From: a virus
Length of the DNA stretch: 64,000 bases
IMG/VR virus record: IMGVR_UViG_3300037190_000626
Span: 1 to 64,000 of that record
Direction: 5' to 3' (one strand)
Positions within the stretch are counted from its first letter, which is position 1, and each line of letters begins with the position of its first letter. Both the position numbers and the translations under genes were made by a program. Positions 1 to 64,000 of the stretch are shown here, one piece after another. The notes beneath the pieces were generated by a model. That model searched no databases, was not told where the DNA came from, and was given only the letters and a program-made list of their open reading frames with translations.

Positions 1-561
1 ATATGAATATTTCTGAAACGCAAACGGTGTTTGACGCGTTGAGCGTCTGCAATCGTCCCGTCCACAACGGGACGTTATCATTAGGCAGAAACCCAAGACG
101 GGGTGAGCATATACTCACCCGCATTGATTCAAGCTTTCTATTGCCACCGGTGATGAAAGCTTTCATCAACGTCAACCCCGAAGCGGCCCTCGACTTCTTC
201 GATAGGTTATGCCTAGATAACGGCGGGAAGTTCCCCGAAGCCGCACTCATCGAGAAACTGGGGCTAGAGGTAGCCCCACACGCTGGGACGATCCGGTTCG
301 ATGGAAATCGACGAGTCGCAGTTAAACTCGGCGGAAGCAAGCTCATCGGCTACGGTCGAGGAGCAGAGTAGTCACAAGAGTGACTTATCGCCTGCACGGA
401 GCAGGCAGTTATGCGTTGAGATGTGTACAATGTGGTACAATCTCAGCCTGACTGCTCTCTGTGCAGGCGGACGGGGTTGGTTAGCATTCATACGCTTGAC
501 CTTCCCCCTTAGCTATTAGAGAATAAGACTATGTGTTGTACTTTTACCGAAGGAGAAAATC

Positions 562-894
562 ATGGGTTTGTTTGTTCGAGAAGATCTCAGTAAGTTTGCA
601 GATGATCTGGGGTCTGGAATTGTAGTACTGGAAAGTGAAGAGCGGCATAATTTTCCGCTAGCCATTGAAGATTTGCGTTCTATGGGTGCTCGTAATCTGG
701 CTATCGGGTATGCGGCAAAGTTGGGTTGTTCTGATCCTCGTGTTAACGGGGTTAGTAGCCCAGCTTACGCTGTGAATCAGGACGGCGATACGCTAGAGAA
801 AGTTGCGAATGATACTGACCTTCCCCCGCAACATCCTAAACGTCAGGTGTGCTCTTACCGTGTGGATATTCCAATATGCAAGAAATTAGTTTAG
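562..894 (+). CDS. hypothetical phage protein
   Basis: ORF of 110 aa with AAGGAGA Shine-Dalgarno just upstream of the ATG. Confidence 0.6.
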   Translation: MGLFVREDLSKFADDLGSGIVVLESEERHNFPLAIEDLRSMGARNLAIGYAAKLGCSDPRVNGVSSPAYAVNQDGDTLEKVANDTDLPPQHPKRQVCSYRVDIPICKKLV

Positions 895-1340
895 AGCAAT
901 GGGCCAAGTGCCTAGCCATTCTGGACCTTAAAGAAGTCAAACGGTACGGTAAACAACTGGGTATTACGGAAGATACTCTCTCTGTTTATTCGCAGTTACA
1001 GTTTGCGCTTGTAGACTGGCTATCACATCTGGGCATCTTCACGGATGCGGTGATCCTAGAGATTATTCGGACACTGTGTCCATGTATCGAAGGACTCTCC
1101 GTTGACTTCGAAGATAACGAAGAAGTCTCGGTATTCACCGTGGCGATATGCGATAGTCGGTGGGTATCATGCAGCAGGCGTGAAAAGTTCTTTGACGCTG
1201 AGACTTTCGAGGATGTCGAAGAACTTCCGGAATACGGGGTTACACACATCATGTGTGATGTAATACAGTTGTATAGCCGAATGCACTACCGATTGGTTAA
1301 AATAGAAAGCACCCCCAGCACGGAGGCTGAACATGCTTAG
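849..1340 (+). CDS. hypothetical phage protein (true start probably the internal MQEISL ATG)
   Basis: ORF overlapping both neighbours in operon-like fashion. Confidence 0.55.
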   Translation: MLLPCGYSNMQEISLEQWAKCLAILDLKEVKRYGKQLGITEDTLSVYSQLQFALVDWLSHLGIFTDAVILEIIRTLCPCIEGLSVDFEDNEEVSVFTVAICDSRWVSCSRREKFFDAETFEDVEELPEYGVTHIMCDVIQLYSRMHYRLVKIESTPSTEAEHA

Positions 1341-2019
1341 TACCAATCCCAAAGTGGTAACGCGAACGCTTTTAATGGAAGAAAGCACGCACGCCACTGT
1401 TCTGTTACTTATTCTCTTGGACACCTATGGTCCAGAGGCACTAGAGTGGGCTCCTGAAACTATTAGTATGGAGCTCAAAGATGATTATGCTGTGAATATT
1501 ACCAAGCAAACCTTGGATAAGACCATGGCAGCCATCTCGATTGTCACCACTAATTACTTCTACAAAGATGTATTGAAGTTTATTGAGCTGGTGAACATTC
1601 TCTCTGGTGATGACGCAGAACCTGATGAATTCGACCCGGCGACGGCTGGTGAGATTCTATGGGGATTGTCGGAAGCGTTCTTGTTGTGGCCTCCCGAGCA
1701 GGGAGACAACCCTGAGGATACTCAATTCTCTGCGGAGATCATTGAGTACATGTCACAGGTAATGCGGGATGAGGGTTATATGTCAGCACCAGATATGCTG
1801 GCCCTTAGCGGGCATGATACGACCCAGTTCGTCCGAGACACGTGGTCGGACGACCCTGAGATGTATCAAGCGATATACGAGGTACAGCAGCAGAAGATGG
1901 AAGACTTGAAGATGTCTTTGAATGACAACTTCAAAGAGTTACTTTTGCAGCTACAACTATTACCTGTGAAATCAGGGAACAAAGAAGAGATCATGAAGAA
2001 GATCATGAGCCCTAACTGA
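1333..2019 (+). CDS. acidic hypothetical protein of large phages
   Basis: 228 aa ORF, GGAGG SD upstream, followed by a terminator. Confidence 0.6.
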   Translation: MLSTNPKVVTRTLLMEESTHATVLLLILLDTYGPEALEWAPETISMELKDDYAVNITKQTLDKTMAAISIVTTNYFYKDVLKFIELVNILSGDDAEPDEFDPATAGEILWGLSEAFLLWPPEQGDNPEDTQFSAEIIEYMSQVMRDEGYMSAPDMLALSGHDTTQFVRDTWSDDPEMYQAIYEVQQQKMEDLKMSLNDNFKELLLQLQLLPVKSGNKEEIMKKIMSPN

Positions 2020-2043
2020 ATTAAATAATAACAAAATTAACTA

Positions 2044-2076
2044 CCCTCATTGACTACTGGTCAATGGGGGTTTTTT
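2044..2076 (+). terminator. intrinsic terminator
   Basis: CCTCATTGAC-tactg-GTCAATGGGG hairpin followed by a T-run, just after the stop at 2019. Confidence 0.75.
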
Positions 2077-2077
2077 A

Positions 2078-2752
2078 ATGGCATGGCAAGGAGTAATTAT
2101 GGGTTTGAACAAATATCGGGATGTCGAATATTCCGACGACGGCTGTGAGGTGTATGAGTGCATGGCCTGTAAAGCTCAGTGGGAGGTTAGATACTTTCCT
2201 ACTGCGTACTGCGGCAATTGCGGCATTAAATTCGAAGGACAACACGAGTGTCGTGGTCATTATACACCTCGGTGGGAGTATGAACGATTTGATGGGCATT
2301 ACTGGGATGAGAGAGACTACGAAACTCGCCGGGCTGAAGATAAAGAAAAAGAAGCTATCAAAGCCAAAGAAAAGGTGTGGGTGATTCAGAAGAGAATTAC
2401 TTTATTGGAAAGCGAGTATAGCTGGGATTACGAAAGCGATGCGGAACCTTTCCCACGTGTGGGGGAGTGGCGAGATGAGTACCGCTCCGATAGGCCTGCA
2501 TGGCTACACCCTGCAAGAGATATTCATGCAGAGCTCGTACGCCACAGAAAATACGATAACGATTTAGCGGAAGCTGAGGCGTACACCCAGCGTATAGAGA
2601 AGAAACAACTGTGTGAAACGGTCACCGAAGCAGGCGGGGACGTCAGCGAGTGGGGCTGCGACCGTGTCACCGTTGAGAAGTTCGAGCATAGAGTTGTCAC
2701 CAAGTTTCGTGGTGATGCTCGTGGCTCAGTTATTTATTACAGAGAAAGGTAG
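2078..2752 (+). CDS. hypothetical protein with N-terminal CxxC...CxxC zinc ribbon
   Basis: CMAC and CGNC motifs; GGAG SD precedes the internal MGLNKY start. Confidence 0.6.
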   Translation: MAWQGVIMGLNKYRDVEYSDDGCEVYECMACKAQWEVRYFPTAYCGNCGIKFEGQHECRGHYTPRWEYERFDGHYWDERDYETRRAEDKEKEAIKAKEKVWVIQKRITLLESEYSWDYESDAEPFPRVGEWRDEYRSDRPAWLHPARDIHAELVRHRKYDNDLAEAEAYTQRIEKKQLCETVTEAGGDVSEWGCDRVTVEKFEHRVVTKFRGDARGSVIYYRER

Positions 2753-3024
2753 AACATGAGTTTTATGGAAGAAGCCCTGACGGCGGCAGCAAAATGCCCC
2801 GAGAAGCACGACTTTAAAGTCGGCGACAAGATACGAATCCTACATCGAGATTACATCGATGAGATTGCGGTAGTCAGGGGTTTATCCGAGAACCTTCTCG
2901 GTAAGCCTTTGTTGGACGTCGATATCGACTATGGCCGTGATGGGATTTTGAAAGGCCTGTGTTTTTACCCTGACGAGGTAGAGCATTATGTGCCTCAATC
3001 ACTTACTGAACAGAAAGGTAAACT

Positions 3025-3717
3025 ATGTCACACGTAGCAGAAAGTAAAATCAAGATCACGGACATTCAGGCATTGCTTGAAGCCGTGAAGGCAGGTTGTC
3101 CCGACCTAGAATTGGTACGGGGAACCGAGTATCGAACGTGGGTTACGGATCACGGCTCCTTGGCGGGAGACTATCCGTTAGCCGCGCTATACCAGTTAAA
3201 GGCAATCGGTCAGATGACTAAGGACGGTCATGACGTGCACGCCCTAGCTAAAACTCAAGGAGTTACTCTTCCTGAGAAGCTGGCTGATGTTGAGAATAAT
3301 CCGCTAACTCTGGAAGAGCTAAGAAAGCTCAAACAAATTCCAGAATTTAAGGATGCACTCGACGAGGTAGAAAAGTCTATCAGCAAAGATTCGGAATACG
3401 TCATCCGATATAAAGAGGGTCACCCAGAGCATGGGAAAGCCTATGAAGTTGGTGTTGTACCTCACCCATACAAGAAGGGTGAGTACACATTGATGACTGA
3501 CTTCTATCAGAATGGCAAAGGCCTGTTCGATGCGAAGGGCTTAGGTGGTTACAAGCAGGTAGAGAAAGACGGGAAAACAAGTGATGACTGGGGGCAGGAG
3601 CTTCGCCAGCGTTATACCGTTATTGCTATGCGTAACCGTGCTCAGAAAGAGGGTAAGAAGGTTACTAAAGTAGAAAAACTAGCGGACGGTTCTGTCCGAA
3701 TGGAGATCTCAGAATGA
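3025..3717 (+). CDS. DUF1257/Ycf35-like protein
   Basis: N-terminus MSHVAESKIKITDIQALLEAVK and C-terminus ...LADGSVRMEI resemble DUF1257; neighbours a DUF2997-like gene and an AAA ATPase. Confidence 0.6.
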   Translation: MSHVAESKIKITDIQALLEAVKAGCPDLELVRGTEYRTWVTDHGSLAGDYPLAALYQLKAIGQMTKDGHDVHALAKTQGVTLPEKLADVENNPLTLEELRKLKQIPEFKDALDEVEKSISKDSEYVIRYKEGHPEHGKAYEVGVVPHPYKKGEYTLMTDFYQNGKGLFDAKGLGGYKQVEKDGKTSDDWGQELRQRYTVIAMRNRAQKEGKKVTKVEKLADGSVRMEISE

Positions 3718-3886
3718 GTGATGAACCTTTTTATCATTCTACTTTCCCGCCTTTTACTGGGAAAAAAGAGGCAATGTTTAAGTGCCGTGAGTGCGGTACG
3801 AAATATGAACAGTCATTTTGCTCAACTGACGATGTGGCTATATGCCGCTGGTGTAGTGGAGAAGAAAAAGAAGCGGGGATATTAGA

Positions 3887-4171
3887 ATGAGCGTACGTGA
3901 AGAAATAGATGAGATGATTCAGGAGATGAATCCTGACGCAATGTTCATGGACGGATTAGATGACGCCATTATTGGCATTGGATGCCAGTACACAGGTACG
4001 CCTCTGGTGGTCTATAGCGCTACCAAGATTATCGAATCCCTCATGGCGGGTGACGACGGGATGGACTATGAGACCGCCCAAGAGCATTACGGATTTAACA
4101 TTGCGTGTGCATACGTGGGAGAAGGAACCCCAATCATCGTTGAAGACTGGATAATCGAGGAGAACAAATAA
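3887..4171 (+). CDS. conserved small phage protein (DG.DDAIIG...FNI..AY.G..TP family)
   Basis: Motif recognised from phage hypothetical proteins. Confidence 0.55.
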   Translation: MSVREEIDEMIQEMNPDAMFMDGLDDAIIGIGCQYTGTPLVVYSATKIIESLMAGDDGMDYETAQEHYGFNIACAYVGEGTPIIVEDWIIEENK

Positions 4172-4365
4172 TGGCTAAGAAAGTAATTATCACAATTAAG
4201 CCTGATGCCGAGACAGAAATAACGGCGGAAGGGTTTACAGGTGCGGATTGTTACAAGGCTACGGCTCCTTTCGAGGAGCTGCTGGGTGATGACAAAACCG
4301 ACCGCAAAACCGACGATTTTTATCGCGGTGGTGGTGGTCAGCTTAAGGAGACAGAAAATGAGTAG
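4171..4365 (+). CDS. DUF2997-like small protein
   Basis: IITIKPDAETEITAEGFTGADCYKATAPFEELLG matches the typical pattern. Confidence 0.7.
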   Translation: MAKKVIITIKPDAETEITAEGFTGADCYKATAPFEELLGDDKTDRKTDDFYRGGGGQLKETENE

Positions 4366-6232
4366 CGTTTTTCATAAGATCCACGAGAACATCCGGATGG
4401 GTGAAGGTTGCGTGGTTGTTGAGACTGAAGAGTCACAAGACGTGATTGAAGAAATTCGTGGTGGCGTGTATGCCACCAACAAGGCCGCACAAGAACCTAA
4501 GGAACAAGTCTTTGTGGCTTTCCATGATGCGGTCCGTGGTCTTCAGGATATCGACGGAGATATTTTGAGTGCTGTGGCAGCTAACGAATCTAATGCTGAT
4601 GAACTTGCTGCTTTAGGGATGACGGCAGATGAGCCAGAAGCATGCAGTGCGTTTGACGCTATCAAGATGTTTTTGGACATTGCTGATGAACGTAAACGTG
4701 CCGCAGAAAATGGAGACGATAGCGCGAGTCATGATATCAAACAGGTTCTCGTGTTGAGAAACTTTGATCGGGAGTTGATGCCGCAGGGAAACCAGAACAT
4801 CAATGCTCGGCTTCTCATGGCAGTGCAACATCTCATCACCGTGGGTCGTATGACTGACGTGATGTTGGTTCTCTTGGTGAGCACAGGTGCAGAGTTGCCT
4901 GCTGAAATACGCGAGCACGTTGCTGGTGTCTTCCATGACCTTCCCGATAACGACGAGCGTCATGCTATCATCGAAGATCTGGCTGATGCTTGCGGTCTTG
5001 AGAAGGACGAAGACGCGGCTGTAAGGACCGTTGCGGCTACTAGTGGGCTGAGCCGGGCTTGGACCGAAAGAAGCGTTAGCGAGGCTCTGAGTCGCTACAA
5101 GGGTCTGGATACAGGCGCTATCTGGCGTATGAAAGCAGAGTATCTAGGAAAACAGGGGCTTTTGCAGCTCTGGACCCCGGAGTTCCAAAAAGAGGTAAAA
5201 CTCTGGCCAACACCCGATAGCGGGTTTGAAGGCTTCTCAGATGTGACGATGTTGCGTGAAGAAACGCATCAGCAGAACCGGGAAGTTCCCGCTGATAACA
5301 TCCGTGCCCGTCTTCGCTATTCAGATAGTGAAGTGATCAAGGAGCACTGGCTTGACCCGATGCCTACGGAAGAGTTTGAAGCGAAGTTTCGTCCTGAGCG
5401 TGACTTCTTCAGCTTCAAGTCTGTAATCGGGCTGAACGGTCTGAAGGGTTTCCTCCAGCGTGGTAATCGTGCTGGTATCCCTGACCGTGCCAAGATGAAG
5501 GGCGTTTTACTCGTTGGTGTTCCGGGTACCGGGAAGAGCTTCATCATGAAGTGTGCTGCCGGTGAACTTGGGATGCCGCTATCTGAGATGTCTGCTGCCA
5601 ACTTGTATTCCAAGTGGCTCGGGGAGACTGACAAGAATCTCCGCAAGATGCTCAGTACAGTTGAATCGATTGGCGGCATTCTCGGTATTGATGAATACCA
5701 GAGGTTCATGCCTACGGGCGGTGACGAGTCCGAAGGACGGACTAGTCAGAGTGTCGCAGGTGGAATGCTGACGTGGCAGAACGATCAGAACAGTGTGCTA
5801 GTGTTAGCCGCTGCTAATGACGTGAGTGCTATTCCGCCGGAATTCACTCGATCTGGTCGATTCGATACCACGTACTTCGTGGGCTTTCCTTCACGTGAGT
5901 CGAAAGACGCGGCGTGGGAGATGTATATCTCTCGCCACGAGCTGGATGAGCAGAAGCTTCCCGAAGATGACTATTGGGTACCGGCGGACATCGAAGTGTG
6001 CTGCAAAATGAGTGAGCAGCAGGGAATCTCCCTGCGTGAAGCAGCGAAATATATCAAGATCTCCTACTCAGGTACCGGGAAGGCTGTCTTGGATAAGTTA
6101 ATGGATTGGGCCGAAGATGCGGGCTGTATTGATGCTGAGACGAATGAACTCTTTGTTCATCCGAGGAAGCAGAAAAGCTCTGCCTCTGGTAGCCAAGCAC
6201 CGAAACGTACAGTTAGGAGTGTGAACAAATGA
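4358..6232 (+). CDS. AAA+ ATPase (Ycf46-like)
   Basis: Walker A GVPGTGKS, SKWLGETDKN, Walker B LGIDE, SRH PPEFTRSGRFD; start moved to ATG 4358 behind an AAGGAG SD. Confidence 0.85.
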   Translation: MSSVFHKIHENIRMGEGCVVVETEESQDVIEEIRGGVYATNKAAQEPKEQVFVAFHDAVRGLQDIDGDILSAVAANESNADELAALGMTADEPEACSAFDAIKMFLDIADERKRAAENGDDSASHDIKQVLVLRNFDRELMPQGNQNINARLLMAVQHLITVGRMTDVMLVLLVSTGAELPAEIREHVAGVFHDLPDNDERHAIIEDLADACGLEKDEDAAVRTVAATSGLSRAWTERSVSEALSRYKGLDTGAIWRMKAEYLGKQGLLQLWTPEFQKEVKLWPTPDSGFEGFSDVTMLREETHQQNREVPADNIRARLRYSDSEVIKEHWLDPMPTEEFEAKFRPERDFFSFKSVIGLNGLKGFLQRGNRAGIPDRAKMKGVLLVGVPGTGKSFIMKCAAGELGMPLSEMSAANLYSKWLGETDKNLRKMLSTVESIGGILGIDEYQRFMPTGGDESEGRTSQSVAGGMLTWQNDQNSVLVLAAANDVSAIPPEFTRSGRFDTTYFVGFPSRESKDAAWEMYISRHELDEQKLPEDDYWVPADIEVCCKMSEQQGISLREAAKYIKISYSGTGKAVLDKLMDWAEDAGCIDAETNELFVHPRKQKSSASGSQAPKRTVRSVNK

Positions 6233-6464
6233 GGTTAGCAGAAAAAACTACGGCTGTTTGTGAGGACGAAGCTAAGGAAGAAAGTTCAGTTTCGGAAGTT
6301 TCGACAACTGAAACGAAGACTTTCGAGGTTCCGGGCTGGGTGCAGGTGGTTCAAAGCTTTACCCAAGGCCTTGGTCTCTGTATCGGAGTTATTTTGGCAC
6401 TTCCGTTTATTGCCGTCAGCCGAGGCATTGAGTGGTATCAGAACAATAAAAATAAGGTGGAAAA

Positions 6465-7838
6465 ATGAGTATGACTTTTAACCAACAAGAATTGTTTGGA
6501 CAACCGGAGGACGATGGACTCCTCCAACAGGTTACGCAGGAGGAGCAGGACTACCTCGGGGGCGATACGATTGATACCCCGGGAGACTTGGGACCGAGCG
6601 AGGATTTTGATACCCTCGTGCAGAACTCCGGTTCGGAGTCTGTCGGAGATTTCCTTCAGGAAGAGTGCATGACTGTGGAGATGGAGCTTGGATCTCTCCC
6701 CACATCGTTTGCCATTCCCAAGGAAGTCAAGAAGAAATGGGCTGAGACTACGGACACGAATCAACGTCGTGTTCGGGGCCGATTGGCTATCCTCAGCTCG
6801 GATTCGCACCCTTACCTGAAGGAAGGGAATGCAATCAAGCGGCAGATCACAGCCATCTTGGACCAGTATACTCTACCTAAACAGCAGGTAGCTATATCTT
6901 CGGCAGGTATTACCGACGATGGTGCTAAGCTGATTTCCAAGAAGGAATCAGGTAAGCGGATCATTCTCAAGAGCTTGGTTGATGAGTTTACCGAGAAGAT
7001 TACCCCGGCTATTGACGCGTATATCATGTGGGGAGCCGGTCTTGATCAGCGACTTGACATGTTTCGCACGGAAGACCGAATAGCCCTTGGAGACGCGTGG
7101 GATCTAATGGAACCCAAGTATCCTAAGAGCCTTGCACCGCATGTGACGGTTGTTGAACCTACGTTCAGCCCGATCAACATCACTATAGATTTTGAGAAGG
7201 TTGCGCCGCGTAGTGCGGAACAGCTTCGCAAGACGAATGCTGCGTGGTTGGATGCCACTGTTGGTGCAGCAGTCGGTGAAGTCGTTGAGACTTTGCTTGA
7301 CAACGTACGAGACGTTGTGAGGCAGCTTGGTACTAGACAGCGGCTGCTTCCCGCTATTGGAAGTGAGTACGGGCATCTTCGTGAGCACGAAGTAAAGAAA
7401 ATCCTCAAGCACGAGGATGATCCTCAGAATATTCCTGCCGACTCGTGGTTGGTTTTCACTCAGGTTAAGGGGAGTGGAGTTAAGGAGCACCTTATTCCGG
7501 TTGCGGATTTCAAAGCCCAGCTGAATATGTATGCAACAGACGAGCACTGCAAGCTGTATTCCAGCGGCATTGATAAGCTCATGACGTTGGCTGAGAAGAT
7601 TGGAAATATCCAAACTATGCTGGGTGAGGATGGTCCCGCCATCAGTTCCTTTGCTTCCCAACTTCAGGATCTTTTGGTGAACTTTGGGCACACGCCCGGG
7701 GCAATTGCCAAGGAACTGAAGGGCGGCTTTGCCCGTAATACTGCGCGATCGCAGCTTGCCGGGTTAGCGGATTCTATTGAGGGGCAACTTGTCCAACGTG
7801 AGAAGAAGCAGAAAGTTCACCGAAGGAGAATTGGATGA
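6465..7838 (+). CDS. hypothetical helical protein, possibly DUF3150-like
   Basis: 457 aa ORF within the DUF1257/DUF2997/AAA cluster. Confidence 0.45.
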   Translation: MSMTFNQQELFGQPEDDGLLQQVTQEEQDYLGGDTIDTPGDLGPSEDFDTLVQNSGSESVGDFLQEECMTVEMELGSLPTSFAIPKEVKKKWAETTDTNQRRVRGRLAILSSDSHPYLKEGNAIKRQITAILDQYTLPKQQVAISSAGITDDGAKLISKKESGKRIILKSLVDEFTEKITPAIDAYIMWGAGLDQRLDMFRTEDRIALGDAWDLMEPKYPKSLAPHVTVVEPTFSPINITIDFEKVAPRSAEQLRKTNAAWLDATVGAAVGEVVETLLDNVRDVVRQLGTRQRLLPAIGSEYGHLREHEVKKILKHEDDPQNIPADSWLVFTQVKGSGVKEHLIPVADFKAQLNMYATDEHCKLYSSGIDKLMTLAEKIGNIQTMLGEDGPAISSFASQLQDLLVNFGHTPGAIAKELKGGFARNTARSQLAGLADSIEGQLVQREKKQKVHRRRIG

Positions 7839-8224
7839 TAGCGAAACCCAAAGATGTGGAGTATGCGCGAAATCGTTATTTAGCGATGTCGTTCAAACAA
7901 CTCCACACTCGTTTGGGTCGCATGACGAAGCCTGATAAATTACTAGCCTTCGCTACTGTGGTGGAAGAGGATTTGATGGAGTGGATGGCTCCGGGTGAGT
8001 TTTCACTTGATCAAATCCAAAAAACTCCGCAGTTTAAGTTGCTGGTCGCCATCAACGATAAGCGAAATGTTCCAACGGTAATTATTCCATCCACCCCCAA
8101 GGAATCGACACACTTGCAAGCGATCATTCGAAAGCCGCCTGTAAGTGTGAAGGTTCTGGGGGTGGTGGTTGAGGGCAGCGAACCTAAACGGAAGATACCA
8201 AGACGGAGGATATCAATGGAATGA
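7835..8224 (+). CDS. hypothetical protein
   Basis: ATGA overlaps with both neighbours. Confidence 0.55.
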   Translation: MIAKPKDVEYARNRYLAMSFKQLHTRLGRMTKPDKLLAFATVVEEDLMEWMAPGEFSLDQIQKTPQFKLLVAINDKRNVPTVIIPSTPKESTHLQAIIRKPPVSVKVLGVVVEGSEPKRKIPRRRISME

Positions 8225-8532
8225 AAAGTATCATTGTTAAACCCGACGGTAATGTTCTGAAGATTTACGAGCCGGGAGATGAAGAACTAGGTTTGACGAA
8301 ACGTCGAGCATCCCACGTTGAGCCCGTTAACCGGGTTCTTCGTGGGTTTTTTCATATGATCCGGAAGCGTTGTGCTGACGATAGTGTCATGGCAGCCTTT
8401 ACTCGTAAGTGGCCGTGCAAATGGAGAGCACGGATATTTGACGGTCCCACGTTAGGGCCGTTTAGCCGCAGGAGCGGTGCAATTGAGGCGGAAATTGAGT
8501 GCATCGAAAAAACCTTTCTAGAGGAGAAATGA
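8221..8532 (+). CDS. conserved 'RASHVEP...GP.LGPF' protein
   Basis: RRASHVEP and GPTLGPFSRR motifs, which I associate with prophage-like elements carrying the DUF1257/AAA module. Confidence 0.55.
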   Translation: MKSIIVKPDGNVLKIYEPGDEELGLTKRRASHVEPVNRVLRGFFHMIRKRCADDSVMAAFTRKWPCKWRARIFDGPTLGPFSRRSGAIEAEIECIEKTFLEEK

Positions 8533-8533
8533 T

Positions 8534-8953
8534 ATGAGACCTGAAGTACACATTGCGATTTTGAAGACGCTGACGAAGACGAAGCCTGAGTTGCCGCCGG
8601 GAACGACGTTCCCTGTGTCCGAGGTGGTCCAGCTGGACGTGAACGGGACTGTGCAAACAGGTAAGGCCACGACGGTCACGCCGCATTTTAAGCCGCCCGT
8701 TATTGAAGCGCTGGCTATTTTGATTAGTGAAATGGAGCCGGAAGAACAGATTGACGTTCTCGACGAGTTCGAATCAGCCATGAAGAAGATGATTCGACTT
8801 GGGGATAAGGTAGAACAGAAATATGCGCCGCAGATTTCACTCGTGAAAGATCGCGTAGAACGCGTGCAGCAGTCTTACCAGAAGAAGGTCGAACCTCGGC
8901 AACGTCGCGGTAACACGACTGTTGCTGTTGAAGTCAAGGAGATCTTAGTATGA
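8534..8953 (+). CDS. hypothetical protein
   Basis: 139 aa ORF, GAGGAG SD, tight packing. Confidence 0.55.
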   Translation: MRPEVHIAILKTLTKTKPELPPGTTFPVSEVVQLDVNGTVQTGKATTVTPHFKPPVIEALAILISEMEPEEQIDVLDEFESAMKKMIRLGDKVEQKYAPQISLVKDRVERVQQSYQKKVEPRQRRGNTTVAVEVKEILV

Positions 8954-10434
8954 GTGAGTGGATTACGGTTAATCGAGACGGTTTACGACAAATTAATGAA
9001 CGTCTCCTCGCACGTCGAGGCTTCGGCATGATTGCCGCTGAACTGTATCAGAACGTGATGGATACAGACGCGACGGAGTGTCTCTTTACCGTTACGAAAA
9101 TTGATGGCTTTGCTCGTGCGGAGATTATCGTACAGGATAACGGCCCCGGTTTTATTAATCTGAAGGATGCTTGGGAAATGTTTGGACCTTCTGAGAAGAA
9201 GGACAATCCCACGAAGGCGGGCAGATTTAACATCGGAGAGAAGGTTGTTCTTTCCTTCTGCTACAGCGCCACAATTGAGACGACTACCGGGACGGTTGTG
9301 TTTGATGAAAATGGCCGCCGTGAGTACCGTCGCAGAAAGCGCGAAGAAGGCACTAAGGTTACACTGGAAATCCGGTGTACCAATCATCAGTTCAATCAGC
9401 TGATTGAATATATGCCCCAGCTGATCGTGCGAGATGGGTTGAGGCTCTGTGTTAATGGTGCAGAGATCGCGGGTCGTGAGCCAATCGCAACGTGGGGGGA
9501 AACACTCCCTACCGAGATTGGTGAGGATTTGCGGCCCAGTCGTCGCAAGACCGAGGTGTGTGTTTACGAGGCCAAGGACGGTGAAACGCCCATGCTCTAT
9601 GAGCTGGGTATTCCTGTCGTGGAGACAGGTGATCGTTGGCACGTAAGCATTCAGCAGAAGGTTCCTCTCAATACTGAGAGAGACAACGTTACGCCCGCAT
9701 TTCTACGGGAAGTTCGTGTGTCTGTTGTTAATAACATGCACGATCAACTGACCGAGGAGGACACAGAGTCCACGTGGGTTAACGAAGCGACGAGCGATGA
9801 TCGTTGTGAAGATGAGGCAGCAGAGACTTTCCGTGTTAAGAAATACGGCGAGAAGAGTGTTTCGTTTGACCCGACGAATCCCGAGGCCAATGCTGTAGCC
9901 ATGAGTGAGGGGTATACGATTATTCCCTCTCGTGGTCTTACAGGCGGTCAGCGTACGAACCTGAAAGGGGCAGGTACGTTGCGGTCATCGTCGGAGCAGT
10001 ATCCCACAGCAGGCAAGGGAGCCTACAGTGACGATCCTAATGCACCTCCGGTCTATGTGCTTGAAGACGACGAGCTGACTGACGGAATGAAGAAAGTCCG
10101 TAAGTATGCCGAGGACCTCGGAAAAAGTCTGATGGGTGCGACGATAGCAGTTCGTTTCGTCAAAGGTCCCACGCGTTTTCAGCGTGAGTCGTGGGCTGCG
10201 GCTTACGGTGGCCGTCAGCTCGACTTCAACGTGGCTAACTTGGGAATGCAATGGTGCGACGAGAAGGGTGCTGTTGGGACACGGAGATTGGATGAGTTGA
10301 TCATCCACGAGTTCGGACATCACTACGAATCTAATCACTTCAGCAGTAACTATCACGAAGCCTTGTGTATGTTAGGCGCGAAGTTAAAGGCGGTAGCGTT
10401 GAAGGAGGCCAAAAATGGGTTGGTGGAGTATTAG
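8950..10434 (+). CDS. GHKL (HATPase_c) ATPase with C-terminal HEXXH motif
   Basis: ELYQNVMD, QDNGPGF, GRFNIGEK, GTKV Bergerat-fold motifs; IIHEFGHH near the C-terminus. Confidence 0.75.
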   Translation: MSEWITVNRDGLRQINERLLARRGFGMIAAELYQNVMDTDATECLFTVTKIDGFARAEIIVQDNGPGFINLKDAWEMFGPSEKKDNPTKAGRFNIGEKVVLSFCYSATIETTTGTVVFDENGRREYRRRKREEGTKVTLEIRCTNHQFNQLIEYMPQLIVRDGLRLCVNGAEIAGREPIATWGETLPTEIGEDLRPSRRKTEVCVYEAKDGETPMLYELGIPVVETGDRWHVSIQQKVPLNTERDNVTPAFLREVRVSVVNNMHDQLTEEDTESTWVNEATSDDRCEDEAAETFRVKKYGEKSVSFDPTNPEANAVAMSEGYTIIPSRGLTGGQRTNLKGAGTLRSSSEQYPTAGKGAYSDDPNAPPVYVLEDDELTDGMKKVRKYAEDLGKSLMGATIAVRFVKGPTRFQRESWAAAYGGRQLDFNVANLGMQWCDEKGAVGTRRLDELIIHEFGHHYESNHFSSNYHEALCMLGAKLKAVALKEAKNGLVEY

Positions 10435-10791
10435 CGAGACTATGGTTAACGGGGATGGACCTGCTGACCATATGGATAAAGCTGTTAGCAAAATCAGGGA
10501 AGAATATAAGGAAGTGTGGGGTAGGGAGCCCTACACGGAAGAACTAGAGGCTGTTTTAAAATTCTGTGTCGCTGGTGATTTCAAATCTAGTGATGAATCA
10601 ATGAAACGAGGTCCCGGTATTAACTGGGCAAATGAAAAAGGAGACTAGACATGAGTATTGAATTAATTGAGATGTTAGCAGGATTCGCGATGGGCGTTTC
10701 GTCTGCGGCAATGGTTGTACGTTACCGTGCATCGGAGTTTTCACTTCCGCGTTCGTTCTTTGCACGAGCAGCAGGACAGGAGGATAAGTAA

Positions 10792-11232
10792 ATGGGTGCT
10801 GATATTCTTTTATACGCCCTTCCGCATTGCGAGCTAACGGAAGAGCGTAAGGACAAGATTACAGAGACTGTAGAGGCAGTCTCGGATAATGATGTTCTCG
10901 ATTACAACGAGAATTATCTTCATATGGAACTTCCCGAGCTAGGTACTATGAACATGACCTACGGGGAAGGCGCGGAGACGGAGGCGCTGGCGACGTTAGT
11001 CCGGGCAGACATCTTAGATGCTTGTTTTGAGGTATTAGAGCACGTAGACAATCCCCGAGATATGGCGTCGATTTCCTTTCCGGGAATGAAGTATCGTGTG
11101 TTAATGACGGGTGGAATGTCGTGGGGTGACAACCCTACAGATAGTTCCCAGTATTTGGACAAGCTGTCCAATTTTGATGCGTTGTGGGGACTCCTTCAGA
11201 AGTTTGCGGAGGAGGACTGTCCATGGCAATGA
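10792..11232 (+). CDS. hypothetical phage protein (TGGMSWGD motif)
   Basis: 146 aa ORF with GGAGG SD. Confidence 0.55.
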   Translation: MGADILLYALPHCELTEERKDKITETVEAVSDNDVLDYNENYLHMELPELGTMNMTYGEGAETEALATLVRADILDACFEVLEHVDNPRDMASISFPGMKYRVLMTGGMSWGDNPTDSSQYLDKLSNFDALWGLLQKFAEEDCPWQ

Positions 11233-11912
11233 CACACGGTAATACGAAACTCGGGAAGCTCATCTGGGGATGGACTATCCCGGCCCTTCGCATTATCTGC
11301 GTAGGTGCTACGGATTTATGTAGATCCATGTGCTACGCGTTAAAGGGATTTTTCTTAATGCCTAATGTGAGTGACGCTCACAAACGTAACTACGAGGAGT
11401 CTCTTGAGGATGATTTCGTACAAAGGACGAACACGGATATCCGGCGTAACTTTATGCAGGTGGTGCGCGTTCATGTTGGCGGAGACTTCTACAGCGTAGA
11501 GTATATTCACAAGTGGATTAAAATTGCACAGCTTAATCCCGCTGTAGTGTTTTATGCTTACACAAGATCGTGGCGAGACCCTGAGTTCTTAGTGCATCTG
11601 TCGCAGCTGGGTATGGAACCTAACTTCTACATGTGGTGGAGTTGTGACCGTGAAACTGGGCCACCACCTACCAGTAAGTTTGCAAATGTAGCTTACTTGA
11701 TGGAGAATGACGATGATCTTCCCGCTTACGGGGTAGATCTCGTATTTCGAGATAGTGCTGCCACGGTATTGAAGTATATCCCGAAAGGCAGTTTGGTCTG
11801 TCCCTACGACAACGGAATCACTGAGACGACATGTTCTCAGTGTAAGATTTGTTTCAGGGACGAGGTAGTTCCAAGAAAAGGACAGAAAAATGAGCGGGCA
11901 ATTTCACTTTGA
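11223..11912 (+). CDS. gene product 88 (GP88)-like Fe-S/Cys protein
   Basis: GNTKLG...C..AT..C...CYA, VRVHVGGDFYS, FYAYTRSW, C-terminal CxxCxxC. Confidence 0.7.
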   Translation: MAMTHGNTKLGKLIWGWTIPALRIICVGATDLCRSMCYALKGFFLMPNVSDAHKRNYEESLEDDFVQRTNTDIRRNFMQVVRVHVGGDFYSVEYIHKWIKIAQLNPAVVFYAYTRSWRDPEFLVHLSQLGMEPNFYMWWSCDRETGPPPTSKFANVAYLMENDDDLPAYGVDLVFRDSAATVLKYIPKGSLVCPYDNGITETTCSQCKICFRDEVVPRKGQKNERAISL

Positions 11913-12171
11913 GTACACGACGGATGTTCCTGTTTATGACAGAGGAACAACTGTAACGACATGTACAACAGGGGTCTCTATCGAAAAGGATGACCCCAAT
12001 CAGGCCACGCTGGAAATCGAAATTAACTTTGATTCCACGCGGACAGACGCAGAAAGCATTGCAGTTGCATTTGATCAACTGCTGGAGACTGTAATGTCCA
12101 CTCCCGGAATCTTAGAAGACTACGGGAGTGTCATTGTAGATGCGTTCTATGTGCGGCGTAAATTCTAGAAT

Positions 12172-13347
12172 TTACACGGCGTAAAGGGCTGCAATCTCTT
12201 CTAGCTCAGTGTCAGAAAGCCCAACGTCGGCAGCCTCTTTTCCAAATTGAGGCTGCTGACCGGCTTCTGACAGCATGTGCTCCAGAAGTTCAGCATCCGG
12301 TCGCGGGAGCGTTTCCGCAACTGCGGCCATTTTTTCTGGGTCAATTTCCAAGCCTCGGGATACTTCTCCAGCGAAGTCAGTTCCGAACAACGATTCAACG
12401 TCTTCACGGGCGAGCTTGGACAACTGATCTCTATCGTAAACATTTCCGGTCTGCAAAGTGCAAAGCGAGTCTCGATCGGATGCTGCTTTTGTATATGTGA
12501 CTTTAAATATTACATCCTCAGGTCGCTGAATGTTGTCGGTGTACTTGCCGTTCAAGTGGATTGCACGGTCAATCATATCGACAGTTTCTGCGAGCTTAAC
12601 GAGTTGGTCCGGTTGCAACGCCAGCTGAGATTGTCCTCTGACGGTACTTGCAAGAGATTCGATTTGTCCACGATACTCGGCACTCTTACATAACTGCGCT
12701 CGTTGATTGAGCATTTTATATATTTCTGCCGGGTCGGGAATCCCATAGCCAGCTTGTTTTTCTACAAACTGATTAAGGTCGGCACCAAATGTTGCCCCCG
12801 TGGCAGCGGCTTTCTCTAACAACTTCTTGGCTATCGTATGTCGGTCATGGAACGGCAGCGTATCTCGATGTTCTTCGAGCCACTCAGCCGCAGCTTTAAT
12901 ATTTTGTGTGGATGTGAGCGGCAAGAATCGTTCTTTGTGACCTCGTGCGTCTACCCACACATACCCGTAAGCCGAATCAGGAAGTTCTTGCGATGCGAAG
13001 TCATTCGCTTGCTTAACTACACTATCGTAAGCTGGCTTAATTCGCCAGTAATCTACGTAATGTTGCAGACGTTGCTCAATACGGTTACGATCTTTAGGGT
13101 GGTATTCTGCTTTCTTTTCGTGAAAATATAAGCTAGAAAGCCAAGTAGCGGCGGGTGTGTGACATGCAAACTTGTATCTCACAGGATCGGCGTAAGTGGT
13201 GGTAGCAGGATTTTCCGGATTCATCGTGTTTGAAATATCGGCTTGTTTGACAAAGTCAGGAAAATCATACAGTTTACTTAAACGTGCAAGTTCTTCCCGA
13301 TTGACATCACTGGCCGGGTCGATAATTTGTGTTGTAGGCGATGGCAT
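12172..13347 (-). CDS. hypothetical protein, possibly virion/structural
   Basis: About 391 aa minus-strand ORF with recurrent KQA/KLA/KxAA motifs, near the terminase. Confidence 0.5.
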   Translation of the reverse strand: MPSPTTQIIDPASDVNREELARLSKLYDFPDFVKQADISNTMNPENPATTTYADPVRYKFACHTPAATWLSSLYFHEKKAEYHPKDRNRIEQRLQHYVDYWRIKPAYDSVVKQANDFASQELPDSAYGYVWVDARGHKERFLPLTSTQNIKAAAEWLEEHRDTLPFHDRHTIAKKLLEKAAATGATFGADLNQFVEKQAGYGIPDPAEIYKMLNQRAQLCKSAEYRGQIESLASTVRGQSQLALQPDQLVKLAETVDMIDRAIHLNGKYTDNIQRPEDVIFKVTYTKAASDRDSLCTLQTGNVYDRDQLSKLAREDVESLFGTDFAGEVSRGLEIDPEKMAAVAETLPRPDAELLEHMLSEAGQQPQFGKEAADVGLSDTELEEIAALYAV

Positions 13348-13350
13348 ATT

Positions 13351-15594
13351 ATGACTCTCCATGTCTTATGTTGGTCACGGATAGCCCCGGTACTGGGATT
13401 ACCCGAGACTGACTCAGTTCTTCCGGCAAGGACCACGTGTCCATTTTGCCAAGGTAAACTGTCAATCTATCAGGATACCAAATCAGGGGAGGAATGGGCA
13501 TACTGTTTTGATTGTCACTACTCTTCTAGTATACTCGATTTAGCGGCAAAAATCTGGGACGTTCCTCTTTCTGTGGCAGTGGAGCGTTTAAGTGCCGCTA
13601 CTTCCGTTAGCGTAACGTCTGACGATATAAATCGCTACATCAAACGAGAGGTTATTCCCCGGGAAAAGGCTCTTCGTTTATGGGGCCGCGCACGAAAAAA
13701 TCTGTTTAAACCCACGCAAAAGCTAGGAAAATTACGGGCCAAGCTAGGGCTTCGCACAAGTCAGATGAGTGTGAAACGTGTAGAAGCGGGCCCTGCGAAG
13801 TTATTTGGCGTTTCACACGTGGAAGAGATTCACAGAATATGGAACCCCGAACGAGTTAATCAAAAAAAATCTGATTTTTTTGTAGGAAGCCGTTGGGCGG
13901 ACGTTCTTGTGGTGCCATATTTCAGGGCTCCCGGAGATGTGTCTAGTCTTTTGTTTGTAGGAAGACAAGGTCGTCCGGCGCAAGATTATGTGTTCAAGAC
14001 TTACTCACGCCGTAATGCTCAGCACGCCTCGGTCGGATTTGCAGGTATAAACTCAGTTCTTGATTATGATAGTGCCCACGTAATTTGCATGAGTGACGCA
14101 CTAGCAATGTTGCGTATTCAAGTTCGCAATTTTAATACTTCGATGCAGCCGCTGCCTGTCATTGCATGGCGTGCAGATGAGAAATATCGTCTTTCTCATA
14201 ACTGGCACTTATTTAACGGTAAGAATCTAATCTTCTGGGAATGGGCTCCCAGTGCTGCTGTACTGTACCAGTGCATGATTTCAGACGGTTCTTTGACTCT
14301 GAACGTAGGGCCTAGAAAATATGACTATCGTGGAATATCGCATTGGATTCGTGATTTTAAGACGATGCACGACATCGAGCGAATGGTGCTTTCGGAGGCA
14401 AAGGAATGGAAGGCTGCCCTGTATGAGTGGTCGAAGGGTGTCGCAACAACAGACGGTCAAATATCCGAACTGCTGGCTGCTTGCTCTAGATTAGACTATG
14501 GGCTTTTTAATGAGGTACAAGACGCCCTCAAACTTCCGAAGGATCGGTCTCAGCATTACACACATACAACTACGATAGGTCGAGCGTCTTATACAGAACG
14601 TTCCGGGGTATGGTATCGCAGTAACAAAGAGAAACCCATATTGCCGGGCCATGTGGAAGTGCAACAGATAGTTACTCGGGGAAAGAGGTTGCCTGAGTAC
14701 ATCGGTGAAGTTTGTATTCGGGATGACCGTATCCCGTTCCGTATATCCGGTAAAAGTCAGCGATCGTTAAATAACAGTTTGTGGGCTTTGATCGAGGCAA
14801 ACGGATATTTTTGTGAGAAAACGCTTCCTGCTAATTACGCAGGACTTATGCAGATAGCGCTCGCGTTTCGGTTACCGCAGATTGTAAGAGGTAAAGATCG
14901 TCTTGGGTGGGACGGGGAAGGTTTTCAATTTGAGAACTTGCGTATCTCCGGTGGCGCGTACAAAACGACGCAGTACTTGCTACCCCAAGACGTAGGAGGG
15001 CCGCCCGGCTGTCAATATCGCTGGCGTCCTGAGGTGATCAGTAACTTACGAGCCGCTACGGGGCATGAGTCCGTGTGGGCGTGGAGTATTGTATTTAGTT
15101 TCGGCGCTCAGCTTGTAGCTTCTATGACAGGTCGAACTATCCCGTGGATTGCCTTCGACCATCCCACTCACTGCGATACAGCCTTTATTGAAATACTGGA
15201 TCGTCTGGACGTTTCTTTGACGGGTGAGTTTTGGGATCACTATTGGCCCGTGGTGTCGACAGTTACACCTAACAGGCGTCAAAAATTTAGGGCTACAATT
15301 ATTAACGAGGGGGAAACACCTAAGACAAATAGAGGGGTTTACCGTGTGGTCTCCCCCGAAGTAAACGCAGATTTTTCACCTAAAAATGTGCCCTTGTCCT
15401 TCAAGACCGTACTTCCTGATTTTTTGAAGTGGTCAACGGACAACGTAACTGCTTCTACTTTTTCAGACGAAATACACTGGCAGCTTCAGGTGTTAGCTCT
15501 GTTTAAAGCGTGGGCTAAGGACAGAAAAATAACTGGGCTGTACCCCGTGTTTAAAGAGGCAGCCCAGTGTCTTACATGTCTTCCCAGTCCTTAA
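13351..15594 (+). CDS. large protein with N-terminal primase-type zinc finger
   Basis: CPFCQG...WAYCFDC zinc-binding domain followed by a region resembling a degenerate primase core. Confidence 0.55.
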   Translation: MTLHVLCWSRIAPVLGLPETDSVLPARTTCPFCQGKLSIYQDTKSGEEWAYCFDCHYSSSILDLAAKIWDVPLSVAVERLSAATSVSVTSDDINRYIKREVIPREKALRLWGRARKNLFKPTQKLGKLRAKLGLRTSQMSVKRVEAGPAKLFGVSHVEEIHRIWNPERVNQKKSDFFVGSRWADVLVVPYFRAPGDVSSLLFVGRQGRPAQDYVFKTYSRRNAQHASVGFAGINSVLDYDSAHVICMSDALAMLRIQVRNFNTSMQPLPVIAWRADEKYRLSHNWHLFNGKNLIFWEWAPSAAVLYQCMISDGSLTLNVGPRKYDYRGISHWIRDFKTMHDIERMVLSEAKEWKAALYEWSKGVATTDGQISELLAACSRLDYGLFNEVQDALKLPKDRSQHYTHTTTIGRASYTERSGVWYRSNKEKPILPGHVEVQQIVTRGKRLPEYIGEVCIRDDRIPFRISGKSQRSLNNSLWALIEANGYFCEKTLPANYAGLMQIALAFRLPQIVRGKDRLGWDGEGFQFENLRISGGAYKTTQYLLPQDVGGPPGCQYRWRPEVISNLRAATGHESVWAWSIVFSFGAQLVASMTGRTIPWIAFDHPTHCDTAFIEILDRLDVSLTGEFWDHYWPVVSTVTPNRRQKFRATIINEGETPKTNRGVYRVVSPEVNADFSPKNVPLSFKTVLPDFLKWSTDNVTASTFSDEIHWQLQVLALFKAWAKDRKITGLYPVFKEAAQCLTCLPSP

Positions 15595-17554
15595 GGCTGC
15601 CCGGGGTAAGAGCGGAACCCAGCTCAGGTCCAACTTCCACGTCTTCGTACTGTGACAGATCAGGCCATCTGCCGGTCATATGACATAACATCATTGTTCC
15701 CATATTGACGGCTTGCGCAAAATCGTCGGGACCTGCTGGATCTCTTAGGATCTTGTAGCTATCACGTCCGAATGCGCTTTCGGTTTTATCCTCGATTAGG
15801 TTGAGGAAATCGTGTAGCAGACCTTTTTCTCCGGACCCCTTATAGTCGTATTGGAACGTCCGGATAACTCCTGATTTAATAAACTGGCACGTGTAGTTTA
15901 ATGACCGGGCTTTATCCATAGTAAAGTGATCCCGGGGGTGTAGATCTGTGGCGGGTTTGAAGTTGAGGACGTTTCCTCTCGCTGTTCCGACGTACGCAAT
16001 AGGGATAATATTCTGTTGCGGCAGTCCCGCCTGACTCATGACAGTTTCACGGATGGTTCCTGCTCCCGTGTAATCATGCACTAAGTGTGAGCACTTGAAG
16101 TGATTCATGATACCTAGAATAATCTTAGCCTCCCGGACATGCGCGTGAGGATGCAGGCTTCGATACCCATAGAGAACATCTATTTTCCCGTCCGATGAGT
16201 AGCCCATGACGGCAATGGACGTGTAAGACTGGTAGGCCATATCGGATTTACCTTTACTGACACCTCCTCCTCCCCAATCCACCGAACATACGCGGTAGTT
16301 ATATTCGTCAATGTGCTTAACGGCGTCTTCTAGTTCTCTAGGCCACGGAAGTCTTGCGGCTTTTTTGAGGTCCGTAATGGTGACGAGTTTACTGCCGGAG
16401 TCGTAGGATTCACCGCAGACTTCGTTCATGAAGACATTGACAGGTGTATTGCCTTTACCTTGTTGCTTACCGACTAACACTTCCCATTTCTCTGCGTCGG
16501 CGTAATGCATCGGCATGATGATTTGCGGCACGTGATAACCTGCGAAGGACCAGCGTTTTTCTGGGTACCTGTGTACCCATCTACCTGTTCCTCCTTGATA
16601 GGGTGGTCTAGGGTTTATTGGTTTTCTACACTTAGCACACACTACGCCCGGGCAGTTCTCAGATATATCCTCGTGGTGAGGGCCAATCATCTTAACGAGG
16701 TCGTACTCTATTGAAGGGATATTCCAGTAAGAGCAATGAGGGCATTTGACCATCCATTCGGCCATTGAGCTGTCTAGCCACAATGTTTCGATTGTATTGT
16801 CAAGCGTCTTCGGAGTACCCGCATACTGGAGAAGACCCCAGTCACGAGATGCTGAAATGGTTTCATGAATAACGGGCAAGAAGGAGATGTCCATGTCCTG
16901 TACTTCGTCGATAACGTTTTTGTCGGCGGAGATACCGCGAGTACGCTCGGCGTCCATCGAGGCGAATGAGAAGATCATTTGCGATCGGTTTTTAAAACTA
17001 CGCTGTAGTACAGAGTTAATTGTGGTGGTTCCTGAGAAGAGCTTCATCACAGGAGAAGTTTCAATAAAAGGACGCACGTAGTTCTGGGAGAAACGGCGAA
17101 TCATTTCAAAGAGGGGAGTAATGTAGAGGGTGCTGAAATAGGGAATACAGTTACTAAATAGAACACCCTGAGCTGCAAGTGAAGTAGATTTTGAAACCTG
17201 ACGTCCGGTTTTCAGAAGAGTCTTACGGGGCATTCGTGTTCTAAAAAACGGTGAGAAGGGGAAGTGATCGTGTAAGTGATAAGGTTTTCCCCGAATTTGT
17301 AGCAGTAACGGAAGCAGTGGTTTCAGGGTAAGATGCCCTGTCTTTTTCATTAGATGGCTGGCAGCCAGAAGTCGTTTACTAACTTCGTCTTCGTGGCCTG
17401 TCAGCCGGATATCTTTTAGCAAGTCGGAGGACATCAAGGGACCGATATCAATCATCCCTTCTCTGTCTTCTTGCTGTATAACGTCGCGGGCCGTTCGTCG
17501 CCCCGGTTTACTTTGTTGATCTTCAAGATCGGAAGGAGTTGATGTATGTTTCAT
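15572..17554 (-). CDS. terL: terminase large subunit (GpA-type)
   Basis: KTGRQVSKST, IDEVQD Walker B, AGTPKT coupling motif, CPHC/CAKC zinc, GYHVPQ, NEVCGE, VDWGGG nuclease motif; start likely MKHTST at 17554. Confidence 0.85.
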   Translation of the reverse strand: MKHTSTPSDLEDQQSKPGRRTARDVIQQEDREGMIDIGPLMSSDLLKDIRLTGHEDEVSKRLLAASHLMKKTGHLTLKPLLPLLLQIRGKPYHLHDHFPFSPFFRTRMPRKTLLKTGRQVSKSTSLAAQGVLFSNCIPYFSTLYITPLFEMIRRFSQNYVRPFIETSPVMKLFSGTTTINSVLQRSFKNRSQMIFSFASMDAERTRGISADKNVIDEVQDMDISFLPVIHETISASRDWGLLQYAGTPKTLDNTIETLWLDSSMAEWMVKCPHCSYWNIPSIEYDLVKMIGPHHEDISENCPGVVCAKCRKPINPRPPYQGGTGRWVHRYPEKRWSFAGYHVPQIIMPMHYADAEKWEVLVGKQQGKGNTPVNVFMNEVCGESYDSGSKLVTITDLKKAARLPWPRELEDAVKHIDEYNYRVCSVDWGGGGVSKGKSDMAYQSYTSIAVMGYSSDGKIDVLYGYRSLHPHAHVREAKIILGIMNHFKCSHLVHDYTGAGTIRETVMSQAGLPQQNIIPIAYVGTARGNVLNFKPATDLHPRDHFTMDKARSLNYTCQFIKSGVIRTFQYDYKGSGEKGLLHDFLNLIEDKTESAFGRDSYKILRDPAGPDDFAQAVNMGTMMLCHMTGRWPDLSQYEDVEVGPELGSALTPGSLKDWEDM

Positions 17555-18043
17555 ATAATTGTGACACTTAATAAAAGTGGGAGGTGTATTCGTGATGTTT
17601 TCGCGTACAATAAACTTTCGCAAGTATAATTTCGTCTCTAAAGCATAACGTAGATAGGAGGAGTCATGCCATCTCGAAGCCCTTTTGCGTTCCAACGCAG
17701 AAAACAGCTCAGGTCACTTAACTGGCCCGCTTCAACTTTTTCGCCGGATGAACTGTTAGTTCATAAATATCCTTCAGGTAAGACGCTACAAAAACTTGTG
17801 GCTGCCGAGGGGGATTCACCGCCGTTACGTGCGAAGCTTGTCGAGTGGACACCTCCTGATTCGGAGGAGTAAACACCATGGGAGATTTACTAAAAACATT
17901 CTCCACCATATTTGCAATCGCGGTAATATCGTGTGTAATTGTGGCTGGCGGTTTCCCCATCTTAATCTTTGCGATTTTGGGGTATGCCGCCGGAATGTAT
18001 TTTATAGATGATAAATTGAATAAATGAGAAAAAACGATAACGA

Positions 18044-18406
18044 ATGATAATTGAATTAATTATTGCCGCCTTAGCGACATGGGAGATCATTGAGATATGG
18101 CATCATAGTCTCTTGTTCGCCCCACTGCGTGCCCGCACTGAGCTTTGGACAAATAAATTGGGAGAGCTTATTGGCTGCCCCTTTTGTCTGGCTCCGTGGG
18201 TAGCGCTGTTGTCTGTGATGGTACTTTTTTCGCCTGAATGGTTTGGTTGGTCAGTCTGGTCCGGTTTAAGAGTTATATGGTACTCTTTTGCGGTAGCTAG
18301 GTTGGCTAACCTAGGCAATGATTATTTTAAAGCAACGTGTCGTACGCCTACACCGTACGATGGATTACTAGATTACCCTAATGAAGATGAAACAAGTGGT
18401 GATTAA
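18044..18406 (+). CDS. membrane protein with CPFC motif (DUF1360-like)
   Basis: Hydrophobic segments and ELIGCPFCLAPWVA. Confidence 0.55.
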   Translation: MIIELIIAALATWEIIEIWHHSLLFAPLRARTELWTNKLGELIGCPFCLAPWVALLSVMVLFSPEWFGWSVWSGLRVIWYSFAVARLANLGNDYFKATCRTPTPYDGLLDYPNEDETSGD

Positions 18407-18843
18407 TGGATGATATAAAGAAAGATAGCGATGTAAAACAAGCGGGCGTTATGTTCGACTCTCAGTTAGTCGAATTTTTTATGCCTACTATTACCGAAGC
18501 GTTTGCGGAGCATGCAGACGTGTTGAGGTCGGTGATTGTGAGCTTTGATTTTTACGGTCCGTTTAATGACACCGAAGGTGTTAGTAAGGGGATATGGTTA
18601 GGATCAGAAGGTGCTCAGACCGACCCGTCGGGTATTATTGGTTCCGCAGGAGTTACTCTTCAGGCAGCCGCTACAATTATTGATAGGGGTTTTCAGCTCC
18701 TAGGTGGTGTGCGTGAAGAGCTAGAAAAAACTCTTCAGGAGCTTAAGGAAAGGAGAGAGGAGCTTGAACAAGTCAAAACAGAACTCGGAAGTATCCGAGA
18801 CACTGGAGGAGCTTCTTCTTCGACTTCAGATCCAGCCAGCTGA
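18406..18843 (+). CDS. hypothetical protein with C-terminal coiled coil
   Basis: TAATG overlap with the previous gene; heptad-rich EELEKTLQELKERREELEQ. Confidence 0.55.
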   Translation: MDDIKKDSDVKQAGVMFDSQLVEFFMPTITEAFAEHADVLRSVIVSFDFYGPFNDTEGVSKGIWLGSEGAQTDPSGIIGSAGVTLQAAATIIDRGFQLLGGVREELEKTLQELKERREELEQVKTELGSIRDTGGASSSTSDPAS

Positions 18844-19357
18844 TTGGGACCTTCTCATAATTGGCGACGGCTCAGGCAGCAATTGGAATTACCAAAGCGG
18901 TTGGGCCTCTGTTTCGATAGAGAAAGCGACCTTGGAGAGACGTGTTTGGTTCGGGGCGATGAACTGTGGGACAGTTAATTTCTCGGAAATGATGGCTTAC
19001 TTGCAGCCGCTTAATTGGTACGTTGCACAAGAGTTGTCACGACGAAGTAACCGGGGAAAAGTGCGTTTCCGTAATGTGCATATAATTACAGACAGTAAAT
19101 ACTGTACGGATATGGGGGAAAGAAAGAATCTTACCCCTAATAAAAATGGCTCTCTGTGGCGTATCTTTGACGATTTCCAACGTCATGGTTTGCTGCTACA
19201 CTGGCACTGGATTCCACGCGCTAGTGTGGGATTAAATGTGTACGTAGATAAGCTGAGCAAGGAAGCTCGCTTAACGATTAAAAACTGTCAGGCACAAGAG
19301 CGAATAGAAGATTCAGGATTCGATGATTCTCGCACGGTGTATGACTTCAATCCTTAG
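18764..19357 (+). CDS. ribonuclease H-like protein
   Basis: IIGDGSGS, NFSEM, IITDSKY, HWIPR...NVYVDKL follow the RNase HI D-E-D-D spacing. Confidence 0.7.
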   Translation: MNKSKQNSEVSETLEELLLRLQIQPADWDLLIIGDGSGSNWNYQSGWASVSIEKATLERRVWFGAMNCGTVNFSEMMAYLQPLNWYVAQELSRRSNRGKVRFRNVHIITDSKYCTDMGERKNLTPNKNGSLWRIFDDFQRHGLLLHWHWIPRASVGLNVYVDKLSKEARLTIKNCQAQERIEDSGFDDSRTVYDFNP

Positions 19358-19367
19358 GACGTGCGGA

Positions 19368-19955
19368 ATGAACCAGTGGTGGCAAATGTGGAATAGCTAT
19401 TTCACGCCTGATGAGTGCAAAGAGATAATTTCTCTAGGCGCTGACTTGGGAAGTCGTGAGGGCACGATAGGCCACGGCAGTGGTAACAGTGTCAACAGTA
19501 AAATGCGACGATCAAAAGTCGGCTGGTTTGATCGAGGTGCTGAAAAATACCAGTGGTTATTTAGGCGGCTTGAGAACTCTTTTCAGTTTGCCAATGTAAA
19601 CGCCTTTAATTTTGAGCTGACGTACTTTCGTGAGATACAGTTCACAGAGTATGACGCGGATTATGAAGGCAAGTACGACTGGCACGAGGATTGTACTTGG
19701 TGTATGAATCACCCGACCCGTAGGAAGCTGAGCATATGCGTTCAGTTGAGTAATTCTAGTGATTACGTAGGGGGCGACTTAGAGGTTGATGCTTCGCAGG
19801 TAGGCGGAGACGGTCAAGTTCCGGACGCTAAGAAGATACGAGAACGGGGTACGACTTTGGTGTTTCCGTCTTTTTTGAGGCACCGTGTGACTCCCGTGAC
19901 GTCAGGAAAACGTTATTCGCTAGTGACGTGGTATGAAGGACCACCGTTTCGATAA
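19368..19955 (+). CDS. 2OG-Fe(II) oxygenase (PKHD-type)
   Basis: YDWHED (HxD), RKLSICVQL, GGDL, FPSFLRHRVTPVTSGKRYSLVTW. Confidence 0.9.
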   Translation: MNQWWQMWNSYFTPDECKEIISLGADLGSREGTIGHGSGNSVNSKMRRSKVGWFDRGAEKYQWLFRRLENSFQFANVNAFNFELTYFREIQFTEYDADYEGKYDWHEDCTWCMNHPTRRKLSICVQLSNSSDYVGGDLEVDASQVGGDGQVPDAKKIRERGTTLVFPSFLRHRVTPVTSGKRYSLVTWYEGPPFR

Positions 19956-19970
19956 GGTACTACAAATGAA

Positions 19971-20291
19971 ATGATAGACAATTTTGACGATTTAATAGTC
20001 GGCTTAAATGAGCCGATTAAATTACCAAAGAAGGAGCAGGAAACTGCTCCTTTTTCTAATGACCCAGCTTACTACCACCAGAACTTACCCCCGGACGATG
20101 AACCGGAACCGAAAGAAAAATTACGGAAAGTGCGTCCTTCCAGCTGGAAGGATGTGGATTCATTCGTCAAGACACGCAAGCTTACATGCGGAACGTGTCG
20201 AAAGTATTTGAATCCGGGGGACAAAGCGTGGCGCGTAGAGTACTACGACGGCGACGTGATCTGGTGGTGTATAGCGTGTTATGAGGACTAA
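19971..20291 (+). CDS. small zinc-finger protein
   Basis: CGTC...CIAC. Confidence 0.5.
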   Translation: MIDNFDDLIVGLNEPIKLPKKEQETAPFSNDPAYYHQNLPPDDEPEPKEKLRKVRPSSWKDVDSFVKTRKLTCGTCRKYLNPGDKAWRVEYYDGDVIWWCIACYED

Positions 20292-20293
20292 TT

Positions 20294-20863
20294 ATGAGTG
20301 AAGTTACAAGCGAAAGCGATTGGGTAAAAAAGTATAATATGGAGCGAGAAGCGAAGAAGAACGTATTCAAGGATAAAATGCCGTTATGGTGCAAGTTCTT
20401 CACGGAGAATGGAATTGCGCAAGTACTGTGTGAATACGAAGGTTCAGGGGACAATGGCTGTATCGATGCCGTTTATTTCTTCAAGGAATACAACGAGGAT
20501 CGGTCAAGCTGCGGGTACCACACAGAAGACGATGAGATACCTAAGGACGAGATAGCCAAGATAAAACTCCCAGACCACTTGAAACAAGAGACGTGGATAC
20601 CGCAAAAAGACCAAGAGGCGAAGTGGGGGATTCCTGAAAAAGACCAAGAGGTCACGGATTCCTATGATTACTGGGCGTCGGAAGCTTTACCTGACGGGTT
20701 CGAGATAAACGACGGGGGTTTTGGAATTCTCAATCTCAATGTAGCCGAGTGTCGTATGACTGTTGAAGCTAATACAAGAGTGACTCACTTTGAAACGGAT
20801 ACATACGAATTCAGCAAAGCGGAGGACGTCGATGGCACACCCCTTACATCACTCGATAAGTAG
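20294..20863 (+). CDS. DUF6878-like protein
   Basis: EYEGSGDNG and GFEINDGGFG motifs; paired with the following DUF6915-like gene. Confidence 0.55.
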   Translation: MSEVTSESDWVKKYNMEREAKKNVFKDKMPLWCKFFTENGIAQVLCEYEGSGDNGCIDAVYFFKEYNEDRSSCGYHTEDDEIPKDEIAKIKLPDHLKQETWIPQKDQEAKWGIPEKDQEVTDSYDYWASEALPDGFEINDGGFGILNLNVAECRMTVEANTRVTHFETDTYEFSKAEDVDGTPLTSLDK

Positions 20864-21305
20864 CGTGAAGCGGTGGGGCGGTGAAGTAGAGGACTACTTG
20901 CCTATCCACAACTTCTTGGACAGCACTAAGGCGCACATGGGCGACATTCGTCACCGTGCGTTATTGCACAACACATGGGGGGTGTTCCTATGTGAGAAAC
21001 TTTTTGGTATTTCTATTTGTAACAGTAATGGAAGGGATGTTCCCGTCCGGACAATTGCAGAAAAACATGTGGTGGAGGATTGTGGTTTCATTCCGTCTGT
21101 GTCAGACTGGCTGAAGAATTTACAGGCGTGCGAACCTTGGATGAAACGTGTCGGGATTAAAGATCCCCATCTTAACTCTGGAGAAGAAGAAAATGGCTAC
21201 AACAAAATCAAAAACCGAGACGACAGTGACAGCGCAGAAAACGAAGGGGCAACGAAAGAAGACCAAGCAACAGAAAGTTGTAAGTTTTCGCACGAAGTAC
21301 CCTAA
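20832..21305 (+). CDS. DUF6915-like protein
   Basis: MAHPLHHSISSVKRWGG...HNFLDSTK...RHRALLH...EKHVVED. Confidence 0.65.
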   Translation: MAHPLHHSISSVKRWGGEVEDYLPIHNFLDSTKAHMGDIRHRALLHNTWGVFLCEKLFGISICNSNGRDVPVRTIAEKHVVEDCGFIPSVSDWLKNLQACEPWMKRVGIKDPHLNSGEEENGYNKIKNRDDSDSAENEGATKEDQATESCKFSHEVP

Positions 21306-21573
21306 CATGACGAATAAGGAAATCGCAGAAAAGGTCGGGTGTAATCCGACTTATGTTTCTCAGATTTTACGGGGGTCCTTACCTTCTACTAAGATGACGA
21401 GGACTTCGAACGTCGGGGCAACGACAACTGCCGCTAAACGTCGCACTGCGGTAACTTCGCCCACTACCGGAGCGCTTCTTGCCGCATATCACGAGATGGA
21501 ATGTATTGTGAAGCGCGTCGGAACGTGCTCCGCTAAGACTATGCTGGAGGATATTTCGAACGGAACCACCTGA
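21193..21573 (+). CDS. helix-turn-helix protein
   Basis: MTNKEIAEKVGCNPTYVSQIL HTH. Confidence 0.65.
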   Translation: MATTKSKTETTVTAQKTKGQRKKTKQQKVVSFRTKYPNMTNKEIAEKVGCNPTYVSQILRGSLPSTKMTRTSNVGATTTAAKRRTAVTSPTTGALLAAYHEMECIVKRVGTCSAKTMLEDISNGTT

Positions 21574-22103
21574 TGAAACTTAGCGGTAAAGAGATTCAAC
21601 GCCGGGTCGAAGATAGTTCAATTGTAATTGAGCCCTTCGACCCGGCTTTTTTAAACCCCAATTCTTACGACCTGCGTCTTGGGGAGAAGCTTCTGGTTTA
21701 TTCTGAAAAGTGCTTGGACGCAGCGAAAGACAACCAGACAGAAGAAATCGTGATCCCTACTGAGGGGCTCATGCTACTGCCCGGAGAGTTATATCTGGGA
21801 GCAACGCAGGAATATACAGAAACCCCTAATCTTATCCCCTGCATTGAAGGCAGGAGTAGCATTGGACGATTAGGGATCAGCGTTCACACCACCGCTGGGT
21901 TCGGTGACGTAGGCTTCTGTGGGACGTGGACACTGGAGATCAGTGCCACCAAGCCCGTGTATGTCTACGCTGGGATGCGTGTCTGTCAGATCTATTACGA
22001 GCTCATAGAGGGCGAGTATGACAGCTACGACTCTGCGAAATATCAGGGTCAACGTGAACCCCGACCGAGCGGAATATGGCGTGAAAAGGAGGAATGGAAA
22101 TGA
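21573..22103 (+). CDS. dcd: dCTP deaminase
   Basis: PNSYDLRLG, IEGRSSIGRLG, TAGFGDVGF.GTWTLEI, KYQGQ. Confidence 0.92.
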   Translation: MKLSGKEIQRRVEDSSIVIEPFDPAFLNPNSYDLRLGEKLLVYSEKCLDAAKDNQTEEIVIPTEGLMLLPGELYLGATQEYTETPNLIPCIEGRSSIGRLGISVHTTAGFGDVGFCGTWTLEISATKPVYVYAGMRVCQIYYELIEGEYDSYDSAKYQGQREPRPSGIWREKEEWK

Positions 22104-22521
22104 AACTTAGTGAAAAAGACAAAGTGAATCTAATAGACGCACTTAAAGAATGGAAAGAATGTATCGGTCCCAAAGAGATGGACGAGCAAGATGCTGGTTT
22201 AGACGATGACCGCTACATTGACATGATGGCCCGACTGGAAGGAACGGGAGAGAGTACGATAACGACATTATTCAAAGGCGAGTACGTGCTGGTTGATTTG
22301 GTTGATGAAACCATAGAGCTAACAGTAGAGAACAATGTATATAGTCGCTCAGAATCCTTAGAGCTTCTAGAGGAACTAAAAAGGGCGTGTGCCGCAAGTA
22401 GATTTACAAAGAAGTCGGATGCGGACGACTATTTAAGCCGCTATCCCAATCACCTTCCAAGATTGCTGGAGGAGATTGAAGGCCGCGCCGAACGTAGAGA
22501 AAATCGTAAAGGAGATGAGCA

Positions 22522-22818
22522 ATGAGTAGAGATATTAATTACCTCCGGCTGCCTGTTTATATGCAGGACTCAGTCCAGTGGTATATCGAGGCAGGGCAGC
22601 CATTTGGCCATTTCTTAACTGCGGTATTCAGTAATGATTTGTCCGGTGCTTTCGCGCATGCTGATGATGCAAACCGGGAAGCTTTGCACGATTACGTTAA
22701 ATTCCTTTACAACGAACCTATCCCCGGTGGCTGTAAAGGATCTAAAGAAAACGTTAAAGCTTGGATTAAATCAGGGGGATTAAAAGGACAAAGGAACGAA
22801 CAAAATGTACGAACATGA
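22522..22818 (+). CDS. conserved small phage protein
   Basis: GHFLTAVFSNDL...ADDANR...FLYN...GS motif. Confidence 0.55.
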   Translation: MSRDINYLRLPVYMQDSVQWYIEAGQPFGHFLTAVFSNDLSGAFAHADDANREALHDYVKFLYNEPIPGGCKGSKENVKAWIKSGGLKGQRNEQNVRT

Positions 22819-23161
22819 TTTGAGAGATATGGCAAAGAACCTAGAGGAAGCAGGTTTGCTGATCCCGGTTCTTGAGCCAGAGATGGCTGTTAAACAGGCC
22901 GCTGAGTGCATGCAAAAGTCTTGGGAAGACAAGATTGCTATTGTGTGGTGTGTAGAGGACGTTAAAAGCATGGCCACTATACGCGGACCGTTTCCTGCAA
23001 ATTCCACGATCACTGACAGCTGGATGACAGACGAAGAGGCGATGGAAATTCTGCGTTACATGCGACGTAAACACGATGCGGAAATAGGTATTAATTGGAC
23101 TGTCATTCAGCATTACGTGGATGAGCTTAAATACGAGAAGGAACAGAAGGGCAAAGAATGA
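22805..23161 (+). CDS. conserved small phage protein
   Basis: IVWCVEDV...HDAEIGINW motif. Confidence 0.5.
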   Translation: MYEHDLRDMAKNLEEAGLLIPVLEPEMAVKQAAECMQKSWEDKIAIVWCVEDVKSMATIRGPFPANSTITDSWMTDEEAMEILRYMRRKHDAEIGINWTVIQHYVDELKYEKEQKGKE

Positions 23162-23305
23162 TGGAAGATACTAAGATACTAGATGCGGTTTTAGATATGG
23201 TAGACGTCAACGTCAATGGTGACTGGTGCGGCAATGACCCGGCACAAGAGTTCCAAGAAATTGCCAATTTCATTAGAGACGAGCGTACTAAGAAGGAGCG
23301 TAACA

Positions 23306-23650
23306 ATGGCCAAGCTGAAGGAAATGAGACTGTATGACTACTTGTGTACAGTCGATAGAGTAATTGATGGCGACACTGTAGACGTTGTCATTGATATGGG
23401 CTTCTACTTGAAGCAGACGGTACGTATCCGCCTGCTGAACGTGGATACTCCCGAACGTGGCCACGACGAGTGGGGCACCGCTACGGAGGCGATTAAGGAC
23501 TTGATTAAACAAGGGGAAAAAGTCGATAAGAGATTCTGGCTTAGCACCCATAAAACAGGCAAATTCGGAAGATGGTTAGGGACCTTGGTCTCTTACGATA
23601 AAGAGATTGCTATCAACGTGACTCTTTCTGAACGTTGGCCTGCCAAGTGA
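23306..23650 (+). CDS. thermonuclease (SNase-like)
   Basis: VIDGDTVDVVIDMGF, RIRLLNVDTPE, KTGKFGRWLG; start at MAKLKE behind an AAGGAG SD. Confidence 0.85.
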   Translation: MAKLKEMRLYDYLCTVDRVIDGDTVDVVIDMGFYLKQTVRIRLLNVDTPERGHDEWGTATEAIKDLIKQGEKVDKRFWLSTHKTGKFGRWLGTLVSYDKEIAINVTLSERWPAK

Positions 23651-23746
23651 TAATGGATTATCAACATCAAATCTTTATACCGAAACTTTAAGGTTCATGA
23701 GGCAGCTAGGAGGCTGGCAATAAGTGATGCTTTACTTAAGCAATTA

Positions 23747-24388
23747 GTGGACACGGGAGTTATTAAAGGCTTCCGCGTAAACACACACCGGAGAATCCCC
23801 GATTGGGAAATTCGAAGGTACCTTAAGCAGCATGGAATGCCAGCACACTTCTTACTGGAACCCCCGGAGCCAAACGAGATACTCACCACCGGCCAGATGG
23901 CTGCTGTGATGGGTTGCAGTGTTACGGTCGTTAAAAACCTGCTTAACGCAGGAAAACTGCGAAGCTGGAGAATAAAGAAAGATCGTCGAATATATGCGGC
24001 AGATCTTCTTGAGTATTTTCAAGAGCAGCAGATGACGGGAGCTTTGGCTAATCTTGAAATACATTTAAACGGAGGAGGAAATATGAGTGAAGATAGAACA
24101 TTAACAATTAGCAAACATGAAGTCGTGATTGACCGAATGTTTGCAGAAGATACGTGGGAGTTGGCATTTGGAGACGGTGCGTGGACAAATCAGCACACAG
24201 ACGAGGATGTCTACCAAAAGCTAAAAGAGTACGAGCAAAAAGCTCTGGCATGGGACACCATGTACGATGGACTCTTACCTCCTGACGGCAATGATGCCGA
24301 CGATACAGAAGAGAACTACGAGCTAAGGGAAAAGATGGACAAACTCATAGCGACTTTGTTGTTCAACGGAATTGCGAACGGAGACTAA
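23747..24388 (+). CDS. tandem excisionase-type HTH protein, in frame with a probable separate gene starting at 24083
   Basis: Two HTH_17-like repeats (…EAARRL…GVIKGFRV…RRI, the first extending upstream of 23747; LTTGQMAAVMG…GKLRSWRI…RRI); GGAGG SD before the internal ATG at 24083. Confidence 0.6.
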   Translation: MDTGVIKGFRVNTHRRIPDWEIRRYLKQHGMPAHFLLEPPEPNEILTTGQMAAVMGCSVTVVKNLLNAGKLRSWRIKKDRRIYAADLLEYFQEQQMTGALANLEIHLNGGGNMSEDRTLTISKHEVVIDRMFAEDTWELAFGDGAWTNQHTDEDVYQKLKEYEQKALAWDTMYDGLLPPDGNDADDTEENYELREKMDKLIATLLFNGIANGD

Positions 24389-24679
24389 GTGAATAAAAAT
24401 CTATTAAAAATCGATCAGGTCGCGGAAATGCTCGCAACTCAACCTAAGACCGTCAAGAGCTGGACCAGCAAAGGATTACTGGGTGCCGTCAAATTTGGTC
24501 GGACCATTCGTTATCGACCTGAGGATGTGCAACATTTCATCGACAAGAAACTAGCGCGACATATTGCAGCTTACATGAATCAAGCGTGGGAGCATCGTAA
24601 ATATTATACTGGTCAGCATTCAATGGCAGACATAATACTAGAGGCTCTCGGAGCCTACGAAAGAGAGGAGAATAAGTAA
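24389..24679 (+). CDS. excisionase-type HTH DNA-binding protein
   Basis: LLKIDQVAEML...TVKSW...GLLGAVKFGRTIRYRPEDV. Confidence 0.75.
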   Translation: MNKNLLKIDQVAEMLATQPKTVKSWTSKGLLGAVKFGRTIRYRPEDVQHFIDKKLARHIAAYMNQAWEHRKYYTGQHSMADIILEALGAYEREENK

Positions 24680-25242
24680 TGGGTAACAGTCAGATATACG
24701 AGATCCCCGGGTTTGTCAGCAGTTCCACTTGTGGCGAGATCGTGGCGTGGCTCAAAAATAGGAAAGAGTACGAACCAGAAAACGAAGGTAACGCCCACTT
24801 CGACGGGAGAACTGTACCTTTCAACAGAATACCTGATTTGCACATAAAGCAAATGGTGGGTGCTTTTCGTTTTGACATAACATCTAAGGTCCGGGGGTTA
24901 TTTGAGGGAACGTTATATCCTGACTACACCGATCTGGTTTATTGGCCAGACGGTATGGACATGGATGTACACGCAGATGCTGCTTGGCTGGACGGGACAC
25001 CTAACTATTGTGCTTACCGAAACGTATCAGGAGTCACTTATCTAAACGATGACTACGAGGGCGGGGAAACTTATTTCCCGGCCCTTGAGTACGAGGTTAA
25101 GCCGGAGAAAGGCAAAGTAGTTTTATTCCCGTCCGATCTGCAACATAGACATGGTGTCAGGGAGGTAAAGGGAGAGAGGTATACTATGCCGATATGGTTT
25201 ACTAAAGATATATCGCATCTAGAAGTGGAGGTAGGACCGTGA
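24679..25242 (+). CDS. 2OG-Fe(II) oxygenase (prolyl-4-hydroxylase-like)
   Basis: VHAD, YLNDDYEGGETYF, HRHGVREV...RYTMPIWF. Confidence 0.88.
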   Translation: MGNSQIYEIPGFVSSSTCGEIVAWLKNRKEYEPENEGNAHFDGRTVPFNRIPDLHIKQMVGAFRFDITSKVRGLFEGTLYPDYTDLVYWPDGMDMDVHADAAWLDGTPNYCAYRNVSGVTYLNDDYEGGETYFPALEYEVKPEKGKVVLFPSDLQHRHGVREVKGERYTMPIWFTKDISHLEVEVGP

Positions 25243-26195
25243 GTAACGCGAAGGAGAAAAGTAAGTAAAAGTGTAATACAAGGAGGTGAAAAATGTTAAC
25301 GATTGAATCTGTTATAGGTTTCGCGGGATTAGTGATCGGTTTTGGGATCGTATTCCTGTGGGGCGTTCGAATTGGTCGTAACTTGCAGTACAAGGAAGTA
25401 CAAAAGGTTACTCAGTTTCTGAGTATTTTGAAGGATCGTAAGATCTTCCAGTCAGAAGAATCTATTATTGCTGCCTACACGGTGGCGGAATGGTTATCGG
25501 GAAGGCTGGAAGATATTCGTGAGACCGGGCCTTACGAGGTTTGGCCGAAAGAGGAAGTTTCTTATGAAGAGGAGAATGTAGATGAAGATTTGTGTGAGAG
25601 TAGGACTGTTATTGTTAGCGCTGACGGTGCTGGCATCTAGTGGGTGCTCGGCGCACCATCATTTTGGCGTTCAAGGGGGTGTAGATATCCCTCCGCATGG
25701 GCATAAGTAGAATATAGGGGTATATAGTATGACATTCTTCGTATACCTAGATACACAATTTGCCTCTGACGCCTCGTCGGCGGAAGAAGCAATCGAAGAA
25801 GCAACAACTCAATTAATTGAGCGACTACAGAGAGCGCAGGCCGGGGAGCGCGATCAAGTGGAATGGCTCATAGAGGAGGAAGAATAATGGGTGCATGTAC
25901 AGATTACAGGCGATATATGGTCGCCAATAAACAGGAAGCGGAAAAGCAATTTATGGCTGACCAGTGTCAGTCGGCTTACGAAGATGGGAACAATTACTCT
26001 GGCTGCATTGGCGTGATGCCAAACGGAGTTAACTGGGTGTCAGAGGTATTTCCATCCGCGTTGGACGCAGAAAGACACATCACAACCAACCACGAGAAGT
26101 GGGAGCCAGCAATGGGTGCTGAGTTCGCAGACGATGCGGGGGATACCTGCGGGTTTTCGATCGGTGGTTGGTGTTCAAGCTGAAAGGAAGTAAGA

Positions 26196-26648
26196 ATGAG
26201 TAGATATAAAGAACGAGAATCAGATGTAGTAGTGGAGGTACTTGATCTAGCGCCTGCCATTGAGGAAGCGTATTCGCAGTTTGCGAAACCAAAAGACTGG
26301 AATGGTATAGGCTTTCACACCAACCTTGCGTGGGCACGTATAGTCACGTCAAAAGGTATCTTTGTCTTGAACTCTGAGGGTGTGGGAGGTGAAGACCCCA
26401 TCTCAGAAGACAAGCCGTTAGAAATTGGTCTTTACAAGACTTTCCCTAAAGAGGAAAAGAAGGTCCAAATCTTTCCTACTGTTTGGGCCGCGCTCAATTC
26501 GAAAGACGTTGAGGATCTTCCAGTAGTGGAAGAGGTCAGCTTGAAAGATTTCATCCGGGGCTTTGGTAGTCGGCTAGAGTGCAACTTCTGGGCGTGGGAC
26601 GAGAAGTTGAAAGATAAGGAGACTGTCGATGTCAAATTGGAAAAATAG
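26196..26648 (+). CDS. hypothetical protein
   Basis: 150 aa ORF, AAGGA SD. Confidence 0.5.
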   Translation: MSRYKERESDVVVEVLDLAPAIEEAYSQFAKPKDWNGIGFHTNLAWARIVTSKGIFVLNSEGVGGEDPISEDKPLEIGLYKTFPKEEKKVQIFPTVWAALNSKDVEDLPVVEEVSLKDFIRGFGSRLECNFWAWDEKLKDKETVDVKLEK

Positions 26649-27230
26649 AAGGCATCACAGCGGCAAAAAAGCGAGGAATGATATTATGCCCGGCCATCCC
26701 CCTAAACTTTGGTATGAATTACGGGCGCAGGCAGGAAAGCTGGTGCGGAAAAAGAAGTTGACAGTAAAGGAGACTGTCTAATGGCCATGGACCCTGAGTG
26801 GCATACCAAATCTCTACATGTACTCGAAGAGTTCGTGGAAGATGTGAGAGCCGCCAATGTCGAAGGAAAGATTGCGAAGGAGTGGCCTGACCTGTTTTTG
26901 ACGTTTAAGAAAGCGTGCCACATTCTCGGAGAAGAAGCGGACGAGGGGGATGATTGAGTGAGTAGTGTTGTCAAGGAGGACTATCTATGAAGTACATTCG
27001 AACGCAGTTTAGTGTGAACGGAGACGACAGGCTCGTAGCGCAGGAAATACGCGAGACGAAGAAGGAAACGATGGGCCAGCAAACAAAGGCGGATATCAAC
27101 AGGGACGTACGGATCGCCCTGTATCGTAAGCGTTACGAGGAGGGACGAGACTTGATGACAGGAAAGCCTATTCCCCCGGAAGATCGTGACGATATTATTT
27201 ACATTAGCGAAATGAGAAGGAAAAGCGAAA

Positions 27231-27497
27231 ATGGTCGACCCAACTGAAACCTTCCGCAGAGCGGAAGTTGCTAGAATTAACACAGAAGTAGAGAGTTCAG
27301 ACAAGGATACTGAACGAGTACGATTGGAAGAAAAACACGGGCAAGTGTGGGATACCACAGAACTTCAGCAGGATTTTGAAGTGCACGGTTTTGGGGCTCC
27401 TTACATTAACGTGACACGTAAGGAAGATAATGCCAAAGGGTCGCTGGAGTTCCAGCATGCCCCGAGGTTTTATTACGGCTTCCAGTCACACCCGTAA
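27231..27497 (+). CDS. conserved small phage protein (WDT.EL..DFEV.GF.AP...GSLEFQH.PRFY)
   Basis: Motif recognised; I associate this family with Planctomycete prophage-like elements. Confidence 0.55.
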   Translation: MVDPTETFRRAEVARINTEVESSDKDTERVRLEEKHGQVWDTTELQQDFEVHGFGAPYINVTRKEDNAKGSLEFQHAPRFYYGFQSHP

Positions 27498-27532
27498 ATA
27501 CTGGAATTTATTAGAAAGGATTCGAAAACCAG

Positions 27533-27841
27533 ATGGTAGAACGATTTGGGCCTAGCGTTAGGAGAACACGACGGCCCCCTGACCCTGAGTGGTTAAAGTT
27601 TATGTCCACAGACGAGAAAGAGGCTATGCGGTTAGAGGAGTGGATGCTGACTAGTTTAGCAGACACCGGCCTATCCGTACGTGCTGTCAATTGTCTGGAA
27701 GGAAAAGGTATTTTAACCGTGAGTCAGTTATCTCAGCAAACCAATGACGATTTGTTGGGTATCGTAAACTTTGGGGTACAAACATTGGAACAATGTAAAA
27801 GACTTCTGATGAACATAGGAGTTCCCCACAGTCTAAAGTAA
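27533..27841 (+). CDS. stand-alone RNA polymerase alpha C-terminal-domain-like protein
   Basis: LSVRAVNCLEGKGILTVSQL...DDLLGIVNFGVQTL matches alphaCTD (L.VR..NCL...I..+..L...LL...N.G..SL). Confidence 0.8.
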   Translation: MVERFGPSVRRTRRPPDPEWLKFMSTDEKEAMRLEEWMLTSLADTGLSVRAVNCLEGKGILTVSQLSQQTNDDLLGIVNFGVQTLEQCKRLLMNIGVPHSLK

Positions 27842-27863
27842 GAGAAAATTTGTTTAGCAGATT

Positions 27864-27895
27864 AAGCCTAGGGTGTGTTGCCCTAGGCTTTTTTT
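27864..27895 (+). terminator. intrinsic terminator
   Basis: AAGCCTAGGG-tgtgttg-CCCTAGGCTT perfect 10-bp stem plus T-run. Confidence 0.8.
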
Positions 27896-27924
27896 ATGCA
27901 CATTTGAGACAAGGAAACGAAAAC

Positions 27925-28689
27925 ATGGCTACAGTTACGAAGACTAGCGCAAAGAAGCCTGCGGCTAACGACCCTTTCGCTAAGACGCGAATTGAGATTC
28001 CCGAAGTGAACATGGATATCTTCAAGTGTCGCCTTATTGGCGAGACCCCGTTGGTTATTCATGCGATGGGTGAAAAGAAGCGTAAGGAAATGCGCGATTT
28101 GATGGGCCCCAAGACGGCGGCCTCTAAGGTGCGACCCCCAAAGGATCAGGCGGGTGAGTACTTTGACGCAATGTATATTTTGAACAATCAGATGGACAAG
28201 GACGGTAAACGCCCTAACCCACATCACAACGATCAGGAATACAGCTACGAAGGTATCTTCGTTCCGCTGGCCTTTGAAGACGCTACTGCGGTTCATGGTG
28301 TGCGTGCTTCCGGGTTCCGGCTCGGTATGGTTCGTGCCGCTAAGAGCTGCGGTGCTGTGATGACGGACACTCGCTGTAACATGCGAGTTAGAAGTCCGTT
28401 TGGCTCGTTCGTCCCGTTGAGCTTTGAGACGGTTGTCTCCCGGGAAGACCCCGTGAAGTTGCAGGGCAACAAGACTGACCTGCGTTACCGCCCTGAGTAC
28501 ACGGGCTGGTCAGTTGACATCGAGATTGAGCACATGTCGGACATCATCGGACCAGAGCAGCTGATTCAGTTGCTGCGTATTTCTGGTCGTACGGTTGGTG
28601 TCGGCGAATGGCGTAATGAACGTGGCGGCGAGTTCGGCGCGTTCGATGTGGATCTGGACAGCGTCGAGCTGGAAAAGAAAACTCTGTAA
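27925..28689 (+). CDS. stand-alone Cas7/RAMP-fold RNA-binding protein, putative effector of the adjacent pentamer-repeat arrays (Vipr-like)
   Basis: N-terminal strand CRLIGETPLVIH, central RYRPEY.GWSVDIEIE, C-terminal Gly-rich loop SGRTVGVGEWRNERGGEFGAFDV typical of RAMPs; start at MATVTK behind AAGGA. Confidence 0.75.
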   Translation: MATVTKTSAKKPAANDPFAKTRIEIPEVNMDIFKCRLIGETPLVIHAMGEKKRKEMRDLMGPKTAASKVRPPKDQAGEYFDAMYILNNQMDKDGKRPNPHHNDQEYSYEGIFVPLAFEDATAVHGVRASGFRLGMVRAAKSCGAVMTDTRCNMRVRSPFGSFVPLSFETVVSREDPVKLQGNKTDLRYRPEYTGWSVDIEIEHMSDIIGPEQLIQLLRISGRTVGVGEWRNERGGEFGAFDVDLDSVELEKKTL

Positions 28690-28871
28690 GTAAAGGGGTA
28701 AACTATGGAACAACAAGATCACTGGCAAGACAGTATACGCATCTTGTTCGCTTGCCCTTGGCATAAAAAGATGAGGGCGTGCCAATTGCTCTGCTTGCTT
28801 TTTGTAGTGGAGTGTCGGCTTGGTTTTTATGCTTGGAGCAGAAAACTATAACTCACGTTGAAAATGGTTGT

Positions 28872-28927
28872 CCGGGGGCAGTGGTGTACTAAGTCTTAGA
28901 CTAAGTCCGAAGCTGCCCCCGGTTTTT
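28872..28927 (+). terminator. GC-rich stem-loop with T-tail (terminator or structured RNA element)
   Basis: CCGGGGGCAG (28872-28881) pairs with CTGCCCCCGG (28913-28922), followed by TTTTT. Confidence 0.55.
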
Positions 28928-28947
28928 ATCTAGAAAGAAGGTAAATT

Positions 28948-29490
28948 ATGAGTAGTGGTTACGATGTAACTGTTGAATTTAGTGCCAAGCCGACTCGTCC
29001 TCTTAGCAATAAGGTGGCTGAAGAGGTTGGTCCTGAGATTCACGCATTGATGCAGAAGAACGAGGGGGACGAGCTTACCCCGCATGAGTACTTGGATTGG
29101 GTTAAGGCAAACCCAAACAGTAAGAGTTACAGTCAGTTTGAGTGGGAAGATACAATTGCTGCGAGAAAGTGGCGAGTTCATCAAGCTCGAAATATCATCA
29201 ATTCGATTGATATTAAGGTGATTGACGAACGCGGCGACGCGGTGAGCGTTCCTGCGTTCATTCATATTACGAGGGCAGACTCGGGTGAGGATGCTCGTCA
29301 GTTGTATACTTCTTACGAAAACGTTCTGAACGACGAGGAAAGCTCTTCACAGGTGGTAGCGAGAGCTTGCCGTGATTTCCTGTCGTGGCGTCGTCGTTAC
29401 CTGCTGCTCCGGGGTAAGCTGCCACTGGCAGACATTTACGATGCGACGGACGTTCTGGCTCAAGAGCTGGAAGCACCGGAAGAAGATTAA
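28948..29490 (+). CDS. conserved partner protein between the RAMP gene and the array
   Basis: LTP..Y...K.NP.S..Y..FEW.D..AA..WR..QAR..I.SI motif of a widespread phage hypothetical family; directly upstream of array 1. Confidence 0.7.
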   Translation: MSSGYDVTVEFSAKPTRPLSNKVAEEVGPEIHALMQKNEGDELTPHEYLDWVKANPNSKSYSQFEWEDTIAARKWRVHQARNIINSIDIKVIDERGDAVSVPAFIHITRADSGEDARQLYTSYENVLNDEESSSQVVARACRDFLSWRRRYLLLRGKLPLADIYDATDVLAQELEAPEED

Positions 29491-29568
29491 TTTGGGAGCG
29501 AATAGTTAGTTTGGAAATCTCGTCAAACAGCGTCGTGGGGACGTAACGCTATTCGTGTGACATGGCAT

Positions 29569-30312
29569 GGCAGTCATGGCGAGGTGTGACATGGTGAGCT
29601 GGGGCTTGTTAAGGTCTGGCGGGGTTAGGTCAGGTAAGGCAGTCTTGGCAGGGTAAGGTGTGTTAAGGCACTGCGAGGTGGGCCACGGTTAGGCGAGGAA
29701 TGGCAGTCATGGTTAGGTTTAGCGAGGCGGGGAGAGGTGCGGCAGGGTGCGGCTGGGCAGTCATGGCATGGTGCGGTCGGTACCGGCGGGGTCAGGAGGG
29801 GTAAGGCTCGGAATGGCAGTCAAGGTGAGGTTAGGCATGGTCTGGAACGTTATGCGCTGGTTTGGAGTGGTAAGGCAGTCGTGGCGGGGTGGGGCCGGTC
29901 TGGGATAGGTCCGGTTGGGTGAGGCAGTCGAGGCGGGGTCTGGTAAGTTGCGTTAAGGCGGGGAAAGGTGGGGTGGGTTACGGCAGTCAAGGCTAGGTGT
30001 GGTGTAGTGTGTCGAGGCGGCGAAAGGTCGGGCAGGGCAGTCATGGTGAGGCGGGGTGTTGCTGGGTGTGTCTGGTTCGGGGCTGGCGAGGCAGTCATGG
30101 CAGGGGGTGGTGGGTAGCGGCGGGGTCAGGAGGGGCAAGGCAGTCATGGTGAGGTGTGACACGATGAGGTGTGACATGGTTCGGCAGTCGAGGTCGGGTC
30201 TGGTTCGATCTGGCAAGCCGAGGCGTGGTGCGTTGAGGCAGGCATGGAATGGGTGGCACGGCGCGGTCAGACCACGGTGAGTAATGGCAAGGCTAGGCAG
30301 CCATGGCGCGGA
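29569..30312 (+). repeat. array 1: 13 units of GGCAGTC-NN-(GGY-NN)7-12, putative guide-RNA array
   Basis: Heads at 29569, 29638, 29702, 29756, 29815, 29874, 29923, 29982, 30036, 30090, 30139, 30183, 30237 (GGCAGGC), 30296 (GGCAGCC); unit lengths 69, 64, 54, 59, 59, 49, 59, 54, 54, 49, 44, 54, 59, all 9+5n. Confidence 0.92.
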
Positions 30313-30326
30313 TATTAACTTTACCC

Positions 30327-30698
30327 CTACTTTTCGCAGCTGCTGCAACGAGCACTCCATCTTGATCTCATCTGAGAGCGAACCGGACGTTCTTGTGCCA
30401 TAACACGTAGGGCCCGAAACGGCATAGTTGTAACTCTTACTGTGGTTCTCACAGTGGCTCTAACAAGCGTTCGAACTGGTTGTGCGTCACGGAGCCTCTT
30501 TGCGGCATTACGTAAGGGAGATCGGCAACTGCGGCCCTCTGCTGCGACGACAGGTTGCTTATCGGCTTCTTGCATACTGACAGCACTAACGTATGACACA
30601 GTTGACGCTTTGGATGCGTGATCACAATCTTGTGCGTTAACAGAGCTGAAAGAGAGAACACTTACGACAACGGCTGAAGCTAAACACTTTTTAAACAT
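30327..30698 (-). CDS. small secreted, Arg-rich protein lying between the two arrays
   Basis: Signal-peptide-like MFKKCLASAVVVSVLSFSSVNA; AGGA SD on the minus strand; PVRTLVRATVRTTVR low-complexity tail. Confidence 0.6.
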   Translation of the reverse strand: MFKKCLASAVVVSVLSFSSVNAQDCDHASKASTVSYVSAVSMQEADKQPVVAAEGRSCRSPLRNAAKRLRDAQPVRTLVRATVRTTVRVTTMPFRALRVMAQERPVRSQMRSRWSARCSSCEK

Positions 30699-30831
30699 GT
30701 CTTTTCCTGTTATTTAAGTGGTAATACGTAATGCTCCTACAAGGGAGCGACAAAATTGTAAATCTTTAATTGCGACACGGCATCCCCAAACCAGAGGTAT
30801 TTTTAAAAATACTCCAAAAAAGAAGTGACGA

Positions 30832-31017
30832 GGCAGTCATGGTTAGGTGCGTACTGGTGAGGTGGGTTCAGGTCAGGCAGGGTGTGGTATGGCAGTCAAG
30901 GCGAGGTATGGTCGGGTGAGACATGGTCGGGCTGGGCGAGGCGAGGAATGGCAGTCAGGGCAAGGTCTGGTTGGGTTTGATTCGGAGGGGCGAGGAGTGG
31001 CAGTCGTGGTGCGGTTG
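30832..31017 (+). repeat. array 2: 3 full units plus a partial unit of GGCAGTC-NN-(GGY-NN)n
   Basis: Heads at 30832, 30891, 30950, 30999; lengths 59, 59, 49; same 5-nt phase as array 1. Confidence 0.9.
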
Positions 31018-31021
31018 CTAG

Positions 31022-31387
31022 ACTTAAGCTTTTGACTTAAGCTTGTGAGTCCTTACGTTAAGTAATATATAAAACAAGGAGGAGTGATGAGACCTGAGTC
31101 ATTTAGGTCAAAACCATTTATTGATTGTTCTAAGTGGGAATGTTGGAATTGCGGTGCAATTCACCATTACATACCTGCTGATTGTCAAAAATGTCGGGTG
31201 AAATTTGTCTCCCGACCTCACTGGGGTGTTCCCGAGAAAAATTCGGAGATCTCTGAAGAGAAGAAAACATCAATATCTTTTGATGAGTTAATATCTGATT
31301 TACTGAAAGGACCAGAAGAAGAGTAACTGCTTGATGCCCTGTATATATTATCTATAGGACTCACAAGCTTAAGTTAAAAGCTTAAGT
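31022..31387. repeat. 32-bp inverted repeat pair flanking a small ORF
   Basis: ACTTAAGCTTTTGACTTAAGCTTGTGAGTCCT (31022-31053) vs AGGACTCACAAGCTTAAGTTAAAAGCTTAAGT (31356-31387), 31/32 complementary. Confidence 0.85.
31084..31326 (+). CDS. small zinc-ribbon protein
   Basis: WECWNCG...DCQKC; AAGGAGG SD. Confidence 0.55.
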   Translation: MMRPESFRSKPFIDCSKWECWNCGAIHHYIPADCQKCRVKFVSRPHWGVPEKNSEISEEKKTSISFDELISDLLKGPEEE

Positions 31388-31412
31388 AACTCTAAATTCT
31401 GGGATTGACGCT

Positions 31413-31802
31413 ATGGGAAAAAGTTACAGGTGGGCAGATGTGGCGGGACAGTTTGTTACAGAACTGTATGCCCGGGATGGTGAGCTATATGACGCATATT
31501 CCGATAAGAATCTGGATGTGCAGATTGAAGCGGCACTGGAGCATGGTGAGAGCTACGAGCTTACGATTGAGTTTCGTAGCAGCGGGTACTATGACCCCGG
31601 AGTCCTATCAGGGCCCCCGGAGAAGTGTTACCCGCCTGAAGGTGATGATGATCGTGAAATGGAAGGCGTGGCATTATCCGCAGAAAACAACAAGGAAGTA
31701 GAGCTGACGCATGCTGAACAGGAAGAAATGTTTGAGATTTACAGGGGCGGGATAGAGGATGTAGAACTTGAAACGCAAGACGACGACGGGGGTAGATACT
31801 AA
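31413..31802 (+). CDS. acidic hypothetical phage protein
   Basis: SSGYYDPG..SGPPE.CYPPEG.D.RE motif. Confidence 0.55.
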   Translation: MGKSYRWADVAGQFVTELYARDGELYDAYSDKNLDVQIEAALEHGESYELTIEFRSSGYYDPGVLSGPPEKCYPPEGDDDREMEGVALSAENNKEVELTHAEQEEMFEIYRGGIEDVELETQDDDGGRY

Positions 31803-31803
31803 T

Positions 31804-32703
31804 ATGCCTCCGGATTTTGCGATAACGATGACGACCTCTAAACCCTCCTTCCAACGCATTGCGGTGGCTAAGGCGTTACAGGAATTAGCGCCTAAGGTTT
31901 ATATAAGCTCTACTAAAAACAGGGATATGGTTCCCTTTATTCGGCAAGTGCAGAAACGGTGGAGACATTTCACTGTGACGCTCAAGGAAGCTGATTACGC
32001 ACCGTTTGACACTAAGAAGTTCGGGTACGCACGTAATTGTGTTCCTGTGCTGGTATCTAACCGGTGTGATGCCGGGGAAATTGTACCGTGTCAAATTCCG
32101 GTGTGTCCGTTTTGCTGGAGCAGACGTGTAGTAATAAAGGCGTGTAAGTTGCTTGAGGGGCACAAAAACGACATTGCGAATTGGAAGTGGGGGCACGTGG
32201 ATTTTGGGGGTGCCTTTAATGACGTGTCGGCATCTGTGAGAGCGGCACATCGGGCTATACCTGACTACAGCGGGGTGATTGCGTACACGTACTTGTGGGG
32301 CAATTCAGATTCTGAGACTCCCAGCTTTAGTGGCCGGGTAAAGTATCTTGCTGTCGGTGAGGCTGACCATCCTATCTCGCGAGGGGTACATGAAGTACTT
32401 AGTCCGTTCACTAAGGCCAAAGATGCCCCGCGAGCAATTGGACAGGCCTTTGCTTATCCGGTGCATGTTATGCCGCCGGTAGCCTCTAAGGAGCAGGTAG
32501 ATGCGAGTGTGTATTGGTGGAACCGATTACGGAAGGCAAGGTTTCGTGCGTTTAGAACGAGCGGTATTTTTTATCGTATGACGAAGCCAGCAGCGGGAAA
32601 GAGTAAGAGCAAGGAGGCCAAGTTTAATGATATTTACAAGAGACTTGAAGTACTTGAAAACAAGTTAGGTGTAGCGCCTAACGGGAGGAAAGAAAATGAG
32701 TGA
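31804..32703 (+). CDS. hypothetical protein with C-x-C...CPFC motif
   Basis: About 300 aa ORF containing PCQIPVCPFCW. Confidence 0.5.
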   Translation: MPPDFAITMTTSKPSFQRIAVAKALQELAPKVYISSTKNRDMVPFIRQVQKRWRHFTVTLKEADYAPFDTKKFGYARNCVPVLVSNRCDAGEIVPCQIPVCPFCWSRRVVIKACKLLEGHKNDIANWKWGHVDFGGAFNDVSASVRAAHRAIPDYSGVIAYTYLWGNSDSETPSFSGRVKYLAVGEADHPISRGVHEVLSPFTKAKDAPRAIGQAFAYPVHVMPPVASKEQVDASVYWWNRLRKARFRAFRTSGIFYRMTKPAAGKSKSKEAKFNDIYKRLEVLENKLGVAPNGRKENE

Positions 32704-33253
32704 GCAAGAGATAACATCTCCTCCATTTGCGACGCAATTGTGTACACCTTTAGTGATACACAGACAGTTGCAACTGTTAGAGGGGTGGGTAGATTCTCTA
32801 CGTTATTGGGCGAACGAAGAATCTCGTAGATTTGAAGCGCCAGAAGATCCGTTTATTCCAGACACGAGACCAGTGCCGGTTGATCCTGCGATATTGTCCA
32901 ACATAGCGATTCCAAGTTTGTTTCGCACGTGGATGACGCTGCGGGCTATTCGTGAGCGCTGGGACTGGATTTACCGGAATTACGAGGAGAATTGGGATTG
33001 TGATAAGTGTATTTTTAGCCGGATTATGTGTGTGAAGATGGGGGCACTTATCCTCCTAAACGCATTCCTTGATCCGGAAACCCACGAAGCGAAGCAGGAA
33101 GAAGAGCGTAAGGCCCAGCAAGAGCAGCTGGCTGAGACGCTTAAACAAATTGGTATTCCTGACACGCTTCTACAAGCAATGGGAGTAATATCCGGAGATG
33201 ACGATAAAGAAGAAATCGACTTCGACAAGCTGTTCCACCCCGACGATAACTGA
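32696..33253 (+). CDS. hypothetical protein
   Basis: 185 aa ORF, GGAGG SD, overlap with the previous gene. Confidence 0.5.
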   Translation: MSEQEITSPPFATQLCTPLVIHRQLQLLEGWVDSLRYWANEESRRFEAPEDPFIPDTRPVPVDPAILSNIAIPSLFRTWMTLRAIRERWDWIYRNYEENWDCDKCIFSRIMCVKMGALILLNAFLDPETHEAKQEEERKAQQEQLAETLKQIGIPDTLLQAMGVISGDDDKEEIDFDKLFHPDDN

Positions 33254-33290
33254 GGTGGGGCGGCGCTCGGTTCTTGCTGGTAAACGAGGC

Positions 33291-33542
33291 GTGAAAAGGA
33301 TTCACGTTAACCAACACATGATTCGAGCAAACACTAAGGACGATGAAGATCGCCCTATTTTTACATGTAAAGCGGGTAAAGCGAATTACCGAGGGCACGA
33401 GATTCAAATTCACGGGCCTTCGGTTCTTGTGTATCCGGAGAGGCCGCTCGGTTGCGGCGCACGTGTGTGGATTGAAACACTTTCACCCGTGTCTATTCTT
33501 GAATACACGGAGGAAATTACAACAGTAACAGAGGTGACGTGA
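33291..33542 (+). CDS. conserved small phage protein (IHVNQH.IR.N...GPS...Y....L.CGARVWIET)
   Basis: Motif recognised in the 3' part of ORF 33198-33542; GTG start behind GAGG. Confidence 0.6.
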   Translation: MKRIHVNQHMIRANTKDDEDRPIFTCKAGKANYRGHEIQIHGPSVLVYPERPLGCGARVWIETLSPVSILEYTEEITTVTEVT

Positions 33543-34120
33543 TGATGGAGTTGATAATTCAAAACGTTAGTGATGCTGAGAGTCCTTTGGAGTATTCTCC
33601 TTGGACTCTTATTTCGTTTAATGGCAAACACGTTAACTACGATAAGGACTTCGACCTTAAGGCTGCGGGCATTCGGCAGAAGGTAAAGGGTGCGACGGCA
33701 TTTTTCCTCGACTATTTCGAGCATGGCCAGTGTAGCTGGTCGTTGCGAGGAGAGGGCATGCAGTGTCGTTGGGATACAGCAACGTGTGCCGGGATCATTC
33801 TCGGGGACTACGAAGAATTAAAGCACCTTAGCCACGAGAGTCGATGTCAGCTCGCTAGAGACATGATGCGAAGGTACACGGATTGGTGTAACGGAAGTAT
33901 TTACGAGTATGCGTTTGTTGCCAAACATGTGTGTTCTCAGTGCAACCACACCAAGCTGGACTGGGACTGTACCGACTGGAACGGCACTTGGTATGACACC
34001 GAGGGCATGTTTGCAGACATTCAGACGGAGATGAAACGTGAGAAGTATGAAGTAAATAAAATCAGTGGTGGTGCGGCTTGGTTGGCGGATCATCACGAAT
34101 TAGAAGGGATAAAGATATGA
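33539..34120 (+). CDS. hypothetical phage protein
   Basis: LDYFEHG...WD...G...YTDWCNG.IY motif. Confidence 0.55.
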   Translation: MMMELIIQNVSDAESPLEYSPWTLISFNGKHVNYDKDFDLKAAGIRQKVKGATAFFLDYFEHGQCSWSLRGEGMQCRWDTATCAGIILGDYEELKHLSHESRCQLARDMMRRYTDWCNGSIYEYAFVAKHVCSQCNHTKLDWDCTDWNGTWYDTEGMFADIQTEMKREKYEVNKISGGAAWLADHHELEGIKI

Positions 34121-35267
34121 AATGTTGCATATGCGACGGAGAGATTGATAAACACTACACGCCGGAAGGCAAGATGTACTGGGACAAGGGACATAACCCG
34201 GCCCCGGTTAAAACAGGTGAGGATGACAGGTGCTGTGACAACTGTAACGCCACCGTTGTGCTTACTGCACGGCTAGGCGCCGTGGTACGTGGGTCGTATC
34301 CGGGGAAACTGAAGCTATAGAGGGGACAATAATGATTAACGCCGTAGAAACTTTCAAAGAGCCTTTCTTGGGTGAGGTTGAAGCCACCTTGGAGAAGGCT
34401 ATCAGTATTACGTGGGAGGGATGCCACAAAATCTATATCGCACTGGATGTGGAAAGTCACAAGCGACTGCTCGAATATGGCTATGAGATGGTACTCGTCA
34501 AAGACAAGGCTGAAGCCCTGAACCAATTGTACGAGTGGTTCGATGTTTCATGCGGTCTTAGGTTTATCAACGCCTGTGAGGGTGAAAGTACGTTTCATGA
34601 CGTGATACGTCAGTTCGACTATGACGAAGACGAAGACGAGGAGGATGAGTGATGACACAAGAGTTTTTTCAAATACTGATAAGTGTAGAGACAGAAGCAC
34701 AACGAGAAAAGATTCTCGCACACCTTAGGGAAGGGGAAGAGGAGAACACCCTAGATTTTGGTTTTAATGCAAAGTTGAAGGAGAGTGACAATGTCTACAG
34801 TTAAAGAATATACGCTTCACGGTACGAAATACCGTTTTGCAGTACGAGAGCGGACTGACACGGATCTCAACGAGGTTGGGAAAGCAAGAAAGTTTTCCGC
34901 TGTATGCTCAGCTTCCTACGTGGCCCTTGAGGAAACCCATACGTTTTCTTGGCACCCGACATTCGAAGAGGCTAACGAGGCCGCTATCGCTGCTGAGAAG
35001 CAGTTTGTGGTTAAACATGGAGAGGAGTTAGAGTATGATTGAACTAACAGACGGCAGTGTAAGTTTGCTGATCGGTGTTCTTCGAGAACACATTTTCGTC
35101 CACACGGGTGATAGGCATTCGGATAAGGCTACGCACCCTATTGAGGTGAACTTACTGGATCAGCTAATTGAGAAACGGGAGGCATTTCGTAAGTGCTATT
35201 ACCCCGGATATGCGGAAGGGAAGTCGCATGTTAAGCCCGATGGATGGGTAGACGATAACGAGGAGGA

Positions 35268-35726
35268 GTGAGTATGTACAAGTTTTTGATGGTATGGGTG
35301 CTTCTAGTACCTTCTGCATTTGCACAGGAAAGTCCGATTGCATTAGATATGCACGCGGAAGCGATGAAGCATCGTAAGCAGTATAATTTGAAGCCTCAGG
35401 TCTTGGATGAGGAGTGTTGCCAAATAGCTCAGAAGTGGGCGGAACAGATGGCATCACAGCATTCCATGTATCACGGCGGAGGTGAGAATATTATTGCGGT
35501 GGGTTACACCACACCAGCGAGTGCGCTCAGAGGTTGGATGGGATCATCAGGACATCGCTATTGGGTGTTGAGTAGTGTAGATAAGTGTGGGTGGGGAGCC
35601 GCCCAATCAAGCACTGGCAGGTGGTACTGGGCTGGGGCTTTTCGGAGTTCCAAGCCCGTGGTCAGGAAGGCAGCCACCACGACTTACTACACTCCTAGGC
35701 GAAGATTTAGAATATTTAGGAGGTAA
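35268..35726 (+). CDS. secreted CAP (SCP-like) domain protein
   Basis: Signal peptide, AQKWAEQMA..HSMYH, GENIIA, WMGSSGHR, GWGAA...YW. Confidence 0.8.
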   Translation: MSMYKFLMVWVLLVPSAFAQESPIALDMHAEAMKHRKQYNLKPQVLDEECCQIAQKWAEQMASQHSMYHGGGENIIAVGYTTPASALRGWMGSSGHRYWVLSSVDKCGWGAAQSSTGRWYWAGAFRSSKPVVRKAATTTYYTPRRRFRIFRR

Positions 35727-36567
35727 AGAGTGAGTAAAGAAACAGAAAAACCAGCGACAACTTATATAGTTGACATTGCCAGCGTCTACAGTGTCGACGA
35801 GAAAACCGCAGACGAAATTAAAGAACGTCAAGATTCCCAAAATCAAGCGTGGCTAATCGACCAAGTAAAAAAGGGTATGGTCTATGTGTGTGATGTCATA
35901 GAAGAAGATGGCTTTAAACACACGGGAGAAGCAAATGACTGAGAGAAATCACGGCGCAGGTCCTAACAAGATCCATACCTCCCTCAAGGAGCAGAGCCCG
36001 GAATACGCGAACAAGGCCCCAAGGCCTTGGGATAACGTTCAAATACGTATGGAGTATGGCGAATACGGGGGGCAGTTATGGGTGGACATGGACGATGAGA
36101 GGTTTACATGGGGACAAGGAGTCCTACTAGAAATATGGGAAGGTGAATTGCGTGTTGTTGTGTGGGCTGATCCTGAGAGTGAAGATCCTACGCACACGAT
36201 TCCTATTTCGCAGATGAGTTATGAGTTTAGAAAAGAATATGAAAGGGACTTTGAAGATGGCAGACAGACAAACCCAGCTAAGCCCGGAGTGGCAGGAGTA
36301 TGATCGTAGAGTACAATCTCTTGAAGACGAGGGACTTACACGCAGCGATGCCCAAGGCTGCATAGATGCCGAAGATAGGCTATTGGTAGAGCCTACCACC
36401 CCAAACTTAAAGGTAGAGGCCGAGCCTAGTGCTTGGAAACGGTTTTCAATCTTAGTCGATATCCACGACGACGCTCATAATCGCAGTCAACGCAGCGGTG
36501 CGGAAGATTGGCTACTGACTGAGCTTACCAACGGGATACTCGCTGACGGGGTGGTTTATCTAGCAGA

Positions 36568-37005
36568 GTGCAAAGAAGTACCACACGCGACCGAGGAAGA
36601 ACTAAGGAAGTACGACTAGAAGCGGGAAGGACCTTAAAGATGACAGAAAGCGAAACGAAGCCGAGCCGCGTACGTAGACTAGTAGACGCTACCATCATTA
36701 CGACGGTAAGCACTGCTGTAGCGTCCATAGTGGCCGGTGTGGCGCTCGTTGTTTATCAGCAGGTAGATTCGGCTAATAGGGCGTTAAGGGATCAGCAGGC
36801 CACGCTGGAGAGCCTCCGGCGTGATGTAGTCAAGACGCAAGAGCTTCTAACTGAGGAGCTTGCGCCCTTGAAGGCTCATCTTCGTCAATTGGATTCTAAT
36901 CACAATGTAACAATTGACGAGATTAGGAAGCAGGAAGATCGCCTCGAAGACAAGTTCAAGGGTGAAGCTAGGAACGCACAGCAACAGCAGCAGCGTATTC
37001 CGTGA
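36568..37005 (+). CDS. single-pass membrane protein with coiled coil
   Basis: TIITTVSTAVASIVAGVALVVY TM segment followed by heptads; start likely MTESET. Confidence 0.5.
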   Translation: MQRSTTRDRGRTKEVRLEAGRTLKMTESETKPSRVRRLVDATIITTVSTAVASIVAGVALVVYQQVDSANRALRDQQATLESLRRDVVKTQELLTEELAPLKAHLRQLDSNHNVTIDEIRKQEDRLEDKFKGEARNAQQQQQRIP

Positions 37006-37383
37006 TTACTTTGCGTAATTCATCTTCGCATCCTTGAAGCCATCGCCTGTTAGGTCGATGATATCGTTCTTGATCTTCATACGATCTCGGTTGAGGTCAC
37101 GGATATGGATAGCGCGTGTGCCTATTTCCTCTAGGCCAAGACCTTCGTCTTGACCTTTGCGAATAGCGTGCTCTGCGTCCCACATAAGACCGTTTACATG
37201 GTAAAGTTTATCAACGAGGTCGGCCAGATCTGGGTTGTCCAGATCGAGGCCTTCCTTGTAATAGTTAATCTGTTGCTGCATTTCATCCACGTCGATTTCG
37301 GAAGCATCTAGCCGCTGAATTTTCAGCAGTGCAATGGTGTAGCGATCTGCGACCTCTGGGATGGGTGTAATGATAGGTTTCAT
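37006..37383 (-). CDS. DUF6165-like helical protein
   Basis: E.ADR.TI..LK...L..VN..MWD.E..IR......R......N..R..IK..I pattern. Confidence 0.55.
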   Translation of the reverse strand: MKPIITPIPEVADRYTIALLKIQRLDASEIDVDEMQQQINYYKEGLDLDNPDLADLVDKLYHVNGLMWDAEHAIRKGQDEGLGLEEIGTRAIHIRDLNRDRMKIKNDIIDLTGDGFKDAKMNYAK

Positions 37384-37407
37384 ATAGGTTAAATTCCGGT
37401 ATTTAAA

Positions 37408-38544
37408 ATGAATAAACCATTAGCATTAGTCGCTTCGGATTTGCATTTGAAGCCAAAGACGTGGCGACACAGACCCATTGTAGGCGATTCCTACTACGCT
37501 TGGGAACAGATTCAGGAAGAAGCTATCCGATCCGGGGTGAATTTTGTCATCCTTGCGGGAGATCTTCTTGACCGTCAGATTAACGGCTCGGAGCCCATAA
37601 TCAAGTTGCAGCAGGGAATTGAGAAGCTTGGATTTGCAGGCATAAAGACGTTGTTCATACAGGGGCAGCATGAATATCAAGAATTTCCGTGGGCATCGTT
37701 AAGCAAGCATGCTCATCACCTAGCCTTTGCAGGCGTAGATATTGGACCTTTTTGGGTGGAAGGAATTGATTATCAATCCAAGGAGACGTTTCGACGGGAA
37801 CTGGAAGAGTGCTCTGAGATGGGTGACCAAGATATTCTGGTGATGCATCAGGTGTGGTTGGATTGGATGGGAGAGCGGGCGTTGCCTCAGGGATCTTTCT
37901 CAGACGTTCGCGAGATTGCCCCTAAACTTAAGACACTCATCACGGGTGATTTGCATGAGAGCCGTCTAGAGTGGTTTGACGATAAGAGTCTTCAAATTCT
38001 TTCACCCGGCAGTACGTGCATGCAGTCCGTGGCTGAGCCTCTCCAGAAGTACATGTATTATCTGTCTGAGGGGGATGACGGGCTCCCGGAGTTCGAGCCA
38101 GTTGAGCTGAAGTCTCGACCGGTTGTTCGGTTGGAAAAGAAGCTTGAAACCCCGGAAGATGTTAATGACGTAATGGGGAAGATCGAGGACGAGTTTGCTC
38201 GTGTGTTTGATTACGCAGATGCAAACAAGCTCCCGGAGGAGATATGTACTCCCATCTTTCACTTTACCTATTCGCATAATATTGCGGATGAGGTTCGTCG
38301 TATTGAGAATTTTCTCGATGGCAGGGCACATCTATTTTGGAAAGAGATACCCACCATGACAGCAGACGATGTCTATTCGGAGGAGTTTAAAGCGGGCGAC
38401 GCGGCTACAATGGCCGATATGTTACGGGACGAAGTGGATGACGAGAAGGTTCGTAATCTGTCCGAACGATTGCTTGCATCTCCTAACATAGTCGAAGAAT
38501 TAGTTCGGTGGCAGAAGGAGCAGCTGACGAATGAAAGTAGTTGA
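37408..38544 (+). CDS. Mre11/SbcD-like metallophosphoesterase nuclease
   Basis: SDLH, AGDLLD, QGQHE, MHQ, GDLH, SPGS motifs; upstream of a Rad50-like gene. Confidence 0.85.
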   Translation: MNKPLALVASDLHLKPKTWRHRPIVGDSYYAWEQIQEEAIRSGVNFVILAGDLLDRQINGSEPIIKLQQGIEKLGFAGIKTLFIQGQHEYQEFPWASLSKHAHHLAFAGVDIGPFWVEGIDYQSKETFRRELEECSEMGDQDILVMHQVWLDWMGERALPQGSFSDVREIAPKLKTLITGDLHESRLEWFDDKSLQILSPGSTCMQSVAEPLQKYMYYLSEGDDGLPEFEPVELKSRPVVRLEKKLETPEDVNDVMGKIEDEFARVFDYADANKLPEEICTPIFHFTYSHNIADEVRRIENFLDGRAHLFWKEIPTMTADDVYSEEFKAGDAATMADMLRDEVDDEKVRNLSERLLASPNIVEELVRWQKEQLTNESS

Positions 38545-39178
38545 CTTAGGTACACGCATTGGCACTACGTTGTTTTCGTTTTTACAGCGTGGAGGTAGGT
38601 TTTTCCCGTCTCGCCGGGACTTCATTTCCAAAATTCAACCTTCGGAATGTCTCGGGGTAGATAGGGAAGAAGTGTGTCGTGATGACTTGGAAAGTTTTGG
38701 CGCGTCTTTTGAGTGTTGGGATTTGTCTAAGGCGGCTTCGTTAGAAGAGCTGCCGGAAGCCGATTTCTATCTCGCGTCAAAGTTTCTGCATCATTTACCT
38801 ACCGCCGAGGCAATGGACAATTTAGTTCGTGCCGTGTTGTCCAAGTCGCGTCAAGGTGTTTGGTTCCGTTTGCTGAGTTTTGAAGATGACTCTCAAACAG
38901 GGGAAGGCGTTCTTCTCGACGAAGACTTGCGTTTTGGATGGAGTAAGAAATATCTTCCTTACTTGTGTAAGGACGTTGTTTCGCTAGTACCTAGGGACTC
39001 ATTTAACTTATCGCTCAATCCCGCTAGGCGTATTAGGCATACGAATGACTTTCGTGTGCTGCCTGTGTCGGCGGATGACGGCAAGGAGGAGTATGAGAAT
39101 GTCATGGGACATAAACCACAAATTAAGTTGGTTCCTCCTGTCGTGGTTGAGTGGGATTTATTTATAGAAAGAAAATAA
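38531..39178 (+). CDS. class I SAM-dependent methyltransferase-like protein
   Basis: KVVDLGT.IG, LGVD, WDL, DFYLASKFLHHL. Confidence 0.55.
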   Translation: MKVVDLGTRIGTTLFSFLQRGGRFFPSRRDFISKIQPSECLGVDREEVCRDDLESFGASFECWDLSKAASLEELPEADFYLASKFLHHLPTAEAMDNLVRAVLSKSRQGVWFRLLSFEDDSQTGEGVLLDEDLRFGWSKKYLPYLCKDVVSLVPRDSFNLSLNPARRIRHTNDFRVLPVSADDGKEEYENVMGHKPQIKLVPPVVVEWDLFIERK

Positions 39179-39179
39179 T

Positions 39180-41108
39180 ATGCGGATTAATACGGTTCGC
39201 CTTAAGAACTTTGGGCCGTACGAGGACGCGACATTTAACCTAAATCATGGATTGATTGGAATAGTAGGTCCCAATGGATGTGGGAAGTCGACCCTTGTAA
39301 ACGGCATTTACGCCTGTCTGACGAATGATTTCTCTCGCTTTCACGGTGTGAAGGCGGACATTATTCGTGACACGGCTCCGGCAGATGCTGCCAGCTTCAT
39401 TGAAGTGAATGGTGAGCATCAATCTGTAGAGTTCATACTGCGTCGTAATCTTCGTCCTAATAGTGCGAAGTTGATTATCGCAGGCGAACGTGAATACAAG
39501 AAAGCCGTAGATATCGAGGAACGCTTGGTCAAGGATATCGGACTACACAAGAGATTGATTGACACATATGTGTTTGTGAATCAGTGGAGTATGTTCGAGT
39601 TCCTGTCTCAGACAGACAGCAAGCGTGCTGAGTCTTTCCGCCACCTGTGCGGTACGGAGAAGTCAGCCGATATATATGATGCCTGTACGAAGTTCATGGC
39701 AAGTAGTGAATTGAATGTGGAGATCGTTGATAACAGCGATACTCTGGTAACTAATATCGCAGCTCTATCGAAGGAGATTGCGGAGGAAGAAGAAAAGCTC
39801 AAGGGGTTACAGGACCGACGATTGTCGGAGAATAGCCGTAACGGTGCTTTAGCAGTGGTTCAGAATCATGAGCGTCGAACGTCTCTGGTAAAGAAAATTG
39901 CTGAGTCTGAAGAGAATATACTGAGTTTCGAGAGTAGCTGGCATCTGCGAGAAGAGGAGCGCGTTGTCAGCGATAAAGCAATGTCTGCTGCCTGTCTGCG
40001 GACGGCTCAGACTCTAAAGAGTGTGGGTGCGGCGAATGCCTCCAAGGAGTTGTGGAATGTGTATAACGCTGCTGTGGCTGCGTGTGTGGCGTCTGTTCAT
40101 CGCTTAGATACACACGAAAGCAAGAAGCCGGTTTTAGATTTGTCGCCCGAGGTTTGTCCCACGTGTTTGCAGGAGGTGAAGGGGGAGCATTTGGAAGCTG
40201 CACTTCGCAAGGACTTCGAGGAGAAGCTCGCCTCTTATGAGAAGACTCATTTGATTCTGACAGAGCGGTGCACTCCCCCCGACTCCCCGACGTGTCCTTC
40301 CGAGGAGGAACTGGACATGATGCTGGAGTCGGCAAGTTACGACGAGAGAGTGCTCAAGGAGTGTGAGGCAGACTACAAGGAAAAGATGGATGCTGTTTCT
40401 TCGGTGTATTCGCGGTGGGAGCTAGAAAAGGAAGTAGAAGCTGCCGCTCACTTAGAACTCGAACAACTTCTTCCGACAACGGATGATCTTTATGACCGTG
40501 CGGTGGCTCGTCTTGCAGAGCACGAAGGACTGGCTACGGAGATAAGCGGCATAGAGGGACGCATCAGCGCTAAGCAGGAGTCCCTCAGTGACTACCAGTC
40601 ACTCTTAGACGAGCTTCGTGAGAAGATTGAGCGTCATAAGACTATGGGTGCGTTACGGGAGGTTGTGGGCGATGTCCGGGACGTGTTCCACTGGCAGAAC
40701 CTACCGAAGAAGGTAGCGCAGGCAAATCTGATGGGTATTACTGGAGAGATCAACGAGGCTTTAGAGATTTTCGGCAGCCCTTTCTGGGTGGAGGCGGATG
40801 TAAACTTGTCATTCAAGGTGCATTTTCCTAATTCGCCTGCCCGGTCTGCCGGGTCTTTAAGTGGCGGCCAAAAGGCAGTTCTAGCTATCTGCTTTAGAGT
40901 AGCGGTTAATCGTTTGTTTGGTATGGATACTGGCATGATGTTTCTCGACGAACCTACTGCTGGTTTGGATAATGATAACGTCGAATATTTCCAAGGAGCG
41001 TTATCTGTTCTGGCGGCTGAGGTGCGTGATAAGCGACAATTAGTAATAATTACGCACGCTGCGGAATTGCGAGGAACGTTTGATCAGGTAATTGAGATGG
41101 GTGTATGA
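39180..41108 (+). CDS. Rad50/SbcC-like SMC ATPase
   Basis: GPNGCGKST, zinc hook CPTC, signature LSGGQ, Walker B FLDEPTAGLD, IITH. Confidence 0.92.
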   Translation: MRINTVRLKNFGPYEDATFNLNHGLIGIVGPNGCGKSTLVNGIYACLTNDFSRFHGVKADIIRDTAPADAASFIEVNGEHQSVEFILRRNLRPNSAKLIIAGEREYKKAVDIEERLVKDIGLHKRLIDTYVFVNQWSMFEFLSQTDSKRAESFRHLCGTEKSADIYDACTKFMASSELNVEIVDNSDTLVTNIAALSKEIAEEEEKLKGLQDRRLSENSRNGALAVVQNHERRTSLVKKIAESEENILSFESSWHLREEERVVSDKAMSAACLRTAQTLKSVGAANASKELWNVYNAAVAACVASVHRLDTHESKKPVLDLSPEVCPTCLQEVKGEHLEAALRKDFEEKLASYEKTHLILTERCTPPDSPTCPSEEELDMMLESASYDERVLKECEADYKEKMDAVSSVYSRWELEKEVEAAAHLELEQLLPTTDDLYDRAVARLAEHEGLATEISGIEGRISAKQESLSDYQSLLDELREKIERHKTMGALREVVGDVRDVFHWQNLPKKVAQANLMGITGEINEALEIFGSPFWVEADVNLSFKVHFPNSPARSAGSLSGGQKAVLAICFRVAVNRLFGMDTGMMFLDEPTAGLDNDNVEYFQGALSVLAAEVRDKRQLVIITHAAELRGTFDQVIEMGV

Positions 41109-42028
41109 ATGATGACCTCAGGGTACATACCGACGCCGATGGCATCGTGTGGTGCGGACAACACGGAGTAGGGGCATATTGCACAGGCGATTCTCCGGAT
41201 GAGTTTGTGACAAAGAATGTGTTCAAGACTGCGCCAGTTGTCCGTGCCATGGGCTCTTCGGAGAATAGCAAGTTGCTGTTGGCTATGTATGAACGACATA
41301 AAAAAGCACCTGTGCTGGCGAAGCGGCAGGTATTGTTGGCGAGTCCTATGATTTGTCATACGGAGAAAGTACGCGCCGATCCGGAAGAAGTTCTTTACCG
41401 TCTATGGCAGTCGGACACTACGGCGAGGGTTTCGGCAAATTGGCACCTTATGCGGTCTGTAGATTTTAATGCGTATTTGCTTCACCTTGCGGTGCTAGAC
41501 AGTAAATACGCTGAAGGCGTCACCGACAAAGCAAAGATAATTTTTCAGTATCACCCCGCGTTTAATGCGATTTCATTCTTTGAGAATGTGGATGTAGATT
41601 CTGTAGTTTCTTTGTTGTCGTCAATTTTAGACCCCCGTTGGTATGTACACGCAGAGCGACCAAATAGGTTGTCAAAGTTGTTATGTTTCTTAGGGCTGAC
41701 GATTAGAAATTTTGATGAGTCTTCTGCGACCTTGGGAGGGTACAATTATGATAGAGCTTGTATGGTACATTCTAGCTGGAGCGGATTAGACAGACGTCCA
41801 GTGGATTACACGTCCCCGCGTAGTTTTTTGTGGCGGATTTATCGTCATCACGGAGGGGGCGATAAGGGCAGCTTACGGGCTTCTGAGGCGTTTATGCGTT
41901 TTGTTACTTTACACTGGCTTCAAGGGTTGAGTGGTTCTTCACGTAGACTATTTGACCCTTCGCTGTTTTTTAAGACGAATGATGAGGTCGTGGCGTATAA
42001 CACGCACATGACCGGTATACGGAGTTAG
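41105..42028 (+). CDS. hypothetical protein with IS110-transposase/Nop-like C-terminal helical region
   Basis: SLLSSILDPRWY...RLSKLLCFLGL resembles the IS110 'll.ei.D..RF.....l..y.GL' motif; no catalytic motifs recognised. Confidence 0.4.
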   Translation: MNDDLRVHTDADGIVWCGQHGVGAYCTGDSPDEFVTKNVFKTAPVVRAMGSSENSKLLLAMYERHKKAPVLAKRQVLLASPMICHTEKVRADPEEVLYRLWQSDTTARVSANWHLMRSVDFNAYLLHLAVLDSKYAEGVTDKAKIIFQYHPAFNAISFFENVDVDSVVSLLSSILDPRWYVHAERPNRLSKLLCFLGLTIRNFDESSATLGGYNYDRACMVHSSWSGLDRRPVDYTSPRSFLWRIYRHHGGGDKGSLRASEAFMRFVTLHWLQGLSGSSRRLFDPSLFFKTNDEVVAYNTHMTGIRS

Positions 42029-42033
42029 CTTTA

Positions 42034-42609
42034 ATGACTATGCGGGAGTTGACAGTGCGTATTCGTTTTGTGTCGCCTTCTCTGGGAAACCAGAAAATGG
42101 GAGACGGCTCAGGACGATTTGTTTTTCAAAGAAGCCCCACTGGCGGGATTATATTTTTACCCAGCTGGCACAACGCGAATATGCGTATGGCGGCCCAACT
42201 TTTAAATAGACACCAAAAAGCAGTACAGGACATACACTGGGATATAAATGTGGACGGACTGCTACACAGCAATCCGTGGCATAAGAATCATTACCGTTCC
42301 GCCAAAAGTCAGAAGCTGCGGTATTCTCTTCATGAGGCGTTTAACGTAGGACAAATCATAGGTTTAAACTGCATCGTACCTTCGGTGATAAAAGAAGAAG
42401 ACTTTTGGCAGTTGATGGGTAAAGCAGGCCAGTACAAGGGCCTCTCTCCGTGGAAGCCGGGAGAGCATGGATTTTATGAAGTGGTCTCTATTCGACCACG
42501 ACGAATGAATCGTTCTACGGATGACGATGCGCAATTGTCAGTTACGGATGACCAAGAAGCTGGTACTGCGAATACTAAAATAGAAAGAGCCGATCAGTCT
42601 GATGACTGA
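42034..42609 (+). CDS. second RAMP/Cas7-like protein
   Basis: ELTVRIRFVSPSLG first strand, HEAF..G..I, C-terminal AGQYKGLSPWKPGEHGFYEV Gly-rich loop. Confidence 0.5.
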   Translation: MTMRELTVRIRFVSPSLGNQKMGDGSGRFVFQRSPTGGIIFLPSWHNANMRMAAQLLNRHQKAVQDIHWDINVDGLLHSNPWHKNHYRSAKSQKLRYSLHEAFNVGQIIGLNCIVPSVIKEEDFWQLMGKAGQYKGLSPWKPGEHGFYEVVSIRPRRMNRSTDDDAQLSVTDDQEAGTANTKIERADQSDD

Positions 42610-42731
42610 CCGGCTCTCTCGTGGCGGATGGTTGGTTCCGGTGTGTTCTAGGGAGGTGGCAATTCCCCGAGGGACCCAACTACTTATATATTTTAAGCAT
42701 AAAAGAGAGGGTGTGCAACATAAGGTATAGT

Positions 42732-44240
42732 ATGTCAAGATCAAAAAATGAAAAAATTGTGACGCTATTGAAGCATGGAAATAGGCTATTGGTAGAGCCT
42801 ACCACCCCAAAAATACTGGATATTTTGTCATCAGAGCTTACTTTTACAGAGACAAGCATGGTGCGGGGATGGGAAGCTAAACAACGTAGAAGAGAAGGTA
42901 GGTCCGTTATGGACTATATCGATCACCCGTTGTTTGTATTGGACCATAAGTCGAGAATTGCCTGTCCTTATGGGTTTTGGAAGCGTATTAAGGTGGCTTT
43001 GTCTGGTGCGGGTTATTCCGTGCGATTCAAAGATTTGGCTCCGCACAGTAACCCGGCGGTGTTTGAGCCTTACTGGCAAAACATTAAAGGTATTGAACTT
43101 CGGGAAGGGCAGGACGAGTTTTTATTACAAGTTTTATCTAATCGGTGTGGACGCTTTGATTGTCCTCCGGGTTACGGCAAGTCTTTTTTAATTGGACTTG
43201 TAGGTTGCTTGTTACCTAAGGCTCGTATCGATGTAGTTACTACCCGGGTCTCTGTGCTGCGTGATCGTATATTTCCTGAGCTTTCTCAGTTGTGCGGTGA
43301 CGTGGGTATTGTGGGTGGCGGTAAGAGACGTATCGGCAGGCGTATTATGTGCTACACGGCGGCGTCTATGCACCACGCCACTGGCGACGCAGACATTCTG
43401 TTTGGAGACGAATGCCACGAGCTGGGAGCTGACAGGGCATCTCAGAATCTCATGCGATGGGATACGAGTAGAAACTTCGGGTTGTCTGCCAGCCACGATA
43501 AGCGAATCGACGGAAAGGATCTTCGAGTTGAGGGTATCTTTGGACCCGTGGTGCACAAGGTAGATTACGAGACTGCGAAACAGAACGGACTGGTCCTACC
43601 TATTCATGTTAACTGGTCTAACGTTGTCATGGATTACGATCCTTGCGGCGGCAGACACGATGTGGAGAAGAAGCGGCGAGGCATATGGTGCAACCAAGTT
43701 CGAAATAGTATCATCGCAGAGGACGCGCAAAGATACTCGGACGATCAGCAAGTTTTAATCACTTGTGAGACTATCCAGCACGCAATGAACTTGAAATCCC
43801 TGTTGCCGGAGTTTACTCTTGTATACAGGGAGGGATCGTTAACCTATGCAGATAGAGCTCGTTACGCACGTCAAGGACTTATCGAGCCGGACGAGCGCTT
43901 AATGGATCTTAAGCGTAGAATTTGGCTTACCAAAAGTTTTGAGCGTGGTGAGCTTAAGAAAGTTATTTGTACAACTGTGTGGAACGTGGGTGTATCTTTT
44001 AACTCTCTTGAAGTGCTTATCCGAGCTGACGCTGGCGGTAGTCCTATTAACGATGTACAGATTCCCGGCAGGGTTTCTCGTATAAGTGAAGGGAAGGAAG
44101 TCGGTACTGTGCACGATTATCTGGACCAGTTTAATTCTGGTTTCAAACGTCGAGCCAAGAACCGCAGTAAGACGTATAAAGAGAATAACTGGGAGCAAAG
44201 CTTCCCCCGAGAAGGTTTAATTGAGGAGTACTTAGCATGA
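42732..44240 (+). CDS. superfamily 2 DNA helicase (UvsW-like)
   Basis: CPPGYGKS, DECH, GLSAS, TTVWNVGVS, QIPGRVSR. Confidence 0.88.
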   Translation: MSRSKNEKIVTLLKHGNRLLVEPTTPKILDILSSELTFTETSMVRGWEAKQRRREGRSVMDYIDHPLFVLDHKSRIACPYGFWKRIKVALSGAGYSVRFKDLAPHSNPAVFEPYWQNIKGIELREGQDEFLLQVLSNRCGRFDCPPGYGKSFLIGLVGCLLPKARIDVVTTRVSVLRDRIFPELSQLCGDVGIVGGGKRRIGRRIMCYTAASMHHATGDADILFGDECHELGADRASQNLMRWDTSRNFGLSASHDKRIDGKDLRVEGIFGPVVHKVDYETAKQNGLVLPIHVNWSNVVMDYDPCGGRHDVEKKRRGIWCNQVRNSIIAEDAQRYSDDQQVLITCETIQHAMNLKSLLPEFTLVYREGSLTYADRARYARQGLIEPDERLMDLKRRIWLTKSFERGELKKVICTTVWNVGVSFNSLEVLIRADAGGSPINDVQIPGRVSRISEGKEVGTVHDYLDQFNSGFKRRAKNRSKTYKENNWEQSFPREGLIEEYLA

Positions 44241-45073
44241 TCAATGCTCGTACACACCGAAAGCAGCCAATGCCGGGGACGGAGTCCAAGTCAGTTCGAT
44301 TGTCTAATCAACTGGCGCCAGCCGAGGAGCGGCTAAGCGACGACTTAAAGAAAACGTACACGCTGGAACGTCGTCTTTTGGACGAGCGGTGTGGTCGTAG
44401 TCGTGGTCGTCCTTACAGTCCGTCCCCACGATACGATGGGGAGGATACAAGGGCAACGATTGAGGATATTCAACGAAAGCCGGAGAACACGTGGGTGAAA
44501 GTGGTGCGGGAACTTTGGCCCGCGAATGTTCACCCGTGTATTTATGTCCGGACTATTTTTCGCGGTATAGGCGGGACTGCTATGGCACCGCCGTATCCTC
44601 ATCAACTTTTGAGTAAGAAGTGGAAAGAATTTTTCCACGCGGAGAGCGCCAGATTAATTGATGAAATTCCTGCGGGGTTTTCCCGGCAATCAGAATTTTC
44701 TGCCTCCTCCATCTTGCGAAGTCAGCGTATATTGGGGTATGACTTACAACAGTCTGTGTACTATTTGTTGACGGACCGGCTGGCTCCTTTGACTTCGCTT
44801 TACCGCCATAGTTTAGCGAAGTCAATGTTACGGGAGCCAAACTTGTCGAAGATTGATCGTCCTGCATTGTTCGAGGGTGTGGCAGCCAGAACAGAGCGGC
44901 AGGCAGTCATTCAGTACACGCAATTCAGTGCTCAATACGCAGAGCACTGGAGGTTGATTCTTCCGGATGGCTTCCGGGAGACGGCGGAAAGGATTTACGG
45001 CGGATTATTGACGGTGTGTTTAAATGAGGGAGAGTTCGATGTCAAAACAGCGGTCACGGTTGACCGCTCGTGA
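44237..45073 (+). CDS. hypothetical replication-module protein
   Basis: 278 aa ORF overlapping both helicase genes. Confidence 0.55.
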   Translation: MINARTHRKQPMPGTESKSVRLSNQLAPAEERLSDDLKKTYTLERRLLDERCGRSRGRPYSPSPRYDGEDTRATIEDIQRKPENTWVKVVRELWPANVHPCIYVRTIFRGIGGTAMAPPYPHQLLSKKWKEFFHAESARLIDEIPAGFSRQSEFSASSILRSQRILGYDLQQSVYYLLTDRLAPLTSLYRHSLAKSMLREPNLSKIDRPALFEGVAARTERQAVIQYTQFSAQYAEHWRLILPDGFRETAERIYGGLLTVCLNEGEFDVKTAVTVDRS

Positions 45074-46727
45074 AATCAGACAATGCTTAAAGGTATTGTG
45101 TAGAAGTACGGAGCTATTTTCGTTATTTCACGAGCAACTTGAAGTTAACCACTTCAAAGGTTTTGAGATCTATCAGCTCGTATACCGTGTGCTAACTAAT
45201 TTTTATGGGGAGCATACTGAGCTACCCGGTCCCGGTGTCGTGTGGACCGAGTGTGACTCTATCCTTGAACAAATGCCAGAGCATTTTACAGGGGGAGAGC
45301 TTGAGGATCTTGAAGAATTTTTAAATGACACATACGAATCTGAAGAGTGGACTGGCGTTGTTGAGGATAAACAGCAAGTCCGCTGGGCGCTTAATAAGGT
45401 TCGTGATTTTATTGAAGAGCGCGTAATTACGGACTGTGTGGCTCCCTTATTGGGTGGCCCTACGGTTCCGATAGACTTACCTGACTTTTTGGTTCAGATG
45501 GGTGACCGTGTCACACAGATACAATCCATCGAGGAGCAGGAAGAAGGTAATTTAACATTCGGCAGTGACTGGGATAAGCGGGCTGGACTTCCTATACGTT
45601 CTACAGGCTTGTCGTATCTCGATGAGTTCATGTCTGGCGGTCACTGTGTTGGGGAAGTGTATGGCATTTTAGCGCCATACGGTACTTGTAAGACCACGTT
45701 GGCTACTATGCTGGCGTGTAATGAAGCGAGACATGCGCAGCAGGAGTATGACCCAACACGTCCAGATCGGTGCGGTATTTCGGTGATTGTTTCTTATGAG
45801 GCTCCTAAGCAGCCTGAGTTACATCACCGTTTTTTAATGTACCTTGCACAGATACGCCGAGATTCTTTGGAGGCTATGGGTGCTGATGGACTTAGCAGCC
45901 TAGGCGGTGACGTGGATAACCCGTTACCTTACGAGAAAGAATTATTTTATCAGCATATTCAAGATCAGATGTTTATACCGGAAGCCACACGAGCACTTCA
46001 GTGTGTGGACTTACTAAATAAACATTGTCTTGTGTTGGATATGACTGGTAATGATCCCACTTACCCCGGTGCGGGCGGTGGGGGGCTTAAGGAAATAAGT
46101 CGACGGATTCGACTTGAGCTTGCAAGGCGAGGCCCTGAGTACTATCTCACTTCAGTGGTGATTGACTACGTAGGAGCTTTGGTTAAGCGAGCGATGGCTG
46201 TATCTAATGAGGATAGCAACGAGCTTCGCCATCACATTACTAAAGTTCCGTTACTCGCGAGGAACGAGATTGCGACGGAATTTAAATGTCCGGTGTGGTT
46301 AGTACACCAGCTTTCTGGTCAAGCAAATTCAGTGCTTAAACCGGGGGCTTCGTTGCACCATACCGATTCTGCGGAGTCTAAGAGCTTCGCGGAAAACTTA
46401 GATTTTGCCTTCGTGATAGGTAATCTTAACGCGGATAATATGGGACAGATAGCTTGCACTAAGCACCGACGCGCAGCGAACGCACCACCTAAAGTGATTC
46501 AGGTGGATGGTATGTTCAATACTGTGTTGGCGCGAGATGACATGTTTGTCGATTCTCATACACGTGCCATTTTGGATAAAGATACTGCTAGCACTGCGGG
46601 TGTCGTTTCGTCACCCAGCTCAGTAGATTATTCCGCAAATGACTTAATGATGGATGACAATGAAATGACATGGGAACAAGAAAATGAGTCAAATGACCCC
46701 GGAGGCGACGAATTCAGTTTTGAATAG
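45039..46727 (+). CDS. DnaB-like replicative helicase
   Basis: STGLSYLDEFMSGG, LAPYGTCKTT (variant Walker A), SYE, VIDY, PVWLVHQL, acidic tail. Confidence 0.8.
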   Translation: MSKQRSRLTAREIRQCLKVLCRSTELFSLFHEQLEVNHFKGFEIYQLVYRVLTNFYGEHTELPGPGVVWTECDSILEQMPEHFTGGELEDLEEFLNDTYESEEWTGVVEDKQQVRWALNKVRDFIEERVITDCVAPLLGGPTVPIDLPDFLVQMGDRVTQIQSIEEQEEGNLTFGSDWDKRAGLPIRSTGLSYLDEFMSGGHCVGEVYGILAPYGTCKTTLATMLACNEARHAQQEYDPTRPDRCGISVIVSYEAPKQPELHHRFLMYLAQIRRDSLEAMGADGLSSLGGDVDNPLPYEKELFYQHIQDQMFIPEATRALQCVDLLNKHCLVLDMTGNDPTYPGAGGGGLKEISRRIRLELARRGPEYYLTSVVIDYVGALVKRAMAVSNEDSNELRHHITKVPLLARNEIATEFKCPVWLVHQLSGQANSVLKPGASLHHTDSAESKSFAENLDFAFVIGNLNADNMGQIACTKHRRAANAPPKVIQVDGMFNTVLARDDMFVDSHTRAILDKDTASTAGVVSSPSSVDYSANDLMMDDNEMTWEQENESNDPGGDEFSFE

Positions 46728-47778
46728 TCAGTTGTATCTTGCTTGTAAGCAAGTTTTCAGCCACGTCAAAGTTCAAAATCAAGGACAATCACAGCAGCGG
46801 TCCTTAACGTACGATCTTGTGACTAATAAGCACAAGCCGTCCGTAGAATACTCAGGAGAGTATTATATTGTTAGCTGTCCATTCTGTGCAGATACCCGTT
46901 TTAGACTTTACATAAACCACCGGTTCGGCGTTAAAGACGAATTCGGTCGTGAGGAGCTTCATCTCGCTCATTGCTTTAATGACGATTGCTTGAGCGTTTA
47001 TGATAACCGAGTCAAGCTGCACGATATGGTGAAAGGGCGTTATCGTTTCGCACCCGTGGTGAGACCCGGAGTCGAAATAGACGTTTCCGATTTTGTGGCT
47101 AAGTGGCCCGGCACTGTGAAGCGTGTGGATGCTTTGGAAGACAACCACCCTGCTCGTGCTTACCTGCGGTCGAGAAGTTTTGACCCAGATAGAATTGCGC
47201 GTTTTTACAATGTGCACTTCTGTGAGCAGAGCGACCGATGGTTGTGCAATAATCGGCTGATTATCCCCATCTATCACGACCGTGAGATGCGTGGATGGCA
47301 GGCGAGATACGTGGGTGAACTCAATTGGAAAGATCCTGAGACTCCGCCCAAGTACTATACGTGTCCCGGCACTAAACGTAGCCAGATGTTGTACAACCTT
47401 GCGAACGCCTCCCGCTATGAGACAGGCGTAATCGTGGAGGGCGTAACAGACGTGTGGGCGTTTGGACCGATGTCGGTATGCACATTGGGGGCGAGCATGA
47501 CAGCTCGTCAGCAGAGCTTGTTTGTTTCTGCCTTTGAGAGGCATACAGGCGTTTTATTGTATGACCCGGAAGAGATGGAAAAGCCTGCTATTCAGAAATT
47601 GATTTCTGATTTGAAAGGTAAGTGTGGTGGTGGTTTTGCCGCTGTAACGCTTCCGGCAGGTGTTGACCCGGGTCAAATGGATAGGCAGCTTATGCGTGAT
47701 TTCGTATCGCAGGAAGCTGCGAAACAGGGCTGCACAGTTAGTTGGGCTAAACGAAGTGAGGAGAATAAAGATGGCTAG
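46684..47778 (+). CDS. DNA primase (zinc finger + TOPRIM)
   Basis: CPFC...HCFN.DC zinc finger, RLIIPI, WQAR, PKYY, VEGVTDVW, YDPE, GVDPG. Confidence 0.88.
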   Translation: MSQMTPEATNSVLNSQLYLACKQVFSHVKVQNQGQSQQRSLTYDLVTNKHKPSVEYSGEYYIVSCPFCADTRFRLYINHRFGVKDEFGREELHLAHCFNDDCLSVYDNRVKLHDMVKGRYRFAPVVRPGVEIDVSDFVAKWPGTVKRVDALEDNHPARAYLRSRSFDPDRIARFYNVHFCEQSDRWLCNNRLIIPIYHDREMRGWQARYVGELNWKDPETPPKYYTCPGTKRSQMLYNLANASRYETGVIVEGVTDVWAFGPMSVCTLGASMTARQQSLFVSAFERHTGVLLYDPEEMEKPAIQKLISDLKGKCGGGFAAVTLPAGVDPGQMDRQLMRDFVSQEAAKQGCTVSWAKRSEENKDG

Positions 47779-50700
47779 ATTGAGACGTAAGATAAGTATG
47801 GATGCGTCTGGCCCTCCTCAACTGGGGACAGCCAGAACGTTGTCTAAGGCCGCTGATGCCGACAGGAAATTTGATCGTCAGCGAAAAGATGTTGAGGGGG
47901 TAGGTATGTATCCTTTGAATGCTCCCGGCATGCCTCTTCCACCGCCTATCGGCGGCTTTGTGAAAATGGCTGAGTATATGGGAGACAAGGAAACTGTCAT
48001 CAGCCAGAAAACTAGGAAGGGTGTCAAGATCACGGAGTTCGATCCTAGCGATATGCTTAAGGAGTTGTACGCGGAGGCCCTACGTAACCCCAATTTCCAG
48101 TGCAAAGTGTCGGTGGGACCGCACAGGGAAAAGCTGGCACAGTTTGTACCGGGTCACATCTGGGGCCAGCATATTATCGACGAAGGTAAGGGCGTAGACG
48201 GTCCTCATCCTGCGAAGGTGATGATTATCGGCAAGATGCCGTGGAAAGAGGAGGTGTCTAATCAGCGCAATATGACCGGTGAGTCGGGTCAGCTGTTGAC
48301 AGACATTCTCAGCGAGTTGCGTGTTCGTGGTTGGGGTAAGTGGTATGTAACTAACGTTCTTAAGTTTATGCCGCCAGACCTATCTACACGGATTAAAAGT
48401 CTGTGGTTGAAGGATTGCCTTCCGTTGCTACATCAGGAATTGCGGATTGTAAAGCCGGATTTTATCCTGTGCCTAGGGACAGACGCGAGTAAGTCTCTTC
48501 TAGGTCCGAAGCACACTGTTTCGTACATGGATGGGCGTGTAGAGGAGATCACATTTCCTACAGCCTTCGATTCTTCTGATCCTGAGGGACTGCGGGAACA
48601 CACAGCTAAAGTGATGGGTGTAGTTCATCCGGCGCAGGTTATGCGTGATCCGTCTTCCCGTCGTCAATTGGAAAAAGGACTTTCTCGGTTCAGTATGCTG
48701 GTACGAGGTAGGGATTTGTCCGAGGGCGAAGATGATATAGATCACCGGACCATCGATCATAGCGACGCTTTATTGTCTTTACTTCTGGAGATAGAAGATA
48801 ACGAAGAGTTTAGTAAGACAAACGTTGTTGCTGTTGATGCAGAGTGGCATGGAGACCACCCTGTGAATGCTGGTAGCTACATGCGGACTATTCAGTTTGC
48901 GTGGCTACCTAAGTGTGCTGCGGGCATTAAGCTCACTGGCCCCGGGGGTGCGGAGGTCTTCAGGGACAGCGATGGTAATGTCAACGTAGACGACGCTATT
49001 AGTTTGTTAAACGCATTCTTCCGTGGCGGAACATACGGGGAACATAAGTTCCGGGCTAAAAGAGTAGTTGGGCACTTTTTTAATGCGGACCTTGAGTGGC
49101 TTGTCCATTACGGTTTAGACCTGCGGAAGTCTTTCTCTACCCCGTTGTACGATTTAAAAATAGAAGACGAGACATCTCCATATCTTAAATTAGGGTTTTC
49201 GGTTGGTGACGTAGTTCCCGCATGGTACCGCTCAAAATACGAGGGCGGAGCTGATACGGGATTGATGGTGCACGCCATTGAAGAAACGGCACAGTACAAG
49301 TTGGAATCTCTCGCTATTCGCTACACCATGGCTCCTAGATATGACGCCGCTTTGGGGGAGTGGAAAACACAGCACTGCAAGGAGAAGGGTTTTTCCTCGA
49401 AGGGTTTGGAGGGGTACGGGGAGTGCCCTGACGACGTATTGTTACCTTATGGAATTTACGATGCGGATGTCACTCTTCGGCTTTTCTATCAGTTTGATGT
49501 TCTTTTGGATGAGGATTATGACGGTAACTGTTGTAGAGAGGCTTTTTGGGAATCGCAAGTAGCTACTCCCGCTGTGTTGGAGATCCACCAGACCGGGGTT
49601 CTTCTTAACATGGAAAGAGTTACTACACTCACACAGGCATTCTTGGGTGCCCGCGACGAAAAGATAGAGAAGCTCAGAGAATTGATGAAGTGGCCGGAGT
49701 TTAATCCCCGGTCATTGCAGCACGTTCGTGAGTTCCTCTTTGGGGTGCCGCTGAGCGGCAAGAGGGACGCGGACGGCAATCCTGTGCGTCTTGGACCCTC
49801 AGACGCGTTACGGCTGAATTTGGAGCCTTTGTTTGATACTTCTAAGCCGCCCAAGGCGTGGGTAGATATTAAAGCAATAGGCAAAGAGGACGAGCATAAT
49901 CCCAGCACCGGAAAGCAGGCTTTGTCTATTATTGCGCAAGAAGCTGGTGATCTGTTCCTTCTTGGTCCGGATTTCCCGTCGGCTGGGGATTATGTGAACC
50001 TCTTGCGAGACCACAGATTTTTGGATCAGGTACTCAAGACTGTTTTACGCCCGCCGGAGATGGATGAGGACGGTAATTTTGTACGTGATGAGAATGGCGA
50101 TCTAGACTACAGGGAGGGTCTGGCTGGTCATACTTGTGACGATGGTCGTGTACGGACTCACATCTATCAGACTTTGGAAACTGGCAGATGGGCATCGGCC
50201 CGGCCAAACTTGCAAAATATCTCGAAGAGCCGGGATAACGATTACAAACGGCTACTCGGGGACGGTTATAAGCATAAGCTTAGGTCTATGTTTACGGCTT
50301 CTACTGGTACTGTTTTTGTAGAGGCTGATTATGTGGGTGCTGAGTTGTTTGGAATGGCCATTATGTCGGGTGACACGCGTATGATCGACCATGCTAAACG
50401 TAACCAACTAGGTGAGTCAGATCCGGATTTCTATGATATTCACAGCAATGTTGCGAAGTTCGCATTTGGTTTAGATTGTGCCCCTACGAAATCAGGCCTT
50501 GTCGCTATAAATGCGTCTCATTTGCGAATTGTCGCTAAGAGTGTAATATTTGGGATAGCTTACGGTCGTGGGGCCAAGGCTATCGCAGTAGCGGCAAAGG
50601 AACAAGGAATAGATATTAGTGTGGGGGATGCGCAACGTATCATTGACGCTATATTTTCTATGTACCCGGGTTTAAAACCGTTTTTTGCGGAGTGTCAGGC

Positions 50701-51226
50701 ACGCGCAGTTCGCGATGAGATCCCGGGGTCTCCCGGGGGTGCTTGTTATGAGGGCTGGCTATGTAATTGTTTTGGGCGTCACCGCCGCTTTCCTGAGGTC
50801 AATAGAAACGACCGAGGGGTTCGCGGGGAATTTGGACGTCAGGCAATGAATTTTCCTATTCAGTCGATGATCGCAAGTGTAGTGAGCCGGGCAATGGGTC
50901 ATCTATACCAAGCTAGAGAGGATACAGGAGACCCCGATTTGTTCCGTATTTTCTTGCAGATTCATGACGCCATTCTTCTGGAGGTTCCTTATGCGAACGT
51001 GAAGTATGTGTGCGAGGAAGTTCTACCGTTCGCAATGCGTGATTGTGTTCCTATATACCCATCTGACTTGGAGGGCAATTCTTTCTCTGATGATCCGTAT
51101 TACCTAGGAATTGAAGCCGAGGTAATGGAGCATTGGGGCGAGCCAATCACCGAGGAACGGGCTGTAGACTTGGGACTCCCTACGGGAGTGCACGTTGGTA
51201 GCGGGAATGTGGTTAATTACACCTAA
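47771..51226 (+). CDS. family A DNA polymerase with N-terminal uracil-DNA glycosylase (family 4)-like domain and 3'-5' exonuclease
   Basis: UDG-like MIIGKMP..EE....GESG, YVTNVLKF, HPA; exonuclease VDAEW, FNAD, YGIYDAD; polymerase TGRWASARPNLQNI, ADY..AEL, KSVIFGIAYG, NFPIQS, QIHDA. Confidence 0.92.
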   Translation: MARLRRKISMDASGPPQLGTARTLSKAADADRKFDRQRKDVEGVGMYPLNAPGMPLPPPIGGFVKMAEYMGDKETVISQKTRKGVKITEFDPSDMLKELYAEALRNPNFQCKVSVGPHREKLAQFVPGHIWGQHIIDEGKGVDGPHPAKVMIIGKMPWKEEVSNQRNMTGESGQLLTDILSELRVRGWGKWYVTNVLKFMPPDLSTRIKSLWLKDCLPLLHQELRIVKPDFILCLGTDASKSLLGPKHTVSYMDGRVEEITFPTAFDSSDPEGLREHTAKVMGVVHPAQVMRDPSSRRQLEKGLSRFSMLVRGRDLSEGEDDIDHRTIDHSDALLSLLLEIEDNEEFSKTNVVAVDAEWHGDHPVNAGSYMRTIQFAWLPKCAAGIKLTGPGGAEVFRDSDGNVNVDDAISLLNAFFRGGTYGEHKFRAKRVVGHFFNADLEWLVHYGLDLRKSFSTPLYDLKIEDETSPYLKLGFSVGDVVPAWYRSKYEGGADTGLMVHAIEETAQYKLESLAIRYTMAPRYDAALGEWKTQHCKEKGFSSKGLEGYGECPDDVLLPYGIYDADVTLRLFYQFDVLLDEDYDGNCCREAFWESQVATPAVLEIHQTGVLLNMERVTTLTQAFLGARDEKIEKLRELMKWPEFNPRSLQHVREFLFGVPLSGKRDADGNPVRLGPSDALRLNLEPLFDTSKPPKAWVDIKAIGKEDEHNPSTGKQALSIIAQEAGDLFLLGPDFPSAGDYVNLLRDHRFLDQVLKTVLRPPEMDEDGNFVRDENGDLDYREGLAGHTCDDGRVRTHIYQTLETGRWASARPNLQNISKSRDNDYKRLLGDGYKHKLRSMFTASTGTVFVEADYVGAELFGMAIMSGDTRMIDHAKRNQLGESDPDFYDIHSNVAKFAFGLDCAPTKSGLVAINASHLRIVAKSVIFGIAYGRGAKAIAVAAKEQGIDISVGDAQRIIDAIFSMYPGLKPFFAECQARAVRDEIPGSPGGACYEGWLCNCFGRHRRFPEVNRNDRGVRGEFGRQAMNFPIQSMIASVVSRAMGHLYQAREDTGDPDLFRIFLQIHDAILLEVPYANVKYVCEEVLPFAMRDCVPIYPSDLEGNSFSDDPYYLGIEAEVMEHWGEPITEERAVDLGLPTGVHVGSGNVVNYT

Positions 51227-51234
51227 CAGGGAGG

Positions 51235-51924
51235 TTGAAACTTGTTGTGTTTGTTGTAATCGAAGGTATAGATGGTGCCGGTAAAGGTACACACACGAGG
51301 CGACTGGAAGAGGAATTGACGGGGGCAGGTTTAGACGCCTGTTCCTTCAGTTTCCCCGGATACGAGTTTACTAAGTTTGGAAAACTTGTAGGGGAGTATC
51401 TGGACGGTAAGTATGGAGAGGCGTTAGAGAAGTTTCCTGAGCTGATCGCCACTTTGTTTGCGGTCGATCGTTTTGAGAGGAAAGAGGACTTGGAAGCTAA
51501 TATCAAGTCACGAGACATCGTTCTTTGTGACAGGTATTGTTCCAGCAATGTGGGGTATGGATGCGCCAAGATTGCGAAAGAGGAGAGGGATTCATTTGCA
51601 AAATTCCTCACGTGGTTGGATTACGACTTGTTTGGGATGCCTATTCCAGACGTGGTAATCTATTTGGATATTCCCGTAAAATTTTCTGCTCAGCTCGTAG
51701 CAAAGAAGCAAGCACGCAGCTATACTGACAAAGCTGAAGATTTGCATGAGGCAGATCACGAATTCCTCGGAAGAGTTGCTAGTAATTATCGCTCACTGGT
51801 CCAAGACCAAACACGTTACCGTAATTGGGTAACGATTAACTTAGAGCGAAACGGGCACCTCCGAAAAGAAGACGACGTCTTCGAGGACATCTTGACTACC
51901 GTGCGAAACTTTTTGCATGAGTAA
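51235..51924 (+). CDS. tmk: thymidylate kinase
   Basis: IEGIDGAGKGT, SFPGY, LFAVDR, CDRY..SN..Y, PDVVIYLD. Confidence 0.9.
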   Translation: MKLVVFVVIEGIDGAGKGTHTRRLEEELTGAGLDACSFSFPGYEFTKFGKLVGEYLDGKYGEALEKFPELIATLFAVDRFERKEDLEANIKSRDIVLCDRYCSSNVGYGCAKIAKEERDSFAKFLTWLDYDLFGMPIPDVVIYLDIPVKFSAQLVAKKQARSYTDKAEDLHEADHEFLGRVASNYRSLVQDQTRYRNWVTINLERNGHLRKEDDVFEDILTTVRNFLHE

Positions 51925-51958
51925 AATGAGTAAAAAATGAGAAAAAAAGGAGAAAGAA

Positions 51959-53650
51959 ATGGCGAAGAAATTATCTCGCAACATCAAGCCTCGCGAAAAG
52001 GCTACGGCAGCCGAGCGTCAGCTCAGGCAGCCTCAGGAAGACGGACCTTCCACATTTATCCCAAGTGGTGATTACACGATTAATCCTACGCTGTCGGGAG
52101 TGCGTTTGGAACGCTTTTCGTCTATCTGGAGCAAGGAAGGTTCGAGTGCTTCGTTTCGAGTCTGGAATCATCTAGACGAGAAAGACCCAGAGAATAATCT
52201 ATACCGAGGCCGTCTTGGTCCCCGCATGGATGAACTTGGTGGGATGAGTATGTTCGGGCCCGTCGTAGTGGCCCCGTTTGTAGGTCTTGGACCTAAGGAT
52301 GTTCCTAATGGACAGGGACAGAAGTCTACATTTATTGTCACAAAAGATGCACCTCGTGTGCGGTCTTTGAAGTGGAAGAAAAATGTGACAGACGTCCTTA
52401 AGGAAAATGTACCGTTTTGGGAGCTTCCTTACCCGTCGTTCTACGATGCGTGTAAGAACGCTTTTAAGGCAGGTAAATTTGCTTCCGGCGGTCCACGCTG
52501 GGATTCTGAGTGGAATTCCCTAATGGACAACTCCGACGGTAAAGCCCCCATCGTGGATATGAAAACACGATATTTTGTAGTAGGGCATTTCTATGAGCTT
52601 GGTCCCGATTTCAATACCCAACACCAGACGATTAGACGGTGGGACGGTCAGAAAGAAACGACCAGTATTCTAGATCGAAAGGGCGTTCCTTACGGGCTCG
52701 GTGACAATGATCCTTTGGTTGTTGCATGGATGTCCGGTAATGCCGGTGAAAAAGTCTTGGATTTGTGTAAGACTTTGAAAGATGAGTGGAGTGGTGATGA
52801 GGAGGCTAACCCTGCGCTTCCCTACAAGTACGGTGATCCTTGTGGTACTTACAATAAGGAAACCGGCGGTGTGGACGGCGGGTTGATTTTCACCATGTTT
52901 AATCCGGAAATGTATCAACCGGAGAACCACGACCATTCTACTTGGGATGGGCGGATTCCTTCTCCCTCTGACTTCTCCAGCTACCAAGTTTCAGTTAGTC
53001 GTTCTTACACGGCAGCAGATGGAACGAAGTTCACCGGAGATATGGCACCTGAAGCAGCCCAGAAGATTTTCGATAAGAATCTTTATCCGTGGGCACAAGA
53101 GGGTGACGAGTCGGACAGCACACTTCTTCACGAGGCTACGGTCGAGGAAGAAGCGGTTCTGGTTGCCAAGGGTTTCGCGGATGTTCCTAAGCTTGTCGAG
53201 TTCGCTTGGACGAGTCACCCGGAATATCTGGAGTTTGACGAGGTGCAATCTGTTCTTCGCAAGCGTACGTCCGTCAGTATGCCGGAATCTGCGTTTGAAG
53301 ATGACGGTCCCGGAACTGGAATGTTTGAAACGCTTGAGGAAGTTCCCGTTCCCAGTGCCCCTGCCGAGACGCCTACCGCAGTCGACGAGTTCGACGAAGA
53401 GACTGGTGGTGAACTAGAGGCTGAAGCACCGTCCGCAGCGGACGATACTGAGTTTGACGAGTTTGCACAGTCGTTTGTGTCCGACGGTTCATTTGAAGAA
53501 GACGAGGGTGCTTCCGCTGAGTTTGACCCAGAAAAGGAAGCCGACGAGCTTTCCGAATCCATGGGGGAAAGTTTGTCCAAGGCTAGTAAAGCGTTAGCCA
53601 AATCAGCTAAGCGATCTAGTCCGAAACGCAAGCTAAACCCGCGCAGTTAG
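51959..53650 (+). CDS. probable ssDNA-binding protein with long acidic tail
   Basis: Position between polymerase/tmk and recA, strong AAGGAG SD, D/E-rich C-terminus, own terminator. Confidence 0.45.
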   Translation: MAKKLSRNIKPREKATAAERQLRQPQEDGPSTFIPSGDYTINPTLSGVRLERFSSIWSKEGSSASFRVWNHLDEKDPENNLYRGRLGPRMDELGGMSMFGPVVVAPFVGLGPKDVPNGQGQKSTFIVTKDAPRVRSLKWKKNVTDVLKENVPFWELPYPSFYDACKNAFKAGKFASGGPRWDSEWNSLMDNSDGKAPIVDMKTRYFVVGHFYELGPDFNTQHQTIRRWDGQKETTSILDRKGVPYGLGDNDPLVVAWMSGNAGEKVLDLCKTLKDEWSGDEEANPALPYKYGDPCGTYNKETGGVDGGLIFTMFNPEMYQPENHDHSTWDGRIPSPSDFSSYQVSVSRSYTAADGTKFTGDMAPEAAQKIFDKNLYPWAQEGDESDSTLLHEATVEEEAVLVAKGFADVPKLVEFAWTSHPEYLEFDEVQSVLRKRTSVSMPESAFEDDGPGTGMFETLEEVPVPSAPAETPTAVDEFDEETGGELEAEAPSAADDTEFDEFAQSFVSDGSFEEDEGASAEFDPEKEADELSESMGESLSKASKALAKSAKRSSPKRKLNPRS

Positions 53651-53669
53651 TAATAGTTCCTTTCAGTAG

Positions 53670-53707
53670 AGCAGGGAGGCTCCGTAGGCGGAGTCTCCCT
53701 GCTTTTT
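53670..53707 (+). terminator. intrinsic terminator
   Basis: AGCAGGGAGGCTCCG-tagg-CGGAGTCTCCCTGCT plus TTTT. Confidence 0.85.
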
Positions 53708-53731
53708 GTTAGGGGATAGGAGTGATTAGTT

Positions 53732-55180
53732 ATGGGTAAGAAGAAGAAAAAAGAAGATAACTCTTTTGAAGCGCAGTTGGAGGGGTTATTGCCTGCTTCC
53801 GAGGAGAAGGAGGAGGCACCGGAAGTTACTGCGAAAGAAACTACTAATATCCCTCCAGCGCAGTCCGAGCATAGTTACGCCGGTAAAGGTCCTGTGATCT
53901 CTAAGAAGAGGAAAGAGGACCTTCGTGCGAAGTGGAACGTTGTTAATCGTACCGACCAGCTGGATGCGATGATGGACGGGATGATGGAGACCGCCAAGAA
54001 TAAATTCAACGCCGAGTCGGTGTACGGCAGTAGTGAGGATTTCTCCGCTGTTGTGGTGGGTATCCCTCTTCCTAGTCTTTCTTTGGAGTATGTCACGGGA
54101 AATACTGTTTGGCCGTTGTCTTCGGTAGCTCAGATTGCAGGACGGTGGGGGACGTGTAAGTCTTCTCTGGCGTACGACATCTTTCGTTGGTTTTACGAGT
54201 ATGGGGGCCGCAGCATCTGCTTAGACACGGAATCTAAGTTTAATCCTGAACTGTGTCGCAGCATTATGCGATCAGGTGATGACAGTCGTGCGTTCCATTA
54301 CAACCGGTGTAAGTCGGTCGAGGACTGGCAAGACCGCATGACTTTTTATGTGCGGGAATGGAAGAAGACGCTGCTCGGCACGAAGGAGAAGCCGGGACCC
54401 GGAAAAGTTGTTCCCGTGGTGTTTTCTCTCGATAGTCTGGCAGGAGCCAGTAGCGACGAGGTGCAGGAGAAGATCCTCAAAGAGGGGCATGCGAGTCGTA
54501 TGCATCCCGTAAATGCCTTGAAGAATAGCATTTACTTATCCGGAATTCGCGGCGAGTTTGATTACTGGCCTTTCAGTCTCCTGATTGTTAATCACCTGAA
54601 GGAACGGACGGACGACACTGGTCGACAGTCTGATTATACTCCCGGCGGCGAGCGATTTAACTTTATCGAGACTTACGAGCTTAGAACCAGTGTTTGGTCT
54701 AAGAGAATCGCCAATACGAAGTTTGAGGGTGTGGGTATTCGTATCACGTGCTCTAAGAATTCATTGGCCCCTACCAATCGCAGAATACGCACCAGATTGT
54801 TGTGGTGGACAGAGTTCAGCGATGCGGGCGAGAAGACGGGTGATTTCAGGGTGTGGGATTGGAATTGGAGTACTGTTGCCATGCTTTATGACTTGCAGAC
54901 AAACGGGCGAGGCCCTGAGGGTGCAAGGCTGAAGAAGCTTGGCTGGAAAATGGATTTCAAATCTCCAGCCGCAGACATTGAATGTTTGGCCAGTTCTCCT
55001 CTGCTGGGCATGAAGAAGGGGGAATTCCTCCCGTGGCCGGAAGTGGGAGAGATGATTCACAATAATCCCGAGGTGATGCAGCTTCTGCGCACAGCACTGG
55101 GAATTGAAGATAGACGTAATATGTCACTTGGAGAAGATTATGAAGAGCAAGTAAGAACTGAGAAGAGTAAATTACGATGA
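53732..55180 (+). CDS. RecA/UvsX-like recombinase
   Basis: QIAGRWGTCKSS (variant Walker A), LDTES, LDSLAG, IVNHLK, TPGGE, KNSLAP. Confidence 0.8.
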   Translation: MGKKKKKEDNSFEAQLEGLLPASEEKEEAPEVTAKETTNIPPAQSEHSYAGKGPVISKKRKEDLRAKWNVVNRTDQLDAMMDGMMETAKNKFNAESVYGSSEDFSAVVVGIPLPSLSLEYVTGNTVWPLSSVAQIAGRWGTCKSSLAYDIFRWFYEYGGRSICLDTESKFNPELCRSIMRSGDDSRAFHYNRCKSVEDWQDRMTFYVREWKKTLLGTKEKPGPGKVVPVVFSLDSLAGASSDEVQEKILKEGHASRMHPVNALKNSIYLSGIRGEFDYWPFSLLIVNHLKERTDDTGRQSDYTPGGERFNFIETYELRTSVWSKRIANTKFEGVGIRITCSKNSLAPTNRRIRTRLLWWTEFSDAGEKTGDFRVWDWNWSTVAMLYDLQTNGRGPEGARLKKLGWKMDFKSPAADIECLASSPLLGMKKGEFLPWPEVGEMIHNNPEVMQLLRTALGIEDRRNMSLGEDYEEQVRTEKSKLR

Positions 55181-55758
55181 ATAATGAGCAACACCCGCTC
55201 TCGCCCCTTTCTATCCCGGATTACGATGATTCGGCAGTTAAGGTTGAGAAGTGGGAATCCGCCCGTGTGGAGTACACGATCAGGAGATTAAAGCTTGGGA
55301 ATCATGTTCTCAAGGAGTTGCGATCACGCGTAGCCGGAGGGAGACTGTCATTCGATGATTTCAATAACAGATTTCCCACGTTTCCTATGCTTTTGAGCGC
55401 TAGCTCACTGCCCGACGAACAACCACTGCACAGGCACCCGAAGGGTATTCACCCTATGTGGTTTAAGTCGTTTACCGGGCTTCCGTTCATCCGTTTCTAC
55501 GAGGAGGAGTTAGCAAGATACAAAGACGATATTTTTGGAGACGAGCCGAGGATACTAGGGATGGTTTTCCCGCGAAAAGGATTCGCACACGGTTTGATCG
55601 TTCACAACGGAGAGTGGCAAGCGTACCTGCCTAAAAATTCAGGTTGCCATTTGTATCAAGGAGGGAAAGTTAAAGCCATGACGTTGGTAGTTCAACCTTT
55701 TACCGCGTTATTGGATCACATTCGGGAAGGGCTCCATTGGGAGCCTGCTAACCCGTAA
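55177..55758 (+). CDS. hypothetical protein
   Basis: ATGA overlap with the recA-like gene. Confidence 0.55.
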   Translation: MNNEQHPLSPLSIPDYDDSAVKVEKWESARVEYTIRRLKLGNHVLKELRSRVAGGRLSFDDFNNRFPTFPMLLSASSLPDEQPLHRHPKGIHPMWFKSFTGLPFIRFYEEELARYKDDIFGDEPRILGMVFPRKGFAHGLIVHNGEWQAYLPKNSGCHLYQGGKVKAMTLVVQPFTALLDHIREGLHWEPANP

Positions 55759-55781
55759 ATTCTGGAATTTAGGAGTGTTTA

Positions 55782-56825
55782 TTGATGACTACTTTAATAT
55801 TGGCAACCACCGACAAAGCCCGCGAGAATATTCTTGAGAGCATGGAAGAGAAGACTCGCCACTTGGCAGTTGAAGGTGGTAGTAAACTGAAAAACCTGCA
55901 TACCGCAGGCATTTTGCTGTATTACGAATTGGGCGAAATGATTAACGATCTCTCTACGGATGAGACGATTGATGGCGATGGTGAGATTACTAAGCTCGCG
56001 CAGTACTGGGGTATTGATAATACCAATAAGCTGTACGAGTGGCGTAATACTGCCATGACTTTTGATAAAGCATTTCTGGCTGCGCAGGCACGTGTGCCGT
56101 TGCCCAACGGTCGGGAAATTACTTTCGAGCATTTTAAAGCGCTCCGCAGGGTTGAGGACCCCAGTACCCGCGAGAAGCTTCTGAAGCAAGTCCGCAAAGA
56201 CAGTTGGTCTGCATCCGATCTGGCCTCGGAAATTCGGGCTACTGGAAGTGTTAAGACGAAGCGACAGGGTGGGCGGAATCCGTCGATTCCTACCACGGCA
56301 GCGTCTATGGTGCAGAAGTGTTTCACACAGGCTCAGCAACTTCAGCGTTATTTGGTTGCTGTGTCGCCTGAGGTGGATCAGAAGTTCGAGGAAATTCCCG
56401 CTGACGAAGCTACGGAGAAGTTGCTCGAAACCATTGACAGCACGTCTGCCGTGTTAGATACCGTGAAGGAATACATTGCTGATTTCCACGAGTCACTCGA
56501 TACGGCCAGAGAGCGTGTGGTTACGATTATGGATAATACGGAAAATCAAGCAGCAACTGCTGTGGAAACTACATCGTCGACTAACATGTACGAAGATGCG
56601 GAGGCGATTTATTCAACTGCTGTACGTGCTGAACGTGAAGCGATGGATAGTCCTTCGCCTAGCGTCGAGGAATTGCGAGCGAGGACTGTTAAGACTGTAG
56701 TTAAGAAGAAGCGTGGTCGTCCCAAGGGGAGCACTAATAATGCTTCCGAAGGCGGGGCCACCTTAGTTAAGAAGAAGCGTGGTCGTCCTCGCGGAAGTAA
56801 AAACAAAAATACTTCTACTGACTGA
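55782..56825 (+). CDS. DNA-binding protein with two C-terminal AT-hooks
   Basis: KKKRGRPKGS and KKKRGRPRGS; DNA repeat TAGTTAAGAAGAAGCGTGGTCGTCC twice. Confidence 0.65.
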   Translation: MMTTLILATTDKARENILESMEEKTRHLAVEGGSKLKNLHTAGILLYYELGEMINDLSTDETIDGDGEITKLAQYWGIDNTNKLYEWRNTAMTFDKAFLAAQARVPLPNGREITFEHFKALRRVEDPSTREKLLKQVRKDSWSASDLASEIRATGSVKTKRQGGRNPSIPTTAASMVQKCFTQAQQLQRYLVAVSPEVDQKFEEIPADEATEKLLETIDSTSAVLDTVKEYIADFHESLDTARERVVTIMDNTENQAATAVETTSSTNMYEDAEAIYSTAVRAEREAMDSPSPSVEELRARTVKTVVKKKRGRPKGSTNNASEGGATLVKKKRGRPRGSKNKNTSTD

Positions 56826-56983
56826 GGGTGACAAGGATTGATGGAGTTTATGTATCGACGGGGATGGGGTTACCTTAGCGGTTGTCGTCGACCCGTTTTA
56901 TGGGTGTGTGGATACCGGGCTAAAACGTTCGTTACCGCCCCCCATTCCCCGCCGGTACTTTTCTTCACGGATGGAGAGTAACC

Positions 56984-57820
56984 ATGTGGTCAATTTGTAC
57001 AGTAACGTACGGTGATTATCCCGAGCTTATCGGCAAGACGTTGGATTCTATCCACGATCAGTATAATGCCCGAGTGCAGGATATACGTATCGGGCTTAAC
57101 GCTGTTTCCGAGGCTTCCTTTGACCGGGTTATGCGTTGGTGTGAGGGTTTCCGACTGTGTCCTGTTTATGTCTATCAGGAGGTGGACAATAGGAATGTCG
57201 GTAAATATCCTCTGATGCGTCGTATGTTTTATGAACGTCCTTCTCCGCTTAAGGAGGCAGAGGGGATCATGTGGTTTGACGACGACAGTTATCTGGATGA
57301 CAGCGTTACGGATGCGTGGTGGGATAAAGTAGAAAATGTTAGTCGCACCTCTACGGTAGTTGGGTTACGGCATTTCATCGGTACCCGTGGTAACCAGTGG
57401 CAAGGCATTATGGAGCAGCCGTGGTATCGAGGGCAGAAGATACAGAAACGCCATCGCTTCACGTTCATTACGGGGGGTTGGTGGCTGGCCAAGGCGGAAT
57501 TTCTTGAAGAGTGGGATTACCCTTTTCCTGAAATTTACCACAATGGGGGCGACTCCATATTGGGCGAGTTATGCAGACAACAGCGTGCGTCTATTTTAGA
57601 TTTTAAGGAAGGCGCACAGTGCCACGCCGATTGTTGCTATAAGAAAGTGGATAGTCGCGGGGTTGTTCATGTTAACGTTGGAGGACGAAAAGGAAGACGT
57701 GGCATAGGTAAGAAGGTCGCTGACGAGGTGTACCCTTGGCAATTTCACGGAGAACGGCCTGAGACTTATGACCACCATCAATTCGACATAAGGATATACA
57801 AATACGATGGAGTTCATTAA
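56984..57820 (+). CDS. GT-A fold (family 2-like) glycosyltransferase
   Basis: SICTVTY, WFDDDS DxD motif, TGGWW, GGDSILG. Confidence 0.65.
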   Translation: MWSICTVTYGDYPELIGKTLDSIHDQYNARVQDIRIGLNAVSEASFDRVMRWCEGFRLCPVYVYQEVDNRNVGKYPLMRRMFYERPSPLKEAEGIMWFDDDSYLDDSVTDAWWDKVENVSRTSTVVGLRHFIGTRGNQWQGIMEQPWYRGQKIQKRHRFTFITGGWWLAKAEFLEEWDYPFPEIYHNGGDSILGELCRQQRASILDFKEGAQCHADCCYKKVDSRGVVHVNVGGRKGRRGIGKKVADEVYPWQFHGERPETYDHHQFDIRIYKYDGVH

Positions 57821-58562
57821 CAAATTTATATCGGTAGAGCAGCATGTACGTTCGGGAATACGTCCAGTTTATCTTATGGACTATGACCCTAAGTATGTGT
57901 ACCGCACTTTGACATCTTCGCTGGGGTCGTCTGACGAGCCTGAGTGGGCTATTACCGAGGACAGCGAGAAAGTTCGTATTCCGGTGTTTGCCTATAGGAC
58001 GGGTAAAGAACCTGAGTCCGGTCTTTTTGGTTACGGCATGCAGATGGGCATGCAGGCACTTCATATCAACGAGCACCCGTACGATTGCGTGGTATTAGTG
58101 TTGGGAGTAGAGCGCCACGACCTGTCGGACGAAGAGGATGAGGATATAACGGATGCGTATAGAGTTTATGTGGGCATTTCATTTGCGAGGGAGAAATAAT
58201 TGTGGACGAAATTACTAAACGTGTAGCAAGAATTGAAGATGAAGTTTTGATGCTTAAAAGGAATCTAGCATCGTGGATGACATTTGCTGATGAGAGCAGG
58301 GTTCTTCCTATTGTGTCGTACCGTAGTTCTTATAACGGCAAAGACACACTGGAAACAGTGTCTGATCTTTCTCAGCTAGTTCCGGAGGCGCAAGAAGTTA
58401 TATCTGATGCCTTGGAGGAGTGGCACGGTGCTGCGGTCATTAAATGCTTGGGTGAGCTGGGAAAAACCATTAAGCAATTGGAGCGGGAACTTTTAGGTAG
58501 CCCCGCTATAGCGGCAGCAGTGACAGGCCCCCTAGGAGCTGCTGCTTTAGTCGAGGAGTCCG

Positions 58563-59471
58563 ATGATGAGTTTAGTAGCTAGTGAGCGATATGTGGTTGG
58601 TCAAATTTTGCAGCGGCGGGATCGTTTGTTTTCACAGTTGAAAGGTTTTGCGGATAAGCGTATTACGGACGACGTTCTTCTGGAGCTCGTGGCTGGTGTG
58701 TGTCGGGGGATGCCTGTTTCGGTTCGCAAGCACTTTGTTTCCCAGTCGCTTTTTGAGTTGATAGGGGAAGTCCCTAACCGAGAGACTTTGTTTAACACGT
58801 TTTGGCGGTTGTCAGGTAACTTACCGAAGTTGATGTCGGGAGCCCCTAGTCACCCTTGGAACGGGCAGAAAGGTTCTGAACTTGTTCCGGCCCAGATATT
58901 GGAGGTTAACCTTGTTCGCCGTTTTGGTGAGCTTGCCTACAGTATTTTATTTCAGTTTCTTGCAGGTTCTGCGTGCCCCCTTAGATCGCATCAGTATTGG
59001 TCTCCTAAGAAGGTGTCCTTTTTGGCTTCCCGGAAAGACGACAGCGGCTACGGGTTCATGTTTTCTAGGCGTACTGGGAGTCGCTCGAAACGCGTGTCAA
59101 AGTATCCGTATTCTGACGCCAGACAGCTTGTTGGAATGCGTTGTCTGGCGCTTCTAGACCCTGAAAAATCAGAAGACGGTCCTGATTTTCAGGAGATTAG
59201 ATTTTCGTCTAGTGTTTCTCTCCATAACCGGGAACTCCTTAAGAAACGTGCGAGGTTAGACGAAGGGTATTCGTGTCCGGAGAGCTTTCCTCCCACACAA
59301 ACGTGTCACACATGCTACATTGGACAGGATAAGTGTAGTGCCGCATGTCATCGCAAAACTTACGACATTGATTTTTGTGATAAATGTGACCAGCAAGCTT
59401 ATTTTGATACAGAAGATTTAAGTAGTTACTGTGTTAACTGCGCGGCAGAAGTTAGAAAAAAGAAGAAATGA
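58563..59471 (+). CDS. hypothetical protein with Cys-rich C-terminus
   Basis: CHTC...C...C...CDKC...CVNC. Confidence 0.55.
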   Translation: MMSLVASERYVVGQILQRRDRLFSQLKGFADKRITDDVLLELVAGVCRGMPVSVRKHFVSQSLFELIGEVPNRETLFNTFWRLSGNLPKLMSGAPSHPWNGQKGSELVPAQILEVNLVRRFGELAYSILFQFLAGSACPLRSHQYWSPKKVSFLASRKDDSGYGFMFSRRTGSRSKRVSKYPYSDARQLVGMRCLALLDPEKSEDGPDFQEIRFSSSVSLHNRELLKKRARLDEGYSCPESFPPTQTCHTCYIGQDKCSAACHRKTYDIDFCDKCDQQAYFDTEDLSSYCVNCAAEVRKKKK

Positions 59472-59480
59472 GAGGTCAAT

Positions 59481-60008
59481 ATGAGTGGTGCATCACTACA
59501 GGCGAGGATGACGGAGAACGATCCTCGCCTGTATAACGTTAATCGCGATTTAGCGCACAACTACAAGCAAATTTTAGAGATGGTTGCTGCTAGGCTGGAA
59601 GATGGCACGTGGCCGGAGCTAGACTCGCTGCTTAAAGAAAATGATGTCACGATGGATGACTTGGGGGAGGCATGTGCGGCCTTCTGCCGGTATGTGGCAT
59701 CAGCGACGACGGAGAAGAAAGCGACTATGCTTGAAGGTCTTGATAGTTCAGGATGGTTTGAGTGTAAACCGTTTGCGCAAGCTGCTTACTTAGCTGTAAT
59801 GGGAACTGTTGTTGCTGGGATAGCCCATCGCGGGATACGCGAGGCTACGCTGGGTGAGGACGGCCCCGCGTTGCGGGTAGGAGAGCTTCTGGAGTCGGGT
59901 GACCGGTGCCTTAAGGCGTTACGCGTTCCGCGATGGAGGCGGAGGGTAAACGGTATTACCTCACGATTTAAGGGGGCTTTTTCTGCTCTTTTCGGAGGTA
60001 CGCCTTAA
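59481..60008 (+). CDS. hypothetical protein
   Basis: GAGG SD; TAATG overlap with the next gene. Confidence 0.55.
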   Translation: MSGASLQARMTENDPRLYNVNRDLAHNYKQILEMVAARLEDGTWPELDSLLKENDVTMDDLGEACAAFCRYVASATTEKKATMLEGLDSSGWFECKPFAQAAYLAVMGTVVAGIAHRGIREATLGEDGPALRVGELLESGDRCLKALRVPRWRRRVNGITSRFKGAFSALFGGTP

Positions 60009-60532
60009 TGGCCAGACCGCGATATGAGAATTCTTCCACCTTACAGGAGGAAGTTAAATTCTTCAGTGATCTTCGACGCCTAGACGATTACGCGGAGTAC
60101 AGGTTTCAAAAACTACCACTTAGCTACCGATTGGAATGCGCCATCGAAGATAAGTCGAACGGTGATATCATCGGCTTCTGTGAGTTTAAGCGGCGAACTA
60201 ATCGCCGTGGCCAGTACCCGACGCTTTTGCTTAGCTTACATAAATATGCGGATCTTTGTGACTATGCCAAGTTCGGTGAGTCTTTCTTGTTTGTTCGCTG
60301 GGAAGACTTTGACGGGGTCTACCACGTCAACGAGCATGCAGATTCTGTTACGGATTACAAAATTGCGTGGGGTGGCCGTCGAGACCGCGATGACTGGCAA
60401 GATATGGAACCGACTATACACCTTCCGATAGAGCATTTTGAGGTAGTGAACACCGAACGTACCCCTTTGTCTCCTCAGCAGATTAAATCTGTTAACGATA
60501 AGTGGAAGTCCGGAGAGGGGTGGAGGGTATAA
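60008..60532 (+). CDS. PD-(D/E)XK nuclease-like protein
   Basis: KLP.SY.LE...GFCEFKRR...LLSLHK...VRWED...GGR.DR.D.QD.EP. Confidence 0.65.
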   Translation: MARPRYENSSTLQEEVKFFSDLRRLDDYAEYRFQKLPLSYRLECAIEDKSNGDIIGFCEFKRRTNRRGQYPTLLLSLHKYADLCDYAKFGESFLFVRWEDFDGVYHVNEHADSVTDYKIAWGGRRDRDDWQDMEPTIHLPIEHFEVVNTERTPLSPQQIKSVNDKWKSGEGWRV

Positions 60533-60564
60533 CTGAGGAGTCTAATAGACTCGAAGGAACGAGT

Positions 60565-61575
60565 ATGATAATTAACGAATGGGAGTCATCTTTTACGAAA
60601 AAATACGGCCACATCTTTCCTGACACGTACCTGTGTATTGATACAGAGTACACGGGAGGGAACGAGCGAGAAGATTTAATCGTAGAAATTGGCCACGTGA
60701 TGGTACAGGACGGCAACGTTATTGACCGTATGAATATTGTGCTGGATTGGACTACGCACAAGGATGTCAGCTCTGCGTTCTTACGTTATAAATTAGATAA
60801 CATTCGATCGCATATGGGGAGTGACTGGCGTGTTACGTGGGAAGTTATGCAGGAAGAAGGGGTATCACCCGTTAAAGCTTTCAGATTTTATGACAAGTTG
60901 TTTAGTACGTGGCACGCAAGGGATTTGCCTTACGTGGCACACAACGGGAGGTCGGCAGAAGAACGGATGTTGCGGGGAAACTTTAACCGCTTCATCAATA
61001 AACCGTTTGTCATGCAAGCTAACCAGCTGTGGGATACGGGGGCTATTTTTAAAGCAACCCAGTTGTTTGAATCTTCAAGTGAGTCGCACCGGTGGAAAGC
61101 AATTCCCGATAGTTCTGACAGTCTCAAGTCTTATTTTGATCGCGTTATAGGTGCGAGAATTAAAGGACTTCGTTGGAATTTAAAGTATTGCCTTGAGCAC
61201 TACAGTTTAATGGGTAAATTGGAGGATACGCACCGTTTCCATCAGGCGGATTATGATGCATACTGTTCTCACTTGTTGATGCAAGAATATAAGTCAAGAA
61301 TTACACGGAATAATTCAGGAGAAAACGCGGTTGAAAGTTCGGAGACTTTTGAGCGCATGTTCGAGGAGGAGATGGCAGAGGTAATAGTTTCTGAGGAAGA
61401 GGATATCCTGTCTAAGATAGTGGAAGAGGCCCCCAGACAGCCCTTACCTTCTTCCCCTAAGCCGGTAAAAGTAGAGGTACCTATACCGGCGGCGGTAAAC
61501 GTGGAACCAGAGACACTGAAGCAATCGCGACCTCAGCCCCGTCGGGGCAGAAAAAGAGGACAAAGAGTAATATGA
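60565..61575 (+). CDS. DEDDh 3'-5' exonuclease
   Basis: IDTEYTG, VEIG, VAHNG, WDT, FHQADYDA. Confidence 0.8.
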   Translation: MIINEWESSFTKKYGHIFPDTYLCIDTEYTGGNEREDLIVEIGHVMVQDGNVIDRMNIVLDWTTHKDVSSAFLRYKLDNIRSHMGSDWRVTWEVMQEEGVSPVKAFRFYDKLFSTWHARDLPYVAHNGRSAEERMLRGNFNRFINKPFVMQANQLWDTGAIFKATQLFESSSESHRWKAIPDSSDSLKSYFDRVIGARIKGLRWNLKYCLEHYSLMGKLEDTHRFHQADYDAYCSHLLMQEYKSRITRNNSGENAVESSETFERMFEEEMAEVIVSEEEDILSKIVEEAPRQPLPSSPKPVKVEVPIPAAVNVEPETLKQSRPQPRRGRKRGQRVI

Positions 61576-62144
61576 GTCATGACGACGTACTAGAAGAAGT
61601 AAGTAATTTTATGGGTAGCATTCCCCCACGGGGGAATGGCGCCTCTATTTTTTTAGGTATTGACCCCGGGGCTACGGGAGCCATTGCTTTTTTGCACCCT
61701 ACGGGGAATGAGAAAGCAATTGCGATAGACATCCCCACGACGAAGGTGGTCACTAAGAAGAAAGGCAAACCGAGTTATCGCACCCAGACGGACTTGGGTG
61801 CGTTGTGGGATATTTTTAAGTCGTTCGAGAGCAATTTTGGCCGATTACATGTGGTGATCGAACAGCAACAGCCTATCCCCCGTGACACTGCCTTAACGGG
61901 TTTCACCGTGGGCCGTAATTTTGGGATGTGGCCTCTGTTCTTGTATAGTCACGGTATTTCGCATGAGACTGTTCGCCCAGTAGCTTGGAAAAAGCAAATG
62001 GGTTTGATACGTAAGGATAAGGAGGCGGCTAGGCTTAAGGCCCAGAAGATGTTTCCGGGCGCCTCCTTGAGTCGTAAGAAAGATCATAACCGGGCGGAAG
62101 CTTTGCTTATTGCAGAGTGCGTACGTTCAAGGAGTATAGAGTAA
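61572..62144 (+). CDS. RuvC-like Holliday junction resolvase
   Basis: LGIDPGATGAIA, VVIE, P..WKK, DHNRAEALLIA. Confidence 0.85.
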   Translation: MSHDDVLEEVSNFMGSIPPRGNGASIFLGIDPGATGAIAFLHPTGNEKAIAIDIPTTKVVTKKKGKPSYRTQTDLGALWDIFKSFESNFGRLHVVIEQQQPIPRDTALTGFTVGRNFGMWPLFLYSHGISHETVRPVAWKKQMGLIRKDKEAARLKAQKMFPGASLSRKKDHNRAEALLIAECVRSRSIE

Positions 62145-63286
62145 TGGTTGAACACCCGCAGGACGATGAGTCCACCGAAGACATCGTCGAGCAGGCGAAG
62201 CAAGATTCAGTTGTGAATTCAGAAATCACGAAGGAACAACAAGAACATATGGATCGCTGGCAGGCCTTGTCAGAGAAGGCACAAGAGTTGCTTATCTCCG
62301 AGGAGGGTTTACGGCAGGTGGTGGGGGCGATGCTGGCTTCCCGCCAGTTGTATGCCATGGCACTGACCGATATGGATGTTCGTGTAGATGGATTGGAGGT
62401 AGACGACGAGGATAAAGATCAGCTGCGGGAGATTTTTATATCTGCTTCGGCTACGCAGGCGGCTAATCCGTTTGACGAGAATGAGCTTTTCCGGGGCATG
62501 GAAGAAACAGTGATGCCTTGGATGAAAAGTGTAGCCAAGGAGCACACACTTCTGGAAGAGCGTACTAGGCGAGAAGAAATTCAGAACGCGGAACAGGAGC
62601 GACGCGGGAAAAATGTCAAGGTAGGCGTGGAATATACACAACCTGATGAGGCACAGGCGACGTTGTCCGACGAACTTAATCGAACGCGGACGTTGGTATT
62701 GGTTGGGTGGCGTCCTGCTGTCTTGTGGGTCATTAATCATATGTTGGAGTACGTGACTTCTCAGGAGGCCTTTGCGACTTCGCTGGCTCCCAAGCAGACC
62801 GTTGTTTTGACTAGGAGAGGCGGCGGACACAGCGATCCCCGTATTATGACTATCGGGGAAAAAGGCTGGGAGAATTGCGCTAAGAGTAATGACGGGTGGA
62901 AGCGTACTTTTCAGGAGATGTATCTGGACAAGTTGAAAGACCCTGTGGACTTGTTTGTTGTTACTGATCTAGCGCATGCCCGTGAGGGTCACAGTTTCCA
63001 GTCACCCACGGCAAAAGCGTCAGAAGCACAAAAGAAGTTACGGAAGTGGGCAACGGTTATGGGCGCTGCTTTTGTGGGGGCCGTCTTATTGGACGGGGAG
63101 AAGCTTCCGGATTTTAATACTCCTATCTGGGAGCAGCTTCGTTTGTTCACATATTTACGCGGAGTGGGTGTGGAAGTGCGAGAGGATGGCGATTATGACA
63201 TCATCGTCGGCAGACATACTCGCATCGAGGGGGTTTCAAAAGAGGAAGTTGATGCCTTTTCGTCTAGCGACATTATCACACCGTAA
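62144..63286 (+). CDS. hypothetical protein
   Basis: About 380 aa ORF in the same operon. Confidence 0.55.
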   Translation: MVEHPQDDESTEDIVEQAKQDSVVNSEITKEQQEHMDRWQALSEKAQELLISEEGLRQVVGAMLASRQLYAMALTDMDVRVDGLEVDDEDKDQLREIFISASATQAANPFDENELFRGMEETVMPWMKSVAKEHTLLEERTRREEIQNAEQERRGKNVKVGVEYTQPDEAQATLSDELNRTRTLVLVGWRPAVLWVINHMLEYVTSQEAFATSLAPKQTVVLTRRGGGHSDPRIMTIGEKGWENCAKSNDGWKRTFQEMYLDKLKDPVDLFVVTDLAHAREGHSFQSPTAKASEAQKKLRKWATVMGAAFVGAVLLDGEKLPDFNTPIWEQLRLFTYLRGVGVEVREDGDYDIIVGRHTRIEGVSKEEVDAFSSSDIITP

Positions 63287-63301
63287 AGAAGGATATAATT
63301 T

Positions 63302-63886
63302 ATGAAATCTAGTATTGAGATTGTGGTTGGTTATTCGCTGGCACCGAGGGAGGTGAAGCCGGGGTCGACGGCGAAGAAGACGGCGGGGGAGAAATCTTTA
63401 GGTTTATCTCCTTACGTTAGTCAAGTGGCAGATGTCCATATGATCATCCCGGCGATTGAGAAAGCTATAACTTATCGTACAGCTAGTCGCGGGGAGGAAA
63501 GTGGCAAGTTGAGCGCACTGGGGGCCACGGCTTCTTTTATTAAGAAGCATTCCTACGACGTGGGTTTATCGCCCGTCTTCGTGGGCTTTGATATAAATGC
63601 TTTTCTGCGGTTTGTCGGTTTTGATTGCAGTTTGTCACATACATTTTTCCCGCACACCTACTGGGGAAGTACGGATCACTCCGCTGAACTTCACGATTAT
63701 TTGGGTGTACGATCGGCGACGGATGTGAAATCTGCTTTAAGCTACTTCTCTAGTGGGTTTAGCGGTGAAGACCTAGAGAAGTACATTGAGCTAGTGAAGG
63801 GGTGGGAGAGTCATACAGACGCTGAGCGGGATGCCCAGTTGGCGTTTTTGTTCGGCTCGATTTTTTGGTTATGGTCTACTCCTTAG
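63302..63886 (+). CDS. hypothetical protein, possibly a degenerate exonuclease fold
   Basis: AAGGA SD; FVGFDI...FL...H..AE.DA resembles DEDD motifs without the first catalytic D/E. Confidence 0.4.
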   Translation: MKSSIEIVVGYSLAPREVKPGSTAKKTAGEKSLGLSPYVSQVADVHMIIPAIEKAITYRTASRGEESGKLSALGATASFIKKHSYDVGLSPVFVGFDINAFLRFVGFDCSLSHTFFPHTYWGSTDHSAELHDYLGVRSATDVKSALSYFSSGFSGEDLEKYIELVKGWESHTDAERDAQLAFLFGSIFWLWSTP

Positions 63887-64000
63887 AGGTTGCAGTATGG
63901 CGGATCATGTAGGTGGACCACCGGAAAGTAAATTTGTAAAGTTTACGCCTTACAAGGTCAATGTACGTCCAGTGGAGTTTGGAGGGACGCCCCCTTCGTT

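Follow-up and report, generated by a model that had tools for sequence, protein, structure and literature searches.

What kind of system is formed when a stand-alone Cas7-like gene, a partner gene and G-rich tracts of 5-nt periodicity lie together on one strand of a large marine phage fragment, and at what would its guides be aimed? The window that we analysed is the 64,000-nt stretch at positions 1 to 64,000 of IMG/VR virus record IMGVR_UViG_3300037190_000626; its viral setting is apparent from encoded terminase, DNA polymerase and helicases. An earlier note on this DNA had guessed membership in the VIPR (Viral Interference Programmable Repeat) systems, and a literature check found that VIPR is published (bioRxiv 10.64898/2026.04.26.720920). 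First described in 2026, VIPR is RNA-guided DNA silencing by a Cas7-like protein with a helper gene and GGY-NN guides (bioRxiv 10.64898/2026.04.26.720920), and in nature it is reported to target satellites, prophages and other VIPR systems (bioRxiv 10.64898/2026.04.26.720920 and.720927). The minimal locus consists of vipr and an accessory gene, vap, whose product is predicted to act on DNA (vap1-6 are published), the vrRNAs are adjacent, on the same strand and composed of at least four YNNGG/GGY-NN repeats, and there are seven VIPR types (bioRxiv 10.64898/2026.04.26.720920). As VIPR is already in print, the locus is a further member rather than a new class; it belongs among the described VIPR systems, and its novelty lies in its guide targets. 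Judged from sequence, structural models and analogy with characterized relatives, and with its predicted expression, RNA binding and guide purpose included, the locus is very probably a VIPR system in which vipr and a vap-like gene are accompanied by a single vrRNA array on the same strand.

The vipr gene and its predicted RAMP fold

The vipr gene (27925..28689, + strand) encodes a 254-aa protein, a putative ancestral RAMP/Cas7-like Vipr with the G-loop GVGEWRNERGGEFG and the thumb motif DLRYRP; the string GVGEWRNERGGEFGAF quoted in the earlier note is present in the protein. A single-sequence phmmer comparison with PDB 36pp_D ('SUSP1 Vipr protein') gave an E value of 1.4e-4 over 64 residues, and a profile of 38 Vipr homologues matched the same chain with an E value of 1.8e-13. 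In the alignment, SYRP and GVGDWRP of SUSP1 stand opposite RYRP and GVGEWRN. The VIPR cryo-EM preprint names R138, D177, W178 and R179 of SUSP1 Vipr in GGY binding. By both phmmer and profile these residues align with R189, E228 (D to E), W229 and R230, while H17 is outside the aligned stretch. R189, E228 and R230 do not vary among the 38 homologues, W229 is nearly invariant (at least 90%), and the G-loop columns GVGEWR..G..G are invariant or almost invariant. The family is phrog_4652 and has 2182 cluster representatives at E ≤ 1e-3; Vipr proteins 98-100% identical to this one are carried on other contigs.

A Foldseek search with the AF2 model (pLDDT 86.3) matched 74 PDB chains at E ≤ 1e-3, with Csm3/Cas7 chains of type III and VII complexes ranking at the top (from E 1.9e-6). 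From the model we conclude that the predicted structure of the 254-aa Vipr is a RAMP fold. The stand-alone Cas7/RAMP protein proposed in the earlier note is therefore borne out both by homology to SUSP1 Vipr and by the predicted Csm3/Cas7-like fold. The modelled likeness to the Csm3/Cas7 proteins of class 1 CRISPR (types III and VII) includes an RRM core, a glycine-rich loop and a thumb, and the homologous SUSP1 Vipr likewise polymerises by a fixed RNA step for each subunit. In contrast to class 1 CRISPR, there is no second RRM, partner RAMP or repeat-spacer array here, and 2 nt would be read per subunit at a 5-nt step. The note had also stated that cas genes are absent; for Cas1 (PF01867) and Cas2 (PF09827), the two families searched, the 77,959-bp record yielded no match, and this record is itself a fragment (CheckV completeness 35%). 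No Cas family was matched among the neighbouring ORFs.

The closest described relatives are type II VIPR systems, from Escherichia phage SUSP1 and a Pseudomonas fulva prophage (bioRxiv 10.64898/2026.04.26.720920 and.720927; PDB 36pp). Like them, the locus is phage-borne, has no CRISPR array and pairs the gene of a homologous RAMP protein with an accessory gene in a two-gene operon; the G-loop and thumb motifs of the protein are the same. Sequence similarity is distant, however, and the protein is longer (254 aa, versus 202 aa in SUSP1). The earlier suggestion that each subunit holds one GGY and displays the NN pair is what the cryo-EM preprint reports for SUSP1, and by homology the same may apply here.

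The vap-like gene and the interval upstream of it

A terminator-like hairpin followed by a T-run (27864..27890, + strand; 12-pair stem, then TTTTTAT) would close the gene upstream of vipr, so that vipr would open a new unit. Between vipr and vap lies a strain-variable insert (28690..28863, + strand) containing a 48-aa ORF (28705-28851) for which Pfam gave no family match; contigs of runs X2, X3 and X4 are without the insert and have 11-21 other letters in its place. The insert is followed by a terminator-like or attenuator-like hairpin and U-run (28872..28929, + strand). The RNA fold of 28866-28932 has a predicted energy of -32.7 kcal/mol (z -4.9), which was equalled by 0/200 shuffles. This hairpin is absent from the consensus-scan list.

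The partner gene described earlier was found as the vap-like accessory gene (28948..29490, + strand), encoding 180 aa with a predicted winged-helix-like core at residues ~20-125. The protein belongs to phrog_15946, and its AF2 model (pLDDT 87.8) was matched by VIA-align to PadR/Fox/MarR/Fur winged-helix chains with middling Z scores of 5.6-8.0. A protein on another contig is 93% identical. In the loci of 160 relatives, phmmer found 131 homologous ORFs, every one on the vipr strand, and vap started directly after the vipr match in the loci where vipr coordinates were compared; in most relatives, as here, vipr is succeeded by a vap-like gene.

A single vrRNA array of abutting units

Block A of the vrRNA array (29569..30182, + strand) comprises 11 regular units, each consisting of CAGT and then 8-13 YNNGG repeats, with heads at 29569, 29638, 29702, 29756, 29815, 29874, 29923, 29982, 30036, 30090 and 30139. 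Its decaying end (30183..30326, + strand) contains a 12th head and the degenerate heads GGCAGGC and GGCAGCC, and there the register is lost. Block B (30832..31017, + strand) comprises three regular units with heads at 30832, 30891 and 30950, and a truncated fourth at 30999. The head sequence GGCAGTC occurs 16 times on the + strand from 29569 to 30999 (12 of them in block A, 4 in block B), four more times elsewhere in the window (~62 kb), and 0 times on the - strand. Successive heads are 69, 64, 54, 59, 59, 49, 59, 54, 54, 49 and 44 nt apart in block A and 59, 59 and 49 nt apart in block B. All of these within-block spacings equal 5n+4, that is, whole pentamers sharing 1 nt (register CAGTC ... 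NNGGC, with C shared).

The 145 in-register pentamers have G at 140/145 and 109/145 in the two G columns, Y at 116/145, and two mixed columns; variation is concentrated in these NN columns. The grammar of the 14 regular units, which have 8-13 repeats each and fall in the 44-69 nt range given earlier for a guide, is thus CAGT + n YNNGG. A whole-window scan for at least 6/8 GG at 5-nt steps returned blocks A and B alone on the + strand and nothing on the - strand. The periodicity had been called strict. The 5-nt period is indeed strong, but some repeats are degenerate (AACGT, TATGC). The stated lack of repeat-spacer alternation agrees with what we saw in the arrays, and Tandem Repeats Finder detected no tandem array in the record; Rfam gave no match.

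Between the two blocks a 123-aa ORF (30327..30698, - strand), whose start resembles a signal peptide and which matches no family, lies in a block that is missing from related strains. Contigs of those strains fuse block A directly to block B, with joints 30048->30938 and 29919->30832, which indicates a single array that an indel has split; the two arrays described in the earlier note exist as two blocks in this record and as one array in related strains. Strains differ in guide content by gain or loss of whole units, indicating that turnover is ongoing.

The same-strand YNNGG/GGY-NN guides resemble those of type II VIPR, with 8-13 repeats here and 9-16 in the published guides. In type II, however, each vrRNA closes with a conserved 3' tail of ~40 nt that contains a hairpin or pseudoknot, whereas the present units abut via 4-nt CAGT punctuation, only CAGT (GGCAGTC with its flanks) being constant between them and no such tail being present. 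In addition, the locus has 16 heads and SUSP1 has four vrRNAs. The legend of fig. S18 (bioRxiv 10.64898/2026.04.26.720920) describes 'staggered vrRNA arrays' in which vrRNA positions overlap by 1 nt, the end of one being the start of the next. The 5n+4 heads, as pentamers overlapping by one base, fit that legend's description, and this tail-less array is probably of the staggered kind as the legend defines it.

Co-occurrence of homologues with GG-periodic arrays was confirmed in relatives. These arrays were present on the vipr strand in 37/80 IMG/VR viral loci, compared to 0/80 on the opposite strand and 0/80 after shuffling; with metagenome loci added, the count was 82/160. Five loci with Vipr proteins 53-59% identical to this one (L084-L088) contain 8-23 GGCAGTC heads, with almost every spacing equal to 5n+4. 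The array grammar is conserved among relatives.

A guide matching a conserved hsdM motif

The unit at 29815..29873 (+ strand) carries 11 NN pairs that, with a 1-nt skip, read as the first two codon positions of the HsdM motif KDYILTMLFVK. At least 120 exact (22/22) 1-nt-skip matches were found in bacterial genomes (genome_contigs) where ~0.07 were expected, the gapped match being made in silico for one guide under a skip rule published for type II VIPR, a clade other than that of this locus. Among the matches listed, 120/120 were in frame, as K[DE]YILT[MI]LFVK, and 10/10 of the ORFs tested at matched sites encode HsdM_N + N6_Mtase, i.e. hsdM of type I R-M systems. On those 120 loci, a skip of 0, 2 or 3 nt gave 0 matches, as did a shuffled NN order. 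Allowing up to two mismatches, the guide matched 6/151 Bacteroidota genomes and the reversed-pattern control 0/151. Exact matches are spread across several phyla, the site lies ~30-110 codons into the hsdM open frame (counted from the open frame, not from a mapped start codon), and hsdS and hsdR are downstream of hsdM in the loci checked. The match is 22/22 although two repeats of this guide are degenerate. From these data we conclude that, at the level of sequence, the guide, read with a 1-nt skip, perfectly reproduces a conserved coding motif of hsdM. As in type II VIPR, the match is to coding DNA and the skip falls on the wobble position, consistent with a simple VIPR guide reading in which NN pairs are decoded as codon positions 1-2.

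These results also bear on whether the array acts as a source of guides at all. The very high G content would suit G-quadruplex-prone structural DNA or RNA, such as an origin or a packaging signal, that simply lies beside a RAMP-like gene. This explanation is extremely unlikely given the strand-specific link to Vipr homologues (37/80 versus 0/80), the location of variation mainly in the NN columns, the gapped hsdM match and the published biochemistry of a homologous system. A second alternative is a VIPR remnant that has decayed or become inactive, its arrays neither expressed nor used and the hsdM match a leftover. Among the observations counted against the VIPR reading are that a consensus scan shows no + strand promoter and that a strong terminator-like hairpin parts vipr from vap and the array. 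This hairpin, the degenerate heads at the end of block A, the interruption of the array by a foreign block with a minus-strand ORF, and several repeats deviating from YNNGG would all fit decay. However, both vipr and vap are intact, with high conservation on other contigs (98-100% and 93% identity), the 5n+4 spacing is perfect over 14 units, whole units continue to be gained and lost between strains, and the hsdM guide retains its full match in spite of two degenerate repeats. We therefore regard a remnant as very improbable, and a guide-producing VIPR system as the preferred reading.

Other guides and the proposed function

An exact target was obtained for only 1/14 regular guides. The unit at 29982..30035 (+ strand) has a near match (19/20) to PD-Lambda-5_A-like genes, at KYVVVEGNRR in ParB-like N-domains, and the unit at 29756..29814 (+ strand) a near match (20/22) to the Walker A codons (I/M)(I/M)ARPG(H/Q)GKS of DnaB-type (DnaB_C) helicases and primase-helicases. 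These targets and hsdM differ from the satellite recombinase and prophage regulators published for type II VIPR. Three full-length guide patterns had 0 exact matches in IMG/VR, one pattern at up to two mismatches had 0/401 in Bacteroidota genomes, one seed gave out-of-frame noise alone, and no guide match above 81% was found in the phage's own 78 kb. DndB was considered as a target and gave only partial matches, in ParB-like proteins; a search for a serine recombinase target gave no support.

By analogy with the published SUSP1 work, the array would be transcribed and cut to unit guides, each Vipr protomer would bind one GGY and present its NN pair, and the resulting filament would pair the NN letters with double-stranded DNA, leaving out every third base, here the codon wobble position. 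The filament would then block transcription, assisted by the winged-helix-like Vap. Guides may thus be aimed at conserved coding motifs of genes that hinder the phage: the type I R-M operon (hsdM), a PD-Lambda-5-like gene and rivals' DnaB-type helicases. Because the skipped base is the wobble position, a single guide could be usable against many hosts or elements. We tentatively propose, as a possibility short of probable, that the phage VIPR is an RNA-guided anti-defence weapon whose wobble-blind guides against the most conserved motifs of hsdM and PD-Lambda-5 subunit A each silence a defence operon in many hosts or mobile elements. The main texts of the VIPR papers contain no mention of restriction or anti-defence targets (bioRxiv 10.64898/2026.04.26.720920 and.720927).

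To VIPR the locus adds a large marine phage, a long tail-less array and a guide perfectly matching a conserved N-terminal hsdM motif that is shared by at least 120 bacterial species. Ocr, ArdA and similar phage anti-restriction proteins are DNA mimics that block the enzyme directly. If the hsdM guide were used against the host, the outcome would be the same relief from type I restriction, whereas the action proposed here is to silence transcription of the operon by RNA guidance. Use of this guide would mean that phages can silence restriction systems, host or element-borne, in an RNA-programmed way, and would provide a clear rationale for a wobble-skipping code, in that protein motifs rather than DNA sequences are targeted. 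The anti-restriction gain is uncertain, since restriction enzyme already in the cell would survive hsdM silencing after entry.

A different purpose, which we consider possible without calling it likely, is the published one of mobile-element competition: hsdM, PD-Lambda-5-like and DnaB-type genes would be conserved genes of rivals, and silencing would cripple the rival (an integrative/conjugative element, prophage or satellite). Satellites, prophages and other VIPR systems are the natural targets already reported. Two ORFs upstream of the matched hsdM, locus L173 encodes a coupling protein of type IV secretion (T4SS-DNA_transf, TraG-D_C), and loci L165 and L239 repeat the ORF sizes and order of L173, so the target may be a mobile element and not the host itself. 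Moreover, the PD-Lambda-5_A-like and DnaB/primase-helicase matches all lie on IMG/VR viral or proviral contigs, and one matched helicase bears an AEP primase domain of the 'conflict system' family. Silencing of hsdM would not obviously stop a rival, however, as hsdM is dispensable for mobile-element spread, and PADLOC calls two of the three resolved targets defence genes. The exact hsdM matches in many phyla also include full hsdM-hsdS-hsdR operons with a neighbouring pAgo-like gene, a defence-island setting.

A Vipr homologue with linked guide arrays

The 254-aa ORF at 27925–28689 (+), referred to here as vipr, falls in phrog_4652 and matched no family in Pfam or NCBIfam. Searching PDB sequences gave one meaningful match, 36pp, the 'SUSP1 Vipr protein' of an Escherichia phage (E 1.4e-4 with the single sequence), and a 38-sequence profile retrieved the same entry at E 1.8e-13. 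The alignment spans both the thumb (SYRP / RYRP) and the G-loop (GVGDWRP / GVGEWRN). Cryo-EM of SUSP1 Vipr is described as showing that R138, D177, W178 and R179 hold G1, G2 and Y3 of each GGY (10.64898/2026.04.26.720927). The counterparts of these residues here are R189, E228, W229 and R230, all of them invariant or almost invariant among homologues. An AlphaFold model (pLDDT 86.3) was compared by Foldseek with a structure library older than the Vipr entries, and the best matches were Csm3/Cas7 subunits; the earlier note's description of this gene as a stand-alone RAMP/Cas7 protein is thereby borne out.

The Vipr family comprises 2182 cluster representatives at E<=1e-3. Using a strict array criterion (at least 7 of 8 GG at 5-nt steps on the same strand), we found an array in 37 of 80 IMG/VR loci containing a relative, compared with 0/80 on the other strand and 0/80 after shuffling. 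With 80 metagenome loci included the count was 82/160. The proposed linkage of homologues to such arrays thus holds.

The 180-aa ORF at 28948–29490 (+) is the vap-like accessory gene. Its homologues occur as 131 ORFs in the 160 relatives' loci, always on the vipr strand, so the partner gene noticed earlier is a conserved one; in loci whose coordinates were compared, vap starts just past the vipr match. Vap matched nothing in Pfam or NCBIfam, a profile search of the PDB gave nothing below E 0.5, and Foldseek comparison of its model with the PDB gave nothing at E<=1e-3. The model itself (pLDDT 87.8) has a winged-helix-like core with middling Z scores of 5.6–8.0. The products of several vap genes are reported to be predicted DNA binders of WH- or HTH-like type (10.64898/2026.04.26.720920), and the winged-helix-like prediction for Vap agrees with that report without being proof of such a function.

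Cas1 and Cas2 were not found in the 77,959-bp record. Taken together, the homology to SUSP1 Vipr, the fold, the linked same-strand arrays and the conserved vap gene agree with the definition of VIPR (Viral Interference Programmable Repeat) as published in 10.64898/2026.04.26.720920. We conclude that the locus is a VIPR system by that definition, as the earlier note had suspected. It is a new member of this known kind, probably of the staggered-array form, and is carried by a large uncultured marine phage.

Structure of the guide array

The array consists of G-rich non-coding DNA at 29569–31017 (+), broken into block A (from 29569) and block B (30832–31017) by a segment containing a 123-aa minus-strand ORF. 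The GGCAGTC head is present in 16 copies in 29569–30999, in 4 copies elsewhere in the window and in none on the minus strand. All 14 head-to-head distances within the blocks are 44–69 nt, and each equals 5n+4. Alignment of 145 in-register pentamers gave G in 140, G in 109 and Y in 116 at the first three positions, followed by two mixed columns. A scan of the whole window found 5-nt-phased GG in these blocks only, and only on the + strand; the repeated head and the shared strand are as the earlier note described, and the periodicity is strong although not strict. A coding function for the arrays was rejected because a 5-nt period cannot hold a reading frame. Tandem Repeats Finder listed nothing at score 60, as the arrays are too degenerate for that program.

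The best notation for a unit is CAGT plus 8–13 YNNGG repeats. Read in the NNGGY register, each unit consists of whole pentamers (CAGTC ... NNGGC), the last C being common to the next unit, and it is this sharing of one C by neighbouring units that produces the 5n+4 spacing. Type II vrRNAs (guide RNAs) are described as having at their end a tail of ~40 nt that contains a pseudoknot (10.64898/2026.04.26.720920), whereas the array here is without such a tail. The same source mentions 'staggered arrays with overlapping vrRNAs', and the legend of its fig. S18 states that vrRNA positions overlap by 1 nt, the end of one being the start of the next. As judged from that legend alone, the 5n+4 spacing is what a 1-nt overlap yields, and the array is probably of the staggered form.

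Five relatives' loci whose Vipr is 53–59% identical (L084–L088) contain 8–23 GGCAGTC heads. These heads are spaced as they are here, and the NN content is different throughout. The CAGT/YNNGG grammar is a feature of the clade. At least three heads were present in 51 of the 160 relatives' loci, and none of the guides in the window recurs among the guides of those loci. Comparison with contigs of related marine strains showed that array content turns over: one 69-nt unit was lost exactly, several units were swapped for other repeats, and block A was joined straight to block B. These direct joins identify the block between 30330 and 30830 as an indel.

Guide 29815 matches hsdM

Guides, named by the position of their head, were decoded by taking the NN pairs as codon positions 1 and 2 and applying the published 1-nt-skip conversion. 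Guide 29815, with 22 specified bases, had at least 120 exact matches in bacterial contigs searched with one genome per species. The chance expectation is ~0.07, calculated from 596 billion bases, two strands, 4^22 and equal base frequencies. Among the matches listed, 120/120 were in frame and encoded K[DE]YILT[MI]LFVK, 115 of them as KDYILTMLFVK; 119 of the 120 sites lie ~30–140 codons into the ORF, and the remaining one is in a short 27-codon frame. HsdM_N and N6_Mtase domains were identified in 10/10 ORFs tested, and PADLOC classified one target ORF as a type I methyltransferase. When the skip was set to 0, 2 or 3 nt, or the order of the NN pairs was shuffled, the listed hsdM loci gave no match. 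With up to two mismatches allowed, the guide matched 6/151 Bacteroidota genomes (5/150 not preselected) and the reversed pattern matched none.

In the loci checked hsdS comes after hsdM, and in one (L228) so does hsdR. The exact target in Sinomicrobium oceani (L166) stands in a defence-island setting; a 763-aa gene with a Piwi domain (prokaryotic Argonaute-like) lies right after hsdM-hsdS there, at 1499–3787 (-) of that locus. Three loci from Mesonia and Flagellimonas genomes (L165, L173 and L239) have a common arrangement in which a 662-aa ORF is followed by a ~190-aa ORF and then hsdM. In L173 the 662-aa ORF, two ORFs upstream of hsdM, is a type IV secretion coupling protein (YWFCY and TraG/TraD domains) and the ~190-aa ORF is a half-size HsdS. 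The arrangement suggests that the restriction-modification system of these three loci is carried by a conjugative element in marine Flavobacteriia.

Candidate targets of the other guides

The 16-base seed of guide 29982 had 23 viral matches. Four were in ORFs of ~380 aa encoding KYVVVEGNRRL (19/20), and a fifth was in a 534-aa ORF encoding YVVVDGNRRL (17/20). The 534-aa ORF matched PADLOC PD-Lambda-5_A at 7e-125, and two of the shorter ORFs tested matched it over the N-terminal domain at 1e-19 to 1e-25; these ORFs also match ParB-like PHROGs, weakly. The seed of guide 29756 had 78 matches, 60 of them in ORFs of 300 aa or more with ARPG[HQ]GKS, and the full guide scored at best 20/22, at 19 loci. 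The ORFs tested were DnaB_C helicases in 6/6 cases, one fused to an AEP primase. Neither guide had a useful match in the five hsdM-bearing genomes.

In IMG/VR, guides 30832, 30036 and 29756 had 0 exact matches each over their full length. With up to two mismatches, guide 30832 matched 0/5 and 0/401 genomes, the reversed control matching 1. Its 16-base seed had 6 viral matches, four of them in long ORFs encoding YAL[DE]G[QH]HR (16–19/22). DndB (DGQHR) as the target of this guide was not confirmed, since Pfam DndB was assigned to 0/4 of the long ORFs and ParB-like PHROGs to 3/4 instead. The seed of guide 30036 had 16 matches, 11 of them in frames no longer than 49 aa and none in an ORF longer than 157 aa; these were treated as noise, and a serine recombinase target was dropped. 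A candidate target was found for none of the nine other regular guides.

When the guides were compared with the 78-kb record outside the arrays, allowing skips of 0–3 nt, the best agreement was at most 81% of NN letters, which gives no sign of self-targeting. No targets were found in the first 160 relatives' loci, and nothing was found in the hsdM neighbourhoods.

Proposed mechanism and purpose

By homology to SUSP1, for which the mechanism is described in 10.64898/2026.04.26.720920 and 10.64898/2026.04.26.720927, the array would be transcribed with or after vipr-vap and the transcript processed, by cutting or trimming, where the CAGT junctions lie. Each GGY would then be held by one Vipr protomer, leaving the NN pair exposed. 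The resulting filament is predicted to enter double-stranded DNA, pairing two bases in every three, and the DNA-bound filament would stop transcription with the assistance of Vap. The three resolved guides (29815, 29982 and 29756) are all in mRNA sense with the skipped base at the wobble position, and would therefore pair with the template strand.

One possible purpose is anti-defence, in which the guides would silence a PD-Lambda-5-like gene and an hsdM-hsdS(-hsdR) operon. This reading is weakened by the fact that silencing leaves enzyme that is already in the cell. The role published for VIPR is inter-element warfare (10.64898/2026.04.26.720920 and 10.64898/2026.10.15.759431), and the target genes here might likewise be ones carried by rival elements, a reading about as likely as the anti-defence one. 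The main texts of these two papers, supplementary target tables aside, name no hsdM, methyltransferase, anti-defence or restriction-modification targets, and a literature search found no other VIPR target study.

Neighbouring features

The gene directly upstream of vipr (27533–27841, +) has a product of 102 aa consisting of little more than the C-terminal domain of RNA polymerase alpha as a stand-alone protein (PF03118, E 2.7e-13); rpoA models align by their last ~70 positions only. A terminator-like hairpin at 27864–27890 (+) would serve as the terminator of this gene. A phage alpha-CTD mimic adjoining a transcription-silencing system is possibly of interest.

Between vipr and vap lies a strain-variable insert of 174 bp (28690–28863, +) containing a 48-aa Cys-rich ORF. 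In three other marine runs the contigs lack the insert and have 11–21 other letters at that point. Next comes a strong hairpin followed by a U-run (28866–28932, +, folding at -32.7 kcal/mol, z -4.9). The 123-aa ORF inside the array (30327–30698, -) begins with a signal-peptide-like stretch and could be placed in no Pfam, PHROGs or NCBIfam family; the whole block containing it is absent in related strains, whose array halves join. A 32-nt inverted repeat, 97% complementary (31022–31053 / 31356–31387), starts right where block B ends and encloses an 80-aa ORF with two CxxC pairs (31084–31326). The segment 31022–31387 resembles a small cassette or a mobile insertion. We rejected the idea that it is invertible because the second copy of the inverted repeat accounts for the loose ends in the strain comparison.

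Phage record and setting

The record, a single linear virus sequence of 77,959 bp whose first 64 kb form the window, encodes a large terminase, a family-A-like DNA polymerase, helicases and an SbcC-like gene. No tRNA genes were found in the window, and an Rfam search at E<=1 gave only two rows, both at chance level. All relatives of the DNA polymerase are <30% identical, and no match to the DNA of the locus was found among 50,697 phage records. CheckV estimated completeness at 35%, implying a whole genome of ~200 kb. Homologues 56–59% identical to vap are on contigs of 190–196 kb, and one 93% identical is on a 155-kb contig. From the implied genome size and these contigs, the VIPR clade seems proper to very large marine phages. 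A run search, which listed no RNA data set, placed DNA of the record in marine and seawater metagenomes of six studies.

What the first reader, a model, noticed from the sequence alone, without database searches (positions are those of the whole stretch)
29569..31017. The NN dinucleotides read as codon positions 1-2: a gapped, wobble-skipping target code
Seen: taking only the NN after each head and GGY gives strings such as aa-ga-ta-at-ct-ac-at-ct-tt-gt-aa, aa-ta-gt-gt-gt-ga-gg-aa-cg-ag and at-ta-gc-ct-ga-gg-ca-ca-ag-gt-at. Treating each as NNx translates them to KDYILTMLFVK, KYVVVEGNRR and IYALDGQHRVM. At least 6 of 16 units give recognisable conserved motifs. Inference: guides recognise DNA as NN-x-NN-x in register with coding frames of conserved motifs, so targeting would be immune to synonymous third-position escape and could hit whole gene families. 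Caveat: many NN are ambiguous between two residues (D/E, N/K, H/Q, I/M, S/R, F/L, C/W) and I chose the best reading.
Basis: partly seen in the sequence, partly recalled or inferred. Interest (0 to 1): 0.96.

Follow-up and report, generated by a model that had tools for sequence, protein, structure and literature searches.

The report
VIPR guide-RNA array in marine phage
The five-base repeats are guide RNAs of a VIPR system, a CRISPR-like phage weapon first described in 2026 that reads two bases and skips one; here one guide spells a conserved stretch of bacterial restriction-enzyme genes and another that of rival phages' helicase genes.

Summary

With the two upstream genes this is a VIPR system (Vipr RAMP protein, accessory gene, vrRNA array). 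The Vipr family profile hits the solved SUSP1 Vipr at E=7e-12. The same three-part module recurs in 23-24 of 41 array loci.

The "NN-x-NN-x, gap on the wobble base" reading is the published VIPR 1-nt skip rule (bioRxiv 10.64898/2026.04.26.720920 and 2026.10.15.759431). It is right but already known.

I verified it for two guides of this locus:
- **Guide 29815:** at least 120 exact metagenome hits, 117 in frame as KDYILTMLFVK near the start of type I R-M hsdM genes.
- **Guide 29756:** 18 of 18 viral-contig hits in frame as (M/I)ARPG(H/Q)GKS, and the 5 ORFs tested are DnaB-like helicases.

The serine-recombinase, DGQHR and ParB readings found no support.

An hsdM-directed guide appears in none of the three preprints' main texts as far as I read or word-searched them. 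The scan met VIPR before in at least 15 other genomes.

The parts
27864..27890 (+). Terminator-like hairpin (12-bp stem followed by a T run) just upstream of vipr. It marks the likely start of a separate vipr-vap-array transcription unit.
   Evidence: consensus scan only; function inferred.
27925..28689 (+). vipr: a 254-aa RAMP (Cas7-like) protein, predicted to polymerise on the pentamer RNA with one protomer per GGY-NN unit.
   Evidence: Family profile against PDB 36pp_D 'SUSP1 Vipr protein', E=7.2e-12; single sequence, E=1.4e-4, aligning R189 to R138 and E228-W229-R230 to D177-W178-R179 (residue roles from paper 2). AF2 model pLDDT 81.6. Foldseek top hits are subunits of type III Csm/Cmr, type VII and Cas7-11 complexes, 54 matches at E<=0.001. 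Homologues sit next to arrays in 24 of 41 loci.
28948..29490 (+). vap-like accessory gene (180 aa), always on the array's strand and adjacent to vipr or the array. Possibly a winged-helix DNA binder.
   Evidence: Homologues in 23 of 41 array loci; alignment A1. phrog_15946, no Pfam family. AF2 pLDDT 89.6. No PDB match at E<=0.001, only weak forkhead/MarR/PadR/RepE-type rows. No PDB sequence hit.
29569..30312 (+). vrRNA array, part 1: 13 heads and 11 cleanly bounded guides of 8-13 GGY-NN units. Unit length is 5k+4, so successive pentamer registers overlap by 1 nt (a 'staggered' array).
   Evidence: legend of fig. S18 of paper 1.
29756..29814 (+). Guide whose NN string reads (I)(M/I)ARPG(H/Q)GKS. 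It targets the Walker A codons of DnaB-like helicase and primase-helicase genes of other phages.
   Evidence: 18 hits in viral contigs with NN2-10, 18 of 18 in the sense frame; NN1 also matches in 16 of 18; the last NN does not match. 5 of 5 ORFs tested are Pfam DnaB_C. 19-20 of 22 bases at skip 1 against 14-16 at skips 0, 2 and 3 in five whole virus records.
29815..29873 (+). Guide whose 11 NN read KDYILTMLFVK. It targets codons about 30-48 of type I restriction-modification hsdM genes, the first gene of hsdM-hsdS(-hsdR) operons.
   Evidence: 5 of 5 ORFs tested are HsdM_N + N6_Mtase and PADLOC MTase_I. Operon context in 3 of 3 loci examined. 8 of 401 genomes against 0 of 401 for the reversed pattern.
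30832..31017 (+). vrRNA array, part 2: 4 heads and 3 bounded guides. It is separated from part 1 by a 520-bp insert that carries a minus-strand ORF.

Best explanation
Window 27925-31017 is a VIPR (Viral Interference Programmable Repeat) locus of an uncultured marine phage. It holds vipr (a RAMP protein), a vap-like accessory gene, and a 'staggered' array of at least 14 vrRNAs.

By homology with the SUSP1 and P. fulva systems, I infer the following for this locus. The array is transcribed with the genes and cut at or near the GGCAG|TC junctions. Vipr protomers then polymerise on each RNA, one per pentamer. They bury G-G-Y and present the two variable bases. The filament binds double-stranded DNA wherever the NN dinucleotides pair with two bases, skip one, pair with two, and so on, and it blocks transcription there.

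Because the skipped base falls on codon position 3, one guide covers all synonymous variants of a conserved peptide. Shown here by sequence: one guide is a perfect 11-of-11 NN match to the KDYILTMLFVK codons at the 5' end of a widespread subfamily of type I R-M hsdM genes. Another matches the Walker A codons of DnaB-like helicases in other phages. The targets of the other guides are unknown.
For: **System identity**
- The Vipr profile hits the solved SUSP1 Vipr at E=7.2e-12.
- The G-loop and thumb residues are conserved (their roles come from paper 2).
- The model has a RAMP fold.
- The vipr, vap-like gene and array co-occur on one strand in 23-24 of 41 loci found only through the head-plus-skeleton pattern.
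- The grammar is 8-13 YNNGG units per guide with variable NN, as in the published vrRNAs of 9-16 repeats.
- The 5k+4 period fits the published 1-nt-overlap 'staggered arrays'.

**The code, on this locus**
- Guide 29815 at skip 1 gives at least 120 exact hits. A 20-base pattern occurs by chance once per about 1.1e12 positions.
- 117 of the 120 are in one frame of one protein family.
- The NN left out of the pattern matches in 115 of those 117.
- In 401 genomes there are 8 hits against 0 for the reversed pattern.
- In 30 HsdM_N loci picked by the Pfam model and not by the pattern, 4 reach at least 16 of 22 bases at skip 1. None does at skips 0, 2 or 3, and 1 does for a shuffled NN order.
- Guide 29756 gives 18 of 18 hits in frame in helicase genes.
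- There is no self-target in the phage's own 78 kb, as reported for published systems.

**The mechanism itself** was shown experimentally in the three preprints.
Against: - There is no expression, processing or binding data for this locus.
- Only 2 of 14 bounded guides have identified targets. Guides 30832, 29982, 30036 and 30090 gave nothing above chance.
- The large collections were scanned only at skip 1. Skips 0, 2 and 3 were compared only on fetched loci, and the comparison is circular.
- The published type II vrRNAs end in a long structured tail, which this array lacks.
- The vap-like protein could not be matched to any published vap, because no sequences were to hand.
- Silencing hsdM after infection cannot remove restriction enzyme already in the cell. 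The benefit to the phage is therefore unclear.
Confidence: 0.88

Rival explanations
1. The locus is a VIPR system, but the hsdM and helicase guides are aimed at rival mobile elements (prophages, islands, plasmids, other phages) that happen to carry these genes. This would be the published inter-element warfare role, not an attack on host defence.
For: The published natural targets are satellites, prophages and other VIPR systems. The helicase targets lie on viral contigs. Type I R-M operons often sit in mobile defence islands; in L179 the hsdM-hsdS pair is followed by a Piwi-domain gene. Silencing hsdM transcription cannot protect the entering genome from enzyme already present (inference).
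Against: The exact hsdM pattern has 0 hits in 2.9 million viral contigs, against at least 120 in metagenome contigs. Some of those contigs are 189-859 kb long and so look chromosomal. In Pseudomonadota genomes the near matches are ordinary hsdM genes.
Confidence: 0.35
2. The NN 'peptides' are pareidolia. The NN positions are unconstrained filler in a structural G-rich repeat, such as a two-tetrad G-quadruplex or R-loop tract, a replication origin, or a protein sponge. This was my own first guess.
For: Period-5 GG tracts with strong G skew. Three of the five motif readings tested found nothing. NN composition only weakly prefers codon positions 1-2: 63 of 153 guides, with a log-likelihood close to that of one other register.
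Against: Two guides give 117 of 120 and 18 of 18 in-frame hits in single protein families, with the unsearched NN also matching. The adjacent gene is a homologue of the solved Vipr protein. The published biochemistry explains the grammar.
Confidence: 0.02
3. The array is an orphan or decaying relic. Its guides once matched targets but are no longer expressed or loaded.
For: Several units have degenerate skeletons: GG is kept in only 57-75% of pentamers in five guides. One head is degenerate. A 520-bp insert with an opposite-strand ORF splits the array. Most guides have no detectable target.
Against: vipr and the vap-like gene are intact, with conserved key residues. The two guides with targets are perfect or near-perfect (22 of 22 and 20 of 22 bases). 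[quoted passage not shown]
Confidence: 0.08

Closest known systems
Type II VIPR system of Escherichia phage SUSP1 and the P. fulva prophage (bioRxiv 10.64898/2026.04.26.720920; structures in 10.64898/2026.04.26.720927; PDB 36pp)
   Same: Both have a Vipr RAMP protein with the same G-loop (D/E-W-R) and thumb arginine, and one small accessory gene. Both have guides made of YNNGG pentamers with variable NN. Targets are read two bases on, one off, with the gap on the wobble base.
   Different: There is no long invariable 3' tail or pseudoknot. Here guides abut through a 9-nt GG-CAGT-C-NN junction, so the unit period is 5k+4. The array holds at least 14 guides, against 4 in SUSP1. The Vipr protein is distant (E=1.4e-4 for the single sequence). 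The targets found are hsdM and DnaB-like helicase genes, not a satellite recombinase or prophage regulators.
'Staggered vrRNA arrays' mentioned in the same preprint (fig. S18; legend only seen)
   Same: Successive vrRNAs derive from positions overlapping by 1 nt, the end of one marking the start of the next. This is what a 5k+4 period implies.
   Different: I could not see the figure or which VIPR type it belongs to, so the identity of the architecture is inferred from the legend alone.
Class 1 CRISPR-Cas backbone (Cas7/Csm3/Cmr4 filaments on crRNA)
   Same: Both use a RAMP fold. One protomer binds per fixed number of guide nucleotides, and a thumb breaks the guide-target duplex periodically.
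   Different: The period is 5 on the guide and 3 on the target, instead of 6 and 6. There are no CRISPR repeats and no spacer-acquisition genes next to the array. The system is phage-borne and the guide is noncontiguous.
Protein anti-restriction factors of phages such as Ocr and ArdA (recalled, from no call)
   Same: If the hsdM guide acts on the host, the outcome would be the same: weakening of type I restriction-modification.
   Different: Those are DNA-mimic proteins that block existing enzyme at once. This would be RNA-guided transcriptional silencing of the operon, which acts only on new synthesis.

Membership tests
VIPR system | A Vipr protein: a minimal RAMP homologous to the characterised Vipr. 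| tested here: met
   Profile against PDB 36pp_D 'SUSP1 Vipr protein', E=7.2e-12; single sequence, E=1.4e-4. The model's best fold matches are Cas7-type subunits of Csm/Cmr, type VII and Cas7-11 complexes.
VIPR system | Residues that grip G1, G2 and Y3 of each repeat (SUSP1 R138, D177, W178, R179). | tested here: met
   These align to R189 and E228-W229-R230. R189 is invariant and R230 nearly invariant in 22 family members. D177 is replaced conservatively by E.
VIPR system | vrRNAs of tandem YNNGG repeats (9-16 published), with conserved GGY and hypervariable NN, beside the vipr gene. | tested here: met
   14 bounded guides of 8-13 units, on the same strand, starting 79 nt after the vap-like gene. 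Related phages L008 and L073 share leader and trailer but differ in NN content and unit number.
VIPR system | Targets obey the 1-nt skip rule, mostly with the skip on the wobble position. | tested here: met
   Met for 2 of the 6 guides searched in large collections. The other 4 gave nothing above chance.
VIPR system | An accessory vap gene (vap1-6) in the locus. | tested here: inconclusive
   A conserved partner gene is present in 23 of 41 loci. Its model gives only weak winged-helix-like rows. No published vap sequence was available to compare.
VIPR system | No self-targeting at 80% NN match or above. | tested here: met
   The best skip-1 match in the phage's own genome is 0.65-0.78 for 13 guides. 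It is 13 of 16 for the 8-unit guide, and skips 2 and 3 reach the same 13 of 16.
VIPR system | vrRNAs are expressed, processed and bound by Vipr, and the RNP represses transcription. | not testable with these tools
   The phage is an uncultured marine metagenome assembly, so this needs bench work.
Type II VIPR (SUSP1 clade) | An RNA of about 100 nt with an invariable structured 3' tail (pseudoknot) after the repeat tract. | tested here: not met
   Units are 44-69 nt and are joined only by GGCAGTC. No Rfam family matches. So the locus is not filed under type II; a staggered-array type is more likely.

The most novel reading that the evidence does not exclude
This phage's VIPR array is a panel of subfamily-wide guides, each written against the most conserved codons of a protein family rather than against one rival genome. 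One of them is aimed at the first gene of host type I restriction-modification operons. That would be RNA-guided anti-restriction, meaning VIPR turned against host defence. This role appears in none of the three preprints' main texts, as far as I read or word-searched them. Their supplementary target tables were not seen.
Probability: 0.3. Interest if true: 0.65.

Novelty: new member of a known kind. Interest (0 to 1): 0.4.

Why it matters
The gapped, wobble-skipping code is no longer a discovery; it was published in April-October 2026. This locus still adds three things:
- It gives an independent, purely computational confirmation of the rule in a distant marine Vipr lineage with the compact 'staggered' array form.
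- It shows how far one 11-unit guide can reach: 107 distinct hsdM sequences that differ freely at the skipped bases.
- It points to a host defence gene (hsdM) and a replication gene (DnaB-like helicase) as natural VIPR targets. This widens the known target range beyond satellites, prophage regulators and other VIPRs. If the hsdM guide works on the host, it would be a new kind of anti-restriction.

Tried and rejected
**Searches that found nothing useful**
- Near and distant DNA searches of the region against 50,697 phage records gave no match. The DNA polymerase is only 23-28% identical to known phage polymerases.
- Tandem Repeats Finder gave 0 rows.
- A relatives search with the 180-aa protein alone in viral contigs confirmed no relative. 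Its relatives were found instead through the array pattern.
- Rfam gave nothing.

**My first reading**
- My first reading was a TRAP-like ring ligand, a G-quadruplex tract or an R-loop origin. I dropped it once the Vipr hit appeared.

**Local target searches**
- 230 guides from all arrays were searched against 1.1 Mb of fetched loci. 18 guides reached 85% at skip 1, against 12 at skip 0 and 11 at skip 2, which is no signal.
- None of 216 guides from other arrays hits the hsdM loci.
- In the hsdM loci, two further window guides had single raised scores (21 of 26 and 19 of 22). These were isolated and not recurrent.
- In five whole helicase-bearing virus records, only guide 29756 matches.

**NN composition against codon registers**
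- The best fit is sense positions 1-2, but only narrowly, so this test is inconclusive.

**Guides without supported targets**
- Guide 30036: 12 exact core hits in genome contigs against about 17 expected. None extends and none is a recombinase. There were 4 near hits against 2 control hits in 151 genomes.
- Guide 30832: 0 hits and then 1 hit in viral contigs. In 401 genomes there were 4 hits against 1 control. The DGQHR-looking hit is an 85-aa ORF that begins at the motif.
- Guide 29982: 2 identical hits with NN1 mismatched.
- Guide 30090: 0 hits.

**Other**
- Sequencing runs: no RNA holder is listed, and the holders are marine, seawater and vent metagenomes.
- Foldseek on the vap-like model gave no match at E<=0.001.
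They may already list hsdM-type targets or this array type.
Full report
**1. The observation**

The region is a real, highly ordered array on the + strand.
- Seventeen heads GGCAG[TC]C lie at 29569-30296 (13 heads) and 30832-30999 (4 heads).
- After each head come pentamers YNNGG. Of the 15 head-to-head distances, 14 are 5k+4 (44-69 nt). The remaining one, 113 nt, is two units with a degenerate head.
- In GGY-NN register, the head is a GG-CAGT-C-NN junction that shifts the register by -1.
- GC skew reaches +0.5.
- Tandem Repeats Finder finds nothing because only three of every five bases are constant.
- I extracted 14 cleanly bounded units with 8-13 NN each.

**2. What it is**

A pattern made of the head and the GG skeleton found 113 stretches in IMG/VR. 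Forty of these loci, plus the window, have at least two 5k+4 spacings, and they show the same grammar.

I clustered all ORFs within 6 kb of these arrays. Exactly two protein families travel with them, always on the array's strand:
- homologues of window 27850/27925-28689, in 24 of 41 loci;
- homologues of window 28948-29490, in 23 of 41 loci (alignments A2 and A1).

Neither family has a Pfam match. A profile of the first family hits one solved structure, 36pp 'SUSP1 Vipr protein', at E=7.2e-12. The window protein alone hits it at E=1.4e-4. Its AlphaFold model (pLDDT 81.6) is most similar to RAMP subunits of type III Csm/Cmr, type VII and Cas7-11 complexes.

**3. The literature**

Three 2026 preprints describe VIPR systems. 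What I saw of each:
- Paper 1 (10.64898/2026.04.26.720920): the outline, the whole Results, methods sections 20 and 26, and passages.
- Paper 2 (10.64898/2026.04.26.720927): the abstract, the first part of Results, and passages.
- Paper 3 (10.64898/2026.10.15.759431): the abstract and passages.

What they show:
- Phages encode a minimal RAMP (Vipr), an accessory gene (vap) and vrRNAs made of 9-16 YNNGG repeats.
- Vipr polymerises on the RNA. It hides GGY and presents NN.
- The complex binds double-stranded DNA in which NN pairs with two bases and the third is skipped.
- The skipped base mostly falls on the codon wobble position, which blocks escape by synonymous mutation.

Paper 1 also mentions 'staggered arrays' whose vrRNAs overlap by 1 nt (legend of fig. 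S18). A 5k+4 period is exactly that, and I take this array to be of that form (inference). The long structured tail of the type II vrRNAs is absent.

The residues that paper 2 shows gripping G1, G2 and Y3 (R138, D177, W178, R179) align with R189 and E228-W229-R230 of the window protein. R189 is invariant and R230 nearly invariant across the family.

**4. Testing the code on this locus**

*Guide 29815*
- NN2-11 (20 specified bases) had 0 hits in viral contigs.
- 117 of the 120 lie in one reading frame of one protein context...ACDTFRGVIDPSQYK-DYILTMLFVK-YLSD....
- The codon before the match begins with AA in 115 of the 117. So the eleventh NN, which was not in the pattern, matches too.
- The codon after is TA, not the AG of the next head, so the constant GGCAG is not part of the specificity.
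- Five of five ORFs tested are HsdM_N + N6_Mtase and PADLOC type I methyltransferases, with the site at residues about 30-48. One is a longer fusion with the site at residue 228.
- In three of three loci examined, hsdM is followed on the same strand by hsdS and/or hsdR. In one locus a Piwi-domain gene follows hsdS.
- Among 107 distinct target sequences, codon positions 1 and 2 in the footprint are fixed. For ten codons this is by construction; for the eleventh it is observed. The skipped positions carry 1.2 bits of entropy on average.

*Controls that do not depend on the pattern-selected loci*
- In 401 genomes of one phylum, the full 11-NN pattern with up to 2 mismatches hits 8 genomes, all reading KD(Y/F)(I/V)LTMLF(L/V/M)K-like. 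The reversed pattern hits none.
- In 30 HsdM_N loci chosen by the Pfam model, 4 reach at least 16 of 22 bases at skip 1, all at the same motif. None does at skips 0, 2 or 3, and 1 does for a shuffled NN order.
- HsdM_N genes occur in 40 of 81 genomes. The guide therefore covers a subfamily, not the whole family.

*Guide 29756*
- NN2-10 (18 bases, about 2 chance hits expected by my estimate) had 18 hits in viral contigs.
- All 18 are in frame as (M/I)ARPG(H/Q)GKS. NN1 also matches in 16 of 18, and the last NN does not match.
- Five of five ORFs tested are DnaB_C helicases, two of them fused to an AEP primase domain.
- In five of these virus records fetched whole, this guide scores 19-20 of 22 at skip 1 and 14-16 at other skips. 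The other 13 guides stay at background.

None of the 14 guides matches the phage's own genome above background.

**5. What did not hold**
- **Serine recombinase (guide 30036):** 12 exact core hits in 596 Gb of genomes, about the chance number. None extends into the flanking NN and none is a recombinase. There were 4 near hits against 2 control hits in 151 genomes, none recombinase-like.
- **DGQHR (guide 30832):** 0 and 1 hits in viral contigs. In 401 genomes there were 4 hits against 1 control. The one DGQHR-looking hit is a short ORF beginning at the motif.
- **ParB-like (guide 29982):** two identical hits with NN1 mismatched.
- **Guide 30090:** nothing.
- **Limits of these tests:** absence from these collections does not show that the guides are idle. 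The host is unknown and the phage is a marine metagenome assembly.
- **NN composition:** across 153 guides it only weakly prefers codon positions 1-2.

**6. How it most likely works**

*Shown here:* the gene family, the array grammar, the co-occurrence of the three parts, and the codon-register matches of two guides.

*Taken from the preprints (shown there for SUSP1 and P. fulva):* filament assembly, GGY sequestration, the two-on, one-off pairing, triplex R-loop formation and transcriptional repression.

*Inferred for this locus:*
- transcription with vipr and the vap-like gene from downstream of the hairpin at 27864-27890;
- cutting at the GGCAG|TC junctions;
- repression of hsdM-led operons and of rival helicase genes.

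The vap-like protein gives a confident model (pLDDT 89.6) but no significant structural match. It gives only weak winged-helix-type rows, which would fit the 'predicted DNA binding' vaps of some published types.

**7. Novelty and open question**

The code and the system are known, and this scan has met VIPR in at least 15 other genomes. This is a new member with the compact staggered array.

The point worth following is the hsdM guide:
- The words restriction-modification, hsdM, methyltransferase and anti-defense do not occur in the main texts of papers 1 and 3.
- In paper 2, 'restriction' occurs only as 'steric restriction'.
- Only these three papers and one passing mention hold the word vrRNA. 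The supplementary target tables were not seen.

It is undecided whether the guide serves anti-restriction or aims at mobile elements that carry R-M systems. Silencing cannot remove enzyme already present when the phage enters.

Noticed in passing
window 30313-30831 (ORF 30327-30698, minus strand): A 520-bp insert splits the vrRNA array. It carries an opposite-strand 123-aa ORF with a signal-peptide-like start (MFKKCLASAVVVSVLSFSSVNA...) and an Arg-rich second half. It has no PHROG or Pfam match, and may be a moron inserted into the array.
   Followed up: partly
window about 31020-31052 and about 31357-31388, flanking ORF 31084-31326: A near-perfect inverted repeat of about 31 nt (containing twice CTTAAGC) brackets an 80-aa ORF with two CxxC pairs (zinc-ribbon-like). 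It sits directly after the array's last unit. It has no family match and may be a small mobile or regulated cassette.
   Followed up: no
L008:3380-4000 and L073:9950-10350: Two related IMG/VR phages share the same 60-nt leader and the same trailer around their arrays. They differ in the number of guides (10 against 5 heads) and in the NN content. Guide sets therefore turn over quickly between close relatives.
   Followed up: no
L179:3868-8963: One exact-match hsdM target is followed by hsdS and then a 763-aa Piwi-domain (prokaryotic Argonaute-like) gene on the same strand. This looks like a defence island.
   Followed up: no
L256:3240-5000 and L263:2872-4626: Two of the helicase targets are fusions of an AEP-TOTE primase domain with DnaB_C. 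The guide's Walker A site is therefore shared by plain helicases and primase-helicases of different phage groups.
   Followed up: no
L001, L010, L058, L093 (IMG/VR): These loci have 3-10 head-like GGCAGTC..GG motifs but mostly irregular spacing, and no vipr or vap homologue within the fetched stretch. They share other genes with each other. They may be orphan arrays or a coding repeat; this was not resolved.
   Followed up: no
L088 (oriented coordinates, guide at 5073 and site at 2094): A 12-unit guide of this contig matches a site on the same contig at 21 of 24 bases at skip 1, close to its own vipr gene. It could be a self or near-self site, or chance.
   Followed up: no

What the first reader, a model, noticed from the sequence alone, without database searches (positions are those of the whole stretch)
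29815..29873. Guide unit decoding to the type I restriction-modification HsdM motif KDYILTMLFVK
Seen: NN string AAnGAnTAnATnCTnACnATnCTnTTnGTnAA. Established: the HsdM N-terminal domain carries the conserved (Y)KDY(I/V)LxxLFxKY segment. Inference: the phage targets the 5' part of host hsdM, probably to silence the hsdMSR operon. That would make it an RNA-programmed anti-restriction mechanism.
Basis: partly seen in the sequence, partly recalled or inferred. Interest (0 to 1): 0.88.

Follow-up and report, generated by a model that had tools for sequence, protein, structure and literature searches.

The report
Phage VIPR guide aimed at hsdM
This 59-base stretch is one guide-RNA unit of a phage VIPR system (a CRISPR-like RNA-guided DNA silencer first described in 2026), and its code spells a conserved motif at the start of the methylase gene of bacterial type I restriction systems, so the phage may switch off a defence operon by RNA guidance.

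Summary
Window 29815-29873 is one unit (GGCAGTC head plus 11 NN dinucleotides separated by GGY-type triplets) of an 18-head array.

All 120 lie in frame at Y-KDYILTMLFVK-Y near the N-terminus of HsdM genes.

The system is not new. The upstream 254-aa gene is a Vipr protein: its profile hits SUSP1 Vipr in the PDB at E 4e-14, and its fold is Cas7-like. The array matches the GGY/NN vrRNAs of VIPR systems in three 2026 Doudna-lab preprints, which already state the one-base skip falling on the wobble position.

The target may be new. 'hsd', 'methyl' and 'anti-defen' do not occur in the main texts of those preprints; supplements were closed.

Other guides of the same array match a phage-like contig, at a DnaB-type helicase (22/22) and a DUF3310 gene (22/26). 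The array is therefore mixed.

Anti-restriction is plausible but unproven. The host is unknown, there is no RNA evidence, and silencing would not remove enzyme already made.

This scan has noted VIPR guides against hsdM before on other DNA.

The parts
27925..28689 (+). vipr gene. It encodes a Cas7-like RAMP protein of 254 aa from ATG 27925. The mechanical ORF starts at TTG 27850, inside a terminator-like hairpin at 27864-27890.
   Evidence: A profile of 39 homologues (A1) hits PDB 36pp_D 'SUSP1 Vipr protein' at E 4.1e-14. SUSP1 H17, R138 and D177-W178-R179 align with window H71, R214 and E253-W254-R255 (numbering of the 279-aa ORF). The AF2 model has pLDDT 80. Its top Foldseek hits are chains of type III Csm/Cmr, type VII and Cas7-11 complexes, with E down to 3.4e-6. 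The gene also matches PHROG 4652, unknown function. The terminator scan is.
28948..29490 (+). Candidate vap (Vipr-accessory protein), 180 aa, with the motif FEW.D..AA..(W/Y)R..QAR.
   Evidence: BLASTP homologues were found in 48 of the 98 related IMG/VR loci, always on the array strand and next to vipr or the array. It matches PHROG 15946, unknown function. The AF2 model has pLDDT 90.7. Residues ~20-125 resemble winged-helix domains at VIA Z 5.6-7.5, which is only middling. Foldseek found nothing below E 1e-3. There is no significant similarity to SUSP1 vap1.
29569..30312 (+). vrRNA array block 1. It has 14 GGCAGTC-type heads, and each unit is head + (NN GGY)n + NN.
   Evidence: All 13 spacings in this block equal 5k+4.
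29815..29873 (+). The guide unit of the finding. Its 11 NN dinucleotides specify hsdM codons K-D-Y-I-L-T-M-L-F-V-K with the wobble base skipped.
29756..29814 (+). Neighbouring guide unit. Its 11 NN match, 22 of 22 bases and in frame, the Walker A stretch IMARPGHGKSI of a DnaB_C helicase on the phage-like metagenome contig L228.
   Evidence: (0 of 200 shuffles reach the score).
29569..29637 (+). Guide unit with 13 NN. It matches 22 of 26 bases in frame at IDAIEGLNLGFHM of a DUF3310 gene on the same contig L228.
   Evidence: (0 of 200 shuffles reach the score).
30090..30138 (+). Guide unit with 9 NN. It matches 14 of 18 bases at the same Walker A site of L228. This is a weak match.
   Evidence: 2 of 200 shuffles reach it.
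30832..31017 (+). vrRNA array block 2. It has 4 heads with the same grammar.
   Evidence: Spacings are 59, 59 and 49.

Best explanation
The stretch is one vrRNA (guide) unit of a VIPR system carried by a large marine phage.

How it works, with shown and inferred steps marked:
- Inferred from co-orientation: the array is transcribed from the + strand together with vipr and a vap-like gene.
- Inferred from SUSP1 structures and conserved contact residues: Vipr protomers polymerise along the RNA, one per pentamer. They bury each GGY triplet and present the NN dinucleotides.
- Shown here at sequence level: the 11 NN of this unit equal positions 1-2 of eleven consecutive hsdM codons (KDYILTMLFVK, about residue 30).
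- Inferred: the NN would pair with the template strand of hsdM while each wobble base is skipped, forming the gapped R-loop described for VIPR.
- Inferred from type II VIPR reporter and phage assays: the bound filament blocks transcription near the start of hsdM, and hence of the hsdS/hsdR genes behind it.

The most likely purpose is counter-defence, that is, shutting down expression of a type I restriction-modification operon in the infected cell. Whether that operon sits on the host chromosome or on a resident island is unresolved.

My odds for each layer:
- It is a VIPR guide: 0.95.
- hsdM is its specified target: 0.9.
- It represses hsdM in vivo: about 0.6.
- This gives the phage an anti-restriction benefit: about 0.4.

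The overall confidence given (0.55) is for the whole chain up to repression of a type I R-M operon in the infected cell.
For: Array grammar and spread:
- The same GGCAGTC-headed arrays occur in 98 IMG/VR stretches.
- There, 360 of 448 neighbouring head pairs are spaced 5k+4.
- 1929 of 3274 separating triplets are GGY and 2964 start with G.

Proteins:
- vipr homologues occur in 60 of the 98 loci and vap-like homologues in 48 of 98, all on the array strand.
- The Vipr profile hits SUSP1 Vipr at E 4.1e-14, with the GGY-contacting residues conserved.
- The fold is Cas7-like.

Target:
- There are at least 120 exact matches in genomes.
- 120 of 120 are in frame in the HsdM motif.
- 10 of 10 sampled proteins carry HsdM_N plus N6_Mtase.
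- The 120 sites are 99 distinct 33-mers. Wobble positions vary (0.95-1.76 bits, except the Met codon) while the NN positions are fixed.
- The site sits at a median of residue 30 of 509.
- Downstream genes: 34 of 72 are Methylase_S, 2 of 72 are HsdR, and others are RhuM, Fic, Abi, Shedu and CBASS-type genes. hsdM-hsdS-hsdR orders are seen in L174 and L145.
- In a sample of one phylum, 15 of 401 genomes match with at most 2 mismatches, against 1 of 401 for the backwards control.
- The pattern has 0 exact matches in 2.9 million viral contigs.

Self-avoidance and the skip rule:
- No self-match rises above shuffled controls in the 78-kb phage record.
- The one-base skip rule holds for a second guide of this array, 22/22 in frame in a DnaB_C gene.

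Published mechanism:
- 10.64898/2026.04.26.720920 (Results and Discussion read).
- 10.64898/2026.04.26.720927 (Results part 1 read).
Against: - No expression or processing data exist for this array.
- The experimentally studied VIPR is type II (SUSP1), whose vrRNAs each have a promoter region and a 3' pseudoknot tail. Here the units abut with only GGCAGTC between them. The vap-like protein is not similar to vap1.
- The host is unknown, so no genome is shown to hold both the phage's receptor and this hsdM allele.
- A transcription block cannot remove R-M enzyme present when the phage DNA enters, so the benefit in a lytic cycle is unclear.
- The guide covers only one HsdM subfamily. Of 151 sampled genomes of one phylum, 105 carry HsdM_N, but only 6 of those 151 matched the guide with at most 2 mismatches.
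- Two or three other guides of the array point at a phage-like contig. That fits the published inter-phage role rather than anti-defence.
- A marine metagenome contig carries a variant array in which 29789-29980, including this unit, is replaced by 30 other letters. The guide is therefore not fixed in the population.
- An earlier, similar claim of this scan about methylase-directed VIPR guides was later marked 'part of it fell'.
Confidence: 0.55

Rival explanations
1. The molecular mechanism is the same, but the hsdM gene it is aimed at is cargo of a competing mobile element (satellite, island, plasmid or prophage). The guide would then serve inter-element competition, the role already published for VIPR, and not relief of host restriction.
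For: - Published natural targets are satellites, prophages and other VIPRs (10.64898/2026.04.26.720920 Results; 10.64898/2026.10.15.759431 sections 8, 9).
- A Methods passage of the October preprint says that 52% of F5 satellites carry a DNA-modification module.
- Other guides of this array hit a phage-like replication module.
- The gene following the matched hsdM genes is often of an island or mobile-element type: RhuM in 12 of 72, Fic in 5 of 72, Bro-N in 3 of 72, KilA-N in 1 of 72.
Against: - The pattern has 0 exact matches in 2.9 million viral contigs, against at least 120 in cellular genomes.
- No integrase or satellite hallmark was examined or seen next to the targets in the four loci read in detail.
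- No other guide of the array matched the 8-kb hsdM loci.
Confidence: 0.3
2. The unit is a real vrRNA, but the hsdM match has no present function. It could be a relic of a past host, or a guide kept for another, unrecognised target.
For: - The unit is replaced in a variant array.
- The host is unknown.
- Most other units found no exact target in the collections scanned.
Against: A 22 of 22 match to an invariant motif, with at least 120 exact genomic matches against about 0.07 expected, is hard to keep without selection. Arrays of this kind turn over quickly: the 356 unique units from 98 loci are almost all different.
Confidence: 0.1
3. The RNA acts as an antisense regulator on hsdM mRNA rather than on DNA.
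For: The structural preprint reports that VIPR complexes can pair with ssRNA targets, though the filaments are less complete (10.64898/2026.04.26.720927, Results part 1).
Against: The NN string on the + strand, the strand of vipr and vap, has the sense of the hsdM coding strand. A + strand transcript therefore cannot pair with the mRNA. Only a - strand transcript could, and nothing suggests one.
Confidence: 0.03
4. It is not a guide at all. It would be a periodic protein-binding DNA or RNA element (packaging site, iterons, a TRAP/CsrA-like sponge or a G-quadruplex tract) whose spacers are free to vary.
For: My first reading was based on the 5-nt periodicity and the G-rich strand bias.
Against: Free-varying spacers would not spell two different conserved protein motifs exactly in the wobble-skipping register. 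The adjacent gene is a Vipr homologue.
Confidence: 0.02

Closest known systems
VIPR (Viral Interference Programmable Repeat) systems. The type II reference is Escherichia phage SUSP1, plus a Pseudomonas fulva prophage (bioRxiv 10.64898/2026.04.26.720920, 10.64898/2026.04.26.720927, 10.64898/2026.10.15.759431).
   Same: - A Vipr RAMP protein with the conserved GGY-contacting residues.
- A small accessory gene next to it.
- Guides built of YNNGG pentamers (11 NN here; 9-16 in the preprint).
- Target matching with a one-base skip that falls on codon wobble positions.
- No self-targeting.
- Carried by a phage.
   Different: - SUSP1 vrRNAs are separate ~100-nt genes, each with upstream sequence and a 3' pseudoknot tail. 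Here 18 units abut and are separated only by GGCAGTC.
- The accessory protein shows no significant similarity to SUSP1 vap1.
- Vipr is only distantly related. A tblastn with the single protein found Gordonia, Mycobacterium and Pseudomonas phages but not SUSP1.
- The predicted target of this unit is a type I R-M methylase gene, a target class not mentioned in the main texts.
VIPR 'staggered vrRNA arrays' (legend of fig. S18 in 10.64898/2026.04.26.720920, seen as a passage).
   Same: Guides lie directly one after another, so that the end of one marks the start of the next. This is what the GGCAGTC-delimited array looks like.
   Different: I could not see the figure or the type assignment. Whether the published staggered arrays use the GGCAGTC delimiter is unknown to me, and processing sites are not mapped here.
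Class 1 CRISPR backbone subunits (Cas7, i.e. Csm3/Cmr4-type RAMPs).
   Same: The fold is shared: Foldseek finds type III, type VII and Cas7-11 complexes with E down to 3.4e-6. Both polymerise on a guide RNA with periodic base flipping.
   Different: - There is no repeat-spacer array.
- The guide is gapped (2 paired, 3 buried) rather than 5 paired and 1 flipped.
- The target is read 2 of every 3 bases.
- I did not search the window for cas1, cas2 or other cas genes.
Protein anti-restriction factors of phages and plasmids (Ocr of T7, ArdA, DarA/B of P1). These are recalled from my own knowledge, not from a call.
   Same: They would serve the same end, escape from type I restriction-modification.
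   Different: Those act on the enzyme itself (DNA mimicry or protection of incoming DNA) at once on entry. This would act on the gene through RNA-guided DNA binding, and could only stop new synthesis.
Phage-borne CRISPR-Cas of Vibrio phage ICP1 directed at the host's PLE island. This is recalled from my own knowledge, not from a call.
   Same: A phage uses programmable RNA guides against an anti-phage element resident in the cell.
   Different: ICP1 uses a complete type I-F CRISPR-Cas that destroys the target. VIPR of this kind has no nuclease in the locus and is expected to silence.

Membership tests
VIPR system | Vipr protein: a minimal RAMP with RRM core, glycine-rich loop and thumb, whose residues hold G1, G2 and Y3 of each GGY. 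| tested here: met
   The profile A1 hits SUSP1 Vipr (PDB 36pp_D) at E 4.1e-14. H17, R138 and D177-W178-R179 align with H71, R214 and E253-W254-R255. In the family alignment R214 and R255 are invariant and W254 is conserved in at least 90% of sequences. The model's fold matches Cas7-type chains.
VIPR system | vrRNA made of tandem YNNGG pentamers with conserved GGY and hypervariable NN, 9-16 repeats per guide. | tested here: met
   The unit has 11 NN and 10 triplets, of which 6 are GGY, 2 are GGA, 1 is GTT and 1 is GCG. Across 356 unique units, 59% of triplets are GGY and 91% start with G, while all 16 possible NN occur at 3.5-10% each. The preprint notes frequent internal degeneracy (Methods section 20).
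VIPR system | Natural targets match under the one-base skip rule (NNx), with the skipped base mostly at codon wobble positions. | tested here: met
   The hsdM guide is 22/22 with at least 120 in-frame matches. The DnaB_C guide is 22/22 in frame and the DUF3310 guide is 22/26 in frame. Other skip lengths were not tested.
VIPR system | An accessory vap gene next to vipr. | tested here: inconclusive
   A conserved 150-230-aa gene accompanies vipr and the array in 48 of 98 loci. Its winged-helix-like fold has only middling Z of 5.6-7.5. It shows no significant similarity to SUSP1 vap1. The sequences of vap2-6 were not available to me.
VIPR system | No self-targeting at 80% NN match or above. | tested here: met
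   The best self-matches of 16 units in the 78-kb record, with the arrays masked, never exceed the best of 20 shuffles. The highest is 13 of 16 for an 8-NN unit, where the shuffle maximum is 14.
VIPR system | vrRNAs are expressed, co-purify with Vipr and repress transcription at matching dsDNA. | not testable with these tools
   This needs small-RNA sequencing, pull-down and reporter assays.
VIPR type II (SUSP1 clade) | Each vrRNA ends in an invariant 3' tail with a pseudoknot, and vap1 is the accessory gene. | tested here: not met
   SUSP1 intergenic regions show repeat tracts followed by ~35-nt tails and spacer sequence. The window's units are separated by GGCAGTC only. The vap1 comparison is not significant. 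So this is a VIPR, but not type II. The type was not assigned because the figures and data files were not visible.
Target: type I R-M methyltransferase HsdM | HsdM_N plus N6_Mtase domains, with hsdS and hsdR neighbours. | tested here: met
   10 of 10 sampled proteins carry PF12161 and PF02384. The next gene is Methylase_S in 34 of 72 loci and HsdR in 2 of 72. L174 reads hsdM-hsdS-hsdR, and L145 reads hsdM-nuclease-hsdS-Schlafen-hsdR.
CRISPR-Cas | A repeat-spacer array with cas1/cas2 adaptation genes. | tested here: not met
   There is no repeat-spacer alternation: the units are 5-nt periodic throughout. Pfam and PHROGs on 10 neighbouring ORFs found no Cas family. The whole window was not scanned for cas genes.

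The most novel reading that the evidence does not exclude
Phage VIPR arrays are mixed panels. They carry guides against rival phages and also guides against host immunity genes.

This unit would be an RNA-programmed anti-restriction guide. Because it reads only codon positions 1-2 of an invariant HsdM motif, one guide would recognise that HsdM subfamily whatever its codon usage. Exact sites were found in genomes of many phyla, as 99 distinct sequences among 120.

That would extend VIPR from inter-element warfare, the only role in the main texts of the three preprints, to direct counter-defence against the cell.
Probability: 0.35. Interest if true: 0.75.

Novelty: new member of a known kind. 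Interest (0 to 1): 0.5.

Why it matters
The grammar, the wobble-skipping code and the protein are already in print as VIPR (2026 preprints), so the general mechanism is not a discovery.

What this locus adds:
- An independent, very clean confirmation of the one-base-skip rule in a VIPR whose architecture differs from the tested type II. It has a tail-less, GGCAGTC-delimited array, and the same kind of array occurs in 98 IMG/VR stretches.
- A predicted target class, the first gene of type I restriction-modification operons, that the main texts of the three VIPR preprints do not mention.

If the guide works, phages would have a programmable, mutation-tolerant way to shut down defence operons. 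It would also give a simple test system: a 33-bp site in front of a reporter.

The result also shows a limit on host prediction. Guide matches of this kind cannot name a host, because the code is blind to codon usage.

Tried and rejected
First ideas from the 5-nt rhythm alone were a TRAP- or CsrA-like RNA sponge, a packaging site or iterons, or a two-tier G-quadruplex tract. I dropped them once the gapped pattern hit hsdM exactly and the neighbouring gene proved to be a Vipr.

Searches that found nothing useful:
- Megablast of 27800-32800 against phage records: no match.
- The search for related loci with the 180-aa protein in viral contigs: 9 pattern hits, none confirmed.
- Rfam on 29300-31300: only a sub-threshold chance hit (HOTTIP_1, 18.6 bits against a 50-bit gathering score).
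- Recurrent NN k-mers across 356 units: only near-identical units of related phages recur, with no shared motif.

Scan of the 356 unique units against the 120 hsdM loci (0.86 Mb) at up to 20% dinucleotide mismatches: 7 units had hits against 5 for reversed controls. Only the window's unit is real, with 120 exact hits. Only units between two exact heads spaced 5k+4 were included.

Exact-pattern scans with 0 matches:
- Unit 30832 ('DGQHR' reading) in metagenome contigs.
- Unit 29982 ('KYVVVEGNRR' reading) in viral contigs.
- Unit 30036 (recombinase-like reading) in viral contigs.
- Unit 30183 in viral contigs.
- Unit 29569 in viral contigs.
- Unit 29756 in viral contigs.
- The hsdM unit in viral contigs.

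These scans are exact-match only, whereas the preprint accepts targets at 80% NN match or above. A blank therefore does not show that those guides lack targets.

Accessory protein:
- Foldseek of the 180-aa model: nothing below E 1e-3.
- Profile against SUSP1 vap1: not significant.
- PDB sequence search: nothing relevant.
- BLASTP of the 180-aa protein against ORF 31084-31326, prompted by a 24-nt direct repeat at their 3' ends: no alignment.

Sequencing runs:
- No RNA holder is listed among the 9 runs that hold part of the stretch, so nothing can be said on expression.
- In the laid contigs the array is fragmented. No listed piece spans 29815-29873 completely, so the unit's presence in other samples is neither shown nor excluded.

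Host identification was not achieved. Exact hsdM hits span many phyla.

The VIPR type (I-VII) was not assigned. Data S3 of the first preprint and the supplementary tables of the October preprint list predicted targets. They may contain methylase or R-M hits that I could not see.
Full report
**The observation**

It has a GGCAGTC head followed by eleven dinucleotides: AA GA TA AT CT AC AT CT TT GT AA. Ten triplets separate them: GGT GGT GGC GGT GGA GTT GCG GGT GGA GGT.

It is one unit of an array of 18 heads, all on the + strand. There are 14 heads at 29569-30296 and 4 at 30832-30999. The two blocks are split by a - strand ORF. The whole window holds 20 matches to the head pattern, and 0 of 100 shuffles reached 20. 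All 16 of 16 head-to-head spacings are 5k+4.

**The family of arrays**

A pattern made of two heads and the first pentamers found 98 stretches in IMG/VR viral contigs.
- In these, 360 of 448 neighbouring head pairs are spaced 5k+4, where chance would give a fifth.
- 1929 of 3274 separating triplets are GGY.
- All sixteen possible dinucleotides occur at 3.5-10% each.

Two proteins travel with the arrays, always on the same strand. Homologues of the ORF at 27850/27925-28689 occur in 60 of the 98 loci. Homologues of the 180-aa ORF at 28948-29490 occur in 48 of 98. These are single-query BLASTP results, and many loci are cut short.

**Identity**

A profile of 39 homologues of the first protein hits one PDB entry, 36pp 'SUSP1 Vipr protein', at E 4.1e-14. 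In the alignment, the residues that the structural preprint names as holding the GGY bases (H17, R138, D177, W178, R179) fall on H71, R214, E253, W254 and R255 of the window protein. In the family alignment R214 and R255 are invariant and W254 is conserved in at least 90% of sequences.

The AlphaFold model has pLDDT 80. Foldseek matches it to chains of type III Csm/Cmr, type VII and Cas7-11 complexes.

A strong terminator-like hairpin at 27864-27890 lies inside the mechanical ORF, so the gene most likely starts at ATG 27925 (M26 is near-invariant).

The 180-aa protein models confidently at pLDDT 90.7. It gives only middling winged-helix-like matches and is not detectably related to SUSP1 vap1.

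**Literature**

Three preprints describe VIPR systems.
- 10.64898/2026.04.26.720920: I read the abstract, Results, Discussion, Methods sections 20 and 27, and passages with supplementary figure legends.
- 10.64898/2026.04.26.720927: I read the abstract and Results part 1.
- 10.64898/2026.10.15.759431: I read the abstract, sections 8, 9 and 25, and passages.

They report the following.
- A small RAMP protein (Vipr), accessory vap genes, and vrRNAs of 9-16 YNNGG repeats.
- NN dinucleotides pair with dsDNA while every third target base is skipped.
- The skipped base usually falls on the codon wobble position.
- Either strand can be targeted, and there is no PAM.
- The outcome is transcriptional repression.
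- There are seven types, including 'staggered' arrays.

**The target**

For random sequence I expect about 0.07.

All 120 of 120 matches lie in frame in the motif D[TSE][FL]RG..D...Y-KDYILTMLFVK-Y[ILV][ST]D. In 117 the second codon is D and in 3 it is E. In 118 the seventh is M and in 2 it is I.

Ten of ten sampled proteins carry HsdM_N and N6_Mtase.

The 120 sites are 99 distinct sequences, with wobble positions varying freely. This is exactly what a wobble-blind guide tolerates.

The 80 titles listed include:
- Actinomycetota (Arthrobacter, Pseudonocardiaceae)
- Bacteroidota (Mesonia, Sinomicrobium, Flagellimonas, Hymenobacter, Prevotella)
- Desulfobacterota
- Bacillota
- Campylobacterota
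- Pseudomonadota (Photobacterium)
- Verrucomicrobiota and relatives
- Chloroflexota
- Nitrospirota
- Acidobacteriota

The match therefore cannot name the host.

**Position and context of the target**

The site sits at a median of residue 30 of 509, and never beyond 17% of the ORF, in the 98 ORFs of at least 400 aa.

A downstream ORF could be called in 72 loci. The other 48 of the 120 were left out because the hsdM ORF was cut short or no ORF of at least 150 aa was in reach. Among the 72, the next gene is:
- Methylase_S in 34
- RhuM in 12
- Fic in 5
- Bro-N in 3
- HsdR in 2
- single cases of Abi_2, Shedu, patatin and CBASS-type genes

L174 reads hsdM-hsdS-hsdR. L145 reads hsdM-nuclease-hsdS-Schlafen-hsdR. 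L112 reads hsdM-hsdS-Piwi protein. A block at codon 30 of hsdM would thus sit at the head of the operon.

**Breadth**

The guide is broad across phyla but thin within them.
- In 401 genomes sampled from the phylum of Sinomicrobium, 15 match with at most 2 mismatches: 1 exact (the centre genome itself), 4 with one mismatch and 10 with two. One of the two-mismatch hits contains a stop codon and is probably chance. The backwards control matched in 1 genome.
- Of the first 151 of those genomes, 105 carry HsdM_N, but only 6 of the 151 were among the pattern matches.
- In 2.9 million viral contigs the pattern has no exact match.

**The rest of the array**

One other guide found an exact target. Unit 29756 matches 22/22, in frame, the Walker A stretch IMARPGHGKSI of a DnaB_C helicase on a 2.9-kb metagenome contig.

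On the same contig:
- Unit 29569 matches 22/26 in frame in a DUF3310 gene (0 of 200 shuffles reach this).
- Unit 30090 matches 14/18 at the same Walker A site (2 of 200 shuffles reach this).

The contig also encodes a phage-type PDDEXK endonuclease, so it looks like a rival phage's replication module. This fits the published role of VIPR in inter-phage conflict.

No guide matches the phage's own 78-kb record above shuffled controls.

**Mechanism**

Shown here:
- the grammar
- the Vipr homology
- the exact wobble-skipping match to hsdM

Inferred from the type II experiments and structures:
- Vipr filaments form on the RNA.
- The NN pair with the template strand. The + strand RNA has the sense of the coding strand, so it cannot pair with the mRNA.
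- A gapped R-loop forms and transcription is blocked.

Open:
- whether this tail-less array is processed at GGCAGTC
- whether the guide is expressed
- who owns the targeted hsdM
- what the phage gains

**Weak points of the anti-restriction reading**

- Silencing cannot remove enzyme present at entry.
- The phage looks like a large virulent type. It encodes terminase, DNA polymerase, helicases and a UvsX-like recombinase. No integrase was found among the ORFs tested.
- The guide covers a small share of HsdM genes.
- A contig from another marine sample carries a variant array in which 29789-29980, including this unit, is replaced by 30 other letters of the same grammar.
- The phage occurs in marine and seawater metagenomes of five studies.

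**Novelty**

Only 8 papers of the library hold 'vrRNA'. Three are the VIPR preprints and one is a language-model preprint with a single mention. In the main texts of the three, 'hsd', 'methyl' and 'anti-defen' do not occur, and 'restriction' occurs only in other senses. Their supplements were closed and may list such targets.

Within this scan, VIPR has been noted many times: 876 notes in at least 508 genomes. VIPR guides against hsdM were reported on at least nine other genomes. I did not test those notes, and they are not independent evidence.

**Verdict**

This is a genuine new member of a known system, and its well-supported predicted target class is not in the main texts. Interest is moderate.

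Noticed in passing
window 30327-30698 (- strand): A 123-aa ORF on the opposite strand splits the array into two blocks. It has no Pfam or PHROG family. A metagenome contig (run X2) joins 30048 to 30938 with 34 other letters, so a variant array lacks this ORF.
   Followed up: partly
window 31020-31052 and 31350-31387: A ~31-nt inverted repeat (GACTTAAGCTT... and its complement) flanks a small Cys-rich 80-aa ORF (31084-31326) just after the last array unit. It may be a small inserted element or a pair of hairpins.
   Followed up: no
window 27533-27841 (+): A stand-alone RNA polymerase alpha C-terminal domain gene lies here (Pfam PF03118, E 2.7e-13). It is followed by a 12-bp-stem terminator-like hairpin at 27864-27890, just upstream of vipr.
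   Followed up: no
L228 (metagenome contig Ga0114908_1016806) 2-2101: This is a phage-like replication module with a DnaB_C helicase, a PDDEXK endonuclease and DUF3310. Two or three guides of the window's array match it. It is probably a rival phage of the same habitat.
   Followed up: partly
window 29483-30997, seen in runs X2 and X5: Contigs from other marine samples show unit-level array variants. One skips exactly unit 29569-29637 (X5). One replaces 29789-29980 (X2). One goes back from 30997 to 29814 (X2). This suggests cassette-like gain, loss and shuffling of guides.
   Followed up: partly
L112 1499-6603: In Sinomicrobium oceani the matched hsdM-hsdS pair is followed directly by a 763-aa Piwi-domain (prokaryotic Argonaute-like) gene.
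   Followed up: no
L227 (Escherichia phage SUSP1) 27500-29511: The published reference locus can be read in the record as two 'hypothetical proteins', agp039 (Vipr) and agp038. They are flanked by GGT-periodic tracts, each ending in a ~35-nt tail.
   Followed up: partly
phage records H1-H19: Vipr homologues at 24-26% identity are annotated as hypothetical proteins in Gordonia phages (UmaThurman, Pipp, ODay, Ecliptus), Mycobacterium phages (Saal, Brocalys and others) and Pseudomonas phage LESphi2.
   Followed up: no
window 15572-17695 (-), 39180-55180 (+): The window belongs to a large phage. It encodes a large terminase on the - strand, an SbcC-like protein, two helicases, a DnaB-like helicase, a DNA polymerase and a UvsX-like recombinase. 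CheckV completeness of the 78-kb record is 35%.
   Followed up: no
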